This document shows, piece by piece, positions 1 to 64,000 of a DNA stretch of 64,000 nt. The DNA is taken from contig CP121319.1 of assembly GCA_043584915.1 (NCBI GenBank), positions 2,863,228 through 2,927,227 on the forward strand. The letters are read 5' to 3'. A model generated the notes under the pieces. That model did no database searches and was not told the origin of the DNA. It saw nothing but the letters and a program-made list of their open reading frames with translations. The stretch comes from Fluviicola sp. (GTDB lineage: Bacteria; Bacteroidota; Bacteroidia; Flavobacteriales_D; Crocinitomicaceae). Positions within the stretch are counted from its first letter, which is position 1; every line of letters starts with the position of its first letter. The position numbers and the translations under genes are program-made.

Positions 1-9098: not shown

Positions 9099-10586
9099 TT
9101 ACCACTCCACATACATCATCTCCTTGTGCCAAGGCAGTTGAAGCATGCTAATAGCCCATGGGAGTTTGTCCAGAAGGATGTCTACTCCGCCACGTTCTAC
9201 TACGATGCGTGGAGTTGTATCTTTTAAAATCAATTTCCCCTGTCGCTGCAAAAACTCTTTTCGCAACAATGGAATGGATTGACTTTTCAGTGCTTTCCAG
9301 TGCCCCAGAACTGCCATAAGCAATTTGTGACACTCGTCTTTAATTTCATCGGTTAACGGTACCGATTTCGGTAATGGTTCATCTAGCGACAGTCCGCAAA
9401 GAAATGCTTCGAAAACAAGTGCGAATTCGAAATCTTCTTCTTCTCCAGTGGCGAGAAAATGAAAAATATGCGCCGCCAGAACAGGGTCAACGAGCGTACC
9501 ATCTTCCTCAAGTAGGTTGAGCTTTGTAAAGAATGATTTAATGAAAGGATTCAAGAGAACCAGTCCAGCATTTTCAGTAATAATACCATTCAGCTTTTCG
9601 TCGGGTTTTTCCGCTAACTCTTTTGTTTCTTCTGTTTGAGGAATTGCTTCTTCGTTCTTGGATGTGTCGTGGGATTCAGCTTCTAGCGCTTTTACAAAAT
9701 TCGGCGCCTCCTCAATGATTCTTGCTTGAATTTTGAGAGGTAATTTTTGTGCTTTTTCATCCAAGGCTTTCATCCATTCTTTTTTGATGATTGCCTCTGG
9801 TTCATGCTGCAAAACAGAACGTATCACAAGATTGACAAAGAACATTTTTTCCGAAGGCTTCAACTGTTTGAGAATAGCTTCTAAAGCAGTTGATGCAACA
9901 ATTCGGGCAATTTCTTCAAAAGTTGGTTGCTTCAAAGTCACCGCCTTTTTCAAAATCAGAAGTATGACTTCGTCTGAAAACTGCCGAACGAATCTGCGGC
10001 GCACTACGGGGTTTCTCATCAGCTTCATCAAAGAAGGAACAAACGCCAATTGTGGATGGCTAACAATTTGCTGTAACGCCGGAACGGTTAACAGTTTGCG
10101 CATTTCCGCATGTGTTGGAATCCACCAGGGTAAAAGGCCTGTTTCCATAAAGTACAACACCGATTTTTGATGTCGTACCTCCGGACGCATGACCGAGATT
10201 TTCTCGCGCTCAGTGCTAGAAATATTTTGTGCTTCCGAAGTCACTGGGCTTATTGTAGCGTTGCTTGATTCTTGCGTTTTCTTCGCTTCCATATTCCTGA
10301 GAATTGGATCGAAAATTGCATCAAGTTGTTGTTCTGCTTTTTCTTTGATTTCGACTTCTCCTAAGATGGTTTCATCCAGTTCGAGATTGAGGTTTATTTT
10401 TTCCAGTTGAATGGTCCAACCTTTGGTTTGCGTTTCAATCCGAGCGATATACTCTTCGACTACGGTGAATACATATTTTTCAAGGAATGACTGAGAATTC
10501 AATCGGATATCATGCGCCTTCGCAGAGGTGTTGGTATTTACCTCCACGAAGACTTTTTGTATGATATGATTTTGTTCTGTTCGCAT
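9099..10586 (-). CDS. Putative tape-measure protein (Afp14-like, 495 aa)
   Basis: Sits between the fibre/baseplate genes and the ATPase. Largely helical, with a conserved-looking C-terminus (...LPWAISMLQLPWHKEMMYVEW). Confidence 0.45.
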   Translation of the reverse strand: MRTEQNHIIQKVFVEVNTNTSAKAHDIRLNSQSFLEKYVFTVVEEYIARIETQTKGWTIQLEKINLNLELDETILGEVEIKEKAEQQLDAIFDPILRNMEAKKTQESSNATISPVTSEAQNISSTEREKISVMRPEVRHQKSVLYFMETGLLPWWIPTHAEMRKLLTVPALQQIVSHPQLAFVPSLMKLMRNPVVRRRFVRQFSDEVILLILKKAVTLKQPTFEEIARIVASTALEAILKQLKPSEKMFFVNLVIRSVLQHEPEAIIKKEWMKALDEKAQKLPLKIQARIIEEAPNFVKALEAESHDTSKNEEAIPQTEETKELAEKPDEKLNGIITENAGLVLLNPFIKSFFTKLNLLEEDGTLVDPVLAAHIFHFLATGEEEDFEFALVFEAFLCGLSLDEPLPKSVPLTDEIKDECHKLLMAVLGHWKALKSQSIPLLRKEFLQRQGKLILKDTTPRIVVERGGVDILLDKLPWAISMLQLPWHKEMMYVEW

Positions 10587-10634
10587 TTATTTTTAATCCG
10601 ATTAACTCAATTTCGACTTATGACTATTCTAAGA

Positions 10635-13600
10635 TCAATTTGTCTCAGCAGGAGGTTCCTCCGAACCAATTGTTCCACCCGAATCATCTTTCGATGTTTC
10701 ATCTTGAGGAGTACCTTCATCTGCCGTTAACACATTCACTTCATATCGAAAGGCTTTTGTAGTGGGTTGACATGGTGAGCCTTCCGGTGGGAATACGGTA
10801 AGTAAAATCGTGATGGTTGTTGGTCTGTCAAAGCCAAATTCTTGGGTGCTCACTTGATTTAACACACCGCTCAGAACTCCTGTTATTGGCGGTGGACTCA
10901 CAAGAGATACATCCGTATTGCCTAGAGGGTGAAAGCTCCATGTTGCATTTTCAGACCCTTCGAATTTCGCCATGAGATCCACTGTTTTATTACCATCTCC
11001 TTGCTTTACGTAGGTGACGCTTGGATCGTCGTTTATAGTTGGTGGTTGAATCACCTGAACTGTTGCGAATTCTGTTCCATCTAAGAACAAGGTGTGTTGA
11101 CCAACGCCAGCGGTTCCTGGTGCGAATTTATAATCTGCAGTTACACCTGCGCCAGTTACATTTGGACTAGAGTCAGCAGGCACTATGGTAAGTGGGTATT
11201 CAGGTTCATCCAAACAGAATACATTTTTGTCGATACTTACTGTCACTGCTGAGAAACTAATATTTGCTTCCGCGACGGCATTACACGATCCATTCGCGGG
11301 AGATACAGTTAATCGAATTACTGCAGCATCATTTGGAAGGGGTAGGTTGTAATTATGAGAAACGGAAGCTCCAGCTGGTGCAGTAAATGACGTTAATGTG
11401 CCATCTCCAAAATCCCAAGTTATCGTATCTCCATCTTCGTAGCCCGATGCATAGAATGTGAAGTTAGTGTTTGATGTTGGTACACCTTCTTCTACAGCCG
11501 GCAATATGGATGAAATGGACACTGCGCGCGGCTCAACAATAGTAAGCGTAGCACTCGTGTATTGTCCATTAACAGTCAATTCTAAAGGTGAATTAAAATT
11601 GACAGGGTCAAATGCATCAGGGGTAATTGTTATGACATTGCCATCGATACTTACACCTGGAATTGGATTTAAGAAGGCTACTGGAGCACCGGTTGGTGTT
11701 ACAATCATGTCAATTGTTACTGGTTCAGTGCTAGTCGTGTCGATACATACAACAGAACTAGATAGCACCAATGAAACCACATTTTTCGGAACAATAAAGT
11801 TCACAGGACGACAATCGGAACAGCACAAATAGGGAAGTGCGAAATCTGCAATAACAGTTCCATCCTGAACCGCTCCCGTCCCTGTCTCGTTAAAAGCGTA
11901 GGCCATGATAAATGTTCCGCCGTTGGGAACGCCAGCCATGTGCTCGATACCCGGATGATCTTGTGCAAATCGAGAAAGCTCCAGATTCGTCAGAATTTCT
12001 AATTTTCGGGCATCAATTTGATCAAGGATTGATTCAAGTTTGTCACCAGCGCAGCACAATGATGCCATGTTTCCTGATAACAATTCACTTAATGCATAGA
12101 GATCATTATTTACACTTGTGTTTTGCGTCGCACGTAATGTTTCATAAGATGACTGATATTGACGTACATACGAACACAAACGCTCTACTTCAGATTGATA
12201 ATTCGTGATTAAGGCCGGCGTGAGTGAAGGCAAATCTACTGGCATCATCAAAGAAGCAGCATATGCCGAACTAAGAATTTTCGCTGGCATGTAAAGATGC
12301 GCCTCTGTTATATCGTCGTTCCAACCTTGCAAATCACCACCAACCAAATTATCGATTTGGAATTTCATGGCTTGATAGGTTGTTTCCGAATCTGTGCCGA
12401 GGTATCCTTGGAAAGCATTAAGAACGATGGATCCTAGTCCATCATTCTCAGCATAAAGGTTTTTGATGATTGGATTGTCAAAATCTACCAGATCGCCTGC
12501 TCCTGCAAGTCCTAATTGAACTTGCAGCTCCATAGCTGCTACACCCAGGTTCACTTGAGGTGCTGATTCAGTAGTGGAAGAATTCGACGCTGCAGTGCTC
12601 GAACTACTTGGGGAGGTTTCCGCAGATCGATTCGCGTAGTATTGTGTCTCTGTGGATGATTGTGTCGTAGTTGAAGATCTACTCGCGTAGTAAACTGGTG
12701 TTTCTGATGAACTGGAGCTTGCAGTGCCAGAAGTAGTGCCGCTTGTTTCGGATGTTTGATCATTACGAACAACGTCAGCAAGTAAGGTTAAATCGGGAGC
12801 CACAGTGAAAATACTTTGTCGCCCCATTAAGCTCGTAGTATTATTGTTAAATCCTTCTTGCACCGGATCAATGCTGTATCCAGACAATAGGGAAGAAGCA
12901 AATTCAAAGAGACAATTCTGCATATCGATACAACTTTCAAGTTGGCCTTGTAAATCGACAAAATCGCACGTGTAGTCATCAATATTAATGGATTGAGCTG
13001 CATCTACAGAAATTCCTAGAACTTTTGTGTCAAAACCAAGAGCATATTGGTCGCGAATTTGATTCACACGTTCAAGAGCGTCTTGATACAACAATCCTTG
13101 ATGCCCTTCAATTCGGAAGAAATTAAAATTTTCCAGGTTGTATTCCAATGGTCTAATCACAAGTGGATTGGAACTTTCGTTGGCTTGATTGTAGCCGAGA
13201 ATTTCATCGTATCGACGTAGGGTTCTTCGGTTAAAATCCCAAAATCGTACAAAACGAGACTTACTATTTGCATCGTACTGTGGATCATAATAGAATGGAA
13301 TTGCTCTTTTGCCTAGCGCTTCGCGAAGATTGGAAGGTGTAATCTGTATATCATCTGAACTTGAGCCAGTGAAAGCACTAAAATTTTCAACCATTAAGAG
13401 CATTCGTTCAAGCACCGCAATTAAATGCTGACGTGCACTGTAGTGATTTGTCAAAATAGGAGAAGGGTAGAAACGATGTCGGTTAGGATTGTCTTCTTGC
13501 TGAATTTCTTCCGTAGGCAGCTCCTCAAGGGTCCCAACTTTATCCAGGGTTCCTAACAATAAGTGTTTTGGGAAGGGATAGATATCCGGACAGCAATTAG

Positions 13601-14582
13601 GATAGTGTTCAATGAACAAGCATCGTAGTTCATTAAATGAGTCCACTAAATCTTTAAATAGGTCATATCTGTATTGGAAAAGTGAATTGTTTAGAGTGGT
13701 CAGATTTAATGCATTATTGATACCATCCAATAAGTTTGTTTGACTGCCATATTCTACTTTGGTACAAATGGTATTCACTCCATTGATGAGATTTGACAAC
13801 ATATTGTTACCAAAAGAATCAGTGCCCAAAACTGCCGTTTCGTATTGATTTGCTAACTCATTCAGATTGTCAGCATTGTTGTCTGTTACAATTACTCTAG
13901 GCACTCCAACGGGGAGTAAACTCAAATAATCTTGAGCGATATCGTTGGCGTTGAAAAGATAATCGTGTTTGTTTACGGTATCAATATCGATATCGTTTAC
14001 AAGCAATACTCTTAAAACACGCACTTGTTCAACCCCCTGGCTGTCGCAAGAAATAGCGGTACAAGCACCTGCTTCTTTTGAATAACAATCCAAATAAATG
14101 AGCAAAGTGCGATCTGCAAAAATATTGTCATTTTCAATGGGTGTTCCTGATGAAGACTCAGGCAAAAGTTCAATTAGTGGGATTTGCCCAGCGCCTGAAT
14201 CGTATTGAAACTGCTCGTATCCTGCATTACTATCTGTAAAAGTTCGGTATTTACTCAGTTTGAGATAATCAATTGTTTTTGACAATCCAGTGAAAGCCGA
14301 ATGATCTACGAGGCTGTTCTCACCAACAGAATCGAAGAGAAAATGTACCAAATCGCCGTCTGTTGTAATTCCAGACCCTTGACTAATTGCAAGCGTGTTC
14401 GTTCCTGTAATGAAAGTTGGTTTGAATCCGCAAACAATTCCTACGCCACTGAGGCAAATTCGGGAAAGACGGTCCTGATCTTCAAAATAATCGATCACCT
14501 CATTGAGGTCGGTATGCGTGAGCAATTGGTCTTTGGCAAACGCATGGTACGTCGGTGTTATCGTCGTTAATTTCTTTGACAT
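10635..14582 (-). CDS. Large eCIS baseplate-distal / fibre-like protein with C-terminal PKD/Ig-like domains (1,315 aa)
   Basis: PKD signature TWDFGDGT (about 11398-11425), a Ser/Thr-rich linker (about 12560-12780), and a position after the baseplate genes. Confidence 0.55.
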   Translation of the reverse strand: MSKKLTTITPTYHAFAKDQLLTHTDLNEVIDYFEDQDRLSRICLSGVGIVCGFKPTFITGTNTLAISQGSGITTDGDLVHFLFDSVGENSLVDHSAFTGLSKTIDYLKLSKYRTFTDSNAGYEQFQYDSGAGQIPLIELLPESSSGTPIENDNIFADRTLLIYLDCYSKEAGACTAISCDSQGVEQVRVLRVLLVNDIDIDTVNKHDYLFNANDIAQDYLSLLPVGVPRVIVTDNNADNLNELANQYETAVLGTDSFGNNMLSNLINGVNTICTKVEYGSQTNLLDGINNALNLTTLNNSLFQYRYDLFKDLVDSFNELRCLFIEHYPNCCPDIYPFPKHLLLGTLDKVGTLEELPTEEIQQEDNPNRHRFYPSPILTNHYSARQHLIAVLERMLLMVENFSAFTGSSSDDIQITPSNLREALGKRAIPFYYDPQYDANSKSRFVRFWDFNRRTLRRYDEILGYNQANESSNPLVIRPLEYNLENFNFFRIEGHQGLLYQDALERVNQIRDQYALGFDTKVLGISVDAAQSINIDDYTCDFVDLQGQLESCIDMQNCLFEFASSLLSGYSIDPVQEGFNNNTTSLMGRQSIFTVAPDLTLLADVVRNDQTSETSGTTSGTASSSSSETPVYYASRSSTTTQSSTETQYYANRSAETSPSSSSTAASNSSTTESAPQVNLGVAAMELQVQLGLAGAGDLVDFDNPIIKNLYAENDGLGSIVLNAFQGYLGTDSETTYQAMKFQIDNLVGGDLQGWNDDITEAHLYMPAKILSSAYAASLMMPVDLPSLTPALITNYQSEVERLCSYVRQYQSSYETLRATQNTSVNNDLYALSELLSGNMASLCCAGDKLESILDQIDARKLEILTNLELSRFAQDHPGIEHMAGVPNGGTFIMAYAFNETGTGAVQDGTVIADFALPYLCCSDCRPVNFIVPKNVVSLVLSSSVVCIDTTSTEPVTIDMIVTPTGAPVAFLNPIPGVSIDGNVITITPDAFDPVNFNSPLELTVNGQYTSATLTIVEPRAVSISSILPAVEEGVPTSNTNFTFYASGYEDGDTITWDFGDGTLTSFTAPAGASVSHNYNLPLPNDAAVIRLTVSPANGSCNAVAEANISFSAVTVSIDKNVFCLDEPEYPLTIVPADSSPNVTGAGVTADYKFAPGTAGVGQHTLFLDGTEFATVQVIQPPTINDDPSVTYVKQGDGNKTVDLMAKFEGSENATWSFHPLGNTDVSLVSPPPITGVLSGVLNQVSTQEFGFDRPTTITILLTVFPPEGSPCQPTTKAFRYEVNVLTADEGTPQDETSKDDSGGTIGSEEPPAETN

Positions 14583-14603
14583 AATGTGATGGTTATAAAG
14601 TGG

Positions 14604-17276
14604 TTATATATTAGATCTTCCAAGGATAATACTGCCAGAAACGTCTGTATTGTCACAGTCGAAAAGGCGTCCTCCCGGATAAATGTTTTGAAGTGTATTA
14701 AATATTTCGAGGAATGCGTTGAGCACCTCTACTGGCACATCTCCCAATTTCTTAGCATCCAAATAGGCCTGGTATCGCGTTTGGAATTCATCCAATTGAC
14801 ACGGACCTACAAAACAAATTCTTGGGAAAATATGGGAAGGTAATTCTCGGCGAATTAAGTTGCCTAAGAAGTTCCTAAAGTCGGCATTGTCGAAGCGTTC
14901 AGCTGTTCCTGGAACGACAACACTAGCCCGAAAAGAATAGGGATCAATCCCGCATTTGTCATCGCAATCATCAATACAAATAGGAAGGAATGGATCCGCA
15001 ATGCTCGTATTCGCCGTCGCATCCTCAACTGCAGTTTCTGATGGAAGTAAGAACAAGTGTTCAACAAGGAACATGCCTTCTTCTGGAATGGGAGTAGCGT
15101 ATTTCGCAATGGATTCGGGGGTATTGAAGAAATTGATGGTATCCAGTAATCCAACCGCTGCGTCATCCAAAGTAGGAAAAACAGCAGAAATTCCAATTTG
15201 CGCCGTTCCATCCAAAATTTCAAATCCAAACTGGCCTGGAGCAAACTCTATGAATCGAACATTTTCAACTATCTGATCTACGGTAACTCCTGCCTGAATG
15301 GTTGTTTGCACTTCGTCAGTATCCATGACCTGTAAAAGGCTAACAGCAAGAAGACTTCTACTCAGGGTGATACATTTATCTTCAGAATTATTGGTACTGC
15401 TGATTAATCGCTGGTCATTGTCATCGGCAATAATCCAGGTGTAAACAGACCCTCGAAAGCCGATCCAATCAACTTCGGAAAGATCAATCAAGTCTCGACG
15501 CGAGTAGTCTTCAATTCCTGACAAGCGCGAAACGCGGTGTTGAACACCAGATACATTCTCTGTATCCCAAACATCTCCTTGACAATTGTAGCCTTTACCT
15601 CTGCGGCTGCTCAGTTGGATGTATTCTGACAAGAATAATTCTTTGGAAACAACCAGTTGTTCCTCGGCATCATTCGCGTCAAACATTTGCTTTAAGATAA
15701 ATGCATAATCGCTAAAGTTTTCGGCAAATCGAGCCAATAAATGGTTCAATATCTCATTGCGACGTGCAACGTTTTCGTCTAAGAACTCTACGAGTTTTTC
15801 AGAGAGAAGTGGATCATCTGCTTGTGGGTAGTCTTCAACAATTTCCTCAAACCCACGAACATCTTTGATTGCTTGAGTAAAGTAAGTTGGAGCATTTCCG
15901 GCGTCCATAGCAAAGAGGTCCTTAACTTTTCCTAGATGCGCGAAATAGGTTGCCAAAATTTGATCAAAAAACAAGAGATATCCTTTCAATTGTTTGGCTT
16001 GAGCGCGACGAGACGCTGGAACTGTTCCTGGTAGTCCATACAATCCGATTCCGTATGTTTCCGGGAAATCATTCATGATGGTAGTCGTTTCTCCAATGTC
16101 CAAGACATCTCCTTCTGGAATTTCTGGAAAACGATCGAGTAGTGCCAGTGCATTTAGAGCAGCTCGCTGTGCTTTAATCTTCTCAAGCGCCTCCTCTACC
16201 AACGTGATGTTGTAAACTACAGGAAGTACATCTTTTTTGTAATTGAATACACTTTCCAATTCACACGTTCCCTGTGGATCTTCTTCTTCTGGGAGCGGAG
16301 CTAAAACAGGTTTGCAGAATGGATCAAGACAGATCAGCCAATCAGAACCCGATTCTTCGCTTTCGCAACAGCACTTAATTTGAATATTGGAAATAGAAAT
16401 GATGCCATCAATGTCCATGATTAAATTGATGATATCTGAAAGACGCACTTCTGAGCGCAATCCGGCTTTTTCTAATTCTGCGGTATCAATAAACCCGTTC
16501 TCTAAAAGTGGACCTTCGAAAATTTCATCCATCCGATAGCCTTTTTCTTTCATTTCTTTGAGAGAATAGCGTCGAATATCGGAGGCGAAATACTGTTCAA
16601 TGGCATCGATAATTTGTGCGTGCACCCAATTTTCGTCTGCATCGCGTTCCAACTCCATGCTTGCACAAACCGAAATGGGTTGTTCTTTTACGGCTTTGAT
16701 TTCAACTAGGTCTTCGCAGAGGTTGCGGTTGGCGTGATATGCCGCCATAATCAGCTCATTCACGTCGGCTACGATTGCATCCTCTTCATAGTCCACTATC
16801 AGGCAATTAAGTCCTTGCAGTGCACAGGTGGTTTGTTCTAAAATTTCTGGTGGAAACGCCTCATATGCTAACATCTCGTTTACACAATCAACGTGCAAGA
16901 GTTTTTCGGCGGGAAGCATCCAACAGTTTCGAACACCTGCAATATCGATGAATAATTTTCGATAGTCCAACTCATTGACTGGGCAAGAAGGTAAAATTTC
17001 TTCTGCGCGGTAAAATTGTCGTCGCAGTTCTGGATCATCTTCAGACGCCAGAATAGTTTCGATAGGAAGGTCTAGTCGCGCTCCGAGATCGGTGATGGCA
17101 TAAGCCAACATTTCCAACATGGTAACACCAGGGTCATGGTCGTTTAAATCCGTCCACAATTCTCCGCCCATCGATTCGATATAGGCGATTCCGGTTCTTC
17201 GCAAGAAGGCAAAGTCCAGATCGTCTTCCGAAGCGACGTTCTTTGGAATTTTTTGATAAGTTTCTATTGTTGACAT
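14604..17276 (-). CDS. Baseplate protein, Afp12/Cis12-like (890 aa)
   Basis: N-terminal motif LWTDLNDHDPGVTMLEMLAYAITDLGARL is typical of eCIS baseplate wedge proteins. Overlaps the preceding gene by 13 nt. Confidence 0.6.
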   Translation of the reverse strand: MSTIETYQKIPKNVASEDDLDFAFLRRTGIAYIESMGGELWTDLNDHDPGVTMLEMLAYAITDLGARLDLPIETILASEDDPELRRQFYRAEEILPSCPVNELDYRKLFIDIAGVRNCWMLPAEKLLHVDCVNEMLAYEAFPPEILEQTTCALQGLNCLIVDYEEDAIVADVNELIMAAYHANRNLCEDLVEIKAVKEQPISVCASMELERDADENWVHAQIIDAIEQYFASDIRRYSLKEMKEKGYRMDEIFEGPLLENGFIDTAELEKAGLRSEVRLSDIINLIMDIDGIISISNIQIKCCCESEESGSDWLICLDPFCKPVLAPLPEEEDPQGTCELESVFNYKKDVLPVVYNITLVEEALEKIKAQRAALNALALLDRFPEIPEGDVLDIGETTTIMNDFPETYGIGLYGLPGTVPASRRAQAKQLKGYLLFFDQILATYFAHLGKVKDLFAMDAGNAPTYFTQAIKDVRGFEEIVEDYPQADDPLLSEKLVEFLDENVARRNEILNHLLARFAENFSDYAFILKQMFDANDAEEQLVVSKELFLSEYIQLSSRRGKGYNCQGDVWDTENVSGVQHRVSRLSGIEDYSRRDLIDLSEVDWIGFRGSVYTWIIADDNDQRLISSTNNSEDKCITLSRSLLAVSLLQVMDTDEVQTTIQAGVTVDQIVENVRFIEFAPGQFGFEILDGTAQIGISAVFPTLDDAAVGLLDTINFFNTPESIAKYATPIPEEGMFLVEHLFLLPSETAVEDATANTSIADPFLPICIDDCDDKCGIDPYSFRASVVVPGTAERFDNADFRNFLGNLIRRELPSHIFPRICFVGPCQLDEFQTRYQAYLDAKKLGDVPVEVLNAFLEIFNTLQNIYPGGRLFDCDNTDVSGSIILGRSNI

Positions 17277-18550
17277 TCTTCAGTAATAATTTCAGTGATT
17301 GGTTCGCAAGTGATGATATCTGTGCTGATGTTGTGCTGTGTGGCAGACACCATGATCGCTTTCGGCGTGGATGGCGTATACTCTTGTACTGCAGATCCTC
17401 CGTCAACGCGCATTGAAACGTCTTGTAGGTAATCCACATACGCCAACTGCTCAATGTAATTGATCAGCACACTGATGTGAAGGGTTTGTCCAAAATCGAC
17501 TTGTTCTGACTCGTCGAATGCCCATGGAGATAAAAATTTGATGATATCCTCATTGAGCTGATTGGTATAAACGGTATCGTCCAATCCCTCGCGGAACTTC
17601 ACTTTAGTGGTTATGGTTACTTCTTCATAAATCGGATTCTCCACGTGTACAGAAACATGCAAGGATGTGAGCTTTGAAACAAAGTCGTCGATGCGGTTCA
17701 AAAAGGCTGTACTAACGCGCGGCTGAAAGCGATTAAAAACATTCTTGTTTACGGTGTCAGGAATTACAATCAAACTTACATTTCCTGGTGAGGTGAATGA
17801 GCTTGGACTTGTGTGATTCAGACATTTAACTCGGAAGAGATCCGTAAATACTTGCAGTACAATGTGCTCGTAATCCCACAGGGTAATTGCTCGATTTTTA
17901 TGACGGAGTCTTTCGCTGACACGCTGGTAATATTTGGCGTCGGATTCTTCGGGTTTTCCACCGAAAGAATTGTAGGGTTGCTCCACCGATTTAATCTCAG
18001 ACGATCGTTGGAACAACTTGGTAATTGTTCCTGCTTCTAAACCACTTTTTAAGTGAGATAAATCGTTGTTATTATCGGTGAATTCTGCTGTTCCAACTTG
18101 TGAGTGAATGCCGATAATTTGACAAACGGTATCAAAAGACTTCAACATTTTTGCGCGGATCCAAAACTTTCCAGATGGAAGACGTGTATTGTCATCCGTC
18201 GCTTCTTTTGGAACTTTGAATTGAATGAGTCCCGTTTGCAAGAAATTGTCCGTTGAATTCTTGAGCAGTAGGGTAGCGTCTAGCTCTTTCCAATAATTGG
18301 AAGCCATAATTTCCCATTGCACTCCTTGATTCCCGAGGAAAGTAGGCGTTTGCTTGTTTTCGCTTCCTTCCAGAACTTGAATGAGCAGGTTTATGTTTTG
18401 AAGATTGTCGGCTCCTTCAATTCCAATGTATAATTCACCACCTCGACAATGAATTGGAACCAGGGAAACATTGTTATTGGAGATAAAGTCTAAGCGAGAA
18501 CGCAAGAATGGATGGCGTAAGGCATATCCGAAGGCATCTGAAGAATGCAT
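17264..18550 (-). CDS. Baseplate J / gp6-like protein, C-terminal part (428 aa)
   Basis: Baseplate_J-like segment (NRAITLWDYEHIVLQVFTDLFRVKCLNHT). Its reading frame is offset by one nucleotide from that of 18474-20465, which it overlaps. Confidence 0.7.
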   Translation of the reverse strand: MHSSDAFGYALRHPFLRSRLDFISNNNVSLVPIHCRGGELYIGIEGADNLQNINLLIQVLEGSENKQTPTFLGNQGVQWEIMASNYWKELDATLLLKNSTDNFLQTGLIQFKVPKEATDDNTRLPSGKFWIRAKMLKSFDTVCQIIGIHSQVGTAEFTDNNNDLSHLKSGLEAGTITKLFQRSSEIKSVEQPYNSFGGKPEESDAKYYQRVSERLRHKNRAITLWDYEHIVLQVFTDLFRVKCLNHTSPSSFTSPGNVSLIVIPDTVNKNVFNRFQPRVSTAFLNRIDDFVSKLTSLHVSVHVENPIYEEVTITTKVKFREGLDDTVYTNQLNEDIIKFLSPWAFDESEQVDFGQTLHISVLINYIEQLAYVDYLQDVSMRVDGGSAVQEYTPSTPKAIMVSATQHNISTDIITCEPITEIITEECQQ

Positions 18551-20465
18551 TTTTTGCGTTCGTCAAATGCTCCTTGGTTGCAACATTTAAAACAATGGTG
18601 TCGCTCGCTGTGTAAGAAAGAACAACGCTTTCTGTAAGTGGTGCGTATGGTTCATTAGGCAGTGGCGCTTCATTGTCAGAATTTATCGTTAACAATGCAG
18701 TTGCGTACAATTTGGGGTACATTTCGTGCAAGAAAGACTGGTCCAATGAAAGGCGGATTCCTTCGGTTTTTTGTCCCGTTGCCATTGAGCTATTGTAACT
18801 AAATGAAGCATTGTATGTGGGATTGTCCTCGAATAATGTAACGGGTGATCCAACCTCAGTCCAGGTTCCATTCAAATTGATAAATTTCCCACCTTTAAAA
18901 TAAGACTGGTTGTTGACAATTTTATTGCTTATTGAGACTGGATTGATAGCTAATTCGGTGGCTAATAGACCTCCTCCAGGACCAATTGCTGATGGGCTTT
19001 TTATCAAGATGTACGCTTTCGGATCAAAATTTGAGACGAAGGCAGGCAAATAGGCATCATACCATTGAACGAAGTCGTCTGGTGCATTTTTCCAAAGTAC
19101 ATCCACCTGAATATCCTTCCAGTTTTTGGAGAAGACTTCTTCATTTACAATAGAAAAACTGGATCCTTTCACTGGTTGATTGGTGAAAGGGTACATTGGT
19201 TTCTCTGGGTTCAAAGTTCCAAGATCGTTATCCAATTCTAGCGTTCTTATTCCTGACACATGAACGTCAATAGCAATGGTGTTTACTTTTTTAATAAACT
19301 CTTTGTAAACGGCTAGTCCAGTTGCTGTATTGGTATTTAATTTGAAACGGAACACAGGCTCGTTTGCCTCGATGTTGAGTTGGTGTAAATCTTCATTGTA
19401 CACTGCCGTCGCGTCCAAAGTATCTGGCAATTCTACCAACATCGTGATGGTGTTCGTAGTCAGATTTACATCTGTGGTAAGCAATTGGTTGCTATTATTA
19501 AAAATATCATAGGTGAAATCCTCCTTCAAAGCCAGGTCTTCTGACCAACCATCAGTCGTTGTATAGTTTGCTGTGATGACATTTTCAAGGTTCGTTCCCG
19601 TTATGGAAGAAATACTTTGTCCAAAAGAAACCTTGAATTGCACATGACGTGTACCTTCTGCTAGGTTCAAAACTTTCGAAGTGACTGCAAATCCAATGTT
19701 AGCATTAGGCAATTCAACGAAAGGATCGTTTACCCGATTGTGGTTATATCCGAATCCGTACCAGGTTGGTTGGTCTTCGGTGAAGGGTTCTTCCAAACCG
19801 TCCAATGTGCGCGCATCATTCGATGCTTTCATATAGTACTGAGGAGTTGTCACCCCTGAGTTTGGATTGGTATAGTCTGGATCGAAATAGAACGATTTGA
19901 AATCAGTCAACTGCGCAGCATTGACAACTGTTTCCTCTGTTAGTTCGTAGAAACGTTGGATGCCATTATTGTCCTTTCCTCCGTTCAAACGGGTGCCTGC
20001 TTCTAACTTCGATTGAACGGCATTCTTTGAAAGTTCAAAAAGTACATTGACTTTATCGTAAGTAGGAGGGAGCTTTTCAATTTGAAGCACTTCCTGGTAA
20101 AAGAAGTCTAAATGTCGTTTGGTAATGCCATTCAATCGATCGCTTGAAAATTCCAACAAGCGAAGGAAACAAATGAACAAGGTTAGGTGTGGTGTTAGTC
20201 GGTCGTTTGCTTCTAAATCGGACAAAAGTGCTTCTGTTGCGGCTTCGTCTTTGAAGAATTCTGTCCAGAATCCGTCTTGGGTAGCGCTTTCTGCATCGAA
20301 AAATTTAACGTGCGATGCAAAATTGTACGCAAAAGCCATCCATTCCTCCAATCCGAAACCGTGAAGTTCTATCGAGGCAGGGTCCAATTTCTTGGAGGTG
20401 CGCCGCAATCGATCGGTTCCGCCCTGAAGCAGAATTTCAGTGATAGTGTTACAGTTGTTACTCAT
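18474..20465 (-). CDS. Baseplate J / gp6-like protein, N-terminal part (638 aa in frame plus a 25-aa out-of-frame tail)
   Basis: The ORF ends in a Cys/Arg/Leu-rich tail after an A6 run (T6 on the + strand, 18550-18555). Removing one A fuses it to 17264-18550, giving about 1,066 aa. Confidence 0.65.
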   Translation of the reverse strand: MSNNCNTITEILLQGGTDRLRRTSKKLDPASIELHGFGLEEWMAFAYNFASHVKFFDAESATQDGFWTEFFKDEAATEALLSDLEANDRLTPHLTLFICFLRLLEFSSDRLNGITKRHLDFFYQEVLQIEKLPPTYDKVNVLFELSKNAVQSKLEAGTRLNGGKDNNGIQRFYELTEETVVNAAQLTDFKSFYFDPDYTNPNSGVTTPQYYMKASNDARTLDGLEEPFTEDQPTWYGFGYNHNRVNDPFVELPNANIGFAVTSKVLNLAEGTRHVQFKVSFGQSISSITGTNLENVITANYTTTDGWSEDLALKEDFTYDIFNNSNQLLTTDVNLTTNTITMLVELPDTLDATAVYNEDLHQLNIEANEPVFRFKLNTNTATGLAVYKEFIKKVNTIAIDVHVSGIRTLELDNDLGTLNPEKPMYPFTNQPVKGSSFSIVNEEVFSKNWKDIQVDVLWKNAPDDFVQWYDAYLPAFVSNFDPKAYILIKSPSAIGPGGGLLATELAINPVSISNKIVNNQSYFKGGKFINLNGTWTEVGSPVTLFEDNPTYNASFSYNSSMATGQKTEGIRLSLDQSFLHEMYPKLYATALLTINSDNEAPLPNEPYAPLTESVVLSYTASDTIVLNVATKEHLTNAKNAFFRCLRICLTPSILAFSLRLYLQ

Positions 20466-20477
20466 TTTTCAGTGTTG

Positions 20478-20888
20478 TTATACGTCAGTACCTTCTCCTC
20501 GATAGAATGGGTACACTAAGTTTCTTCTTGAGTTCGTGGTTCGGATGGTGTAATCAATTTCTATGTTTACATACCCTTCTAGTTCGTTACTTGTATCAAT
20601 ATTGACACGATTTAGATCAATTCTCGGTTCATAGAGTAGAATTGATGTCTCAACCAAGCCGGATATGTAGGTAATTAGACTGAGGTCAATTGAAGAAAAC
20701 AATAGATCGTCAAGGTTGCAGCCAAATTTTGGTTTCATGATGCGCTCTCCGAGTTTGGTTGAGAGAATGATCTCAATGCTTTCATGGATATCTTGTTCTT
20801 CCGAAACCATGTTCACCTCTTTGCGAGATTTTTCAAATGTGGGCGGAAAAGACCATCCTCTTCCTAGAAATGCGTTATTCTGTGCCAT
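20478..20888 (-). CDS. gp25/GPW-like baseplate wedge protein (Afp9-like)
   Basis: GRGWSFPP...ESIEIILSTKLGERIMKPKFGCNLDDLLF is a classic gp25 motif. Confidence 0.85.
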   Translation of the reverse strand: MAQNNAFLGRGWSFPPTFEKSRKEVNMVSEEQDIHESIEIILSTKLGERIMKPKFGCNLDDLLFSSIDLSLITYISGLVETSILLYEPRIDLNRVNIDTSNELEGYVNIEIDYTIRTTNSRRNLVYPFYRGEGTDV

Positions 20889-20898
20889 GTTAAGTTTC

Positions 20899-21192
20899 TT
20901 ATCCTATTAATACTGTGGGTTCTCCTAATACTATCGTCCCGCCGTGCGCTGTGCTGTCTCCCATTCTTGCTGCGGGTTTTCCTCCAATGAAGACCGTTCC
21001 CGATCCTGCGACAATGGAGTCTGGAGGTCCAACGCACGTGGCCATTGCACCTACGGTTGCAGCCGGTTGTCCGCCAATGAAAACGGTAACTTCTCCGGGT
21101 GGTAAAATGGGACCTCCTGCGTGAGGAACAGCGTTCGGTCCTACTTGCGGACAAACATGAAAGTCGTTAATGCGTGCTGCTGGCTGTCCCAT
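20899..21192 (-). CDS. PAAR-domain spike tip protein (Afp10-like)
   Basis: Repeated PAAR-type segments: GQPAARIND, FIGGQPAATVG, FIGGKPAARMGD. Confidence 0.9.
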   Translation of the reverse strand: MGQPAARINDFHVCPQVGPNAVPHAGGPILPPGEVTVFIGGQPAATVGAMATCVGPPDSIVAGSGTVFIGGKPAARMGDSTAHGGTIVLGEPTVLIG

Positions 21193-21194
21193 GG

Positions 21195-22940
21195 TTAGTT
21201 AATTTGTACGATTGATCCCTTTACTACTGCTACTGCTGTTGTGCTTAATTCTGCCCCAGCATTTCCTTCCGCTTTGAATTCTGCACTTGCTGCTGCCGCA
21301 ATATTAATTCCGCTGACGTTGACATCACCGGTAGCTTCTAAGTTCAAATCCTTTCCACTTTTGATCGTAACTCCGTCGCTGTCCATAACAATGGAATTGG
21401 CGTTCTCATCTTCAATGGAAACAGTTCCAGCATCTTCGTCGAGCAGGACTTTTTTACCAGCGGGTGTTTCAATGGTGATCGATTTTTTATCATCGTCGAA
21501 TACCAGTTTCATTTCACTTCGCGTAACAAAACCTTTCTCGTTATTCTCGTCACTTGCTGGAATTGGTGCCGTGTGTAAACTGCTATGTAACTGCCCAAGA
21601 ATAATGGCATCGTTTGGATCTTCATTGATAAATCCAACAATCACTTCATCTTCAATTTCAGGGCGGAATACAGAGCCTCTATTTTCTCCAGCATCTAATG
21701 TTGCCAGTCGACACCATATACCTTGTTCTTCGCTACTAATAATGGGAAGTTTCACCAAAATGCGTTCGGCTCCTTCAGGATCGTCTTGCAATTGCGTAAC
21801 AATTCCAATGTGCAAACCTTTGATTGCTGGAAGTAGTCCTGCCGCAGGGCATGTATTGATTTCGTACGTTTCTGAAAACCATTTTGGATTCAAGCCAAAC
21901 TGTGCATCTACTAGCCAATTTCCATCAGCGATGGTGTGTCGCACTCCTGAGAGATATGCCGGACCGTTGAATCGATCTCCCATTCCTTCAAGTAAGAGGA
22001 TGGTGTCTGGCTTCGCTTGTGGAATTCCTTGAAACTTCACACGACCTCGAACCTTTGACATTTGCTGATACAGCAGTGTCGCATCCGCCCAATTTTGCAA
22101 TTCAATATCGTTCAAGCTACCACCGTGGCGTAATTCGAGGTTTTCCAATCCTACAACGTTTGCAAGATCACTCGATGATACATTTCCATTTAATGATACA
22201 CTCGGGTTTTCTGCTGCTGCCTCAATTAATTCCAAATCGTCTTTATTCCAGCTATAGGAAGTCACTGCATTGAATTGATTTCGAGCATCCATTTCTGCGT
22301 CAAAGTCGAAGAGGGTAGAGCCAAAAGCAACGGTTTCAATTTCTTCTTGATCCAGTGTTGGCGCTTTAATAGAAATCATTCCGTCGTTTACAAAACAAAG
22401 TTTTCCATTTGCCTGAGCTCTTGAGACGATGAAGTCCCAATCGGAACTGTTGTATTGCACAAGCTCTGGGTGCTCGTAGTTGGTAGTTTCTATATCGTAT
22501 TTGATGCCGTATTCGTCCAAAATTTGTTCAAAAACATCGCTATCGCTTAATTCAGTGTAGTATCTAGACTTTCGTCCGATGGTAGTCTTTACCAATTCAT
22601 CTTTACACTCAAGTGTAAGTATGGAGGCTCCGCTTCTGAGCTTTATATTGTGCTTTACGATAATTCCCTTGAAAATTTGCTCTTCATCTGAATGGTAACC
22701 AGCATTTACCTGGATTTCATTTCCAGGAACAAATAGCTCCCCACTACTCAACTCAAAATCTTGCAGAGCAGCATCGCCGTCGCGAAGAATAATAGTTGCA
22801 ACAGGTATTCTATTTACTACGCGATCTACTACTATACTCACCAAACGGATGGCTCCAGAAATTTCATCCCCATTGATTAAAACTGAATGGGTTATGAGAT
22901 CCTTTGACTTTTCTGTTTGTATTACACCGCTATTGTTCAT
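21195..22940 (-). CDS. VgrG/gp27-gp5-like spike protein (Afp8-like, 581 aa)
   Basis: gp5 OB-fold/VgrG motif (RPEIEDEVIVGFINEDPNDAIILGQLHSS) and C-terminal beta-helix-like repeats. Confidence 0.85.
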   Translation of the reverse strand: MNNSGVIQTEKSKDLITHSVLINGDEISGAIRLVSIVVDRVVNRIPVATIILRDGDAALQDFELSSGELFVPGNEIQVNAGYHSDEEQIFKGIIVKHNIKLRSGASILTLECKDELVKTTIGRKSRYYTELSDSDVFEQILDEYGIKYDIETTNYEHPELVQYNSSDWDFIVSRAQANGKLCFVNDGMISIKAPTLDQEEIETVAFGSTLFDFDAEMDARNQFNAVTSYSWNKDDLELIEAAAENPSVSLNGNVSSSDLANVVGLENLELRHGGSLNDIELQNWADATLLYQQMSKVRGRVKFQGIPQAKPDTILLLEGMGDRFNGPAYLSGVRHTIADGNWLVDAQFGLNPKWFSETYEINTCPAAGLLPAIKGLHIGIVTQLQDDPEGAERILVKLPIISSEEQGIWCRLATLDAGENRGSVFRPEIEDEVIVGFINEDPNDAIILGQLHSSLHTAPIPASDENNEKGFVTRSEMKLVFDDDKKSITIETPAGKKVLLDEDAGTVSIEDENANSIVMDSDGVTIKSGKDLNLEATGDVNVSGINIAAAASAEFKAEGNAGAELSTTAVAVVKGSIVQIN

Positions 22941-22942
22941 AA

Positions 22943-23638
22943 TCAGCTCAATTTTTCAATTGGAGGAAAGTTTATTCGCTGTCCAGGAGTTAACTTTCTA
23001 AAATTTGTGATGCCATTTGCTTTGGCTACTTCTAAATAATATTTTGGGTTTCCATAAATCCTATTACACATATTAGTGAGGGTCTCTCCATCTTTCACTT
23101 GTCGAATATGCGTAAGGTCGGGTGATGTTTTTTTCTCTTCGGCCGCTCTGCGATTTTCATCAACTGCATAAACGAACTTGGCGGATGCCGTGACTCTTAT
23201 GGGTTTTCCGTTTGAATCAAAGATTTTGTACTCGTAATTTAGGTCTGTCAGAATTCCCTTGAAATCCAAATCACCCCATAATATCTGGACGTGTCGTGAT
23301 TTGTGATGATCACCGTCAAATTTATAAACAACGTCTTCAAAACGCTTGATCTCTTCCTTTATGGAATCTTCTCCGGAGAAATTTTTCTTTGGATTCGAGA
23401 TTACTCCTGTCCTGTCAAACAATAGAGGAATTGTAATGTCAGGAGATACAATTCTTGCAAACTTCGGATTATCACCAGATGTTCCCAAGGCTTCTTGATG
23501 ATAATAGGCCACTTTTTTTCCAATTGAGTACTTCTCTGGATTCACGTACGTTTCGTACATAGCATCTGGAATTGTTTCACTAAAAGTTGTATCTGTAAAC
23601 CCTTGAATTCTCAACTTTATAAGTTCTCCTGTTTTCAT
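22943..23638 (-). CDS. LysM-containing tube initiator / baseplate hub protein (Afp7-like)
   Basis: C-terminal LysM domain (HIRQVKDGETLTNMCNRIYGNPKYYLEVAKANGITNFRKLTPGQRINFP). Confidence 0.75.
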   Translation of the reverse strand: MKTGELIKLRIQGFTDTTFSETIPDAMYETYVNPEKYSIGKKVAYYHQEALGTSGDNPKFARIVSPDITIPLLFDRTGVISNPKKNFSGEDSIKEEIKRFEDVVYKFDGDHHKSRHVQILWGDLDFKGILTDLNYEYKIFDSNGKPIRVTASAKFVYAVDENRRAAEEKKTSPDLTHIRQVKDGETLTNMCNRIYGNPKYYLEVAKANGITNFRKLTPGQRINFPPIEKLS

Positions 23639-23639
23639 A

Positions 23640-23792
23640 CTAACGTTCGTCTTTATCGTTCAATAATTTTGTCATTTGGTCCATACAATCTTGAACCATT
23701 GACCCTGCATTAGGAGTTGCTTCGCTGGAAGCTGCCTTGTCTCCTTCACTCACATTAATCTTAATGTGCATTTCTTTAATTTCTATAGGCAT
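23640..23792 (-). CDS. Small conserved-position eCIS ORF (50 aa), not in the supplied track
   Basis: ATG at 23792 and TAG at 23640-23642 (MPIEIKEMHIKINVSEGDKAASSEATPNAGSMVQDCMDQMTKLLNDKDER). It exactly fills the tube-LysM gap, ending 1 nt before the next ATG. Confidence 0.45.
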   Translation of the reverse strand: MPIEIKEMHIKINVSEGDKAASSEATPNAGSMVQDCMDQMTKLLNDKDER

Positions 23793-23805
23793 GGTCTAAG
23801 TCTTA

Positions 23806-24345
23806 TCAGAAAATATTTTTAACGTCTACGCTTAAATCATCTGCATTCAGCACTCTGAAAGTGTTGTACTTTAATTCGAGTGATTCAATAACAATTTTGC
23901 TTTCTTCGGCATTGAAAGATCCAACACTCCATTTTACTGGGATCGCATGACTAACTTGCCAAGCATGGACAGGTATACCCGCGGGTCCCATTAATATGAT
24001 CGTTAAATCAGCAGGAGAAAAGCTAAAGTTTTCCGTTGCATCATGAATCCAACGCGTTACCGCAGAACTTGGTGCCAACCCACGGGTTAGCACCAAGTTT
24101 GGGTATTTTGTTCTAACGGGTAGGGTATGCTTAAAACTGTTCTCTCCACCTTCAGCATATTCTTCTGTTTCAATGTCTACAGACAAGCCTGAAACAGATT
24201 GAAACATGGTATCATAGGTTGAGTTTTGCACTTTCCCAGCCACAGCGGCAGTGTTCAAAGTGCCATCACTATTCTTTAGGTCAGCTTCTAGGTCAAAATA
24301 GACAACAAAGCTGTATCCCATAGGGAGAAATCGTTCTGGTAGCAT
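23806..24345 (-). CDS. Contractile tail tube protein (gp19/Afp1/5-like)
   Basis: N-terminus MLPERFLPMGYSFVVYFD and the ~180-aa size are typical. Sits directly downstream of the sheath gene. Confidence 0.8.
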   Translation of the reverse strand: MLPERFLPMGYSFVVYFDLEADLKNSDGTLNTAAVAGKVQNSTYDTMFQSVSGLSVDIETEEYAEGGENSFKHTLPVRTKYPNLVLTRGLAPSSAVTRWIHDATENFSFSPADLTIILMGPAGIPVHAWQVSHAIPVKWSVGSFNAEESKIVIESLELKYNTFRVLNADDLSVDVKNIF

Positions 24346-24350
24346 ACTTT

Positions 24351-25937
24351 TTATCCTTCGTTACGTACTATATTGAAGAAACGACGAACGTTGATGTAAC
24401 GCCATTCGTTATCGTTACCAGCCAATGTTCTAGCTCCCCAAACGAGTGTTCCTTTTCCAGTAAATGTTCTGATCGCGTTGACCGACTTCCCTGATGAAGT
24501 CACGTTCATGTCTTCCTGGTCTTCGTTTGAAATACGAACCGTTGGTTGTTGCACGTACTGAACCGTCACGTTCGCAGGTGCTTTCCAAACTCCAACTGCG
24601 TTATCTACACGAGCGTAAATTCCTGCCATCGCTGATGATGGAGGTAATGTTACAGGGAAATCTGAGATGGCAGCTTTGATGCGATTGTAGAGTGCATTGT
24701 CTGTGCTTTCAAGCAAATCTAAAGTAGATACAAAAGAAGTGTTTGAAACGGCTCCGACTAAGGCTGATACCTGTGTCGTGTTTGCCACGTCAATATCATT
24801 TAACAAAGTATAGTTTACAGTAGTCGGTGCATCACCTTGATTTCCGCCAAGAACTCCATAAACATTTGTGGAGTTTTGATCTAAGTTATTGATTACTGTT
24901 GTTTTCGACGTTGTTGAATTCAGAGTGTCCATGATGGATTCTAAATCATCAATTGCTCCGTCAAGTGTACCAGTAACAACTGATGTCAGTGCATCGGCCT
25001 GAGATGAAGCACCAGAATCGGTAGCAATTGTTGCCATGTTTTCATAATCTTCCTTAACCCCTGCTAAATAATCCAAAATTCCTTGAACTTGATTCCTAAC
25101 TGCAGCTAAGTTATCGGAAGATACTGGGTTACTTCCGCCACTGATTGTTGAATAGGTTCCATTCAAACTAGAAATTAGACCAGCAATGGGCACAAGAGTA
25201 AGAGCATTTGATATTGACGTTACTGTTTCTTCCGAATCGTCCAAGGCAGGGCTCTGCACTGAAACTTCGGTGTCACGGTATAGATAGTCTAATATAGTAT
25301 CCAGGAATGGATAGTAAGTGGCCCCATAACGCAAGTTATCCACTCCAATTCCATTTCTAAAATCGTCTATTGCTGAAAGTCCATCTCCTTTGGTGTCAAA
25401 AATTGCAAATCGATCTTGCAACTCAGCGCATTGTGTTAAGGCGCTTTGGTTAATAGCATTGAAATCGGACGATGATAAGGCCTGAGAATCTGGGAGAAGA
25501 AGCAAGGTTGGCTCATCTTCTTTACGAATTGCTGCCAGTCCACCTTCCAAACCTGAAGTTGAGTCTCCAATTGAAATGGCATCAGAATAAGAGCCAACAG
25601 ATGTTACATAACAAGGACCTCCACCATTTGCAAAATACATTTGCATAGAGTAGTACATTTTGTAATCTGACGGTGACGAATTGGAAACTATAATTTTTCC
25701 ATCAGATGTTACTTCTACGTTAATTTCAGTTTCATCCTCAGCAAATCCGAAATACGTTTCGTAATCTAACATTGAACTGATACGCTTTGGTACCATGGTT
25801 AAATCTCCGTCGGAGAGTTCTGTAGCCTTTTCCGTGTAGCCTATGAAGGCTGGAATGGCTGTTGCTACAGGTGCTACCGAAGGAGGGAATTTAGAAATCT
25901 CCTGAACGTAAACACCTGGTGTTTTAAGTGTTGCCAT
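24351..25937 (-). CDS. Contractile tail sheath protein (Afp2-4-like)
   Basis: N-terminus MATLKTPGVYVQEISKFPPSVAPVATAIPAFIGYTEKA and C-terminal GTLVWGARTL are sheath signatures. Confidence 0.9.
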   Translation of the reverse strand: MATLKTPGVYVQEISKFPPSVAPVATAIPAFIGYTEKATELSDGDLTMVPKRISSMLDYETYFGFAEDETEINVEVTSDGKIIVSNSSPSDYKMYYSMQMYFANGGGPCYVTSVGSYSDAISIGDSTSGLEGGLAAIRKEDEPTLLLLPDSQALSSSDFNAINQSALTQCAELQDRFAIFDTKGDGLSAIDDFRNGIGVDNLRYGATYYPFLDTILDYLYRDTEVSVQSPALDDSEETVTSISNALTLVPIAGLISSLNGTYSTISGGSNPVSSDNLAAVRNQVQGILDYLAGVKEDYENMATIATDSGASSQADALTSVVTGTLDGAIDDLESIMDTLNSTTSKTTVINNLDQNSTNVYGVLGGNQGDAPTTVNYTLLNDIDVANTTQVSALVGAVSNTSFVSTLDLLESTDNALYNRIKAAISDFPVTLPPSSAMAGIYARVDNAVGVWKAPANVTVQYVQQPTVRISNEDQEDMNVTSSGKSVNAIRTFTGKGTLVWGARTLAGNDNEWRYINVRRFFNIVRNEG

Positions 25938-25962
25938 AATTGTGGTTATTGATTTTTATTTG

Positions 25963-26907
25963 TTAACTTTTTATATATACATCTGAGTAAAATTCTTCTT
26001 CAACGGAATCCCAAACCAAAAGCTTTGCATCGGGGTTTGGATATTTCACGGTTACAGTTGTAGTGCTGTTACCATTGCCCGTTGGTACTTCAATATCATT
26101 GGTGATTTTGATGTATCCGTTTTCTGTTAGTGGCTTTTTGTCGGATGTTTCATAAATAACTGAGCTATCACTTACATCTCGGAAACGCCAAATTGTCTTG
26201 CGGTTTTTTAGAAAGAGGTCCAACTCGGGCAAGGTCTCGTTGAACTTTGTGTTATCACCTGCATCAACCAATTGCATTTCTGTCGGTTCGCCTTCCAAAT
26301 AAATGCGAATCACGCCGAACTTATTGCGTAATTCTCTCGGTTGAATGTCTTTCAACAGGTTAATGTTGATGTCTGTTCCAGCAGTTTGCGTTTCATATTC
26401 CGAAAGCCGACTGTAATTTACCGTTACGGGTTCAGGTTCGCCTTCGCTGCTTGGGGTATATGCGGTTGGATCCAGATTGGACAAATAAATCAATCCATTT
26501 TTATCCCATTCGATGTGCGTATAATTTTCAAAGAATTGATCCGTAATTTCGATAGTGAAATCCAAATAAAAGTTCGCATCGAAAGCAAAGAAAGGTTTGT
26601 TCCAGGGAATTGGATCTGGCAGTGGGTCAGGCAAAGGATTCGGAATTGGAATTTGCTTCATTGCAACTTTGAATCCATCCTTATAGGGTTTAAAAATACC
26701 GCTGTAATCTTTTAGTATTTTCTCGGTTCTTTCGGTAGGCCGAATTGACATGAAGTTTTCAAGATTGTATTTCAATCGGTTATTGTCAAAACGCTTCTGA
26801 TGATCGCTCGTTCCATTTTCCTCATAAGCATTGTTATCCTCATTCAAAAAGTATCGATGTAAAATTCGTATATCGAAAAGAGTTCTATAGCTGTTCTGCA
26901 ATCCCAT
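25963..26907 (-). CDS. eCIS-associated hypothetical protein (314 aa)
   Basis: Intact ORF between the DUF4255 and sheath genes. Contains a Pro-rich segment (PIPNPLPDPLPDPIPW). No domain recognised. Confidence 0.5.
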   Translation of the reverse strand: MGLQNSYRTLFDIRILHRYFLNEDNNAYEENGTSDHQKRFDNNRLKYNLENFMSIRPTERTEKILKDYSGIFKPYKDGFKVAMKQIPIPNPLPDPLPDPIPWNKPFFAFDANFYLDFTIEITDQFFENYTHIEWDKNGLIYLSNLDPTAYTPSSEGEPEPVTVNYSRLSEYETQTAGTDININLLKDIQPRELRNKFGVIRIYLEGEPTEMQLVDAGDNTKFNETLPELDLFLKNRKTIWRFRDVSDSSVIYETSDKKPLTENGYIKITNDIEVPTGNGNSTTTVTVKYPNPDAKLLVWDSVEEEFYSDVYIKS

Positions 26908-26908
26908 T

Positions 26909-27493
26909 TTACAATTGATTTATTGTTTGATCTGTTTCTGTGATAATGCCTCCTTGTGATTGAACATCCTCGCTTTCAATTTGAATTACGCTTACTTTGT
27001 AAACTGCCGACGGTCGCTGTTTTCCACCCAAACTTCCCCAGATATAACTTTGTTCCTCAAAAGTTGGAGTGTACAATTCCACATGAAATTTGAAGTTGTC
27101 AAGCGAACTCAAGGGGTTCATTTCATTGGTGGAATGATTGTATATCGAATTCGATTGCGTGAATACCTTTTTCCCTTGAAAGAACTCTACTATTCCCGAT
27201 AGATCAGCAAGCTCCTCATCATAGGAACCAATTCCACGATTGACAGAGAACAGAATGTAGAGATTCAAGTTAATCACTGGCTGTTTTACTTGGGTGACAT
27301 TTCCGACATTGCGGATATTCTTGAAATTCTTCATGGTGTTTTCTTCACTCATGTTGATGAGTGTAAGAAGAATAGTGTCCTCAATTGCACCGTTGTTAGA
27401 TTCATCAAGTAGCGCAATATTCCCTAAAGTAACCTCCTTGTCGAGGTAGTCTTCTACTTGTAACGCGATTACTTGTAATACTTCAAATAGCAT
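26909..27493 (-). CDS. DUF4255 / Pvc16-Afp16-like tail terminator (cap) protein
   Basis: N-terminus MLFEVLQVIALQVEDYLDK and the ~190-aa size. It is the first gene of the operon, as is common in Bacteroidota eCIS loci. Confidence 0.65.
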   Translation of the reverse strand: MLFEVLQVIALQVEDYLDKEVTLGNIALLDESNNGAIEDTILLTLINMSEENTMKNFKNIRNVGNVTQVKQPVINLNLYILFSVNRGIGSYDEELADLSGIVEFFQGKKVFTQSNSIYNHSTNEMNPLSSLDNFKFHVELYTPTFEEQSYIWGSLGGKQRPSAVYKVSVIQIESEDVQSQGGIITETDQTINQL

Positions 27494-27672
27494 TTTTCAG
27501 TGTATGGTGTTTGTTATTAAACCACCGAAAAAAGCACAAGGAGTCATGGTTGCCGAAGCGACGATTTTAAGTCCAAAATGTTAACTCTATTTCTAGTGGC
27601 AGATCAGTTACAACGATCAGCATCATTGTTTGTCTTGATGTAAAACTATAGTCCTTATTTCGATTTTCCAAC

Positions 27673-27683
27673 CGTATATGTGC
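27673..27683. promoter_or_regulatory. Upstream motif copy 1 (cgtatatgtgc)
   Basis: Core shared with 27695-27705 and 27746-27756. Lies 180 nt upstream of the eCIS operon start. Confidence 0.45.
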
Positions 27684-27689
27684 TTAAAA

Positions 27690-27706
27690 GATTGCGTATA
27701 TGTGCG
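27690..27706. promoter_or_regulatory. Upstream motif copy 2 (gattgcgtatatgtgcg)
   Basis: Perfect 17-mer repeated at 27741-27757 (51-bp spacing). Confidence 0.55.
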
Positions 27707-27740
27707 CATTTTTTCTAAAAAAAAATTAATTCCAAATTAT

Positions 27741-27757
27741 GATTGCGTATATGTGCG
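27741..27757. promoter_or_regulatory. Upstream motif copy 3 (gattgcgtatatgtgcg)
   Basis: Perfect direct repeat of 27690-27706, in the eCIS/comM divergent intergenic region. Confidence 0.55.
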
Positions 27758-27902
27758 TAATCTTTTTGTTAAAATTCACATCGAGTGATTTTCTAGAACA
27801 TCGATCTCAAGTAATATTTTTTTGTAACTTATTATAAGAGCTTGTGGTGAATCACATTTTTTCGATTCGAACAAGTAATTAAATAACCTAACCAATAATT
27901 AC

Positions 27903-29480
27903 ATGATAGTTAAAACCTATGGTGCTTCCCTGATGGGGATCAACGCCGCGACCATCACAGTTGAAGTCAATATTGTGGCAGGACTCAATTTTTTTCTTGT
28001 AGGATTGCCTGATGCAGCTGTGAAAGAAAGCCATCAACGAATCAAGGCATCCTTCAACAACAACGATTTGAAATTTCCGGGTAAAGAGATTACCGTAAAC
28101 TTGGCTCCAGCAGACATGCGTAAAGAAGGTTCTGTCTTTGATCTTCCCATTGCTATTGGGATTTTGGCAGCGAGCGAACAAATCTCTGACAGTCTTTTGA
28201 GTTCAACCATGTTTGTTGGGGAAATGTCGTTAGATGGTGATTTGCGACCATTGAAGGGAGCTCTTCCTATCGCTCTGAACGCGAAGAGAAGTGGATTCAA
28301 ACAGATCATATTACCACAGGAAAATGCAGAGGAAGCTGCTTTGGTAAAGGGAATCGACGTTCTCCCGGCAACTTGTTTGAAATCCGTCATTGAGCACCTT
28401 CAGGGTATTTCAGCATTAATTCCCTACCAACAAAGCAAACAGAAGCCGCTGCTTCAGAATGACTCGTTACTCGATTTTCGGGATGTGAAGGGACAGTTCT
28501 CCATAAAAAGAGCCTTCGAAATTGCTGCTGCGGGTGGACACAATCTTTTGTTAATCGGCCCTCCGGGTTCTGGAAAATCGATGTTAGCCAAAAGAATGCC
28601 AACAATTCTTCCACCCATGACCATGGATGAAGCCCTCCAGACAACACAAATTCATTCTGTTGTAGGAAAAGTCGCGGGCAAAGGATTGGTGCGTGAACGT
28701 CCTTTTCGAAAGCCGCACCACACCATTTCCGATGTTGCTCTTGTGGGCGGTGGATCGTACCCGCAGCCCGGTGAGATCTCTTTGGCGCACAACGGCGTGT
28801 TGTTCCTAGATGAACTTCCCGAATACAAGCGTACAGTCTTGGAAGTAATGCGGCAACCGTTGGAAGATAGAACGGTGACCATTTCAAGAGCAAAGTTCAC
28901 AGTTGATTACCCCGCGAGCTTTATGTTGGTGGCTGCGATGAATCCATGCCCTTGCGGCTACTACAATCATCCGGACCGAGATTGCACATGCAGTCCCGGA
29001 ACCGTGCAGCGCTATCTCAACAAAGTGTCGGGTCCTTTGATGGATCGCATCGATTTACACATTGAAGTGACTCCTGTAGATTATGACGACTTGTCCTCAA
29101 CGGCAGCACAGGAGGGAAGCGAGCAGATTCGACAAAGAGTGGTGCAAGCACGCGCGTTTCAGCAACAGCGTTTTTTGGACAGGAATGCGCTTCAAAAGAA
29201 TGTCCAGAAAGTAGAAGATGTTGCGTTGGAGAACTTTAACGAGCACGTTTCTGCAAACGCTGAAATGCAGCCCAGACATTTGCGTCGGTATTGCCAGTTG
29301 GATAAGGCGAGTGGCGATTTGATCAAGAATGCGATGAACAAATTGGGTTTATCGGCAAGAGCGTATGATCGAATCTTGAAGGTAGCTCGAACAATTGCCG
29401 ATTTGGATACGAGCGCCGATATTCAAGTGAAGCATGTTGCCGAGGCGATACAATACCGGAGTTTAGATTGCTTACGTTGA
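27903..29480 (+). CDS. comM: YifB/ComM family Mg-chelatase-like ATPase
   Basis: Lon-like N-domain, Walker A (LLIGPPGSGKSM), VLFLDELPE, and the CPCGY...C.C zinc motif. 525 aa. Confidence 0.9.
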   Translation: MIVKTYGASLMGINAATITVEVNIVAGLNFFLVGLPDAAVKESHQRIKASFNNNDLKFPGKEITVNLAPADMRKEGSVFDLPIAIGILAASEQISDSLLSSTMFVGEMSLDGDLRPLKGALPIALNAKRSGFKQIILPQENAEEAALVKGIDVLPATCLKSVIEHLQGISALIPYQQSKQKPLLQNDSLLDFRDVKGQFSIKRAFEIAAAGGHNLLLIGPPGSGKSMLAKRMPTILPPMTMDEALQTTQIHSVVGKVAGKGLVRERPFRKPHHTISDVALVGGGSYPQPGEISLAHNGVLFLDELPEYKRTVLEVMRQPLEDRTVTISRAKFTVDYPASFMLVAAMNPCPCGYYNHPDRDCTCSPGTVQRYLNKVSGPLMDRIDLHIEVTPVDYDDLSSTAAQEGSEQIRQRVVQARAFQQQRFLDRNALQKNVQKVEDVALENFNEHVSANAEMQPRHLRRYCQLDKASGDLIKNAMNKLGLSARAYDRILKVARTIADLDTSADIQVKHVAEAIQYRSLDCLR

Positions 29481-29606
29481 AGATTTAGCGATAGATTGTA
29501 AGGGGGGGGGAGTGGTGAGATGATTAAATCTAGCCAAACTTCATTTTTCTTATTTTGATTTTACTGATATTGGTGACTTCGGCTATCTTGATTTTTTGTT
29601 GGTTAA

Positions 29607-30587
29607 TTATTCAATTTCGGTTGCTTGAGAAGATTCTTCTGATTCTATTTCTACACCGTCCTTTGCGATACTATCGTAATAAAGTTTTGTCAGTTCAGAA
29701 GTGAGTAAATCATCATTTAACATCTTTATGAGAAGGTCTTTTGAAACGCGAGTGTCAAGATTGAACTTTGTTTCATCCGCATTATATCTCATGCTTCGTT
29801 TGGTACTTGGATGATTTTTTGAAAACGCAATAATGCTTTCATTCGGAATACCGAGTCTCATAACAGGAGAGGAGCGCGCTACCTTTGTAAGTTTTCTTGC
29901 AAAACTAACGTCAGAAACAAGTTCTCGAAGCGCTTCAATATTGCTGACCAATTCTAAATCTCGTATGGCATTTAGACTAACGAGCGCTTCTCGTTCAATA
30001 ACATCATGGAATCCAAAACTACGCTCGATTGTACCTAAGTCCATAATGATGAGTTCGCCACCTACCCGTATGACTTGAAATTTTGGCGTGATACGTAAAA
30101 GTTGTTCTTCAAATCGTTCGAAACGTTCACTTGGCTTTCTAAATATATATCCACCGCGACCTATTATTTCTACAGGAGAAAGTTTTTTGTAGAGTGTTAA
30201 ATCATTCGTATTATCTGCTAAGACAACAATTAAGGATTCTATTTTTGCAAGTTCATCATTTCTGAAGTTAAAGTTTTCAATTTTGTCGTTTCCAACAACG
30301 TTTTCCAAGACTTCAAGTTCTTCGGGGATTTCCAAGTCATATTGATAGAAACATTTTCCTCGTTCATCTGCTGATGAAAGTTGGAGAACAACGTGTTCAG
30401 ATTCTTCGATTATTGACTTGGTTATCGAGTTAGTGAAAAGTTCTTTCATCGCCGGAAGGTCATCTTCATCAATATCAAGTTTCACAGGGTCAGTTTCATC
30501 TTTGATGACAGCGTAAATGATAATTTGTAATTCTCCTTCTGGATTTTGTAAAAAAGCGAGTGCATCGTCAAGTTCAGTCTTGTTCAT
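29607..30587 (-). CDS. KwaB-like (DUF4868-like) protein, candidate Kiwa defence component (326 aa)
   Basis: Soluble ~320-aa protein whose start overlaps the end of a ~200-aa multi-TM protein gene. Size and architecture match KwaA/KwaB; there is no motif-level proof. Confidence 0.45.
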   Translation of the reverse strand: MNKTELDDALAFLQNPEGELQIIIYAVIKDETDPVKLDIDEDDLPAMKELFTNSITKSIIEESEHVVLQLSSADERGKCFYQYDLEIPEELEVLENVVGNDKIENFNFRNDELAKIESLIVVLADNTNDLTLYKKLSPVEIIGRGGYIFRKPSERFERFEEQLLRITPKFQVIRVGGELIIMDLGTIERSFGFHDVIEREALVSLNAIRDLELVSNIEALRELVSDVSFARKLTKVARSSPVMRLGIPNESIIAFSKNHPSTKRSMRYNADETKFNLDTRVSKDLLIKMLNDDLLTSELTKLYYDSIAKDGVEIESEESSQATEIE

Positions 30588-31164
30588 TGGTTGAAGTTAG
30601 AGAGGCGTAGTAAATCCTTTCGTCAAGTTTAAAATACTTTACGCGGTCCTCTTGGTTTATAATGTCCTTGGTTATAATAATGCGTTCTTTTCTTGTTGTC
30701 CCATCGCGAAACTCTCCACTCACTTTATAGATTCGAAAATTAAGAATAGCGAGCGTAGGGTTTGCGTAGAATAAGTCTGTCCTGATGTAGATTTTACCTA
30801 TGACAACTAAGATTATAACAAACGCGACAATATATCGAGTGCTATCGAATTGAAAGCAAACGAGCGGTATGATATAGGTGGTTAAAAAGGTTAAGTGTTC
30901 ATACTCTATGCTCTCGACCTCAGTGATTTTAAAAGAAAGTTGGGCGGTTCCTCTTGTTTGGAATTTAAAGTCACGTAGTGAGATTACCCCAATAATAAGT
31001 GCGAACAGGCACACTAACGGGATTCGGTTTCTATAGAGTAGTTCTGAAAATCCGATGAATTTCCATTGACCTGAGAAGCACAGGGGTACATCAATCGTAA
31101 TAACGATAATGAGAATAAACAGAAGCCAAAGTGAAAGAAAAAAAAGTCCAACTTTCCGAATCAT
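30574..31164 (-). CDS. KwaA-like small multi-pass membrane protein (196 aa)
   Basis: About four hydrophobic helices. Overlaps the downstream gene by 14 nt. Confidence 0.45.
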   Translation of the reverse strand: MIRKVGLFFLSLWLLFILIIVITIDVPLCFSGQWKFIGFSELLYRNRIPLVCLFALIIGVISLRDFKFQTRGTAQLSFKITEVESIEYEHLTFLTTYIIPLVCFQFDSTRYIVAFVIILVVIGKIYIRTDLFYANPTLAILNFRIYKVSGEFRDGTTRKERIIITKDIINQEDRVKYFKLDERIYYASLTSTNEQD

Positions 31165-31301
31165 TTTGAGCTTTTTCTTCGTTTGTCTTGTTGGATTTGT
31201 TGACTTCGATTGTCTTGATTCTTCTTGAAGGTTTCATTCGTGCCTGAAGTTCCCTTATTTGCATTACTTATATCCGATTCGTGGTTCTTTTTCTTTGCCA
31301 T
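31161..31301 (-). CDS. Possible 46-aa hydrophilic leader ORF
   Basis: ATG at 31301. Its TGA stop overlaps the ATG of 30574-31164 (ATGA). Sequence MAKKKNHESDISNANKGTSGTNETFKKNQDNRSQQIQQDKRRKSSK. Not in the track because it is under 60 aa. Confidence 0.25.
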   Translation of the reverse strand: MAKKKNHESDISNANKGTSGTNETFKKNQDNRSQQIQQDKRRKSSK

Positions 31302-31355
31302 AATTCAATGTATTGGTAGAAAACAAAGATGATGAAGAGCGAGGAAAGGGGCAAT

Positions 31356-31717
31356 AGGTACTTGTACCTAATTTCCTAGCATTTGGCTATGAACGGAGTT
31401 GTATCCTGAGTCAAAGCTGAATCTCAGAGAAACGTCAAAACGAAATCGCTGAAAAATAAGTTTCAGTTCCGAAGCGGAATCCCCGGATTGCTTCCGAAGT
31501 GAGGAGGTAAGTTGAATTTTAAAGGTTAGTAAAACAGCGGAGGCGCCTGCCGTTTGGATGATTCATCCACTCGTCCGTTAGTTTTACTTCTTTAAAATTC
31601 AGCGCCGAACGGCTTGAAGCAATCCTTGATTTTTTCATCCTTTTTTATCAAGAAAAAAGGATAAAGAAGACTATTTGGAAATGATTTTGCCGAAAAGTAG
31701 GAAATCGGGTACTTGTA
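31356..31717. mobile_element. MITE-like / highly structured ~340-bp element with an 11-bp flanking direct repeat
   Basis: ggtacttgtac occurs at 31356-31366 and 31707-31717. Terminal inverted repeats aatttccta (31369-31377) and taggaaat (31697-31704). Nested internal inverted repeats: 31484-31493/31615-31624, 31513-31523/31589-31599, 31528-31534/31580-31586. Confidence 0.4.
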
Positions 31718-31919
31718 CTCAATTTTCATATGGACCTTCCACACCGTGTTTTAATTTTTAATTTAGGATTGAAACAAACACTATTCAATATGAAAAATGT
31801 TATTTATTTAAGTGCTTTTTTAACACTTTTCTCTCAAAACTCATTTCTCAACTGACGTTGTTTGAATAGTTATTTGAATCTTCATTCGCATCTCGGCAAG
31901 GGAGGGAAAGAAAACATGC

Positions 31920-34685
31920 TTAGGCCTTTGATCTTATACCCAACCAAAGTTTCATAAGCAATCCAGCAATGGCAATAATTAAAATCAAAGCAATCCAAAA
32001 GATGAAATTGCTATTCGGTGAACCTTCTATTAAGGTAATCGATGAAGTACTCCCAAGAACGACTGGGGTCGCCCAATTGCGCGGATGTGCACTTTGGTTG
32101 TCCGTGCTTTCGTCGTTCAGGAAATCCAACTTCGCTTGTTGCATTGCCCAGGCAGGGTGCGCATTTGTTTTTAAGTGAAGGTAAAATTGCTCAAAGATTT
32201 GTGCATTTGTTCCATGGTTGGCACGCCATATATTCGTGATCACACAATTGCTGCCAGAAGCGATAAATCCGCGTGCTAAACTCATCACACCTTCACCTGC
32301 AATATATTTTCCATTTCCTGTTTCACAAGCATTTAATACAACAAGGTCTGCTTTGGTCTCCAATTGCAAGAGTTCAGAGGTAAGCAATTTGTTCTCACCA
32401 TTGAAAGCAATCCAGGAGTCCAAAATATTGGCTGTATCCGACCCAGCATGCGTGGAGATATGAACAATTCTATTCTCCTCCAAAGCACGAGAAAATTGCA
32501 ATTTCGAAGCTTCGTTCCCCGTAAAGGAAATACCATTCAATTGTTTGCCCGCAGCACTAACCTCTTGCTCTGACTTAGAAAGGAATGGCAGCTCAGAACT
32601 ATTTTTAAATGCGGGAGCAAATCCAGCGAAAGCGCCAAATGCTTTGTTTTTAGCTTTGGAAAATGCCGTGGCCGTTGTGGGAGCATAGGAAATAACTTTA
32701 GAGCGTACCAAATAGGGCAATTCTTTCCAGTTGGATTTTTCCGCTTTGGATGAAACCAACGCTTCGAGAGGAATTTTACTCAAGAACCCATCAGGCAATA
32801 CAATCCAACGCTTTTTGTTTGATTTTCGCATCGATTGCGGAACCAGTTTGCGATAAAGTACATAAGCGTTTTCGGCATAGGTGCTCGGCGAATCTTCAGA
32901 GTTTCCATGCAATGTACTTCCAACAACAGTGATTGCTTCTTTCAGAGATTGATCCACGCGATGAAGTGCAAATTTTCCGTCTGAAACGCATACCGAATAA
33001 ATGTTGCTTCCAACAAAATAATTGATCAAACTTTCATTTTTCTTTAGCCCTTGCAGTTGGCTGTGCACCTTCTTTTCATCGTATTCATACAAATCAGATT
33101 GCAAGGTTGGATATCGCTTGAATAAAGAAGATCCCAAAATCTGCTTTTCCTGGTCCAGGTTTGCAATGGTTTTCGACAATGCCCGCTCATTTTCCTCATC
33201 CTGTTTCATAATCGCCGCTCGGCGTTCTCTTTCGAATTGGGAAATTTGAACGGCAAGATTTTGGAATTGTAGAAACTCAGGATCGTCCTGGTTTCTCGAA
33301 AACTTGAGAACTTGTAAGGATTGCGAAAGAAGAATCCCCTTTGATTGGTCAATAAACCTATACGCGATTTGTGCCAATGCATCCTCGGGTAACTTCGACT
33401 TTAAATCGAACGTTAATGCAATAGCCTCTTCACCAATAGCATGAATTTCTTCGGCAAAACTCAATTTCGAGTAAGTGTCCTGCTGCTCTTGAATACTAAT
33501 ATTAACCCAATCGAAATACGTTTGATAAGCCTCTAGTGCTGCTTGATGGAAACTGGCAGAATCTTTCAAGGCTTCACATGATCGTGCTTTTCCAATCAAC
33601 GCCTCACCAATGCTTACCTCTGGAGACATTTGCCCTGCTTCTGGATACGAAAGTGCATAATTGTTAGGGAAGGAGAAGCATGCTGCCTGCAAAGCACGAT
33701 GGTAAGTGTTCAAAGCGAGTTGATGATTCTGAGTTGCCGAATAATTATCCGCCAGAGACAAGTACACTTTGGCCACTTTTCTGTGTCGAAATGGATACAT
33801 TTCCAGAACTTCCTGCTCTGCATTCGTGAGTAGGGTGTGCGCACGTGCAAACTGCTTCGTTTGAGTGTACAAATTGCCCAAGGTTGTGTACACACCAATT
33901 TCGTAACGCTTGATTTGATCAAATCGATAATCTGCCGTATTTATGGCATTCCTCGCCCTTTGGAAGGCGGTCAAACTTTGCTCTGAAGCCAAAATGCCTT
34001 CGGAGAATGCTCCGTTTTTAGCATAGGCTTCAGCAAGACTTGAGTAAAGCAACCCCTTGTTATAATAATCGCTTTTACTTTTGACAATTCCCGAAGTGAG
34101 AATGTGTTCGCAAGAGTCCATTAAGCCTTTGTTCATGTAGGCGCGTCCCAAATCATTGATGCCGTTCAATTCAGCGCCAACTTCCTTATTTTCAGCGGCA
34201 ATAGCAATGAATTGTTCCAACATCCGAATGGCTTGCTCGTTTTCTCCAAAACGCGTGTGGATGTTACCCAGTGGTTGATACACATAGCGAGCCACAAGAA
34301 AATTTTCAATTTCTGTTGCGCGAAAACGTTCCAAAGCGAGCAGGTAATTTTCTTTGGCTTTGAGGAAATTTCCATAATGGGCCTCATGCAAGTACGCACG
34401 ATTCACATAAATCCAAGCAAGTTTTTCAATTTCCTGTTTGAGCATTGGCTCGGCAGGCATAAAATTGATACAAGAATCCAAAGTTGCAAGCGCCCGATCA
34501 ATCTCATGGTTATCCCGATATGCCGCACTTCTTGATTTATGGTCGTTGTACCAGGCCATTAAATCTACCTCTGGCGCATCGACTTTTATCGTAGTTCTGT
34601 TTGAACTTACGCCCCAAGGTGCGGTCAAGCTCCAAAGAAAAATGGCAACAAAGCAAAAAAATAGTGGTACGAAAACGTGTTTCAT
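31920..34685 (-). CDS. TPR-repeat CHAT-domain (caspase-like) protease with N-terminal leader and C-terminal TM helix (921 aa)
   Basis: CHAT catalytic His/Cys context (IVHISTHAGSD; DLVVLNACETGNG...GVMSLARGFIASG). The N-terminal half is TPR-like and the C-terminus is hydrophobic (FIFWIALILIIAIAGLLMKLW). Confidence 0.8.
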   Translation of the reverse strand: MKHVFVPLFFCFVAIFLWSLTAPWGVSSNRTTIKVDAPEVDLMAWYNDHKSRSAAYRDNHEIDRALATLDSCINFMPAEPMLKQEIEKLAWIYVNRAYLHEAHYGNFLKAKENYLLALERFRATEIENFLVARYVYQPLGNIHTRFGENEQAIRMLEQFIAIAAENKEVGAELNGINDLGRAYMNKGLMDSCEHILTSGIVKSKSDYYNKGLLYSSLAEAYAKNGAFSEGILASEQSLTAFQRARNAINTADYRFDQIKRYEIGVYTTLGNLYTQTKQFARAHTLLTNAEQEVLEMYPFRHRKVAKVYLSLADNYSATQNHQLALNTYHRALQAACFSFPNNYALSYPEAGQMSPEVSIGEALIGKARSCEALKDSASFHQAALEAYQTYFDWVNISIQEQQDTYSKLSFAEEIHAIGEEAIALTFDLKSKLPEDALAQIAYRFIDQSKGILLSQSLQVLKFSRNQDDPEFLQFQNLAVQISQFERERRAAIMKQDEENERALSKTIANLDQEKQILGSSLFKRYPTLQSDLYEYDEKKVHSQLQGLKKNESLINYFVGSNIYSVCVSDGKFALHRVDQSLKEAITVVGSTLHGNSEDSPSTYAENAYVLYRKLVPQSMRKSNKKRWIVLPDGFLSKIPLEALVSSKAEKSNWKELPYLVRSKVISYAPTTATAFSKAKNKAFGAFAGFAPAFKNSSELPFLSKSEQEVSAAGKQLNGISFTGNEASKLQFSRALEENRIVHISTHAGSDTANILDSWIAFNGENKLLTSELLQLETKADLVVLNACETGNGKYIAGEGVMSLARGFIASGSNCVITNIWRANHGTNAQIFEQFYLHLKTNAHPAWAMQQAKLDFLNDESTDNQSAHPRNWATPVVLGSTSSITLIEGSPNSNFIFWIALILIIAIAGLLMKLWLGIRSKA

Positions 34686-34711
34686 ACCACTAAACTATCA
34701 GTTTTTAGAGA

Positions 34712-36040
34712 TTACTTTTTCTTAATGAGAGAATTTTCTTTCATCGGTTCAGCTATTTGATTGGTCGGCTTTACCGTATAAAAGCCACCGCCAGACGTCA
34801 ATGGGTCCATGCAAATAGTCGTAACTTCATTCGTCTCAATTGGGGCGTTTTCATCGAATACAATTGTCGAATGGCACACCACAGCCGGGCCGAAGCGGTA
34901 ATTGGGTAGCACCTTAACTGTAAATTCAACAGAGGAACGTGTAAGACTGAGGTCTTTACACATGCGGTCTTGAGTTGTTCGTAAAACTAGATCGTTGAAC
35001 TCAAAGGTAAGAATGCGTGTATCATAGTCAATGTCATAAATGGGGCCATTGCCGGGGTTATAGGCATTGTTGATTGGTTTCATTTGAATAGTTGTACCAC
35101 CGTATTCCTTTGGTAATACGATCTCTGAGATGGTCGATAAATTCAGTTTTGGATCCAAATGGCACTTTACCTGAACAAATCGGGTAGTGGTATCTCCCAC
35201 ATTTTGGAAATGCACCTTGTATGTGATCGGTTCCCCTCCAAAATCACATTCAGTTACAGCTTCTGAAGTCTCCTGCATAAAGTTAGGGTCATGCGATTCT
35301 GCCACTGGAATGCTTAATGCACAACGTGTAACGTTATTCATTGGTGGCAATTCATGTTTGTCGATATTCATGGATACGTTAAAAGTAACGACTTCTTGAG
35401 TAGGAGAAATAACGGCAACAGGAACTAGAATAGTACGTTCTTGTCCTGCTCTTAAACCGCTAAAACGCCACCTTTTCGCTTGATCAAATACTTCACCATT
35501 GGGATGAAACTCAGGGTGCAACCCGATATAGTTTGAGGCGAAGCGTGTAGCCGGGTCTGCGGTCAAATCCAAAGAGCCAGTGTAGGCTCCATTTCCGCCG
35601 ATTTGTGGAGGCAAAGCATACGTGATTAACAGAAAAAGGGTGTCATCAGGTACAGCGTTACGGTAATGTTGAATTTTTATGGAGGTTCCAGGATCGAGTA
35701 ATTGTCCGCTGATGGGCGCACCGCTATTTGGCGTAGAAGTAACCACTTTTGGCGGAGGTCCTCCGGTTCCATAATTTTCTGTTGGAGCAGCGAAAACTTC
35801 ATATGATCCCATTCTCGGGAATGTTGTTATCGGGTCTTCTACAAAACTGAATTGATTGTCACCAAACCACCAAAGGTGAGAATAAAACGCTCCTTGTTGA
35901 GAAATGGGCAAGCCTTGAAATTCGTATTTGAATTGTTCAGGATTTCCAACAACCGTTTGAACAATTTGTTGTGCTTGCACCTGAAATAAGCAAATACTAA
36001 AAAAGAGAAGTAGAGACAGGGTGTTTTTGTTTGTTTTCAT
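34712..36040 (-). CDS. Secreted hypothetical protein (442 aa)
   Basis: Signal peptide MKTNKNTLSLLLFFSICLFQVQAQQ. Beta-rich, with no assignable domain. Sits upstream of the CHAT gene in the same orientation. Confidence 0.6.
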   Translation of the reverse strand: MKTNKNTLSLLLFFSICLFQVQAQQIVQTVVGNPEQFKYEFQGLPISQQGAFYSHLWWFGDNQFSFVEDPITTFPRMGSYEVFAAPTENYGTGGPPPKVVTSTPNSGAPISGQLLDPGTSIKIQHYRNAVPDDTLFLLITYALPPQIGGNGAYTGSLDLTADPATRFASNYIGLHPEFHPNGEVFDQAKRWRFSGLRAGQERTILVPVAVISPTQEVVTFNVSMNIDKHELPPMNNVTRCALSIPVAESHDPNFMQETSEAVTECDFGGEPITYKVHFQNVGDTTTRFVQVKCHLDPKLNLSTISEIVLPKEYGGTTIQMKPINNAYNPGNGPIYDIDYDTRILTFEFNDLVLRTTQDRMCKDLSLTRSSVEFTVKVLPNYRFGPAVVCHSTIVFDENAPIETNEVTTICMDPLTSGGGFYTVKPTNQIAEPMKENSLIKKK

Positions 36041-36253
36041 CAGTGTACGTTTTTATGGTTGGTACCAGCTTCGAAAATAATCTAACCGGCAAAAGCGTAA
36101 AAAAACAAATTTCTTTCATCTAGATCCTTATTTAATGGAAGTTCTACTTTTGTACAAGACACATTCAAAATAAACCAACTGTTATTTACACGATCCTATA
36201 GCGATGAAGAAATTATTGCAACCCTCAATTCAGCAAGTAGGGGTGAGAATCAT

Positions 36254-36778
36254 GTGATTCAATTTTTACTCGATAAAAATCGGGGTAAAATTACTTCGTA
36301 TGTGCTAAAAAATAGCGGTGGGAAAGACGATGCCGAAGCAGTTTTGGTGGAAGGCGTAACCCATTTAATTTTGAATGTAAGGAAAGGTCAGTTCAAGGGG
36401 GGAAGTACGCTGGGAACCTATCTTTTTTCCATTTGTAGGGGCGTTTGGTTGAAAACTTTACGGAAGGAAAAACGCTACGCAGACCTTGAAGAAGATACAT
36501 CAACGGCGATGGATAATAACTCGCCGCTGCAACATTTCTCAGAATCGGAGTTGCAAAAGGAAGTTGGCTTTTTACTAGGGAAAATTGGAGCGGCGTGCCA
36601 GGAAGTTTTGAGATTATGGGCACAACATTATTCCATGTCGGAAATTGCCGCGCAAATGGAGTATAAGAATGCTCAGATTTCCATGAATAAGAAGAACAAA
36701 TGTTTGGGGAAATTGAAAGAAATCGTTCGAGAAAACCAAAAATATAGAGAGCAATTGCAAAGTTTTTTACTTAATTGA
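36254..36778 (+). CDS. ECF-type sigma-70 family sigma factor (start may lie upstream)
   Basis: Region 2-like segment (DAEAVLVEGVTHLILNV...TYLFSICRGVWLKTLRKE) and a region 4 HTH (MSEIAAQMEYKNAQISMNKKNKCLGKLKE). The frame stays open upstream of the GTG used in the track. Confidence 0.75.
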   Translation: MIQFLLDKNRGKITSYVLKNSGGKDDAEAVLVEGVTHLILNVRKGQFKGGSTLGTYLFSICRGVWLKTLRKEKRYADLEEDTSTAMDNNSPLQHFSESELQKEVGFLLGKIGAACQEVLRLWAQHYSMSEIAAQMEYKNAQISMNKKNKCLGKLKEIVRENQKYREQLQSFLLN

Positions 36779-36782
36779 AACA

Positions 36783-37499
36783 GTGGAAGATCGCACGCAA
36801 CATATCGATGATTATCTCAACAAGCGCTTATTGGAAGAAGATGCAGCGAAGTTTGAGCGGGATTTAGAAGCAGATCCAAATTTGCGCGATGAGCTAGCAT
36901 TGCAGCAAAAAGTTCAACTGTTATTAGAAGAAAACGAGCGGTTGGAATTAAAAAGTCAAGTAGCGAAGATCGCTCAAAATCAAATCAAATCTGGAGCGTC
37001 GAAGTCCATGATTCTGAAAATCGCGGCTGTCATCCTTTTGCTTTTAATTCCGACTTATTTCTATGTGTCCAATCAGTATTCGGATGCCAGTTTGTACGCT
37101 GCTTATGAAGAAACCTATGAAGATCGATTGACGACAATGAGTGCTTCCGATGACCTTCAAGAGGCCATGCACGCTTACAATACCGAGAAATACAAGAAAG
37201 CTGCCATCTTACTCCGTGAAATACGCATCGAAAATGCGGAAGAACGTGCGGTCATTTATGAGGCGGTCGCTTACCGCAAGTCGAATCAGTCGCAAAAATC
37301 GATTCAATTATTGAACAAATACATCCCTAAATCACAGTTCAAGGAAACTTTGCAATGGGAACTCATTCTAAATTATTTGGCGTTAGAACAGGGCGATGAA
37401 GCGCAGAAAACACTTCAAGAGTTCCTCAAGAACAATTCAGGTTACAAGCAGGAACAAGCAGAGGCACTGTTGCAAGATCTTCAGAGTTTTTGGAGGTGA
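36783..37499 (+). CDS. Putative anti-sigma factor (single TM, TPR-like C-terminal domain)
   Basis: Starts 4 nt after the sigma factor stop. Has a short cytoplasmic N-domain, a TM helix (MILKIAAVILLLLIPTYFYV) and a helical-repeat C-terminus. Confidence 0.6.
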   Translation: MEDRTQHIDDYLNKRLLEEDAAKFERDLEADPNLRDELALQQKVQLLLEENERLELKSQVAKIAQNQIKSGASKSMILKIAAVILLLLIPTYFYVSNQYSDASLYAAYEETYEDRLTTMSASDDLQEAMHAYNTEKYKKAAILLREIRIENAEERAVIYEAVAYRKSNQSQKSIQLLNKYIPKSQFKETLQWELILNYLALEQGDEAQKTLQEFLKNNSGYKQEQAEALLQDLQSFWR

Positions 37500-37536
37500 T
37501 CCATTAACCTTTTTAAGTATAAATACTTAGCGTCAT

Positions 37537-37549
37537 GCGCACATATGCG
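37537..37549. promoter_or_regulatory. Upstream motif (gcgcacatatgcg) shared with the eCIS upstream region
   Basis: Its reverse complement cgcatatgtgcgc matches cgtatatgtgcgc (27695-27707) at 12/13 positions. Relative to the direction of transcription it has the same orientation as the eCIS copies. Lies 71 nt before the ATG at 37620. Confidence 0.5.
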
Positions 37550-37619
37550 TGAATTGTTGATTTGGCTTTTTTTAACCGAATAAAGACGTATATTTAAGAC
37601 TCTAGTCACTAAAATTACA

Positions 37620-38912
37620 ATGGTACGTCAAATCATCACAGATTTAGAATGGTTGCGCATGACCTTAATCGAGGTTATGACGGCATACGTTGAGCAACAA
37701 GATCAATACCAGGGAATCACATTACAAGCTCCGAAATTAAGTTCCGATAAAAACGATGCCTATGCACTGTTTCTCAATGAAAATGACCTTACTGATCAAG
37801 ATCGCTTTTTATTATGTGTTTCTCTAAGTCGTTATTTGGGTGATTTCTGGAAAATGCTCTTTTTGGAGAAAAATCCCTTTGGAATTCATGTTGAGAACGA
37901 ATTCGCTTATCCGACATTTACAACGGTTGTAGCAATTCTGGCTGGAAATGATTTGGGAAAACGCTTAGAAGTACTGGAAGTATTAAAATCTGATGCCGTG
38001 CTTTTTAGCAAGCAAGTGGTTGACATTGATCAAAAGGAACCCGGACAAGATATGATGGCGTGCCGTTTGAAGGTACATGCCAATTGGCGAGAACTATTTC
38101 TTTGGAATCGACACGAGCTGCCACGATATAGCATGGAATTTCCAGCAGAGCAACTCACCACCGATTTGGACTGGGAAGAGTTAATCTTAGAGCCTTTTCC
38201 GATGTCAAAACTCGAAGAGATCAGTGATTGGATGGAGAATCGTGACGAATTGGCGAATGTTGTGAATGGTTCAGGGCACTTAAAACCAGGGTATCGCTGT
38301 TTGTTTTACGGACCATCTGGAACGGGGAAGTCACTTGCAGCGGCACTTTTAGGGAAACGATTTGGGATTCCAGTCTTTCGTATTGATCTCAGTAATTTGG
38401 TCAGTAAATACGTTGGGGAAACCTCTAAAAACCTAAAGCGAATTTTTGATTTAGCGGAAGATAAAAACTGGATTCTTTTCTTCGATGAGGGAGATGCCAT
38501 CTTTGGAAAACGTGTCGATACGAGTCAAACAGACAACAAAACAGCAAGTTATGCCAATCAGGATATTGCTTTCTTATTGCAGCGCATTGAACGTTTTAAT
38601 GGTTTGGTTCTTGTAGCCACCAACATGCGTAAGAACATGGATGCGGCATTTTCACGTCGATTTGAGAACATCATTCACTTCAACATTCCTACACCTGAAA
38701 AGGCCATGGAAATTTGGGGCGAGTATTTGCCGAAGCATATTCAAATTAACAACGAAGCACAGATACAACGATTAATTGCGGAGAATCGATTGTCGTTGGC
38801 TTCACTCTACAATGTCATGCACCGTTTGACATTGATGAGCATCTCCAAAAAACAAAACGAATTCAAACTGGCCGACATCACGAAATTGATGGGCGAAGAA
38901 AAAATGAAATGA
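37620..38912 (+). CDS. Intact AAA+ ATPase, paralog of the eCIS Afp15-like ATPase (430 aa)
   Basis: Walker A (FYGPSGTGKS), Walker B (ILFFDEGDAIFGKR), LVLVATN and SRRF. Its N-domain is collinear with that of the broken gene at 8174-9069. Confidence 0.85.
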   Translation: MVRQIITDLEWLRMTLIEVMTAYVEQQDQYQGITLQAPKLSSDKNDAYALFLNENDLTDQDRFLLCVSLSRYLGDFWKMLFLEKNPFGIHVENEFAYPTFTTVVAILAGNDLGKRLEVLEVLKSDAVLFSKQVVDIDQKEPGQDMMACRLKVHANWRELFLWNRHELPRYSMEFPAEQLTTDLDWEELILEPFPMSKLEEISDWMENRDELANVVNGSGHLKPGYRCLFYGPSGTGKSLAAALLGKRFGIPVFRIDLSNLVSKYVGETSKNLKRIFDLAEDKNWILFFDEGDAIFGKRVDTSQTDNKTASYANQDIAFLLQRIERFNGLVLVATNMRKNMDAAFSRRFENIIHFNIPTPEKAMEIWGEYLPKHIQINNEAQIQRLIAENRLSLASLYNVMHRLTLMSISKKQNEFKLADITKLMGEEKMK

Positions 38913-39892
38913 GAAACTGGTTTTTACATATTGTTTTTGGAGTGTTGGCATTGCAGTTGCAGGCACAATGCTCCTGCGATAGCTTGGTTGCTGCTATTAA
39001 AGCGGAAGATACCATTGCTGTGAAGGAGTGTTTGGAAAGTGGTACTAATCCCAATTGTTGGGTGCTTCGCTATGAAAATGAACATGAGGAATTTTTTGGT
39101 AAGGGAGAAGATTATGTTTGGGAATGGATGGATCGCCCCATGGCATTTGCAATTCGAAAAAATAACATTGCGCTTGTCAAGCAACTGCACAAAGAAGGAG
39201 CCTCAGTGAACACTGGAAGTGTCCGTTTGCTCGACACGCTTGGAACACCAAGGTTTATGCTATATCGGGTACCCTTAATGCTTGCTGATAGTATCATCAA
39301 ACTTGAGGAAGATAGTACAGTTTATAATTATCTGGTTGCGCACGGTGCTGTTTCGCACAGAACTCAGTTTAGGAGGGGGGAAATGATTGAAAAATTATTT
39401 TTCTCGGATGTAGTAAGCGAACCCTATTATATGAACTCATTGGATTCACTTAAAAGCTTCAATAAATTACTTCTGGAATACGGGGATGCCATTATTTTCC
39501 CTCAAGAACCAACAGTATTAGCAGCTGCATTTAGTAGCAATGTTCCATCCTTACAAAAATGGATTTTGGCAAATAGAGATTACCGATTATTGCAAGGTAA
39601 GTCCCTCTACCGATTGAATCAAACTTTCGATGTATGGAAACTTGCCTTATATGGAGAATATTTATCGGCGCGTTCTATTTCCTTTTATAAGTTGCATTTT
39701 GGTTTAACCGAGGAATCGATTGAAAGGGATATGTCAATAATTAAAAGCAGACACGAATATGTGTACGAGTACCTGCAATTGGAGAAGGAACTACAAGACC
39801 CCAATGTCCGAAAACGAGAAAAGAAGGAGAATAAGCTGTACCGAATTGGACTGGTAATAAGTATGGAAAATGATTTCCCCGATCGATTATAA
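38909..39892 (+). CDS. Ankyrin-repeat paralog 1 (327 aa), N-terminal leader
   Basis: ATGA overlap with the ATPase stop. Leader plus QCSCDSLVAAIKAEDTIAVKECLESGTNPNC (ANK-like), and a basic tail. Confidence 0.75.
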   Translation: MRNWFLHIVFGVLALQLQAQCSCDSLVAAIKAEDTIAVKECLESGTNPNCWVLRYENEHEEFFGKGEDYVWEWMDRPMAFAIRKNNIALVKQLHKEGASVNTGSVRLLDTLGTPRFMLYRVPLMLADSIIKLEEDSTVYNYLVAHGAVSHRTQFRRGEMIEKLFFSDVVSEPYYMNSLDSLKSFNKLLLEYGDAIIFPQEPTVLAAAFSSNVPSLQKWILANRDYRLLQGKSLYRLNQTFDVWKLALYGEYLSARSISFYKLHFGLTEESIERDMSIIKSRHEYVYEYLQLEKELQDPNVRKREKKENKLYRIGLVISMENDFPDRL

Positions 39893-39900
39893 TTGAAGAA

Positions 39901-40959
39901 ATGAATCATGTAGTTTTCAGTATAGCATTTTTAGTATTTACGTTTCAATTGAATGCGCAATGTTCGTGCGACAGCTTGGTAGCTGCCATTGAAGTGGGAG
40001 ATTCTGCTACTGTGCGCAATTGTTTGGATTCAGGAACAGATCCCAATTGTACGATGAGTGAATTTCGGGAAGACTCCACCAATACCTTCGACGAAAATCA
40101 AAATGTAATTACAGTTGCCGTAACCTATCATTGGCGCATAACACCTTTAACAACTGCTCTTCACGAAGATAATTTGGACATAGTGCAATTGCTTCTGGAT
40201 GCAGGAGCCTCACCCAATACACCCGAAGTTTGCCTGGAGGAAGTGAATTATGGCGAAACAATAAACCTTCGTCTTACTCCACTTAAGATAGCGAAGAACA
40301 TGACCCAAGCGGATGAAGTCACAGCTCTCTTACTTGCCAATGGCGCTCTTACGGAAGAGGAATTAGAGGCAAGAGGGTTTCGTATTCAACTTTTGTCTAG
40401 TTATTACGATGATGACTATTTCCCTTGTAAAGATTCTATAACGAAATTACATGAATTGATTGAAACCTGGAGTCTTGAAATGATTATAGAAGATGAAATT
40501 CTTACGGAAAGAGCATTGGCAAATAACGATATGATTTTATTCGATTTTTTAGTTAATCAATATTCTGTTTCCTTGGACCGAAGGGCAAGCGGATATGTAA
40601 CCGTCGGAATGGGTATGTTCAAGCGAACAATATACAAAGAAGGCTACTCTCCCATCGGTTCGGTCTATTTCGGAGATAAAATGACTATTGAGATGATTGA
40701 TCTCCTTAAAAGTAACGGTGGTTTCGCAAAAGGAGAATTTGAAAAATATATTCTTAGAAAATCTGGTAATGACAATTGGGATGATAAAAAAGTACGCAAA
40801 TATTATCTTCTTGAACAAAAGCTAGAAGCTGATAAAGAGTTGAGCGAAAAAAAGAAACTGAAATACGAAAAAAAAATGCAAAAACTTTATGATCAGTTAG
40901 AAGCAAAGAATGGAATTAAAGCACGATTAGAAAATGATTTTAGCGAGGGGTGTCGCTAG
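39901..40959 (+). CDS. Ankyrin-repeat paralog 2 (352 aa)
   Basis: CSCDSLVAAIEVGDSATVRNCLDSGTDPNC and TPLTTALHEDNLDIVQLLLDAGASPNT (ANK consensus). The N-terminal half is nearly identical to paralog 3. Confidence 0.8.
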   Translation: MNHVVFSIAFLVFTFQLNAQCSCDSLVAAIEVGDSATVRNCLDSGTDPNCTMSEFREDSTNTFDENQNVITVAVTYHWRITPLTTALHEDNLDIVQLLLDAGASPNTPEVCLEEVNYGETINLRLTPLKIAKNMTQADEVTALLLANGALTEEELEARGFRIQLLSSYYDDDYFPCKDSITKLHELIETWSLEMIIEDEILTERALANNDMILFDFLVNQYSVSLDRRASGYVTVGMGMFKRTIYKEGYSPIGSVYFGDKMTIEMIDLLKSNGGFAKGEFEKYILRKSGNDNWDDKKVRKYYLLEQKLEADKELSEKKKLKYEKKMQKLYDQLEAKNGIKARLENDFSEGCR

Positions 40960-40972
40960 ATAAATTCATATT

Positions 40973-42025
40973 ATGAAATACAGCATCATCATATTTTTTG
41001 TCGGATTCTGCGCTTTTTGGGGAGTCTCTCAATGTTCGTGCGATAGCTTGGTGGCTGCCATTGAAGTGGGAGATTCTGCTACTGTGCGCAGTTGTTTGGA
41101 TTCAGGTACAGATCCCAATTGTAAGACGAGTGAATTTCGGGAAGACTCCACCAATACCTTCGACGAAAATCAAAATGTAATTACAGTTGCCGTAACCTAT
41201 CATTGGCGCATAACACCTTTAACAACTGCTCTTCACGAAGATAATTTTGGCATAGTGCAATTGCTTCTGGATGCAGGAGCCTCAACCAATACGCCCGAAG
41301 TTTGCTTGGAGGAAGTGAATTATGGCGAAACAATTAACCTTCGTCTTACTCCACTTAAGATAGCGAAGAACATGGCCCAAGCAGATGAAGTCACAGCTCT
41401 CTTACTTGCCAATGGCGCTCTTACGGAGAGAGAGTTAGAGAGAAGGGGAGATAGGATGGCAAAATTATCCATGTGCTATGATAATGGATCATTTCCTTGC
41501 AGAGATTCTATATTGAAATTGCACGAACTAATAGACTTATGGCAAGGTATGGTCTATTTGGATGAAGAATTTATGATTAGTCATGCGCTTAGAAGTAATG
41601 ATATTCTCCTTTTGAGGTACTTAGTTGATGTTCATCATGTTTCTTTAAAAGAGCGTCCAGAGAGATACGTGACTGTTGGGATGGGAATGTTCCGACGGAC
41701 GTTAAAAGAAGAAAGGTTTGCTCCGTTTGGGTCGTTGGTCGCCGGTAATAAATTAACAGTCTCATCAATACTCTATTTAGAAACTCAAAGGAGCATTACT
41801 GATGAACAGATTTACAATACTTTCCTTCAATACAGAAGCAAATATAAAGACAGGCGTAAAGTTGCCAAATACTTTAAGATGGAGAGAAAATACAAGGATG
41901 TTGATATGAAGTCTTCCAAGAAGGAAAGAGTAAAGAAAAAAATGCAAAAACTTTATCATCAGTTAGAAGCAAAGAATGGAATTAAAGCACGATTAGAAAA
42001 TGATTTTAGCGAGGGATGTCGCTAG
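40973..42025 (+). CDS. Ankyrin-repeat paralog 3 (350 aa)
   Basis: Same ANK module as paralog 2, the same leader as paralog 4, and the same tail as paralog 2 (KMQKLY.QLEAKNGIKARLENDFSEGCR). Confidence 0.8.
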   Translation: MKYSIIIFFVGFCAFWGVSQCSCDSLVAAIEVGDSATVRSCLDSGTDPNCKTSEFREDSTNTFDENQNVITVAVTYHWRITPLTTALHEDNFGIVQLLLDAGASTNTPEVCLEEVNYGETINLRLTPLKIAKNMAQADEVTALLLANGALTERELERRGDRMAKLSMCYDNGSFPCRDSILKLHELIDLWQGMVYLDEEFMISHALRSNDILLLRYLVDVHHVSLKERPERYVTVGMGMFRRTLKEERFAPFGSLVAGNKLTVSSILYLETQRSITDEQIYNTFLQYRSKYKDRRKVAKYFKMERKYKDVDMKSSKKERVKKKMQKLYHQLEAKNGIKARLENDFSEGCR

Positions 42026-42038
42026 ATAAATTCACATT

Positions 42039-43100
42039 ATGAAATACAGCATCATCATATTTTTTGTCGGATTCTGCGCTTTTTGGGGAGTCTCTCAATG
42101 CTCCTGCGATAGCTTGGTGGCTGCTATTAAAGCAGAAGACTCTGCTACTGTGCGCAGTTGTTTGGAGAGTGGTACTGATCCCAATTGTGAGGTCATTGAT
42201 TTGGCTTATCAAGACCAAAAAATTATGCGCGATGATACTTCGATGGATACCATTCAACTCATTCTGAAATGGCAAAAGCGCCCCATTGTATTCGCTTTAA
42301 CAAAGGATCCAAACCTGTTGCGTATACTATTGGATGCAGGTGCTTCTCCCAATACGGGATCTTATTGCTACCGAGAATTGCACTTTGACGAGTACCGACA
42401 ATATGAACTTCCACCAATGGAATTGATCGATTCTGCATCCCACCCAAATGCATTTAGAATGTTGATAAAGTATGGCGGTTTGACAGAAAAGCAATTGAAA
42501 GCCAGAGGAAGACGTATCGTAAAGTTGAGTACGTATTACAAGGGGTGGGGCGCTTGCTCTGATTCCATTCAGTTAATGCATAGACTTTTAGAAGTCTATG
42601 GAGAGTCTGTTCTTTTCAAGTCCAATAGAAATTTTCTTGATAGAATGATCTACAATAATGATATTGTGACGACAAATTATCTTCTGACTGTAAAGGAGGT
42701 AACTTTGAAAGAAGATAATGGAGATTACTTCTCGAGCGGAGCTATTTTACCAAGAGGAGTCGAAATCCCCGACTTTTCTCCTGTAGGTGCGATCATATCG
42801 AGTGATTATTTGACAATCTCTACCTTACTCTTGCTTTTAAAGCATAGCCCTGAACATTTTGAACAGCCACTAAAAGATAATATTGCTTATCGAGAGTTTA
42901 CGCGAAGAAAGGCAACAAAGCAAGCGCAAAAATATTTCACCATGTTTTTCGAAATCGAGGAGAACAAATCACTTTCAAAAAAGGAAATACAACGCATGGA
43001 AAAACGCATGCAACGCATTTACAACAAATTAGAAAAGAAAAATAGCATAGAAGCGCGCCTACAAAGCAAAGCAATGGATTGCGAACGAAGCAGGCGCTAA
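42039..43100 (+). CDS. Ankyrin-repeat paralog 4 (353 aa)
   Basis: Leader identical to paralog 3. Residues ~24-170 and the tail (FTMFFEIEENKSLSKKEIQRMEKRMQRIYNKLEKKNSIEAR) are nearly identical to paralog 5. Confidence 0.8.
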   Translation: MKYSIIIFFVGFCAFWGVSQCSCDSLVAAIKAEDSATVRSCLESGTDPNCEVIDLAYQDQKIMRDDTSMDTIQLILKWQKRPIVFALTKDPNLLRILLDAGASPNTGSYCYRELHFDEYRQYELPPMELIDSASHPNAFRMLIKYGGLTEKQLKARGRRIVKLSTYYKGWGACSDSIQLMHRLLEVYGESVLFKSNRNFLDRMIYNNDIVTTNYLLTVKEVTLKEDNGDYFSSGAILPRGVEIPDFSPVGAIISSDYLTISTLLLLLKHSPEHFEQPLKDNIAYREFTRRKATKQAQKYFTMFFEIEENKSLSKKEIQRMEKRMQRIYNKLEKKNSIEARLQSKAMDCERSRR

Positions 43101-43110
43101 CAGAAAAACA

Positions 43111-44178
43111 ATGAACAGTTTAAAACAGATTTATTTAGTGGCTCTTTTTATGGGAGTATTCACGCAAGTGCAAGCAAAATGCTCCTGCGATAGCTTGGTT
43201 GCTGCTATTAAAGCAGAAGACTCTGCTACTGTGCGCAATTGTTTGGATTCAGGAACAGATCCCAATTGTGAGGTCATTGAATTGGCTTATCAAGACCAAA
43301 AAATTATGCGCGATGATACTTCGATGGATACCATTCAACTCATTCTGAAATGGCAAAAGCGCCCCATTGTATTCGCTTTAACAAAGGATCCAAACCTGTT
43401 GCGTATACTATTGGATGCAGGTGCTTCTCCCAATACGGGATCTTATTGCTACCGAGAATTGCACTTTGACGAGTACCGACAATATGAACTTCCACCAATG
43501 GAATTGATCGATTCTGCATCCCACCCAAATGCATATAGAATGTTGATAAAGTATGGCGGTTTGACAGAAAAGCAATTGAAAGCTAGGGGAAGACGAATAG
43601 GGAAATTAAGCACCTATTATACAGGGTATGGAGCATGTGCAGATTCGATTCTCTTGTTGCATGCATTTTTGGATAAATATCAAGGAGAATTTATTCATAG
43701 ATCGAATAGGGTTTTAATCAAAAGAGCTTTGTTTCGAAACGATATTGTTTTTATTGAACAATTACTAAAGGTTAAAAATATCAGTCTCAAAGAAGAAGAA
43801 GGTAAGTACTTCTCCAGTGGAGCTATTCTACCGAGAGGGTATCAGGAGTTGGATTATTCTCCAATAAGCTCAATTACGGCAAGCGATTTTGTTACAATTT
43901 CTACGATTCTTTTAATGTTAGAATATCAGCCGGAAGTTATGGTTGATGCGATTAAAGAAGAAATTGTGGACGATCCTTATGGTAAGGGAAACTTCAAAAA
44001 AGTTAAAAAGTATTTCACCATGTTTTTCGAAATCGAGGAGAACAAATCACTTTCAAAAAAGGAAATACAACGCATGGAAAAACGCATGCAACGCATTTAC
44101 AACAAATTAGAAAAGAAAAATAGCATTGAAGCCCGAATGAATAGCAAAGCAATGGATTGCGAACGGAGTAGGCGCTAA
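43111..44178 (+). CDS. Ankyrin-repeat paralog 5 (355 aa)
   Basis: As for paralog 4. The central ~130 aa diverge. Confidence 0.8.
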   Translation: MNSLKQIYLVALFMGVFTQVQAKCSCDSLVAAIKAEDSATVRNCLDSGTDPNCEVIELAYQDQKIMRDDTSMDTIQLILKWQKRPIVFALTKDPNLLRILLDAGASPNTGSYCYRELHFDEYRQYELPPMELIDSASHPNAYRMLIKYGGLTEKQLKARGRRIGKLSTYYTGYGACADSILLLHAFLDKYQGEFIHRSNRVLIKRALFRNDIVFIEQLLKVKNISLKEEEGKYFSSGAILPRGYQELDYSPISSITASDFVTISTILLMLEYQPEVMVDAIKEEIVDDPYGKGNFKKVKKYFTMFFEIEENKSLSKKEIQRMEKRMQRIYNKLEKKNSIEARMNSKAMDCERSRR

Positions 44179-44196
44179 CGTACTAAAAACAATATT

Positions 44197-47100
44197 ATGA
44201 CCACTTTTCAAAAACTGCAATTGCGGACAGTTAGTGCTGCCAATGCCTCAACATCTATCAAACCTCTTTCTTTGAACGAATTGGTAAATTCACTGAGGTC
44301 AATGGCGCCGGGCGTTATGGAGAATTCTTTTGATACAGACCCAAGGGAGTTAACTGCGGATGAATTTGCAAGCTATGAGCAAAAGGTTGCTCACGTTCTT
44401 GAGTTAATGAATGGAATAAAGCCAAAAAACAAATATAAGTTTACTCAGGATAAAAAACGGTTTCAAAAACAAAGGAAGCGAGTTCTTGCTGCATTTGAGG
44501 TGCTCCAGAATATGAGCTTTAAAGAGCAAGACCATTTTGCTTCACATTACACAGAAGTTTTTGACGATGTCATTGGCAGTTTAGTATTAGAGGATTATCA
44601 AAAGTTCGATGCGGGCTTAATCCCAGGGGTTACTTATGAATTACTGGTCAATGGAGAAAGAAACCCATTATTGGTAATTCTGGATACGCCAAAATATTAC
44701 GCGGAGGATGTGGAAGTCATTGAAATGGCTTTATTGCTTTGTTCTCTCGTACAAGTCGAGGAGTCTGATACTACAACAGAAGGAACTAAGAAGAAAGCGT
44801 TCCAAGAAGCCGTTAAGGGAATTTTAAACAATCATAATCGTACTGAAGGACTAACGAAAGTAATCGAAGAGGAGGTGCCTGAAACAGATTACAAACTGTT
44901 TATCTGGCAAATGTTAAAACTGTTAAAGAATGCACGAGATTCAGGAGGCAATGTAAATACCAGAGCAATAACGGCGGGAATGAAATTTATTGGAAGAGGA
45001 GGTTTTTCCAAAGAATTGATTCTAGAACATATATCACTTGCCGATTTTCAAAGAAATAAAAGTGATGGTGGGCATGTATACGGGCTTCAGTTTGATGATA
45101 GTGATGTGAGCATCTATGCCGATTTAAAGGACGGGTATAAGGACCATGCGAAAGAGAATGGTTTAGAGAATGAAAGTGGAATAGATGGGGCATTCATTCG
45201 TGTAAAGGGTGAAAGTATTCCCATCTTAGGCATGGATTATATAACAAGTAATATGAGTGCCCATTTTGATGCTGGAGCATTCACGAAGGTCGAATTAGTG
45301 ATGACCTGGGATACCAAAAAAACCAGTGATGATGTGGGGGGGCGGAAGGAGCCTATTCAAGCCAATATTGATTTGAACAATGCAAATTTAACCTTAGATA
45401 ATGTTCTGTATCGTTCCCGATTTTTATCTAAAAAGCGCAAGGAAGATGGAACGTTAATAGAAAATGAGATGACCGAAGAACAGTATTCTGTTCTTATGGG
45501 AAACATTACTATTGAGAACCTCTCGATGAAAAACCTAACCATAACGGATGAATTAAGAAAATTTAAAAACAACTCAGAAGTTATTTATCGGTTAACAGAA
45601 GGAATTCAAGACCAACTGTACTTGTTAATCGATGTTATTTTGTCCATGGTTTCCCAAACCTCCCTTACACCAATGGACATCAAAGATTTTGAAAGTTTCA
45701 ATAACTCTGCCAAACGAACCATTCTTGGAGCAGATGGAGTAGAGTTGAAAATAGGGAAAGGAATGATCCGCAATTTTGTCGACTCTGAAGGAAAGGTTTT
45801 GGGCAATGTCCCATTGGATGGATTGACCATAAAACTGAACAGCCAGAAAGCCGAAGCGGAAGATTTCGATGTTGAACTTTGGAAGCAACAACAAGAACTC
45901 AAAGCACTCGAAGAAGATTTGGCGGAATTGTATAAAAAGAAAGCACGCTTTATTAAGAACCATGAAGGCGATTTTATCAGTAAATCAAAATATATAAACG
46001 AGTTTGATGAAACGAGAAAAAAGAGTACAATTGGAAAGTTGATAGGTGAAATTGACTCCTTGAATAATGAAATTTCGGAAAAAATCAACTCTCCAATTAC
46101 CTACACACTTTCCAGTAATGATCCCCTTGGTTTTTCTCGCGCATTTTACATCGATGAAATGCTTCGCAAAACCTTTCAGGAAAAATTAGGTCTATTTGGT
46201 TTGTACGACATTCAGGGGCTCAATGAATTTACTCTAACGCAAGGCATCGAAATGAATGGTTCTATTGGGTTGGATCGAATTTCTGATACAGTTCTTAAAA
46301 TCGATGAAATTGCCGTTCCTAAATTGTTTGATAGTGCCGTACACATGGATTTAGGCGCTTTACGAATTAATGGTAACGATGTTAATCTGTCTAATTTAAA
46401 AGGAGCGATTAGTCTAAAATGGTCGGAAGTTGCTCCCACAGGTAGAGGTGAGGTGAAATCTGAACTCCGTCCAATAAAAATCGCTTTAACGGGTGGGGAT
46501 ATGACGGTAAAAGACCTTGAATTGGTAGATACCACCAATAAAAAACCATCCTTTAAAATAGGAGGAATGGTCACCTTGGAGAATACACAAATGATCTTTC
46601 ACAGTGTGGGCGATTTTGAAGGTGAAAACAATTACAAAGACATTGAATTTAGCTGTACATCTATTGTTCTCGACAATGTTGCTCAATATCAACATGCCTT
46701 AAAGGATAATCCTGAAATAGAGAATTGGTTTGTTGCCCAAGATGGAGGTACGATCAGACTGTCAGGAATCAATGTCCGCAATAAAAAATCCAACGCTTTA
46801 GGTATTAATGCTGCAGGAAATAGTGTGACTTCGCAGGAGCTTGAAGTAAAAGCAACTTCTGGGGCCTTCGATAATTTATTAGTTGATGGGTTTTCCATTA
46901 ATTCGAACATCACAAAATTAAGAGCTGTAATTACAAATGAAACGGAAACGACTCCAGATAATCAGGTGATTCGATCAACAATGAAAACAGAACTGTATTT
47001 TGGTTTAAGTGAATTGTTTGTGCCAGACTTAACACGCGAAATGGAAGGAATTAGTCTTTCACATATACCATATGATTCCGACGATATTAAGAAAAAAATC

Positions 47101-56111: not shown

Positions 56112-56558
56112 TTACTCACCTACAACCTCAAAAGAGAAAGTTGTCTTTACATCTTTATGAAGGTTTGCAGTTGCTTCGTATGTACCAACCTCACGGATTG
56201 GCTCATCTTTAATTTTCAATGATTTACGATCGATATCCAATCCTTCCTTACGGATCGTCTCAGCCAATTGAATAGCGTTCACAGAACCAAAGATTTTTCC
56301 GCTTTCCCCAACTTTCGTAGTGATCGTTAGTGTAAGTGCGTTCAACTTGTTTCCAAGCTCTTCCGCCTCAGCCAAAACTTTAGAATCTTTGTGTGATTTT
56401 TGTTTCATGATTTCTTCATGAGCCTTCTTTGCAGAAGCGGTTGCCAAAACAGCATACCCTTGAGGAATCAAGAAATTACGACCGTATCCTGGTTTTACAG
56501 TTACCACTTCGTTGGTATATCCCAGGTTGTCTACGTTTTTCTTTAAAATTACTTCCAT
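56112..56558 (-). CDS. rplI: 50S ribosomal protein L9
   Basis: MEVILKKNVDNLGYTNEVVTVKPGYGRNFLIPQGYAV is the canonical L9 N-terminus. Confidence 0.95.
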   Translation of the reverse strand: MEVILKKNVDNLGYTNEVVTVKPGYGRNFLIPQGYAVLATASAKKAHEEIMKQKSHKDSKVLAEAEELGNKLNALTLTITTKVGESGKIFGSVNAIQLAETIRKEGLDIDRKSLKIKDEPIREVGTYEATANLHKDVKTTFSFEVVGE

Positions 56559-56590
56559 TTTCTTTGAAATTTCGTGTTCAACCTCGGAGA

Positions 56591-56854
56591 TTATTTCAAC
56601 ATATCTGCAACGTAAGGCATCAAAGCAAGGTGACGAGCACGCTTTACCGCTTTGTTTACACGACGTTGGTATTTCGCAGAAGTTCCTGTGATGCGACGTG
56701 GTAAAATTTTACCTTGTTCGTTGATTAACTTCAACAAGAAGTCAGCGTCTTTGTAATCAACATATTTGATACCGCTTTTCTTGAAACGGCAGTATTTATT
56801 CTTTTTGATCTCGATGTTAATCGGATTCAAATAACGAACATCATTTTGAGCCAT
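56591..56854 (-). CDS. rpsR: 30S ribosomal protein S18
   Basis: [15 protein letters not shown]...[32 protein letters not shown]. Confidence 0.95.
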
Positions 56855-56913
56855 TGTATTGTTCTTTTAATAGCGCTTGCGCCGATGTTTCAGCGTAAGC
56901 TAATGGTTAGTAA

Positions 56914-57260
56914 TTAAGCCTCCGCTTCCGCTGACTTTTTTGATCCCAATCGTGTACGACGCTTCTCAGAGTACTCTAAGTGGTCTTTGTCCATGCGTAC
57001 CGTTAAGAAACGCATAACACGCTCGTCACGCTTAAATTCAACTTCTAGTTCGTTGATCGCTGATCCTGGTGCTTCAAATTCTGTCAGGAAGTAAAAACCG
57101 GTAGACTTCTTCTGAATTGGGTACGCCAACTTGCGCAATCCCCATGTTTCAGATTGGTTTACCTTACCACCCAATGAGCCTCGAATTTCTGCACTGCTTC
57201 CTTTGTCTGTTCATCAGACAAAACGGGAGTCAAGATGAAAACAGTTTCGTAAGAATTCAT
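56914..57260 (-). pseudogene. rpsF: 30S ribosomal protein S6 gene split by a 1-nt frameshift (or sequencing error)
   Basis: 57159-57260 encodes [29 protein letters not shown] and then stops. 56914-57174, in the frame offset by one nucleotide, encodes [28 protein letters not shown]...[11 protein letters not shown]. Together they make a normal ~115-aa S6. Confidence 0.85.
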
Positions 57261-57406
57261 AAAAAAGTGTTGAAGCTAAACAGCAAAAGCGAGGGCAAAG
57301 ATAAAAAATTAATCAATTGATACAGAATGGAACAAAAGAAAAAAGCCTTGGTGCTGAGGTTTTCCCAGTTCCAAGGCTTTTTATAAGTAATCAAGATGTA
57401 TTTGAT

Positions 57407-57883
57407 CTATGGTACCTCCATACAATCAACATTTGGAATTTGATTATAAATCGTAGGACACGCTTCAAAGTTTTGTAGTTCATATGAGTGTGTCGTTCCG
57501 TCTGCATTCGTCTCGGTGACAATCACACGCGCGTGAACTATTGCAGGGTCACAAGTAGAAATGGTGTAATCTGGTTGCATCTCTTCTGTAATTGAAGTTG
57601 CGAGCAATTGCTGCATGGTTCCCGAAATCTCGCCAAGTGACTTTTTTAATCCTTCAGCATCTCCTGCCTTCATCATTTTGTACTCTTCCGGCGTTAACTG
57701 GAATGAGAAGCGTGCGTTCTTTTTCATTTCTAGAAATTCTGCATACGCTATTTGTTGCTCTTTGGTCATTTTCACCGGTTGTGCCTCAGATAATGTAGCA
57801 GTGTTTTGAGCCATTGCTCCAGATGTTGAGCTTGCAAGTACCAATGCCAATACCGCAATGTTTTTCTTAAATAGTGTTTTCAT
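57407..57883 (-). CDS. Secreted hypothetical protein (158 aa)
   Basis: Internal start MKTLFKKNIAVLALVLASSTSGAMAQ is a signal peptide. The upstream part of the track ORF is unlikely to be coding. Confidence 0.55.
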   Translation of the reverse strand: MKTLFKKNIAVLALVLASSTSGAMAQNTATLSEAQPVKMTKEQQIAYAEFLEMKKNARFSFQLTPEEYKMMKAGDAEGLKKSLGEISGTMQQLLATSITEEMQPDYTISTCDPAIVHARVIVTETNADGTTHSYELQNFEACPTIYNQIPNVDCMEVP

Positions 57884-58165
57884 AATGTAAAAATTTAATT
57901 GTTTACACCTTCGTTCCACTAACTTGGAGAAACCTAACCGCAGAAATACATTTTTTTGAAAAAAAGATTCAAATAACTCATGAAAACCTCCAAACTCGTA
58001 GTTGATGAGCATTGAAATTATAATACAAGCGCGCAAATTTAGCGCTAAGCAACGGTTTGTCTTTCAGTTAAATTTGAGTGAAGAAATAGTTTACGATGCT
58101 TTGTGCCCGGACTTTTCCCGAACATTTTGTTTATTTGGTTCATAATTAATCTTGAAACTTTCGTT

Positions 58166-59572
58166 ATGACCGGAATAGTTCTGTTTTTTAGTTTAACCGT
58201 ACTCAGTTTATTTAATCTTCTAGCTCAAGACAATATTGACATGCGTACTTTGAGTCTTGAAACAAAGAGTGATCACTTCAAAGTAGTTGCTTCGGATAGT
58301 GTTAGTTTTATAGCCGTTCATGTAGAATCTAAAAGCGTGTACATAAGGCGACATGATTTTAATGGTGAAATTCTTGAAGAATCAAGATATACTCAAATAC
58401 TACCATTCGATACAGACGAGAAATCATTTAGTTTGAGAGTAAAAACCAATTCAAACACAGCCAACATCTTTATTTACGATCAACTGCAATCTAAATATGG
58501 AAATGTAATAATGCTTTCAGTGAATTTGGAAGATATACATGATATGAACACGAATGTTTTTACAGCGCCAGTCAAGAAATCGGGAAAAGTAAATGTAGGA
58601 GTGTACGAATTTGACATGAATGGATTTACAATTGTAAGCAGGTCACAAGCGTCTAAAGGGACTACTATGATATATGCGGAAAGATTTACCTATGATCTTA
58701 AAAGTATACACTCCCTTCGCAAAGAAATTAACTTGAAGCAAAGAGATATGACTATTAATGGAGTTGTCTCAAGCACGGAGAATATTCACGTTTATTATTC
58801 GGATTATAGCAAGGAGAAGTTAGAAAGTCTTTTTGATGTTTCGTTGGATGGGATTGAAGAATACGATATTGGCGAGGATCGATTGAGTAATATTGATATT
58901 TTTGGATTGAACAATGGTATCGCATTTGTTGTAAGGCAATATGATGCAAGACCTGGTGCGATTGTAGCGTTTGATTACAAAAAAAGATCAATTCGAATTG
59001 AGAAAGTCAAACAAAAAAACTGGGAAGTAATTCAATCATCGCAGAAGGTTCTTATCGACTCATCCAATTATACGGCGAGAAAATCTAACCTCGCCAAGTT
59101 GCATAATGGAGAATTGGAAGGTGCGATGGCGAATTCACCAAGTGGTTTTAAACTGAATGGAATTATCGTTTTAGATAGCAACATTCATGTGTTATTTAAT
59201 CATGGCAATCTTTATCCTAATGCTTATCCTTCCTTTGGAACTAATATTTCGTCAATAAACTTTAGCTCAAACTTGGAATATAGTGGGCAAAACAATTTCA
59301 TTAAAAGTACGTGGCATAAATTAACAACTCAAAGGCAACATGATTATTGCACTCGTATAATAGAGGGTAAAATCTTTATCTATTACCTGGATAAAAAAGG
59401 CAAAGGCTTGTTCGAGGGACTCGTAAACTCTCAAGAAGAACCAGAGAAGCTCATTCATTCTGAAGACTTAAATGAAAGTGGCTTTAATATGGAAATGTCT
59501 AGCGTTATTGGAAATAAAGTTTTTATTCCAATCACTGACAAGGAAAATAAACTTGTAGTAATTAATCGATAG
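58166..59572 (+). CDS. Hypothetical exported/membrane-anchored protein (468 aa)
   Basis: Start MTGIVLFFSLTVLSLFNLLAQ. Beta-rich, with no domain recognised. Confidence 0.55.
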   Translation: MTGIVLFFSLTVLSLFNLLAQDNIDMRTLSLETKSDHFKVVASDSVSFIAVHVESKSVYIRRHDFNGEILEESRYTQILPFDTDEKSFSLRVKTNSNTANIFIYDQLQSKYGNVIMLSVNLEDIHDMNTNVFTAPVKKSGKVNVGVYEFDMNGFTIVSRSQASKGTTMIYAERFTYDLKSIHSLRKEINLKQRDMTINGVVSSTENIHVYYSDYSKEKLESLFDVSLDGIEEYDIGEDRLSNIDIFGLNNGIAFVVRQYDARPGAIVAFDYKKRSIRIEKVKQKNWEVIQSSQKVLIDSSNYTARKSNLAKLHNGELEGAMANSPSGFKLNGIIVLDSNIHVLFNHGNLYPNAYPSFGTNISSINFSSNLEYSGQNNFIKSTWHKLTTQRQHDYCTRIIEGKIFIYYLDKKGKGLFEGLVNSQEEPEKLIHSEDLNESGFNMEMSSVIGNKVFIPITDKENKLVVINR

Positions 59573-59783
59573 AATTTGTGTTGTAATTGCCCGGGAGAAA
59601 TGGAAATATTTTGATTTTTCTTGTAAAATGGAGGTTAAACCCACTTTTTATCCCGGCATCTCGGACTCTTGTCACTTTGGTGTTCTTTGTGTTTATTGAA
59701 TACCCGCTCTTTGTCTTTTCCTCAACAATTTCGTAAATTCGCGGCACTTGAAATCGAGTAAATAATTACAAAATCACACGTTT

Positions 59784-62561
59784 ATGAGCATGTATCAAGA
59801 GTACCTGAAGGAGATCGAAGAGAGAAAAGATCAAGGACTTCACCCTAAACCAATCGATGGGGCAGATTTGTTAAGCGAAATCATTTCGCAAATCAAAGAC
59901 GCGGGAAATGCACATAGGCAGGAATCACTCAAATTTTTCATTTATAACACACTTCCAGGAACAACAAGCGCAGCAACAGTGAAAGCGCAGTTCTTGAAAG
60001 AAATTATTTTGGGTGAAGAAACGGTTGCTGAAATTACTCCAACTTTCGCATTCGAACAGCTTTCGCACATGAAAGGAGGGCCTTCAATCAACGCTCTGTT
60101 GGATTTAGCACTTGGAAACGATGCAGCTATTGCAGCAGAAGCAGCGAAAGTATTAAAAACACAAGTGTTCTTGTACGAAGCAGACACAGCGCGTTTGGAA
60201 GAAGCGCACAACGCTGGAAATGCACTCGCAACAGATATCATCAAAAGCTACGCGCAAGCAGAGTTCTTTACCAAACTTCCAGAAGTTGATGAGAAAATTG
60301 ACGTAGTAACGTACATCGCTGGGGTAGGAGATATCTCTACAGATTTGTTATCGCCAGGTGCAGATGCACATTCGCGCTCAGATCGTGAGTTGCACGGACA
60401 ATCCATCTTCGAGCACAACAAAGACATGCAAAAAGAAGTTTTGGCCCTGAAAGAGCAGCATCCAGACAAACGCATTATGTTAATCGCTGAGAAAGGAACC
60501 ATGGGGGTTGGATCATCTCGTATGTCAGGTGTAAACAACGTAGCACTTTGGACAGGTATTCCTTCAAGTCCATACGTACCCTTTATCAATATCGCTCCTG
60601 TAATTGCCGGAACGAATGGAATTTCACCTATTTTCTTAACTACCGTTGGCGTAACAGGAGGAATAGGAATTGATCTTCAAAACTGGGTGAAGAAAAAAGA
60701 TGCAGACGGCAATACAATTGTCGATAAAGATGGAGAGCCTGTGTTGGAACAAACGTATTCGGTAGATACGGGCACGGTACTGACAATCAATACAAAAACA
60801 AAAAAACTATACAACGGAGACAAAGAGTTGAAAGACATCTCTACAGCTTTAACGCCACAAAAGATGGAGTTTATCAAAGCAGGAGGTTCTTACGCCGTGG
60901 TCTTCGGGAAGAAATTGCAAACCTTTGCTGCGAAAGTGCTAGGAATTGAAGTGCCGCAAGTATATGCAACTTCTAAAGAGATTTCAATTGAAGGACAAGG
61001 CTTGACGGCTGTGGAGAAAATCTTCAATAAAAACGCAGTGGGAACTACTCTAGGGAAAACATTGCATGCAGGATCAGACGTTCGCGTTGAGGTAAACATA
61101 GTTGGATCTCAAGATACCACAGGTTTGATGACATCGCAAGAGTTGGAAATGATGGCCGCAACGGTTATTTCTCCAATTGTAGATGGAGCCTACCAGTCGG
61201 GATGTCACACAGCATCAGTTTGGGACGATAAATCGAAAGCGAACATTCCGCGTTTGATGAAATTCATGAACGATTTTGGATTAATTACAGCACGCGATCC
61301 GAAAGGGGAGTACCATGCAATGACCGACGTGATTCACAAAGTATTGAACGATATCGCTGTTGACGATTGGGACGTTATTATCGGTGGAGATTCGCACACA
61401 AGAATGTCGAAAGGTGTTGCTTTTGGTGCCGATTCAGGAACTGTTGCCCTGGCACTTGCAACCGGAGAAGCTACCATGCCGATTCCGCAATCGGTGAAAG
61501 TGACCTTCAAAGGAGAAATGAGAAGCTTCATGGATTTCCGCGATGTAGTGCATGCAACACAACAGCAAATGTTGAAGCAATTTGGTGGAGAAAATGTATT
61601 CCAGGGACGCATCATTGAAGTGCACATCGGAACATTAACATCCGACCAGGCCTTTACATTCACCGATTGGACAGCAGAAATGAAAGCGAAAGCATCCATT
61701 TGCGTTTCTGAAGATGAAACCTTGATTGAATCGTTGGAGATTGCACGCGATCGAATCCAAATCATGATCAACAAAGGAATGGACAACGAGAAGCAAGTGC
61801 TTCAAGGATTGGTGGACAAAGCCAACACGCGTATCACAGAAGTGAAAACGGGAATCAAACCTGCTTTGCGTCCAGATGCCAATGCAAATTATTACGCTGA
61901 AGTAGTCATCGATCTGGATGAAATCGCGGAACCAATGATTGCCGATCCAGACGTAAACAATGAAGACGTTTCAAAACGATACACACACGATACCATTCGT
62001 CCTTTGTCTTTCTACGGAGGAACAAAAAAGGTAGATCTTGGATTCGTTGGATCGTGTATGGTGCACAAAGGAGATATGAAAATTCTTGCACAAATGTTGA
62101 AAAACATCGAGGCACAGACAGGAGCGGTTGAATTCAAAGCTCCATTGGTTGTAGCACCTCCAACATACAATATTGTGGATGAGCTAAAAGCAGAAGGCGA
62201 TTGGGATGTATTGCAGAAATACGCCGGTTTCGTATTTGATGACAGTCAACCAAAGGATGCAGCGCGCACCAAGTATGAAAACAAATTGTATTTAGAGCGT
62301 CCAGGATGTAACCTGTGTATGGGAAATCAAGAGAAAGCGGAACCTGGTGACACCGTAATGGCAACGTCAACACGCTTGTTCCAGGGACGCGTGGTAAAAG
62401 ACTCAGGAGAGAAGAAAGGAGAGTCCTTGTTATCTTCCACGCCGGTAGTGGTGCTTTCAACCGTTTTGGGAAGAACTCCAACTATGGAAGAATATGAAGC
62501 TGCTGTTGAGGGAATTGTCCTCACGAAATTCAAGCCATCAACAAAGCAATTGGTGAAGTAA
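59784..62561 (+). CDS. acnB: Aconitate hydratase B / 2-methylisocitrate dehydratase
   Basis: Collinear with AcnB hallmarks: N-terminal HEAT-like domain (EYLKEIEERKDQGLHPKPID), GSQDTTG, GGDSHTR, FVGSCM, PGCNLCMGNQ. Confidence 0.9.
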   Translation: MSMYQEYLKEIEERKDQGLHPKPIDGADLLSEIISQIKDAGNAHRQESLKFFIYNTLPGTTSAATVKAQFLKEIILGEETVAEITPTFAFEQLSHMKGGPSINALLDLALGNDAAIAAEAAKVLKTQVFLYEADTARLEEAHNAGNALATDIIKSYAQAEFFTKLPEVDEKIDVVTYIAGVGDISTDLLSPGADAHSRSDRELHGQSIFEHNKDMQKEVLALKEQHPDKRIMLIAEKGTMGVGSSRMSGVNNVALWTGIPSSPYVPFINIAPVIAGTNGISPIFLTTVGVTGGIGIDLQNWVKKKDADGNTIVDKDGEPVLEQTYSVDTGTVLTINTKTKKLYNGDKELKDISTALTPQKMEFIKAGGSYAVVFGKKLQTFAAKVLGIEVPQVYATSKEISIEGQGLTAVEKIFNKNAVGTTLGKTLHAGSDVRVEVNIVGSQDTTGLMTSQELEMMAATVISPIVDGAYQSGCHTASVWDDKSKANIPRLMKFMNDFGLITARDPKGEYHAMTDVIHKVLNDIAVDDWDVIIGGDSHTRMSKGVAFGADSGTVALALATGEATMPIPQSVKVTFKGEMRSFMDFRDVVHATQQQMLKQFGGENVFQGRIIEVHIGTLTSDQAFTFTDWTAEMKAKASICVSEDETLIESLEIARDRIQIMINKGMDNEKQVLQGLVDKANTRITEVKTGIKPALRPDANANYYAEVVIDLDEIAEPMIADPDVNNEDVSKRYTHDTIRPLSFYGGTKKVDLGFVGSCMVHKGDMKILAQMLKNIEAQTGAVEFKAPLVVAPPTYNIVDELKAEGDWDVLQKYAGFVFDDSQPKDAARTKYENKLYLERPGCNLCMGNQEKAEPGDTVMATSTRLFQGRVVKDSGEKKGESLLSSTPVVVLSTVLGRTPTMEEYEAAVEGIVLTKFKPSTKQLVK

Positions 62562-62583
62562 ATTCATAGCCAAATAATTGAAA

Positions 62584-62631
62584 AGCCCCGGTCATCAAGC
62601 ACAGTCGAGATGTCGGGGCTTTGTTGTTTTT
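62584..62631 (+). terminator. Rho-independent terminator of acnB
   Basis: Stem agccccg / cggggct with an internal catc/gatg extension, followed by tttgttgttttt. Confidence 0.6.
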
Positions 62632-62649
62632 AAGCATTACTAATTTATT

Positions 62650-62920
62650 ACGCATCATTCAAATCTCAGCTCACCCTTCGAGTGTCTCACCCTTCGAGCG
62701 CATCGCTTTCGCAAAGCTCCTTCTCCAAAGTATTACGAAGGAGAAGCTCCAGCGGAGCAAAGCTCACCCTTCGAGAGCCTCACCCTTCGAGAGCCTCAGG
62801 GTTCGGGGATTTATTATCCATTATCAATTATTCATTATTTCAATCTTTATCGAGTGCCTCACCCTTCGCGTGAAATTCATAACGCATCATTCCTCATTCG
62901 ATTGCCTCAGGGTTCATGGT
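62650..62920. repeat. Intergenic array of short repeats (ctcacccttcgag and the variant gcctcagggttc)
   Basis: ctcacccttcg(a/c)g occurs at 62670, 62686, 62763, 62779 and 62858. The variant gcctcagggttc occurs at 62793 and 62904. Also acgcatcattc at about 62650 and 62882. Confidence 0.75.
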
Positions 62921-63072
62921 ATTGCTAACTCATCATTAATAATTCAACATTCATCATCCCTTATTTCCTCCATAGAGAATATCTATATACCTAGGTATTA
63001 TTTTGATGGACTTTACTTTGTGCTTCACGCAAAAAATGGTATTATAACGGTGAAAATTAAGCAGAGATAAGA

Positions 63073-64000
63073 ATGGTATTTGATTTAGACATGATTAAAG
63101 AGGTGTACGCGCGTTATCCAGAACGAATTGCGGCAGCTCGAAAGGCAGTGGACAAACCGCTGACGTTAGCAGAAAAGATATTATACACGCACTTGTGGGA
63201 CGGCCCTGCAACGACGGCGCACGAAAGAGGAAATTCTTACGTGAATTTTGATCCGGATCGTGTAGCAATGCAAGTGTATGCAAATCCAGAACAATATTTC
63301 GATCAGGTGATTGAAATCAACCTAAGCGAATTGACTCCTCACTTAAACGGACCATTTACGCCAGATTTGGCTACGCCAGTTGCTGAAATGAAAGAAGCAG
63401 CAAAAGCAAACGACTGGCCAACAGATATTGAATGGGCATTAATCGGATCATGTACCAATTCTTCGTATGAAGACTTGACACGCGCAGCCTCCATTGTAGA
63501 AGATGCCATATCCAAAGGAGTAAGTCCCAAATCGATTTTAGGAATTAACCCCGGTTCAGAACAAGTGCGTTTCACAGCAGAACGCGATGGTTTGTTGGAC
63601 ACATTCAAGAAATTTGATTCGGTTCGAATTTTCACCAATGCCTGTGGACCATGTATTGGTCAGTGGGACAGAGAAGGAGCGGATAAGGAAGAAAAGAATT
63701 CCATTGTACACTCTTTCAATAGAAACTTTGCGAAACGCGCCGATGGCAATCCGAATACGCATGCATTTGTGACCTCGCCAGAAATGGTGGCGGCAATTGC
63801 ACTTGCAGGACGATTGGACTTTAATCCGATTTCTGATACACTCACCAACGAAAGTGGGGAAGAGGTGAAGTTGAAGGAACCATCAGGAATAGGGGCGAAA
63901 TTGTTGATCAAAGCATTCGGAAAATGTACTACGGATCACATTTCAATGGCAGGACCTTGGTTGCGTTACCGTGGTCACCTTGATAACATTTCAAACAACT
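63073..64000 (+). pseudogene. acnA: Aconitate hydratase A (mitochondrial-type) gene with two apparent large in-frame internal deletions; runs off the window end
   Basis: A single open frame: ...[12 protein letters not shown]...[10 protein letters not shown] | [31 protein letters not shown]...[11 protein letters not shown]...[10 protein letters not shown]...[24 protein letters not shown]...KEPSGI | [36 protein letters not shown]. The segment that normally holds GTDSHT and related residues (about 250 aa) and a later ~50 aa are absent. Confidence 0.6.

Follow-up and report, generated by a model that had tools for sequence, protein, structure and literature searches.

A short motif is repeated between an eCIS operon and the gene comM, and it recurs upstream of an ATPase operon further along the same DNA. 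Does this repetition place the two operons under one regulator? We investigated this question in a stretch of 64,000 nucleotides from a marine member of the Bacteroidota (hereafter the window), which has a G+C content of about 40% and whose nearest relatives belong to the Crocinitomicaceae (Flavobacteriales). The eCIS structural operon (3905-27493, minus strand), recognised by Pfam matches, encodes a Pvc16_N cap, a sheath, gp19-type and CIS tube proteins, VgrG, PAAR, gp25 and baseplate J, together with a CIS tape-measure protein and a DUF4157 eCIS_core protein, and small ORFs run on past it to about position 742. The gene comM is divergent from this operon and starts at 27903. It is followed by a Kiwa defence pair (KwaB, KwaA), by TPR-CHAT and DUF7619 genes, by an ECF-type sigma factor with a putative anti-sigma factor and, finally, by the ATPase operon.

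The gene at 37620-38912 (plus strand) encodes an Afp15/Pvc15-type AAA+ ATPase of the eCIS, as indicated by its AAA domain, by the eCIS loci in which its homologues are found and by an N-domain that aligns with a remnant in the main operon. The homologues adjoin CIS_TMP, eCIS_core, Pvc16 or sheath genes in 60 of the 89 loci examined, a position that corresponds to the canonical Afp14-Afp15-Afp16 slot. Matches to IetA/IteA in PADLOC and NCBIfam cover the AAA core only and lie far below the family cut-off of NCBIfam. The remnant (8174-9069, minus strand) consists of two ORFs in the slot after the tape-measure gene, an N-domain (8488-9069) and a C-terminal lid (8174-8500), which align with residues 1-134 and 329-405 of the 37620 ATPase (29% identity for the lid). 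As these fragments are left without the Walker core, the main operon has lost its functional ATPase, whose intact counterpart is located 10 kb away alongside the likely cargo. The putative cargo genes (38909-50079, plus strand), which are separated by gaps of at most 18 nt and are presumably co-transcribed with the ATPase gene, encode a 327-aa protein, four paralogues of about 350 aa, two of which match ankyrin repeats, and a 1960-aa protein. The order ATPase, 330-336-aa protein, about 1930-aa protein is also found at two related loci, L001 and L084. Because the ATPase is of the Afp15 type and the in-operon copy is gutted, a functional link between the eCIS operon and the ATPase/cargo operon is supported.

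The earlier note on this DNA had reported three copies of a core motif in the eCIS/comM intergenic region, two of them within perfect 17-mers, and both the sequences and the coordinates check out. The core CGTATATGTGC occurs exactly, on the plus strand, at 27673-27683, 27695-27705 and 27746-27756, and the 17-mer gattgcgtatatgtgcg occupies 27690-27706 and 27741-27757. The 13-mer GCGCACATATGCG is found at 37537-37549, with the ATPase ATG (37620) 71 nt further on, and includes a one-mismatch copy of CGTATATGTGC at 37539-37549. When up to one mismatch is allowed, CGTATATGTGC has 4 matches in the 64 kb versus 0.44 expected, a number reached in 0 of 100 dinucleotide-preserving shuffles.

Orthologous loci (L numbers) were then gathered via homologues of the sigma factor, the ATPase and Pvc16, and the eCIS upstream regions were aligned. 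While the recurrence of the motif stands, the alignment does not retain the 13-17-mer as the conserved unit, which is instead a 10-bp dyad, GYAYWWRTRC. Among 28 sites, G1, A3 and T8 are present in 28, as are Y2 and R9, and C10 is present in 27. With G1/C10, A3/T8 and Y2/R9 invariant or nearly so, the conserved positions are therefore mirror-symmetric, and over the 28 sites this symmetry fits a dimeric binding protein. The conserved orientation of the copies, to which the earlier note had pointed, is seen at both operons and means little for a site that is almost a palindrome; the ATPase-side site of L001 is even a perfect palindrome.

A position weight matrix (PWM) was derived solely from sites A and B, the two conserved eCIS dyads described below, as found in six other genomes. 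Among the 63,991 positions of the window, its four highest scores fall on sites A, B, C and D, and site D' comes eighth. The 2.04 Mb of DNA collected contain 17 pairs of PWM matches spaced by 22 bp; each of the remaining spacings between 11 and 40 bp was seen 0-5 times. The 22-bp pairs within some 0.45 Mb of non-redundant Crocinitomicaceae DNA number 13, and each of them precedes one of three kinds of operon: an eCIS operon in nine cases, the ATPase operon in three (window, L001 and L084) and lodA/lodB in one. At L176, whose Pvc16 is 53% identical and which was outside the training set, the sole pair is the one of the eCIS promoter. Judged by this distribution, the functional form is a pair of dyads with centres exactly 22 bp apart. 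As 22 bp corresponds to about two helical turns, both dyads lie on the same face of the DNA.

The conservation of the motif across orthologous loci, which the earlier note had made a condition of its proposal, is borne out, ten eCIS lineages and three ATPase lineages keeping the tandem pair. In these lineages the blocks persist at Pvc16 identities of 53-95% while the adjoining intergenic DNA has diverged. We consider that the pair is probably a tandem operator, bound by a dimeric transcription factor that is encoded outside the window and common to the eCIS and ATPase/cargo promoters. The link between the eCIS operon and the ATPase/ankyrin/giant operon drawn in the earlier note is thus upheld in the form of a conserved cis-element present at both.

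A motif found several times could also be a dispersed repeat or recombination site (REP/MITE-like, a DNA uptake sequence or the arm of an inverton) devoid of specific regulation. Single 10-mers scoring at least 11 bits do occur about once per 20 kb in the related DNA, and those at 31358 and 31709 sit in a repeat around a 341-nt element. This frequency is, however, close to the expectation from base composition (a rough estimate), and single 10-mers are uninformative, whereas all 22-bp pairs in the roughly 0.45 Mb of Crocinitomicaceae DNA belong to three kinds of promoter, and in ten lineages they keep a constant position relative to the -33/-7 elements. The orientation of copies A, B and C is direct rather than inverted, unlike that of the arms of an invertible promoter, and no recombinase gene was found in the window. 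We give hardly any credence to this explanation.

The two strong PWM matches at 31358 and 31709 are the arms of one 18-nt direct repeat, which encloses a structured segment of 341 nt; this segment ends in inverted repeats, and its RNA folding z-score is -6.8. As arms of a repeat around a separate element, they were rejected as independent operators. The match at 50260 was also rejected; it is taken as chance or coding conservation because it lies within the p257 coding sequence and is shared only with L001.

In ten Crocinitomicaceae lineages, the eCIS tandem pair lies directly upstream of a predicted Bacteroidota sigma-A promoter (TTG, N20, TAGTTTTA). Along the direction of eCIS transcription, the common layout begins with dyad B, which a spacer of 12 nt (usually nnAATCTTTTnn) separates from dyad A; two bases and TTG come next, followed by 20 nt, TAGTTTTAC, a leader of about 145 nt and the ATG. 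In the window, the distal dyad is site B (27696-27705, minus strand) and the promoter-proximal dyad is site A (27674-27683, minus strand), which is separated by two bases from the predicted -33 element TTG (27669-27671, minus strand). The predicted sigma-A -7 box TAGTTTTA follows at 27641-27648 on the same strand. Given that flavobacterial sigma-A promoters carry TAnnTTTG at -12 to -5 (PMC9723704), this box places the predicted eCIS transcription start near 27636, which would put the TTG at -35 to -33 and the centres of dyads A, B and C at about -42.5, -64.5 and -115.5, respectively. The TTG is found 20 nt upstream of the -7 box in five of the seven lineages scanned, and a TTG with a variant -7 box was recognised by eye in L091, L174, L175 and L176. 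The TAGTTTTAC block is near-invariant across lineages.

The distance from the proximal dyad to the box TAG(T/A)TTT(A/G) is fixed at 25 nt, in the eCIS promoters and also at lodA in L014, where the pair precedes an L-lysine oxidase operon and the dyad is 25 nt from a perfect TAGATTTG box; the lodA case is a single locus. This fixed position relative to the core promoter is observed in most eCIS promoters and at the L014 lodA promoter, but not at the ATPase promoter. The third dyad of the window, site C (27747-27756, minus strand; GCACATATAC in the eCIS direction), is lineage-specific. Among the aligned eCIS upstream regions, those of the window and its closest relative, L001, are the only ones in which it has the A/B sequence, and L003, L091 and L092 present CACA(C/T)A(T/A)GTGTG at the same position. 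The ancestral copies are A and B, which the ten lineages have retained.

Some of these sites could act as RNA, the copies being hairpins that form either a terminator of the sigma/anti-sigma operon (site D) or attenuators in the comM leader (sites B and C). A terminator scan indeed detected a stem-loop followed by a T-run at B (27693-27708), C (27741-27762) and D (37533-37552), i.e. 2-3 matches versus 0.3 expected, with folding energies in the window of -7.0, -9.5 and -7.1 kcal/mol, respectively. Most orthologous sites, however, reach only 0 to -2 kcal/mol (L001_B, L084_A/B, L092_A/B, L175_A/B and all A sites except that of L003), and neither the complementarity of the flanks nor the T-runs are conserved among orthologues. 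It is base identity (G1, A3, T8, C10) that is conserved rather than pairing, C2 being frequently combined with A9, and B and C lie between divergent gene starts where there is nothing to terminate. An Rfam search returned no match at gathering score, and one spurious miRNA match (E = 0.37). A role as hairpins is very improbable.

Upstream of the ATPase gene, the earlier note had seen a single near-copy; there are in fact two sites, the partner GTATAAATAC having been overlooked. The proximal dyad is site D (37539-37548, plus strand; GCACATATGC), which forms the core of the 13-mer, and the distal one is site D' (37517-37526, plus strand). They are 22 bp apart, the same spacing as between A and B (27674 and 27696), and the ATPase promoter therefore has the tandem layout of the eCIS type. 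The ATPase genes of L001 and L084 are likewise preceded by pairs at 22 bp, GTAGAAATAC and GCACATGTGC in the former and GTATAAGTAC and GTATTAATAC in the latter, L084 being a distinct lineage (ATPase 71% and Pvc16 63% identical). At the more distant ATPase orthologues L173, L086 and L088 (47-58% identity) the 22-bp pair is absent. Viral contigs searched with the ATPase and metagenome contigs searched with Pvc16 gave no match, and a metagenome scan with the ATPase alignment returned relatives of at most 47% identity (best segment), which served for synteny and not for footprinting.

A scan of the ATPase promoter detected no canonical TTG-N19-21-TAnnTTTG. The best -7-like boxes are located 8 nt or 40-41 nt past the proximal dyad, and not 25 nt as in the eCIS promoters. 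If the first of them, T(T/C)nRTTT(G/C), were used, the dyads would be centred at -25.5 and -47.5; with the second, TAnnTTT-like, they would be centred at -57.5 and -79.5. Considering this mismatch with the eCIS geometry, the same protein may act differently at the two promoters, or the promoter call may be wrong.

The first of these placements bears on a further explanation, in which the sites are operators of a repressor, as in a CI-like or PrtR-like tailocin switch, that would keep the two operons silent in the absence of a signal. With TTGATTTG (37557-37564) as the -7 box, the dyads of the ATPase promoter would be centred at about -25.5 and -47.5 and would overlap the core promoter; tandem dyads bound cooperatively are typical of phage-type repressors, and phage tails are the ancestors of eCIS systems. 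In the best-defined promoters, however, those of the eCIS operons in ten lineages and of lodA in L014, the sites lie wholly upstream of the -33 element, at -42.5 and -64.5. The Bacteroidota SOS boxes, GGA-N5-TCC and CTAA-N5-TTAG (PMC8565304), do not match either, and a LexA/SOS box was rejected since the motif GYA-N4-TRC differs from them. We regard a repressor as possible, though less likely than an activator.

The earlier note had suggested that one regulator or sigma factor controls both loci and had pointed to the adjacent ECF sigma/anti-sigma pair. In this model, the motif would be the promoter element of the sigma factor (36254-36778), whose release from the anti-sigma factor would drive both operons. 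The proximity is real, the sigma/anti-sigma pair stopping 38 nt before site D, and in L014 a tandem pair also stands beside the sigma cassette. Moreover, ECF sigma factors with TPR-CHAT systems can govern adjacent defence loci, as in DdvS-DdvA of Myxococcus xanthus, where the anti-sigma factor is a TPR-CHAT protein and the target a defence island (PMC11506125). The cassette of the window resembles a split form of that system, with a sigma factor, an anti-sigma factor and a separate TPR-CHAT protein; it differs in that the motif neither travels with the cassette nor looks like an ECF promoter.

The anatomy of the sites is not that of a sigma target: they are symmetric 10-mers 22 bp apart, not an asymmetric -35/-10 pair, and at the eCIS promoter a good sigma-A -33/-7 pair lies downstream of them. 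A CGT -10 box is the hallmark of ECF promoters in flavobacteria (PMC9723704), and no AAC-type -35 and CGT-type -10 pair at ECF spacing (about 16-17 nt) was found at either promoter. Nor is the motif present upstream of the sigma gene, only AT-rich 7-9-mers being common to that region and both promoters.

The distribution of the cassette points in the same direction. It consists of CHAT-TPR and DUF7619 genes on one strand and sigma and anti-sigma genes on the other, and it occurs in about 20 loci of Crocinitomicaceae, Saprospiraceae, Cyclobacteriaceae and others, most of which have no eCIS gene within 10 kb. The cassette loci without eCIS (L004-L013 and more distant ones) are without the motif, the lodA pair of L014 being the exception. 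Conversely, tblastn detected no sigma cassette within 10 kb at the eCIS loci L084, L090-L092, L174 and L175, all of which carry the tandem sites, and none appears among the genes listed for L176. Between comM and a conserved ABC-transporter cluster, the DNA varies from locus to locus: there is almost nothing in L090, and L092, L084, L003 and the window hold differing inserts. This variability best explains why a sigma factor lies beside site D. Control by the adjacent sigma factor is therefore unsupported both by the distribution of the cassette and by the anatomy of the sites, and we judge it improbable.

The tandem operator remains the preferred explanation. In the mechanism that we propose, a dimeric factor would bind the two GYAYWWRTRC dyads, with centres 22 bp apart, on the same face of the DNA. 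Since the tandem unit stands at the promoters of both operons, one regulator could switch the particle genes together with the detached loading and payload module. At the eCIS promoter, dyads at -42.5 and -64.5 upstream of the -33 element would correspond to the geometry of a class II plus a class I activator. This geometry, shared by the eCIS and lodA promoters, slightly favours activation over repression. The sequences directly establish the motif with its dyad symmetry, constant spacing and conservation, its confinement to these promoters in the DNA analysed and the functional connection of the operons. That a protein binds, where transcription starts, whether the factor activates or represses and to which family it belongs are inferred.

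Comparable arrangements exist in other systems. In Pseudomonas aeruginosa, the P boxes are a short repeated motif upstream of the separate R-, F- and S-type pyocin operons; they are direct repeats bound by the activator PrtN, itself under the RecA-cleavable repressor PrtR. The likeness is that an upstream motif marks separate operons of a phage-tail-derived weapon, so that one regulator co-fires them, but here the elements are 10-bp dyads 22 bp apart in a member of the Bacteroidota, and no PrtN/PrtR homologue was seen. In phage lambda, OR1 and OR2 are 17-bp operators 23-24 bp apart, and a CI dimer centred near -42 is able to switch on one promoter at the same time as others are shut off. Both cases have neighbouring dyad operators about two turns apart, those of lambda being bound cooperatively, whereas the window is without a repressor gene, a divergent lytic promoter or a prophage. 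The lux and tra boxes of LuxR/GerE-type proteins, 18-20 bp long and usually single, are centred near -42.5 or -65. They share with the sites described here a palindromic form and the class II and class I positions and differ from these tandem 10-bp dyads in their length and in being usually single; no GerE gene is present in the window.

An activator, if it is one, could possibly be a LuxR/GerE-type protein, and surveys of eCIS loci encounter GerE more often than any other associated regulator (PMC8213781). Apart from the ECF sigma factor, the 64-kb window has no classical transcription-factor gene; Pfam, NCBIfam, PHROGs and PADLOC scans of all its unannotated ORFs detected no DNA-binding protein, and p257 looks like a lipoprotein. 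In L174, L176 and L014, GerE/LuxR-type genes are found at most 10 kb from the tandem sites, a link that is statistically weak at 3 of 11 motif loci. The GerE response regulator of L174 was accordingly set aside as the cognate factor, its homologues being near only 3 of the 11 motif loci, and is kept as a lead only.

The feature is a new example of an ordinary bacterial regulon operator and involves no new principle. On a broader reading, plausible enough to be put forward tentatively, the tandem dyad may be the operator of a dedicated master regulator governing a Crocinitomicaceae 'antagonism regulon' that comprises the eCIS, the ATPase with its ankyrin and giant cargo, and H2O2-generating oxidases (LodA). 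If so, this would be, as far as we found, the first cis-regulatory code for a Bacteroidota eCIS and would give a direct handle on the signal that triggers particle production. The triggers of eCIS production are largely obscure, and surveys name neighbouring GerE, BTAD and RfaH-like genes near eCIS loci but no DNA target (PMC8213781). The operator offers critical bases (G1, A3, T8 and C10) and the 22-bp spacing, which could be used to find the regulator, to build reporters and to predict further members of the regulon such as remote cargo operons. A detached ATPase/cargo module can also be assigned to its eCIS via the shared promoter code, which would aid the discovery of effectors in genomes that encode the payload at a distance from the particle genes.

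Long eCIS operons may have dedicated regulators of another kind, as the Afp operon of Serratia is subject to antitermination by the RfaH-like AnfA1 (as cited in PMC8213781). AnfA1 acts on the transcript or elongation complex and not on upstream dyads, and no RfaH/NusG-like gene was seen in the window; the structured leader of the eCIS operon could nevertheless be a comparable target for the control of elongation. This conserved leader of about 143 nt (27494-27636, minus strand) contains a CCACTAGAAATAG block and hairpins at 27611-27628 and 27548-27563. Compensatory changes were observed in six of the six pairs of helix 1, and the covariation score is 0.374, compared to 0.216 in shuffles.

The eCIS operon, which is read on the minus strand, begins with a conserved leader of approximately 143 nt (27494-27636, minus strand), in which an invariant CCACTAGAAATAG block is accompanied by two hairpins. 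The first hairpin (27611-27628) shows compensatory changes at all six of its six pairs. Elongation or antitermination of the 27-kb operon may be controlled through this leader. In the promoter region, the spacer between dyads B and A, AATCTTTT, is nearly invariant among eCIS promoters but is missing from the ATPase and lodA promoters. Just past site C, at 27766-27779, lies another block that is kept in most lineages; its sequence is TTGTTAAAATTCAC, or GTGAATTTTAACA when read in the direction of the eCIS operon.

A tandem dyad pair was also found before a lodA/lodB-like operon (L-lysine epsilon-oxidase) at positions 3739-3770 of the related locus L014, where it lies as far from a perfect -7 box, TAGATTTG, as it does from the -7 box of the eCIS promoters. 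The presence of this pair suggests that an antimicrobial enzyme that produces H2O2 belongs to the regulon. In another related locus, L003, a GMC oxidoreductase gene is preceded by a decayed pair, TTACATGTAC, N11, TCAGATGTAC.

The genes for CHAT-TPR, DUF7619, the ECF sigma factor and the anti-sigma factor form a four-gene cassette (31920-37499), which is also present in loci L004-L022 and others and is kept across Bacteroidota families. The cassette looks like the Myxococcus DdvS-DdvA system in split form, since the anti-sigma factor of that system is fused to TPR-CHAT; the study of DdvS-DdvA reports such fused anti-sigma factors only from Myxococcota and one Comamonas species (PMC11506125). 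No PADLOC model corresponds to this four-gene arrangement. The intergenic region between the divergent DUF7619 and sigma genes contains a conserved inverted repeat. In L005-L010 it reads GGTTATGTT...AACATAACC and lies some 200 nt before the sigma gene; its version in the window is ATCTAACC, at about 36060-36095. This repeat is a candidate element for control of the cassette itself.

Ahead of the first ATG, GTG or TTG, the sigma reading frame continues without a stop for 25 codons or more (36104-36253, plus strand), and this stretch is conserved (FTRSYSDEEII...). The sigma homologues are about 198 aa long, compared to 158-174 aa for the annotated forms in the window. The start codon is likely CTG at 36179 or ATA at 36170, and the annotated forms are therefore probably too short.

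Between comM and the ABC transporter, nearly every relative has an insert of its own. In the window, a Kiwa anti-phage pair, KwaA and KwaB (29607-31164, minus strand), separates comM from the CHAT gene, an insertion found in this genome only among the relatives compared. In the related locus L091, an island with integrases and a recombinase truncates comM.

A non-coding segment of 341 nt with terminal inverted repeats is bounded on both sides by an 18-nt direct repeat, GGTACTTGTACYYAATTT (31357-31725 with the flanking repeats), and its predicted folding is very stable (z = -6.8). The segment had no Rfam match and no copies among the related loci collected; its features resemble those of a MITE or of a structured ncRNA.

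Inside the eCIS operon, the slot that follows the tape-measure gene, which in eCIS loci normally encodes the Afp15 ATPase, contains two overlapping short ORFs (8174-9069, minus strand). They match the N-domain and the C-terminal lid only, the Walker A/B core being deleted from this Afp15-type remnant.

Finally, a Pvc16 cap protein 95% identical to that of the window (P0159/P0165) occurs on a record from the MMETSP marine-eukaryote transcriptome. A bacterium closely related to this one therefore lives in a culture of a protist or alga, and its eCIS is transcribed there.

Follow-up and report, generated by a model that had tools for sequence, protein, structure and literature searches.

A mosaic tandem array of five ankyrin-like genes beside an eCIS-type loader ATPase gene in Fluviicola sp.

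A stretch of 64,000 nucleotides from Fluviicola sp. (contig CP121319.1; hereafter the window) carries, at 38909-44178 on the plus strand, five complete, intact tandem open reading frames with conserved motifs, and the locus raises two questions: how neighbouring genes came to be nearly identical at their ends and strongly diverged in between, and what their products might do. The array is a lineage-specific tandem expansion, from one copy to five, of a rare Bacteroidota protein family, here called X. P1 (38909..39892, 327 aa), whose start overlaps the stop of an AAA+ ATPase gene (ATGA), corresponds to the one copy that related genomes have. P2 (39901..40959, 352 aa) is the sister of P3 (40973..42025, 350 aa), which matches P2 in its N-domain and tail and P4 in its leader, while P4 (42039..43100, 353 aa) is the sister of P5 (43111..44178, 355 aa). 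Spacers of only 8-13 nt separate the five genes, and the array lies directly after the ATPase gene, to which it is translationally coupled, and directly before a giant gene 18 nt downstream.

Four blocks of 177-425 nt, with borders set by fixed-offset scanning, are shared between copies at 93-98% identity, all on the plus strand, and surround centres of only 40-60% identity. The N-domains of P2 and P3 have 404 nt in common (39955-40358 with 41027-41430; 95.3% identity, dS 0.092), and those of P4 and P5 have 425 nt (42093-42517 with 43174-43598; 91-98% identity, dS 0.046). The tails of P4 and P5 share 177 nt (42926-43102 with 44004-44180; 86-96% identity). In addition, the junction between P2 and P3 matches that between P3 and P4 over 202 nt at 94.6% identity: 40866-41067 comprises the P2 tail, a 13-nt spacer and the P3 leader, and its partner 41932-42133 comprises the P3 tail, the spacer and the P4 leader. 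A first-pass annotation of this DNA had listed these four blocks, and the scan recovered them nearly to the base (the earlier borders were 39961-40365 with 41032-41437 for P2/P3, 40870-41060 with 41936-42127 for the junctions and 42100-42520 with 43180-43600 for P4/P5); the two identical antisense ORFs that it had noticed inside the P4/P5 block (42259-42453 and 43340-43534, 64 aa each) are both present and are by-products of that block. Its description of conserved ends around a diverged core also holds, since nucleotide identity in the centres between the blocks is 37-72% in the codon alignment, and divergence is not uniform along the genes.

The X proteins are probably exported. A hydrophobic leader ending in small-x-small and followed by Q (K in P5) is present in all five copies and in each of the eight relatives with a complete N-terminus. 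It has been reported that signal peptidase I sites of Bacteroidetes obey a Q-rule (PMC5837995, PMC10653852), and X probably bears a cleavable Sec signal peptide, with the signal peptidase I cut immediately ahead of Gln or Lys. The X leaders contain no lipobox, as Q or K occupies position -1 before Cys, so that the signal looks to be of the Sec/signal peptidase I type and not of the lipoprotein type. Conserved cysteines had been described at both ends of the proteins; the four N-terminal ones (CSC...C...C) are invariant in all five copies, whereas the C-terminal ones are missing in P1 and in most relatives. Cys is abundant in X (1.2-2.0%) and scarce in the giant protein (0.10%), and the conserved cluster points to an oxidising compartment. 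As to the fold, Pfam Ank scores above threshold only in P2 and P3, while a five-copy profile finds ankyrin/DARPin chains in the PDB at E=8e-15; with an AlphaFold2 model of P2 (pLDDT 82.5, pTM 0.74), almost all of the best 50 Foldseek matches in the PDB are ankyrin-repeat proteins or DARPin constructs. On this model X is predicted to form about three ankyrin repeats with long beta-hairpin fingers. The earlier ankyrin label therefore suits about the first 150 mature residues and not the remainder, a helical half without known relative that ends in a Lys-rich helix.

The ATPase upstream (37620..38912, plus strand, 430 aa, classic clade) belongs to the Alg15/Afp15-like family that loads cargo into extracellular contractile injection systems (eCIS); Alg15 is needed for cargo loading (bioRxiv 10.64898/2026.05.27.728243). 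Among 56 metagenomic loci with relatives of this ATPase (33-48% identity), the majority of those whose flanking sequence is long enough sit among eCIS genes (tape-measure, DUF4157-toxin, cap, sheath, tube and spike), and the ATPase of the window is of the eCIS loader type. X occurs in none of these 56 loci, which indicates that it is no general loading factor. An ECF-type sigma factor gene (36254-36778) and a putative anti-sigma factor gene with weak matches only (36783-37499), both on the plus strand, lie upstream of the ATPase, X and giant genes. On the minus strand, the window holds an eCIS structural cluster (8488..27493) that encodes a tape measure, a PKD fibre-like protein, baseplate J, a spike, two tubes, a sheath and a Pvc16_N cap and has no ATPase gene of its own, together with a protein of 1,412 aa that bears a DUF4157/eCIS_core domain (3905..8143), a canonical eCIS cargo or toxin. 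The giant (44197..50079, plus strand) is an orphan of 1,960 aa that lacks a Sec signal and contains just 2 Cys; no toxin domain or any known domain was found in it, and it is a putative eCIS cargo and variable partner of X.

Like the payload regions of known eCIS, the window has an ATPase of the eCIS-embedded family followed by a giant gene, comparable to Afp18 with its 2,367 aa. Such payload regions 3' of the loader ATPase include Serratia Afp17/Afp18, the PVC payloads and AlgoCIS Cgo1/Cgo2 (PMC8894135, PMC8213781, bioRxiv 10.64898/2026.05.27.728243). The N-terminus of the giant is polar, weakly positive and Cys-poor, as in described eCIS cargo, but the protein differs from canonical cargo in having no DUF4157 domain, and the ATPase-X-giant genes differ from these payload regions in being separated from the structural cluster by about 10 kb and placed under the ECF sigma/anti-sigma pair. 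No earlier description of an exported ankyrin-like gene between an eCIS loader and its cargo was found in the literature.

Comparison with related genomes shows how quickly this gene block changes. The ATPase-X-giant order with a single X gene is found in L003, L005 and L006, a partial contig (L004) shows one X gene, and the ATPase/X stop-start overlap is conserved in three genomes. Between the window and its nearest relative, the Crocinitomicaceae MAG L003, flanking proteins are 82-98% identical (dN 0.01-0.09), while identity is 39-41% for X and 31% for the giant (dN 0.65-0.69). DNA identity falls at about 38940 and returns at 50080-50110, and the X and giant genes together make up one sharp-edged island that is far more diverged than its flanks. 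By flanking genes L005 is the outgroup, yet its giant and that of L003 are about 50% identical. This co-variation of X and giant rests on very few points, as apart from one partial contig only three related genomes have the module. An unrelated metagenome (L065/L066) contains a second X array, in which dS is again heterogeneous; the same layout of similar ends and spared centre recurs there independently, what is duplicated in L065 is X together with ~269 codons from the start of the giant, and the contigs break inside the array. Two further homologues (L001 and L068) are singletons with no ATPase or giant gene nearby, so that the family is not strictly tied to the module.

X thus emerges as a rare, probably exported ankyrin-like family in a fast-changing block beside an eCIS loading motor. 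The reading that we favour, with a probability of roughly 0.55 for the whole, combines a mosaic array, an exported binder and a protective or partner role: the X proteins would be periplasmic or exported binding proteins, the giant itself would be eCIS cargo, and X may protect against it or act as its partner. That X neutralises or otherwise partners the giant is, as a claim of its own, tentative. The first-pass annotation had placed the family among immunity, adaptor or effector proteins; this remains plausible and is narrowed by the Sec leader, the adjoining eCIS loader ATPase and the co-changing giant. Tandem arrays of Tli/Tsi periplasmic immunity paralogues occur beside T6SS effectors, and in the same way extra X copies would cover several giant variants. 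The position of X counts against an immunity role, since immunity genes usually lie 3' of their toxin, and an upstream position in type VI systems is typical of adaptors and chaperones; the X copies, unlike T6SS immunity arrays, lie upstream of the large gene.

Ankyrin immunity proteins with signal peptides have been reported. In Enterobacter cloacae, the type VI lipase effector Tle has an ankyrin-repeat immunity protein, Tli, which both neutralises and assists its partner (PMC11470151). At the level of architecture Tli resembles X in that its signal sequence precedes an ankyrin solenoid whose finger loops are long; it differs in being a lipoprotein, whereas X lacks a lipobox and seems to be cleaved by signal peptidase I, and in having six repeats instead of about three and an unmatched helical half. 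Tli is paired with a known lipase that the T6SS delivers, while the partner of X would be an orphan 1,960-aa protein beside an eCIS loader. Similarly, Bd3460 of Bdellovibrio bacteriovorus is a small ankyrin self-protection protein with a signal peptide that targets DD-endopeptidases and whose gene adjoins that of the enzyme blocked in the periplasm (PMC4686830); unlike X, it is single-copy (~23 kDa, six repeats), is neither arrayed in tandem nor mosaic, and is unconnected with any injection system. Among eCIS, too, antibacterial toxins and toxin-immunity pairs are known (PMC8213781). The orphan immunity modules of polymorphic toxins (PMC3482391) share with X a row of diverged paralogues by a polymorphic large protein, and such toxin/immunity loci, like the X island, are far more variable than their flanks and have copies that recombine. 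The L065 array, as in immunity arrays, has truncated large-gene fragments between its X copies, though these are N-terminal and not C-terminal toxin tips; the giant varies over its whole length and not only at its C-terminal tip, and the toxin and immunity roles of giant and X are putative.

It is unlikely, though worth weighing, that the X proteins are Sec-secreted effectors or adhesins (for instance, binding eukaryotic host or prey proteins) whose array widens the range of targets and whose eCIS linkage reflects co-regulation only. Bacterial ankyrin-repeat proteins are mostly host-directed effectors (background in PMC4686830), a Flavobacterium has EAT2, an eCIS-associated toxin that contains ankyrin (PMC8213781), the Sec leader is kept throughout the family, and the singleton X genes stand away from both ATPase and giant. 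However, a search of X revealed no C-terminal domain for type IX secretion, which together with the Lys-rich helical tail leaves no evident outer-membrane route, and the ATPase/X overlap kept in three genomes and the joint divergence of X and giant in one bounded island both speak against such effectors.

The Sec leader and Q-rule site in every member with a complete N-terminus, and the Cys cluster suited to an oxidising compartment, also make it rather improbable that X is a cytoplasmic factor handing the giant to the AAA+ loader as chaperone, adaptor or activator, with the leader bypassed through an internal start or non-exporting. The order loader-X-cargo and the coupling to the ATPase gene do resemble type VI adaptor-before-effector layouts, a cytosolic isoform of Tli is needed for effector activation in E. 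cloacae (PMC11470151), and the unit duplicated in L065 joins X to the start of the giant; on the other side again, X is absent from the 56 other eCIS loci that have this ATPase.

All five copies are old paralogues, of which P1 stands apart and the others form the clade ((P2,P3),(P4,P5)); this tree is identical for N-domain and centre (bootstrap 90-100%). Within P2/P3 and P4/P5, dS is 0.05-0.09 in the N-blocks, whereas pS is saturated in the centres of the same pairs (0.80 and 0.74). The longest runs of concordant polymorphic sites are 83 in P2/P3, 186 in P4/P5, 27 in P3/P4 (leader) and 18 in P2/P5 (p<=2e-4 for each of the four pairs in a column-permutation test), and the max-chi2 method places breakpoints at alignment nt 480 (P2/P3) and 507 (P4/P5), with p<=0.001. 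The recombinational mosaic proposed earlier is upheld, and gene conversion, or unequal exchange, is supported as its best explanation. In both sister pairs, the stretch of ~420 nt that follows the leader and the terminal ~180 nt would have been recently homogenised; among P2, P3 and P4 this would also have covered the spacer and the next gene's leader, and a centre of ~450 nt would have been left at its old divergence. Concerted evolution with partial conversion in tandem families likewise gives very uneven synonymous divergence under one topology and, as here, tracts (180-425 nt) bordered by diverged sequence. The mechanism is usual; what is special is the layout of homogenised ends and spared centre in two sister pairs and in an unrelated array.

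It is very unlikely that P2/P3 and P4/P5 are instead recent whole-gene duplicates whose centres subsequently gave way to foreign alleles or underwent hypermutation, for which a diversity-generating retroelement would be one agent. The similar identity of N-block and tail-block within each pair is what one duplication would give, the tail-spacer-leader unit is repeated at two junctions, and the locus clearly exchanges or diverges quickly between genomes. Nevertheless, the centres of each pair are still mutual closest relatives (bootstrap 96-100%), which is not expected of an imported allele; adenine-biased mismatches, a third repeat copy and a reverse transcriptase are all absent from the window, and the centres contain indels and mismatches ordered third > first > second by codon position, contrary to hypermutation. 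An assembly artefact or decaying pseudogenes can be dismissed almost entirely: repeats of 177-425 nt at 93-98% identity could confuse short-read assemblers and the metagenomic contigs do break within the second array, but the five frames are full length with conserved motifs and show the substitution pattern of purifying selection, and collapse or expansion is unlikely in a 4.17-Mb contig in which each copy has a unique centre of >450 nt and no repeat exceeds 425 nt.

Two explanations can be offered for the sparing of the centre under gene conversion: selection may keep five distinct binding specificities, or exchange may be unable to extend into sequence that has already diverged. The first-pass annotation had regarded the centre as hypervariable and under diversifying selection, a claim that the data do not support. 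In every pair pN of the centre (0.30-0.57) is below pS (0.66-0.87), the codon-position order is that of purifying selection, the centre is alignable over the whole family, and omega is 0.14-0.17 in the second array, which is younger and independent and has dS short of saturation in places. Across the five copies and the second array, dN/dS gives no positive sign of selection maintaining centre diversity. It follows that the centre represents the background divergence of the family and that the ends are the unusual part. A residual point in favour of the earlier variable-core reading is that the C-terminal half is less conserved even without conversion: in non-converted pairs (P1 against the L003 copy, L003 against L005) its identity is 16-31% as against 46-58%, and it is also the most diverged region in the second array.

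Five tandem copies of a rare exported ankyrin-like family, here called X, occupy 38909-44178 on the forward strand, and all five are complete ORFs: P1 at 38909-39892, P2 at 39901-40959, P3 at 40973-42025, P4 at 42039-43100 and P5 at 43111-44178. The spacers between copies are 8-13 nt long, and the gap between P5 and the downstream gene for an orphan 1,960-aa protein (the giant, 44197-50079, + strand) is 18 nt. As a tandem family under partial concerted evolution the array is of a known kind; what is new is an exported ankyrin-like family placed in a variable island beside the loader ATPase of an extracellular contractile injection system (eCIS) and an orphan giant.

The label 'ankyrin', given to these proteins in the first-pass annotation, holds for the N-terminal half of X, where it is supported by the P2 model and by profile comparison, and fails for the C-terminal half. 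The Pfam Ank model (PF00023, cut-off 21.1 bits) detects one repeat at aa 81-106 in P2 (30.1 bits) and P3 (24.1 bits), remains below threshold in P1 (14.1 bits) and has no match in P4 and P5, while a profile of the five copies matches ankyrin and DARPin chains in the PDB at E=8e-15. From a 14-sequence alignment, AlphaFold2 gave a model of P2 (pLDDT 82.5, pTM 0.74) that places helix pairs at residues 23-43, 82-100 and 127-146 with long beta-hairpins between them, followed by further helices and then a long C-terminal helix; the stacked repeats and hairpin fingers of an ankyrin solenoid are thus predicted in the N-terminal half only. Nearly all of the 50 Foldseek PDB matches listed are ankyrin proteins or DARPin constructs, and these matches are weak (E~1e-3, query TM 0.22-0.25). 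From about residue 150 to the end, a 14-member profile finds nothing in the PDB (best E=0.14) and nothing in Pfam, and X is not built of ankyrin repeats along its whole length. PADLOC and PHROGs gave no informative match for X.

The leaders of the five copies end in LQA|Q, LNA|Q, GVS|Q (twice) and VQA|K, with a maximum Kyte-Doolittle hydrophobicity of 2.55-2.98 over 11 residues, and the same Q-rule pattern is found in eight relatives with complete N-termini. By their sequence, the leaders carry the features of export signals and fit signal peptidase I and the Q-rule described for Bacteroidetes (PMC5837995, PMC10653852). No lipobox is present, the residue before the first Cys being Q or K in 5/5 copies. 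Four Cys directly past the cleavage site are invariant in 5/5 copies, the overall Cys content is 1.2-2.0%, and we infer that mature X would be an exported, disulfide-bonded binding protein. The tail of P1 (39700-39892) is short and degenerate (ENKLY-----RIGLVISMEN) against the KKMxxIxxKLxxKN consensus, and the C-terminal Cys of P2-P5 is missing from P1. The family is rare and previously undescribed: when 1.84 billion cluster representatives were searched exhaustively by HMM, nine further full-length members emerged from thousands of generic ankyrin matches, a word-index homology search with P4 returned the five paralogues only, and scans of genome contigs with the X alignment and with the alignment of the upstream ATPase yielded zero relatives.

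The stop codon of that ATPase gene (AAA, 430 aa, 37620-38912, + strand) overlaps the start of P1. On the forward strand, about 10 kb from the eCIS cluster, the order is an ECF-type sigma factor, a putative anti-sigma factor called on weak matches only, AAA, P1-P5 and the giant. AAA contains a classic AAA+ domain (PF00004, 1.2e-24), and its relatives, at 33-48% identity, occur in 56 metagenomic loci; in most loci with enough flanking DNA, the relative lies amid genes for tape-measure, DUF4157-toxin, cap, sheath, tube and spike proteins. Domain match and gene neighbourhood place the gene in the eCIS cargo-loading ATPase family (Alg15/Afp15-like). It has been reported that Alg15, the member of this family in AlgoCIS, is required to load cargo (bioRxiv 10.64898/2026.05.27.728243). 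The AlgoCIS-like structural cluster of the window (8488-27493, - strand) has no ATPase gene, and a 1,412-aa DUF4157 cargo gene lies at 3905-8143; the only eCIS-type AAA+ gene stands about 10 kb from the structural cluster, behind the ECF sigma/anti-sigma pair, and therefore cargo loading may be regulated apart from particle assembly. In several of the other eCIS loci (L010:4296-5348, L033:11198-12262 and L037:11255-12451), a protein of 350-400 aa with a hydrophobic N-terminus follows directly after the loader ATPase. The leader-bearing proteins of about 350 aa in L010 and L033 were considered as remote X relatives and rejected at an hhalign probability of 0.2-0.3%; these post-ATPase proteins might be analogous exported partners.

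The giant has zero matches in Pfam, NCBIfam, PADLOC, PHROGs and the PDB, with no toxin domain and, in Pfam, no DUF4157 domain; it contains no internal repeats, and a word-index homology search with it returned only itself. A single-sequence structure prediction of its C-terminal 1,200 aa reached a pLDDT of 30.5 and was not used. Its N-terminus is polar and weakly positive, with a Kyte-Doolittle sum of -12 for residues 1-50 (homologues, -2 to -41) and a charge of +2 to +4 over aa 6-21; it lacks a Sec leader and has 2 Cys in 1,960 residues (0.10%). The lack of a Sec leader, the polar and weakly positive N-terminus and the low Cys count recall described eCIS cargo (PMC11297309), and we infer that the giant would serve as eCIS cargo. 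The homologues of the giant are 21-33% identical along the full length, and the motifs KSDGGHVYG (~aa 288-296) and GRxSDDFxFLDHMTSG (~aa 1611-1626), which are conserved, could be functional sites.

The arrangement AAA-X-giant with a single X occurs in L003, a Crocinitomicaceae MAG that is the nearest relative of the window, in L005/L006 and partly in L004. An X gene adjoins the giant gene in the window and in the five lineages found with a giant gene beside X; X lies upstream, and the two genes co-vary, the co-variation resting on three genomes. The X homologues of L001 and L068 each occur as a singleton, and neither an AAA gene nor a giant gene lies near them. Between the window and L003, the flanking proteins are 82-98% identical (dN 0.01-0.09, dS 0.3-1.25), P1 and its counterpart 39-41% and the giants 31% (dN 0.65-0.69). 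The island formed by X and the giant has sharp edges: DNA identity to L003 drops from ~94% to ~50% about 30 nt past the P1 start and is regained precisely at the stop codon of the giant. The giants of L003 and L005 are ~50% identical, yet L005 is the outgroup by flanking genes; this likeness, together with the divergent X and giant between conserved flanks, indicates that in the window lineage the cassette was either replaced or greatly accelerated, coinciding with the expansion of X from one to five copies. The AAA gene itself (37600-38940 against L003 8712-10030) shows 90-97% DNA identity and a dS of 0.33, the sigma and anti-sigma genes show 75-86% (dS ~1.0) and X ~50%, with a step up at the AAA start; this suggests that the AAA gene either was recently exchanged on its own or is under unusual constraint.

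As for function, X would bind the giant, or a product of the giant, in the periplasm, where it would either protect producer and kin cells against incoming cargo or mature the cargo. To a protective or partner role of this kind we assign a probability of roughly 0.3. Signal-peptide ankyrin proteins with such a role are known from experiment, namely Tli of E. cloacae (PMC11470151) and Bd3460 of Bdellovibrio (PMC4686830), and both antibacterial eCIS toxins and a small number of toxin-immunity pairs are on record (PMC8213781). Against such a role stand the position of X upstream of the giant, the lack of a known toxin domain in the giant, the singleton X genes elsewhere, and the occurrence of X in 0/56 other eCIS loci. 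A more specific form, in which AAA-X-giant is a polymorphic eCIS toxin-immunity cassette with a fast-diversifying cargo delivered into neighbouring bacteria and periplasmic ankyrin immunity, the mosaic array being an immunity stock against the giants of rival strains, is doubtful; if it were true, eCIS particles would mediate strain-level bacterial warfare in Flavobacteriales, and eCIS would share the logic of immunity arrays that has until now been described for T6SS, CDI and Rhs systems. X might instead be a secreted effector or adhesin, a use favoured by the leaders and the singleton X genes; the joint divergence of X and the giant inside one sharp-edged island speaks against it, and we consider it unlikely. 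A cytosolic accessory of cargo loading is the other alternative, with the AAA-P1 overlap on its side and the predicted export leaders of all five copies against it, and is improbable.

A protective or partner role of X would matter: according to Geller et al. (PMC8213781), an immunity gene can be recognised for only a minority of antibacterial eCIS toxins, and the way in which producers escape harming themselves is an open question. X is a compact candidate for eCIS self-protection, being predicted to be exported, encoded between loader and giant, arrayed in two lineages, and diverging jointly with the giant within an island of sharp edges. If X neutralises or activates the giant, it would be the first periplasmic immunity or partner family in eCIS biology, it would define a new 1,900-aa cargo class, and the five natural, related binders, whose ends are swapped and whose centres differ, would help to map specificity; if X does not act on the giant, the array would be a clean yet ordinary example of partial concerted evolution.

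The swapped ends correspond to blocks of near-identical DNA, and every block listed in the first-pass annotation was recovered, with offsets of a few bases, by a repeat finder and a fixed-offset scan. P2 and P3 share 404 nt at 95.3% identity (39955-40358 with 41027-41430); a 202-nt block at 94.6%, comprising a tail, the spacer and the leader of the next gene, links 40866-41067 with 41932-42133; P4 and P5 share 425 nt at 91-98% (42093-42517 with 43174-43598), of which identical antisense ORFs are by-products as had been proposed, and 177 nt of tail at 86-96% (42926-43102 with 44004-44180). In the codon alignment, P2/P3 identity is 92-100% at nt 61-480, 98% at nt 1021-1110 and 39-68% between, P4/P5 identity is ~100% at nt 151-480, 85-100% at nt 931-1110 and 37-72% between, and the leader is identical in P3 and P4. 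Column-permutation tests gave p<=2e-4 for P2/P3, P4/P5, P3/P4 and a short P2/P5 tract, and the Max-chi2 method places breakpoints at alignment nt 480 and 507. The tail-spacer-leader block fits an exchange anchored in CSCDSLVAAI...SGTDPNC, which is conserved in 5/5 copies (67-97% identity). Micro-mosaicism beyond the large blocks is seen across the array (39901-44178) at alignment nt 118-154, where P2 and P5 agree at 18 consecutive polymorphic sites (VRNCLDSG; permutation p<=2e-4) and P3 and P4 have RSCL(D/E)SG in common.

By the Nei-Gojobori method, dS over the N-terminal block is 0.092 for P2/P3 and 0.046 for P4/P5, pS in the centre is saturated at 0.80 and 0.74, respectively, and the remaining pairs among P1-P5 are saturated along their entire length. 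NJ trees that took in nine outside X relatives gave ((P2,P3),(P4,P5)) with 90-100% support for both the N-domain and the centre, and P1 grouped with single-copy X genes of related genomes; N-domain and centre have one topology, and depth alone differs. Uneven synonymous divergence on one topology is the mark that partial gene conversion, or a series of unequal exchanges, leaves on old paralogues; identity runs beyond chance accompany it here, and the uneven divergence is seen again in a second array. The proposal that the X genes are mosaics made by conversion is thus borne out, the dS, topology and permutation evidence being in agreement. Replacement or hypermutation of the centre would also leave diverged centres between similar ends; the one topology at differing depth argues against import of foreign centres, and such an origin is very improbable. 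A diversity-generating retroelement was rejected, with no adenine bias (mismatch fractions of A 0.32-0.47, C 0.56-0.67, G 0.46-0.49 and T 0.33-0.42); the window lacks any additional copy of the repeat, as it does silent cassettes and extra X fragments. In a promoter and terminator scan, whose coverage did not extend to Bacteroidota promoters, signals were no more frequent than in shuffled sequence, and the stretches between copies had no terminator on the + strand.

The second X array, unrelated to the window, lies on the metagenome contigs L065:1-8315, L066:1-5495 and L067:1-1986, in the order giant 5' fragment, X (340 aa), giant 5' fragment (269 aa), X (339 aa) and full giant, and the repeat unit comprises X together with the initial ~269 codons of the giant gene. 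The giant N-terminal ORFs between the X copies are intact (269-277 aa), 81-82% identical to the start of the full giant and 91% to each other, and the contigs break inside the array. For its X pair, dS is 0.26 after the leader, then saturated or 1.76, 0.58 in the middle and 0.17 in the tail, with saturation over codons 226-330, and omega is 0.14-0.17 wherever measurable; judged by this profile, the mosaic pattern recurs in the second array.

The first-pass annotation had also read the centre as hypervariable under diversifying selection, which is not demonstrable and against which the evidence leans. As synonymous sites are saturated, dN/dS of the centre cannot be estimated, and pN against pS, codon-position counts and the younger L065 array were used as substitutes. 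In the centre, pN is 0.30-0.57 and below pS in every pair, mismatches by codon position follow 3>1>2, and the region can be aligned family-wide with conserved motifs; between subtypes (P2 against P4), the N-domain is 27% identical, no better than the centre at 28% and 20%. The divergence of the centre is therefore that of the background, and it is the ends that stand out. Part of the earlier idea survives: in unconverted cross-genome pairs, the C-terminal half is less conserved (16-31% against 46-58% identity), and the layout recurs independently.

An assembly artefact, which tandem near-identical blocks might raise, is barely credible because the unique centre of every copy exceeds all the repeats in length and the genes are part of a 4.17-Mb contig; the five-copy array is real.

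The interval between the eCIS cluster and the array contains further genes. A complete Kiwa anti-phage pair on the reverse strand, KwaB at 29607-30587 (E=3.9e-117) and KwaA at 30574-31164 (E=6.2e-76), is flanked by a ComM/ChlI-like gene and a CHAT-TPR gene; L003 has three small unrelated ORFs at this site, and the pair is therefore a variable defence islet. At 31920-36040 (- strand), between the eCIS cluster and sigma/AAA/X, lie two genes, one for a TPR-CHAT protease-like protein of 921 aa and one for a DUF7619 protein of 442 aa that has a signal peptide. Both proteins are conserved in L003 (81-84% identity), and the counterpart region of L005 instead encodes an FG-GAP/DUF7619 protein of 1,172 aa that bears a sorting domain for type IX secretion.

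Follow-up and report, generated by a model that had tools for sequence, protein, structure and literature searches.

Is a giant protein that is encoded near an eCIS part of that machine, and if so, in what capacity? The question is raised by an open reading frame (P0001; 44197–50079, plus strand) in the window – the whole 64,000-nucleotide stretch of Fluviicola sp. DNA analyzed here – that runs from an ATG at 44197 to a stop codon ending at 50079 and encodes 1,960 amino acids. A reading made from the sequence alone had described this as an uninterrupted 5.9-kb frame without a signal peptide, transmembrane segment, or recognizable catalytic motif and had proposed it as a candidate eCIS payload or structural accessory. 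We found that the frame is real and that its start codon matches the N-termini of two full-length homologs. The absence of export signals was likewise borne out: the maximum Kyte-Doolittle mean over a 19-residue window is only 1.38, and we therefore assign the protein neither a transmembrane segment nor a signal peptide. Its N-terminus is polar, cysteine accounts for 0.1% of its residues, searches against Pfam, NCBIfam, PHROGs, PADLOC, and PDB sequences returned zero matches, and no toxin or enzyme motif was recognized within it.

An exhaustive HMMER search of 1.84 billion representative proteins identified three full-length, colinear homologs of P0001 at ~30% identity. A profile search added four remote relatives (1,948–2,191 amino acids) from three Cytophagales genomes – G433, G545, and G569, the last of which carries two giant genes, at loci G569:C28 and G569:C16. 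The remote relatives score 38.6–79.9 bits against the profile of alignment A1 with colinear domains, and BLASTP aligns P0001 with the G433 protein at 24.5% identity over 498 amino acids (E 3e-16). The homologs include GAB5419054.1, GAB5419959.1, and GAB5423415.1, from a Crocinitomicaceae MAG, as well as P0003 and P0005, which are encoded on Logan contigs of up to 49 kb. On this sequence evidence, P0001 is a member of a rare Bacteroidota superfamily of giant (1,800–2,200 amino acid) cytoplasmic proteins that spans two orders, Cytophagales and Flavobacteriales. Members are present in 3 of 401 sampled Cytophagales genomes and in none of 400 other sampled genomes of the host’s own family, and motif scans found none among GTDB species representatives. 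No paralog was found in the P0001 genome or at the eCIS-adjacent loci of relatives. Word-index protein searches, queried with the whole of P0001, residues 1500–1960, or the A1 profile, yielded nothing beyond the self-match, probably because a candidate cap hid the homologs that the exhaustive search recovered, and locus scans with P0001 or A1 across genome, metagenome, and viral contigs found no relative. The two-motif DNA pattern GGHVYG ... MTWP gave zero matches in genome contigs and one chance match, in a high-GC contig.

These homologs bear on the simplest alternative, that P0001 is a chance or decaying frame without function. The many gene lesions of this genome would fit such a reading, but a 5.9-kb frame stays open in a genome of 42% GC and eight colinear family members share conserved motif blocks. 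We put the probability of a chance or decaying frame at practically nil, and the existence of the homologs refutes a non-functional open reading frame.

Conservation is even along the whole alignment, and the C-terminus, residues 1600–1840 included, is among the best-kept parts. The best-conserved N-proximal block is KSDGGHVYG (residues 288–296; 45058–45084, plus strand), in which GGHVYG is invariant in A1 and G292 and G296 remain invariant in A2, the eight-sequence alignment of P0001, the three homologs, and the four remote Cytophagales relatives. An MTW block (residues 369–371; 45301–45309, plus strand), followed by a TS motif, is invariant in A1, with W371 invariant in A2. A helical C-terminal region contains the block SDDFNFLDH (residues 1614–1622; 49036–49062, plus strand), where S1614, D1616, F1619, L1620, and D1621 are invariant in A1 and F1619 is invariant in A2. 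Low conservation and indels mark a variable linker of K/E-rich composition (residues 1495–1560; 48679–48876, plus strand). Two candidate assignments were rejected from these alignments. A papain-like or NlpC/P60 peptidase had been suggested by the apparent invariance of C182, H293, and D309; these residues are not invariant in A2, and hhalign of residues 150–400 against a 30-sequence NlpC/P60 alignment gave a probability of 0.1%. A polymorphic toxin build was also discarded, given the even conservation, which leaves no conserved trunk with a variable C-terminal domain.

The sequence-only reading had further described two K/E-rich coiled-coil-like stretches and many short beta-like motifs faintly reminiscent of AsmA/TamB proteins. 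The coiled-coil-like stretches are present, at residues 556–590 (45862–45966, plus strand) and at residues 962–995 plus 1003–1024 (962–1024 overall; 47080–47268, plus strand). In the best heptad register, a and d positions are 70% hydrophobic versus 24% elsewhere in the first stretch and 78–83% versus 16–19% in the second (70–83% versus 16–24% across both); the first has weak PDB matches, to coiled coils only, and the second shows the lowest conservation in the alignment. The beta-like motifs held up in part. The pattern h-x-[LIV]-x-[ND]-[LIV]-x-[LIV] occurs six times against 1.7 expected, a mild excess (a count attained in 15 of 2,000 shuffles), but ‘many’ overstates it: strictly alternating hydrophobic residues are no more frequent than expected (3 versus 7.2), and profile-profile self-comparison found no internal repeats (every probability <5%).

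Were the AsmA/TamB resemblance genuine, P0001 could be a housekeeping envelope-biogenesis protein of the producer itself, a lipid transporter with a repeating beta-groove. Apart from the motif excess, the features that lean this way are the long beta hairpins of low-confidence AlphaFold2 models (pLDDT ~33; run without an alignment, the mean was 32.9 for residues 1–1000 and 32.7 for residues 1001–1960). The resemblance found no support at the sequence level: the Pfam families AsmA, AsmA_2, TamB (DUF490), and DUF3971 match none of the eight members (at E up to 1 for four of them and 0.1 for the remaining four), and comparison of A1 and A2 by hhalign with a TamB alignment of 10 sequences gave a probability of 0.2%. 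P0001 also has no signal peptide or N-terminal membrane anchor, and the genome encodes its own TamB elsewhere, as do 10 of 12 relatives. That the family is missing from all 400 other sampled genomes of the host’s family further argues that it is not housekeeping. P0001 resembles the bridge-like lipid transport proteins AsmA, TamB, and YhdP in being large, beta-rich, and cysteine-poor – a likeness of composition and motifs – but shares no similarity with them in sequence or profile, lacks an anchor, and is not housekeeping, and we judge such a housekeeping role highly improbable.

The genomic context is more informative. P0001 is the last gene of an operon that begins with an Alg15/Afp15-type AAA+ ATPase (430 amino acids; 37620–38912, plus strand; Pfam AAA, 1e-24) with intact Walker A and B motifs, followed by five tandem paralogs of 327–355 amino acids (38909–44178, plus strand) that have signal peptides and weak ankyrin-repeat matches. 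From the ATPase through the paralogs to P0001, consecutive genes overlap by at most 4 nt or lie at most 18 nt apart. The ATPase shares 33–44% identity with the ATPases of relatives, TMP-adjacent ones included, over its full length and including the N-domain; in the relatives, its homologs sit directly after the tape-measure gene and are followed by DUF4157 cargo genes. With these tight gaps and this full-length homology to eCIS-cluster ATPases, the earlier description of an operon that starts with an eCIS-type ATPase and ends with the giant gene was correct. Nothing closely related to this ATPase turned up among GTDB representatives. No immunity gene was found directly downstream of P0001, where a convergent, conserved 257-amino acid gene abuts its stop codon; the candidate partners lie upstream.

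A 13-nt motif, [CT]GCACATAT[AG]CG (37538–37550, plus strand), is located 82 nt before the ATPase start. Four copies exist in the 4.17-Mb genome versus ~0.5 expected, three of which precede either the eCIS structural operon (two copies; 27695–27758, minus strand) or the island operon (one copy), and the orthologous eCIS operon of the same-genus genome G010 is also preceded by two. The upstream motif or operator, the ATPase, the five ankyrin-like genes, and the giant gene together constitute a 12.5-kb island. This island is missing from the syntenic slots of G010, which has 3 kb of unrelated genes instead, and of G028, with the eCIS cluster conserved; on these comparative grounds, the block is accessory rather than core. 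In base composition, GC falls at the 5th percentile and GC3 at the 8th, both only mildly low, and GC3 is near that of the eCIS sheath and PKD genes, so that there is no clear sign of recent transfer.

The eCIS structural operon itself (9099–27493, minus strand) encodes, by Pfam annotation, a Pvc16_N cap, sheath, tube, VgrG-like spike, gp25, baseplate J, a PKD fibre-like protein, and a tape measure, and is 47–91% identical to the G010 cluster (G010:C8). A canonical cargo of 1,412 amino acids (3905–8143, minus strand) has an N-terminal region that is acidic and rich in repeats, an eCIS_core (DUF4157) domain (Pfam, 4.6e-28), TM-rich segments, and a C-terminal cassette; a paralog and orphan cassettes lie to the left of its gene. 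The in-cluster loader ATPase is a remnant (8174–9069, minus strand) in which codons 147–292, Walker A included, are deleted and a frameshift occurs at ~8632. By tblastn, its matches to the intact G010 ortholog cover residues 1–146 at 72% and residues 293–443 at 81%, abutting but in different frames. The genome as a whole holds two eCIS clusters plus a large array of DUF4157 toxin/cargo genes. Because both in-cluster copies carry internal deletions, the second of them at genome position 3.8535 Mb, the island ATPase – the only intact copy found by tblastn across the genome – is the sole intact loader, though the assembly is rich in gene lesions (81% completeness on one contig) and the ‘deleted’ in-cluster ATPases could therefore in principle be assembly faults.

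We observed the same association in distant genomes. The search for orthologs and their neighborhoods suggested by the earlier reading yielded an Alg15-type ATPase beside or near the giant gene at four of the five loci with readable context (this window, G433, G545, and G569:C28); at G569:C16, no ATPase lies within about 6–8 kb. Tandem exported, weakly ankyrin-like genes are directly upstream of the giant gene at three of the five (here, G433, and G545). CIS_TMP and Pvc16_N are present in all four host genomes that carry a giant gene, compared to a CIS_TMP base rate of 103/401 sampled Cytophagales genomes (26%) – a co-occurrence that rests on 3 + 1 genomes, possibly related. Recurrence of the pairing across two orders, eCIS markers in every host, the shared upstream motif, and the status of the ATPase as the only intact loader support the proposed link between the giant protein and an eCIS loader.

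Such a link might nevertheless reflect a self-standing system of ATPase, ankyrin-like proteins, and giant protein that works without eCIS particles – an AAA+-driven envelope/lipid machine or a defence module whose only ties to eCIS are common descent and, here, a regulator. The eCIS structural genes of the three Cytophagales genomes are on other contigs than the giant/ATPase pair, which is detached from them; the giant protein has neither DUF4157 nor a disordered leader; IetA defence models hit the AAA core as well (E 1e-36); Kiwa is 7 kb distant; and the giant-linked ATPases all sit on very long branches (1.5–3.4 versus a median of 0.48) of an ATPase tree that is compatible with one origin or several. 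We nonetheless consider a self-standing system unlikely, since the ATPase matches eCIS loaders over its full length, N-domain included, an IetS-like protease is absent, the island operon bears the near-unique motif of the eCIS operon, eCIS occurs in 4/4 host genomes against the 26% base rate, and this is the sole intact loader in a genome full of DUF4157 cargo genes. IetAS-type defence was rejected as a specific candidate: the PADLOC IetA models cover the AAA core alone (residues 182–427), a protease partner is lacking, and the giant protein has no PADLOC match.

The reading that we favor, at a probability of roughly one half, is that P0001 is a giant non-DUF4157 payload of the neighboring eCIS, brought in a 12.5-kb accessory island with its own loader; its loading and injection, and hence the term ‘cargo’, are what we infer from this context. 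One regulator would turn on the eCIS structural operon and the island jointly. The island ATPase would then recognize the giant protein, perhaps via a short conserved N-terminus, unfold it, and thread it into the tube lumen, as Alg15 does for Cgo1/Cgo2 in AlgoCIS, and the particle would deliver it into a target cell. The exported ankyrin-like proteins may be periplasmic partners, most simply immunity proteins, and a periplasmic immunity role would point to a bacterial envelope target.

Published work on AlgoCIS provides a precedent for such a payload. Particles assemble in the absence of Alg15, but cargo loading requires it (bioRxiv 10.64898/2026.05.27.728243), which makes a detached module of loader and payload workable. 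Loading can also proceed without DUF4157, a domain that some eCIS cargos lack (bioRxiv 10.64898/2026.05.27.728243); within the giant family, Pfam found no DUF4157/eCIS_core match in any of the eight members, and the domain is optional in known cargos. P0001 also lacks a long disorder-prone N-terminal leader of the AlgoCIS-cargo kind: its first ~150–200 residues have a TOP-IDP index – a crude measure, which leaves room for a short N-terminal signal – of 0.04–0.13, and the first 170, which look ordered, one of 0.09–0.13, like the rest of the protein, versus 0.20–0.39 for the N-terminal region of the DUF4157 cargo in the window. The missing domain and leader count against the payload reading, as do the even conservation, which is unlike that of a polymorphic toxin, the loose linkage of the giant/ATPase pair to eCIS structural genes in Cytophagales, the small number of genomes behind the co-occurrence, and the lack of a recognizable activity.

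Alternatively, the giant protein could be linked to the eCIS yet not injected, serving as a scaffold, assisting the loader ATPase as an adaptor or specificity factor, or anchoring, arraying, or releasing particles. Its uniformly conserved, non-modular architecture and coiled-coil segments would suit such a part, no toxin domain was found, and the giant gene has been counted as always close to the ATPase (though the ATPase is seen at 4/5 loci). But G010 runs a highly similar eCIS cluster with an intact loader and without the giant protein, which is therefore not needed for that machine – the ‘structural accessory’ option of the earlier reading is likewise disfavored, since this same-genus genome lacks the block despite its 47–91% identical cluster. 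The family is also very rare (0/400 genomes of its own family and 3/401 Cytophagales) while eCIS is common, and exported ankyrin-like partners are more in keeping with a product that acts on the envelope than with a scaffold in the cytoplasm. A non-injected role thus appears unlikely.

Characterized systems provide partial parallels to the payload reading. AlgoCIS of Algoriphagus machipongonensis, with its cargos Cgo1/Cgo2 and its ATPase Alg15, is likewise a Bacteroidota eCIS in which an Alg15-type ATPase is encoded with a candidate payload that is cytoplasmic and has no Sec signal (PMC8894135; bioRxiv 10.64898/2026.05.27.728243). Cgo1/2 differ from P0001 in having a long disordered N-terminal loading sequence and DUF4157; P0001 is 1.6 times the length of Cgo2, is accompanied by exported ankyrin-like genes, and has its gene in an operon apart from the structural genes, at a distance of 10 kb. 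Another parallel is the 2,014-amino acid giant protein of G433:C20, a remote Cytophagales homolog that scores 79.9 bits with the A1 profile and has shared motif blocks, similar size, no export signal, an adjoining Alg15-type ATPase, and exported ankyrin-like tandem genes upstream. Its overall identity to P0001 is only 15–17%, it belongs to another order, and its ATPase gene is convergent and directly adjacent, whereas that of P0001 heads the operon.

With regard to size, Afp18 is well over 200 kDa, indicating that a protein as large as P0001 can serve as an eCIS cargo. Afp18, from the Serratia entomophila antifeeding prophage, is a non-DUF4157 payload encoded after the ATPase, to which we liken P0001 without claiming a sequence relationship, and what directs its loading is a short N-terminal signal, not an extended disordered stretch (bioRxiv 10.1101/2023.11.13.566157). 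Unlike P0001, it has recognizable toxin domains, and Afp is directed at insects and lacks genes for exported partners. For the exported partners, an analogy is provided by Tle effectors, which are accompanied by tandem arrays of Tli immunity genes. These phospholipases, including the one with an ankyrin-repeat Tli in Enterobacter cloacae (bioRxiv 10.1101/2023.03.28.534661), represent injected effectors beside exported ankyrin-type partner genes. They use another delivery machine, though, the invariant residues of P0001 (read by eye) include no GxSxG or HxKxxxxD motif, and the immunity role of its neighboring paralogs is putative.

A bolder possibility, which we offer tentatively, is that ankyrin-like partner(s), giant protein, and loader ATPase make up a portable, previously undescribed armament cassette of Bacteroidota eCIS, able to retrofit a resident machine and here replacing both deleted native loaders. 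The giant protein might then be a new payload class, a long beta-rich body acting on the target envelope – for example as a rogue lipid-transfer bridge or membrane-perturbing groove – and neutralized in the producer by the periplasmic ankyrin-like proteins.

Most of the eCIS payloads known to date are of small to medium size, and those of Bacteroidota are recognized by DUF4157. If P0001 is a payload, a conserved ~220 kDa family with its own loader and exported partners but no known domain would broaden the range of eCIS cargos and would offer a handle on how loader ATPases recognize them. The genome represents a natural experiment, in which two eCIS clusters and an array of DUF4157 toxins apparently depend on one foreign loader. 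For the engineering of programmable injection systems, a cassette of loader and cargo that is compatible with a resident particle would also be of use.

The uninterrupted open reading frame at 44197-50079 (+) was confirmed, with 1,960 open codons between an ATG at 44197 and a stop at 50079. Its product, P0001, had been described from sequence as lacking a signal peptide and membrane segments, and this description holds: the highest 19-residue hydropathy value is 1.38. Cysteine is nearly missing from the protein, and we found no match in Pfam, NCBIfam, PHROGs, PADLOC or PDB sequences. The two K/E-rich coiled-coil-like stretches noted previously were recovered and have a good heptad pattern. The claim of many repeating short beta-like motifs was too strong, and what stands is a mild excess (6 versus 1.7 expected; equalled in 15 of 2,000 shuffles). 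There was no enrichment of strict hydrophobic alternation, and profile-profile self-comparison of P0001 revealed no internal repeats.

Word-index searches with P0001 returned nothing but P0001. An exhaustive HMMER search of 1.84 billion representative proteins, using residues 1-1200 as the query, identified three homologs: P0002 (1,923 aa) from a Crocinitomicaceae MAG in NCBI, P0003 (1,938 aa) from a Logan assembly, with a near-copy (P0005) likewise from Logan, and P0004 (1,810 aa), which ends at the edge of a 6.5-kb JGI contig. All three align end to end with P0001 at ~30% identity, so P0001 is not an orphan. Conservation is evenly distributed along the family, with peaks at KSDGGHVYG (residues 288-296), MTW (369-371), SDDFNFLDH (1614-1622) and several blocks within 1720-1840; it falls to its lowest in the coiled-coil stretches and within a K/E-rich linker at 1495-1560. 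The family is absent from 60 relatives examined and from all 400 other genomes sampled in the same taxonomic family, and no P0001 paralog was found in its own genome, G000.

A profile of P0001 and its colinear homologs (A1) was searched against 401 genomes from the order of an Algoriphagus genome. It matched giant frames in the Cytophagales genomes G545 (E 1.1e-9) and G569 (E 2.9e-5), and the G569 giant used as query also retrieved a giant in G433 and a second G569 paralog. These four Cytophagales giants score 79.9, 53.4, 44.5 and 38.6 bits against the profile with colinear domain matches, and BLASTP joins P0001 to the G433 giant (E 3e-16, 24.5% identity over 498 residues). The motif blocks are kept in the consensus of an eight-sequence alignment, within which G292, G296, W371 and F1619 are invariant in 8/8 sequences; none of the eight has a Pfam or PDB match. 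Judged by these similarities, the giant family appears to span Flavobacteriales, represented by the window, and Cytophagales.

A faint likeness to AsmA/TamB proteins, raised in the sequence-only reading, was not borne out by sequence tests (no Pfam match; 0.2% hhalign probability against TamB). No membrane anchor was found in P0001, and G000 encodes a separate housekeeping TamB. A housekeeping role for P0001 is excluded by the distribution of the giant family. A groove-like fold in this candidate injected protein is a possibility; both AlphaFold2 models of P0001, made without an alignment, have a pLDDT of ~33.

We read the genomic context of giant genes at five loci. In the window, an Alg15-type ATPase (the AAA+ loader ATPase type of AlgoCIS) heads the operon, and five paralogous exported ankyrin-like genes lie upstream of the giant gene. 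The G433 ATPase is convergent and 64 nt past the giant gene (42% identity), with ankyrin-like genes of 791 and 480 aa upstream. In G545 a 761-aa AAA protein is encoded directly downstream (27% identity), and upstream lie two ankyrin-like genes, one of 439 aa and the other of at least 291 aa. On G569 contig C28 the ATPase is directly upstream on the same strand (34% identity), while the C16 locus has no ATPase nearby; no ankyrin-like genes were seen upstream at either. The G433 and G545 partners are mutually homologous and carry signal peptides and weak ankyrin-repeat matches, like the five window paralogs. Because hhalign joins the two sets (54% probability) only through the ankyrin-like repeat, we consider them analogous, with orthology not proven.

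All three giant-bearing Cytophagales genomes encode CIS_TMP and Pvc16_N, on contigs other than the giant's. CIS_TMP occurs in 103 of the 401 sampled Cytophagales genomes, so that chance co-occurrence in 3/3 has p ~0.02 assuming independent genomes, which may be related. Evolution is markedly faster in the four giant-linked ATPases than in tape-measure-adjacent loaders: their terminal branches in the ATPase tree measure 1.5-3.4 substitutions per site, against a median of 0.48. With all of them on long branches, a common origin is neither supported nor refuted. Next to each of the two G569 giant genes lies a convergent gene for a family-5 solute-binding protein (SBP_bac_5), which suggests that the locus was duplicated as a segment long ago; the two SBP_bac_5 proteins are 21% identical. 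Immediately past the giant-linked ATPase of G433, a 602-aa gene (15423-17228 of locus L191) has weak metallopeptidase-type matches (ATLF, 7e-4; DUF4344, 1e-3; both below curated cut-offs) and may encode another payload candidate.

The surroundings of the window operon are shared with G010, a genome of the same genus, at 33-91% identity: the eCIS operon, ComM, a CHAT protein, a DUF7619 protein, a sigma/anti-sigma pair and the genes right of 50080. Between the anti-sigma gene and a 257-aa gene, however, the slot measures 12.5 kb here (37,500-50,079) versus 3 kb in G010, where it holds an oxidoreductase-like gene and a lipoprotein gene. The same slot has one 374-aa gene in G028 and a convergent gene of ~1,300 aa in other species. 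The block at 37,500-50,079 is thus an island. Seven or more genomes of the genus keep the secreted DUF7619 protein together with the divergent ECF sigma/anti-sigma pair (34712-37499) as a unit, regardless of downstream content. The pair is therefore part of the conserved backbone and no specific feature of the ATPase/giant operon. The 13-nt motif [CT]GCACATAT[AG]CG has four copies in 4.17 Mb versus ~0.5 expected: two precede the eCIS operon, a third lies 82 nt upstream of the ATPase start and the fourth is within an unrelated gene. In G010, two copies precede the eCIS operon and the slot has none. Elsewhere in the window, a Kiwa pair (KwaB and an upstream membrane protein; 29607-31164, -) lacks a counterpart in the otherwise syntenic G010 region and is probably another insertion.

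A complete eCIS structural operon, annotated with Pfam, occupies 9099-27493 (-). After it comes a gene whose 1,412-aa product combines a disorder-prone acidic N-terminal region and an eCIS_core (DUF4157) domain, the canonical AlgoCIS cargo type. The region left of the window holds another DUF4157 cargo-type gene, along with immunity-like genes and several orphan C-terminal cassettes. Together, window positions 742-8143 (-) and genome positions 2843514-2863109 form a polymorphic-toxin array. Its two complete DUF4157 cargo genes encode 1,412 and 1,378 aa (69% identity), and its orphan C-terminal cassettes, at least five in number, share a start junction (KAARKLFRKK) and have small immunity-like genes between them.

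Relatives carry the loader ATPase gene after the tape-measure gene. Here that position (8174-9069, -) holds a remnant in which residues 1-146 (72% identity) and 293-443 (81%) of the intact 443-aa G010 ortholog abut in different frames; codons 147-292 are deleted, and Walker A with them, with a frame shift at ~8632. A second eCIS cluster outside the window (3834391-3853800, Pvc16_N through tape-measure gene) has an ATPase (3852898-3853635) with a stop just past Walker A and its C-terminal lid in another frame, and thus likewise has an internal deletion. With both in-cluster ATPases internally deleted, the ATPase at 37620-38912, only ~35% identical to the G010 in-cluster ATPase, appears to be the sole intact Alg15-type copy in G000. 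Each of the two deletions is a clean loss of hundreds of bases, unlike a homopolymer error. The assembly is a single 4.17-Mb contig with only 81% of marker genes found; this figure and the large, clean deletions seen in several genes indicate either a decaying genome or an assembly that needs polishing.

In combination, several findings tie the giant gene to eCIS: the family of the ATPase in its operon, the recurrence of that pairing at other giant loci, the motif shared with the eCIS operon, its place on an island and the loss of native loaders. A structural accessory, the other role first suggested, is unlikely because the nearly identical G010 machine dispenses with the giant. In AlgoCIS, the loader is required only for cargo loading, which relies on N-terminal sequence and for which DUF4157 is dispensable (bioRxiv 10.64898/2026.05.27.728243). 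Combined with the eCIS ties, these findings lead us to propose, at a probability of about one half, that P0001 is a giant eCIS payload with its own loader. Weighing against this proposal, P0001 has neither a disordered leader nor a DUF4157 domain, its architecture is non-modular with uniform conservation, the Cytophagales giant/ATPase pairs are separated from structural genes, and the C16 paralog lacks a nearby ATPase. If P0001 is such a payload, the exported ankyrin-like proteins would most simply be periplasmic partners or immunity proteins, from which we infer that its target would lie in a bacterial envelope.
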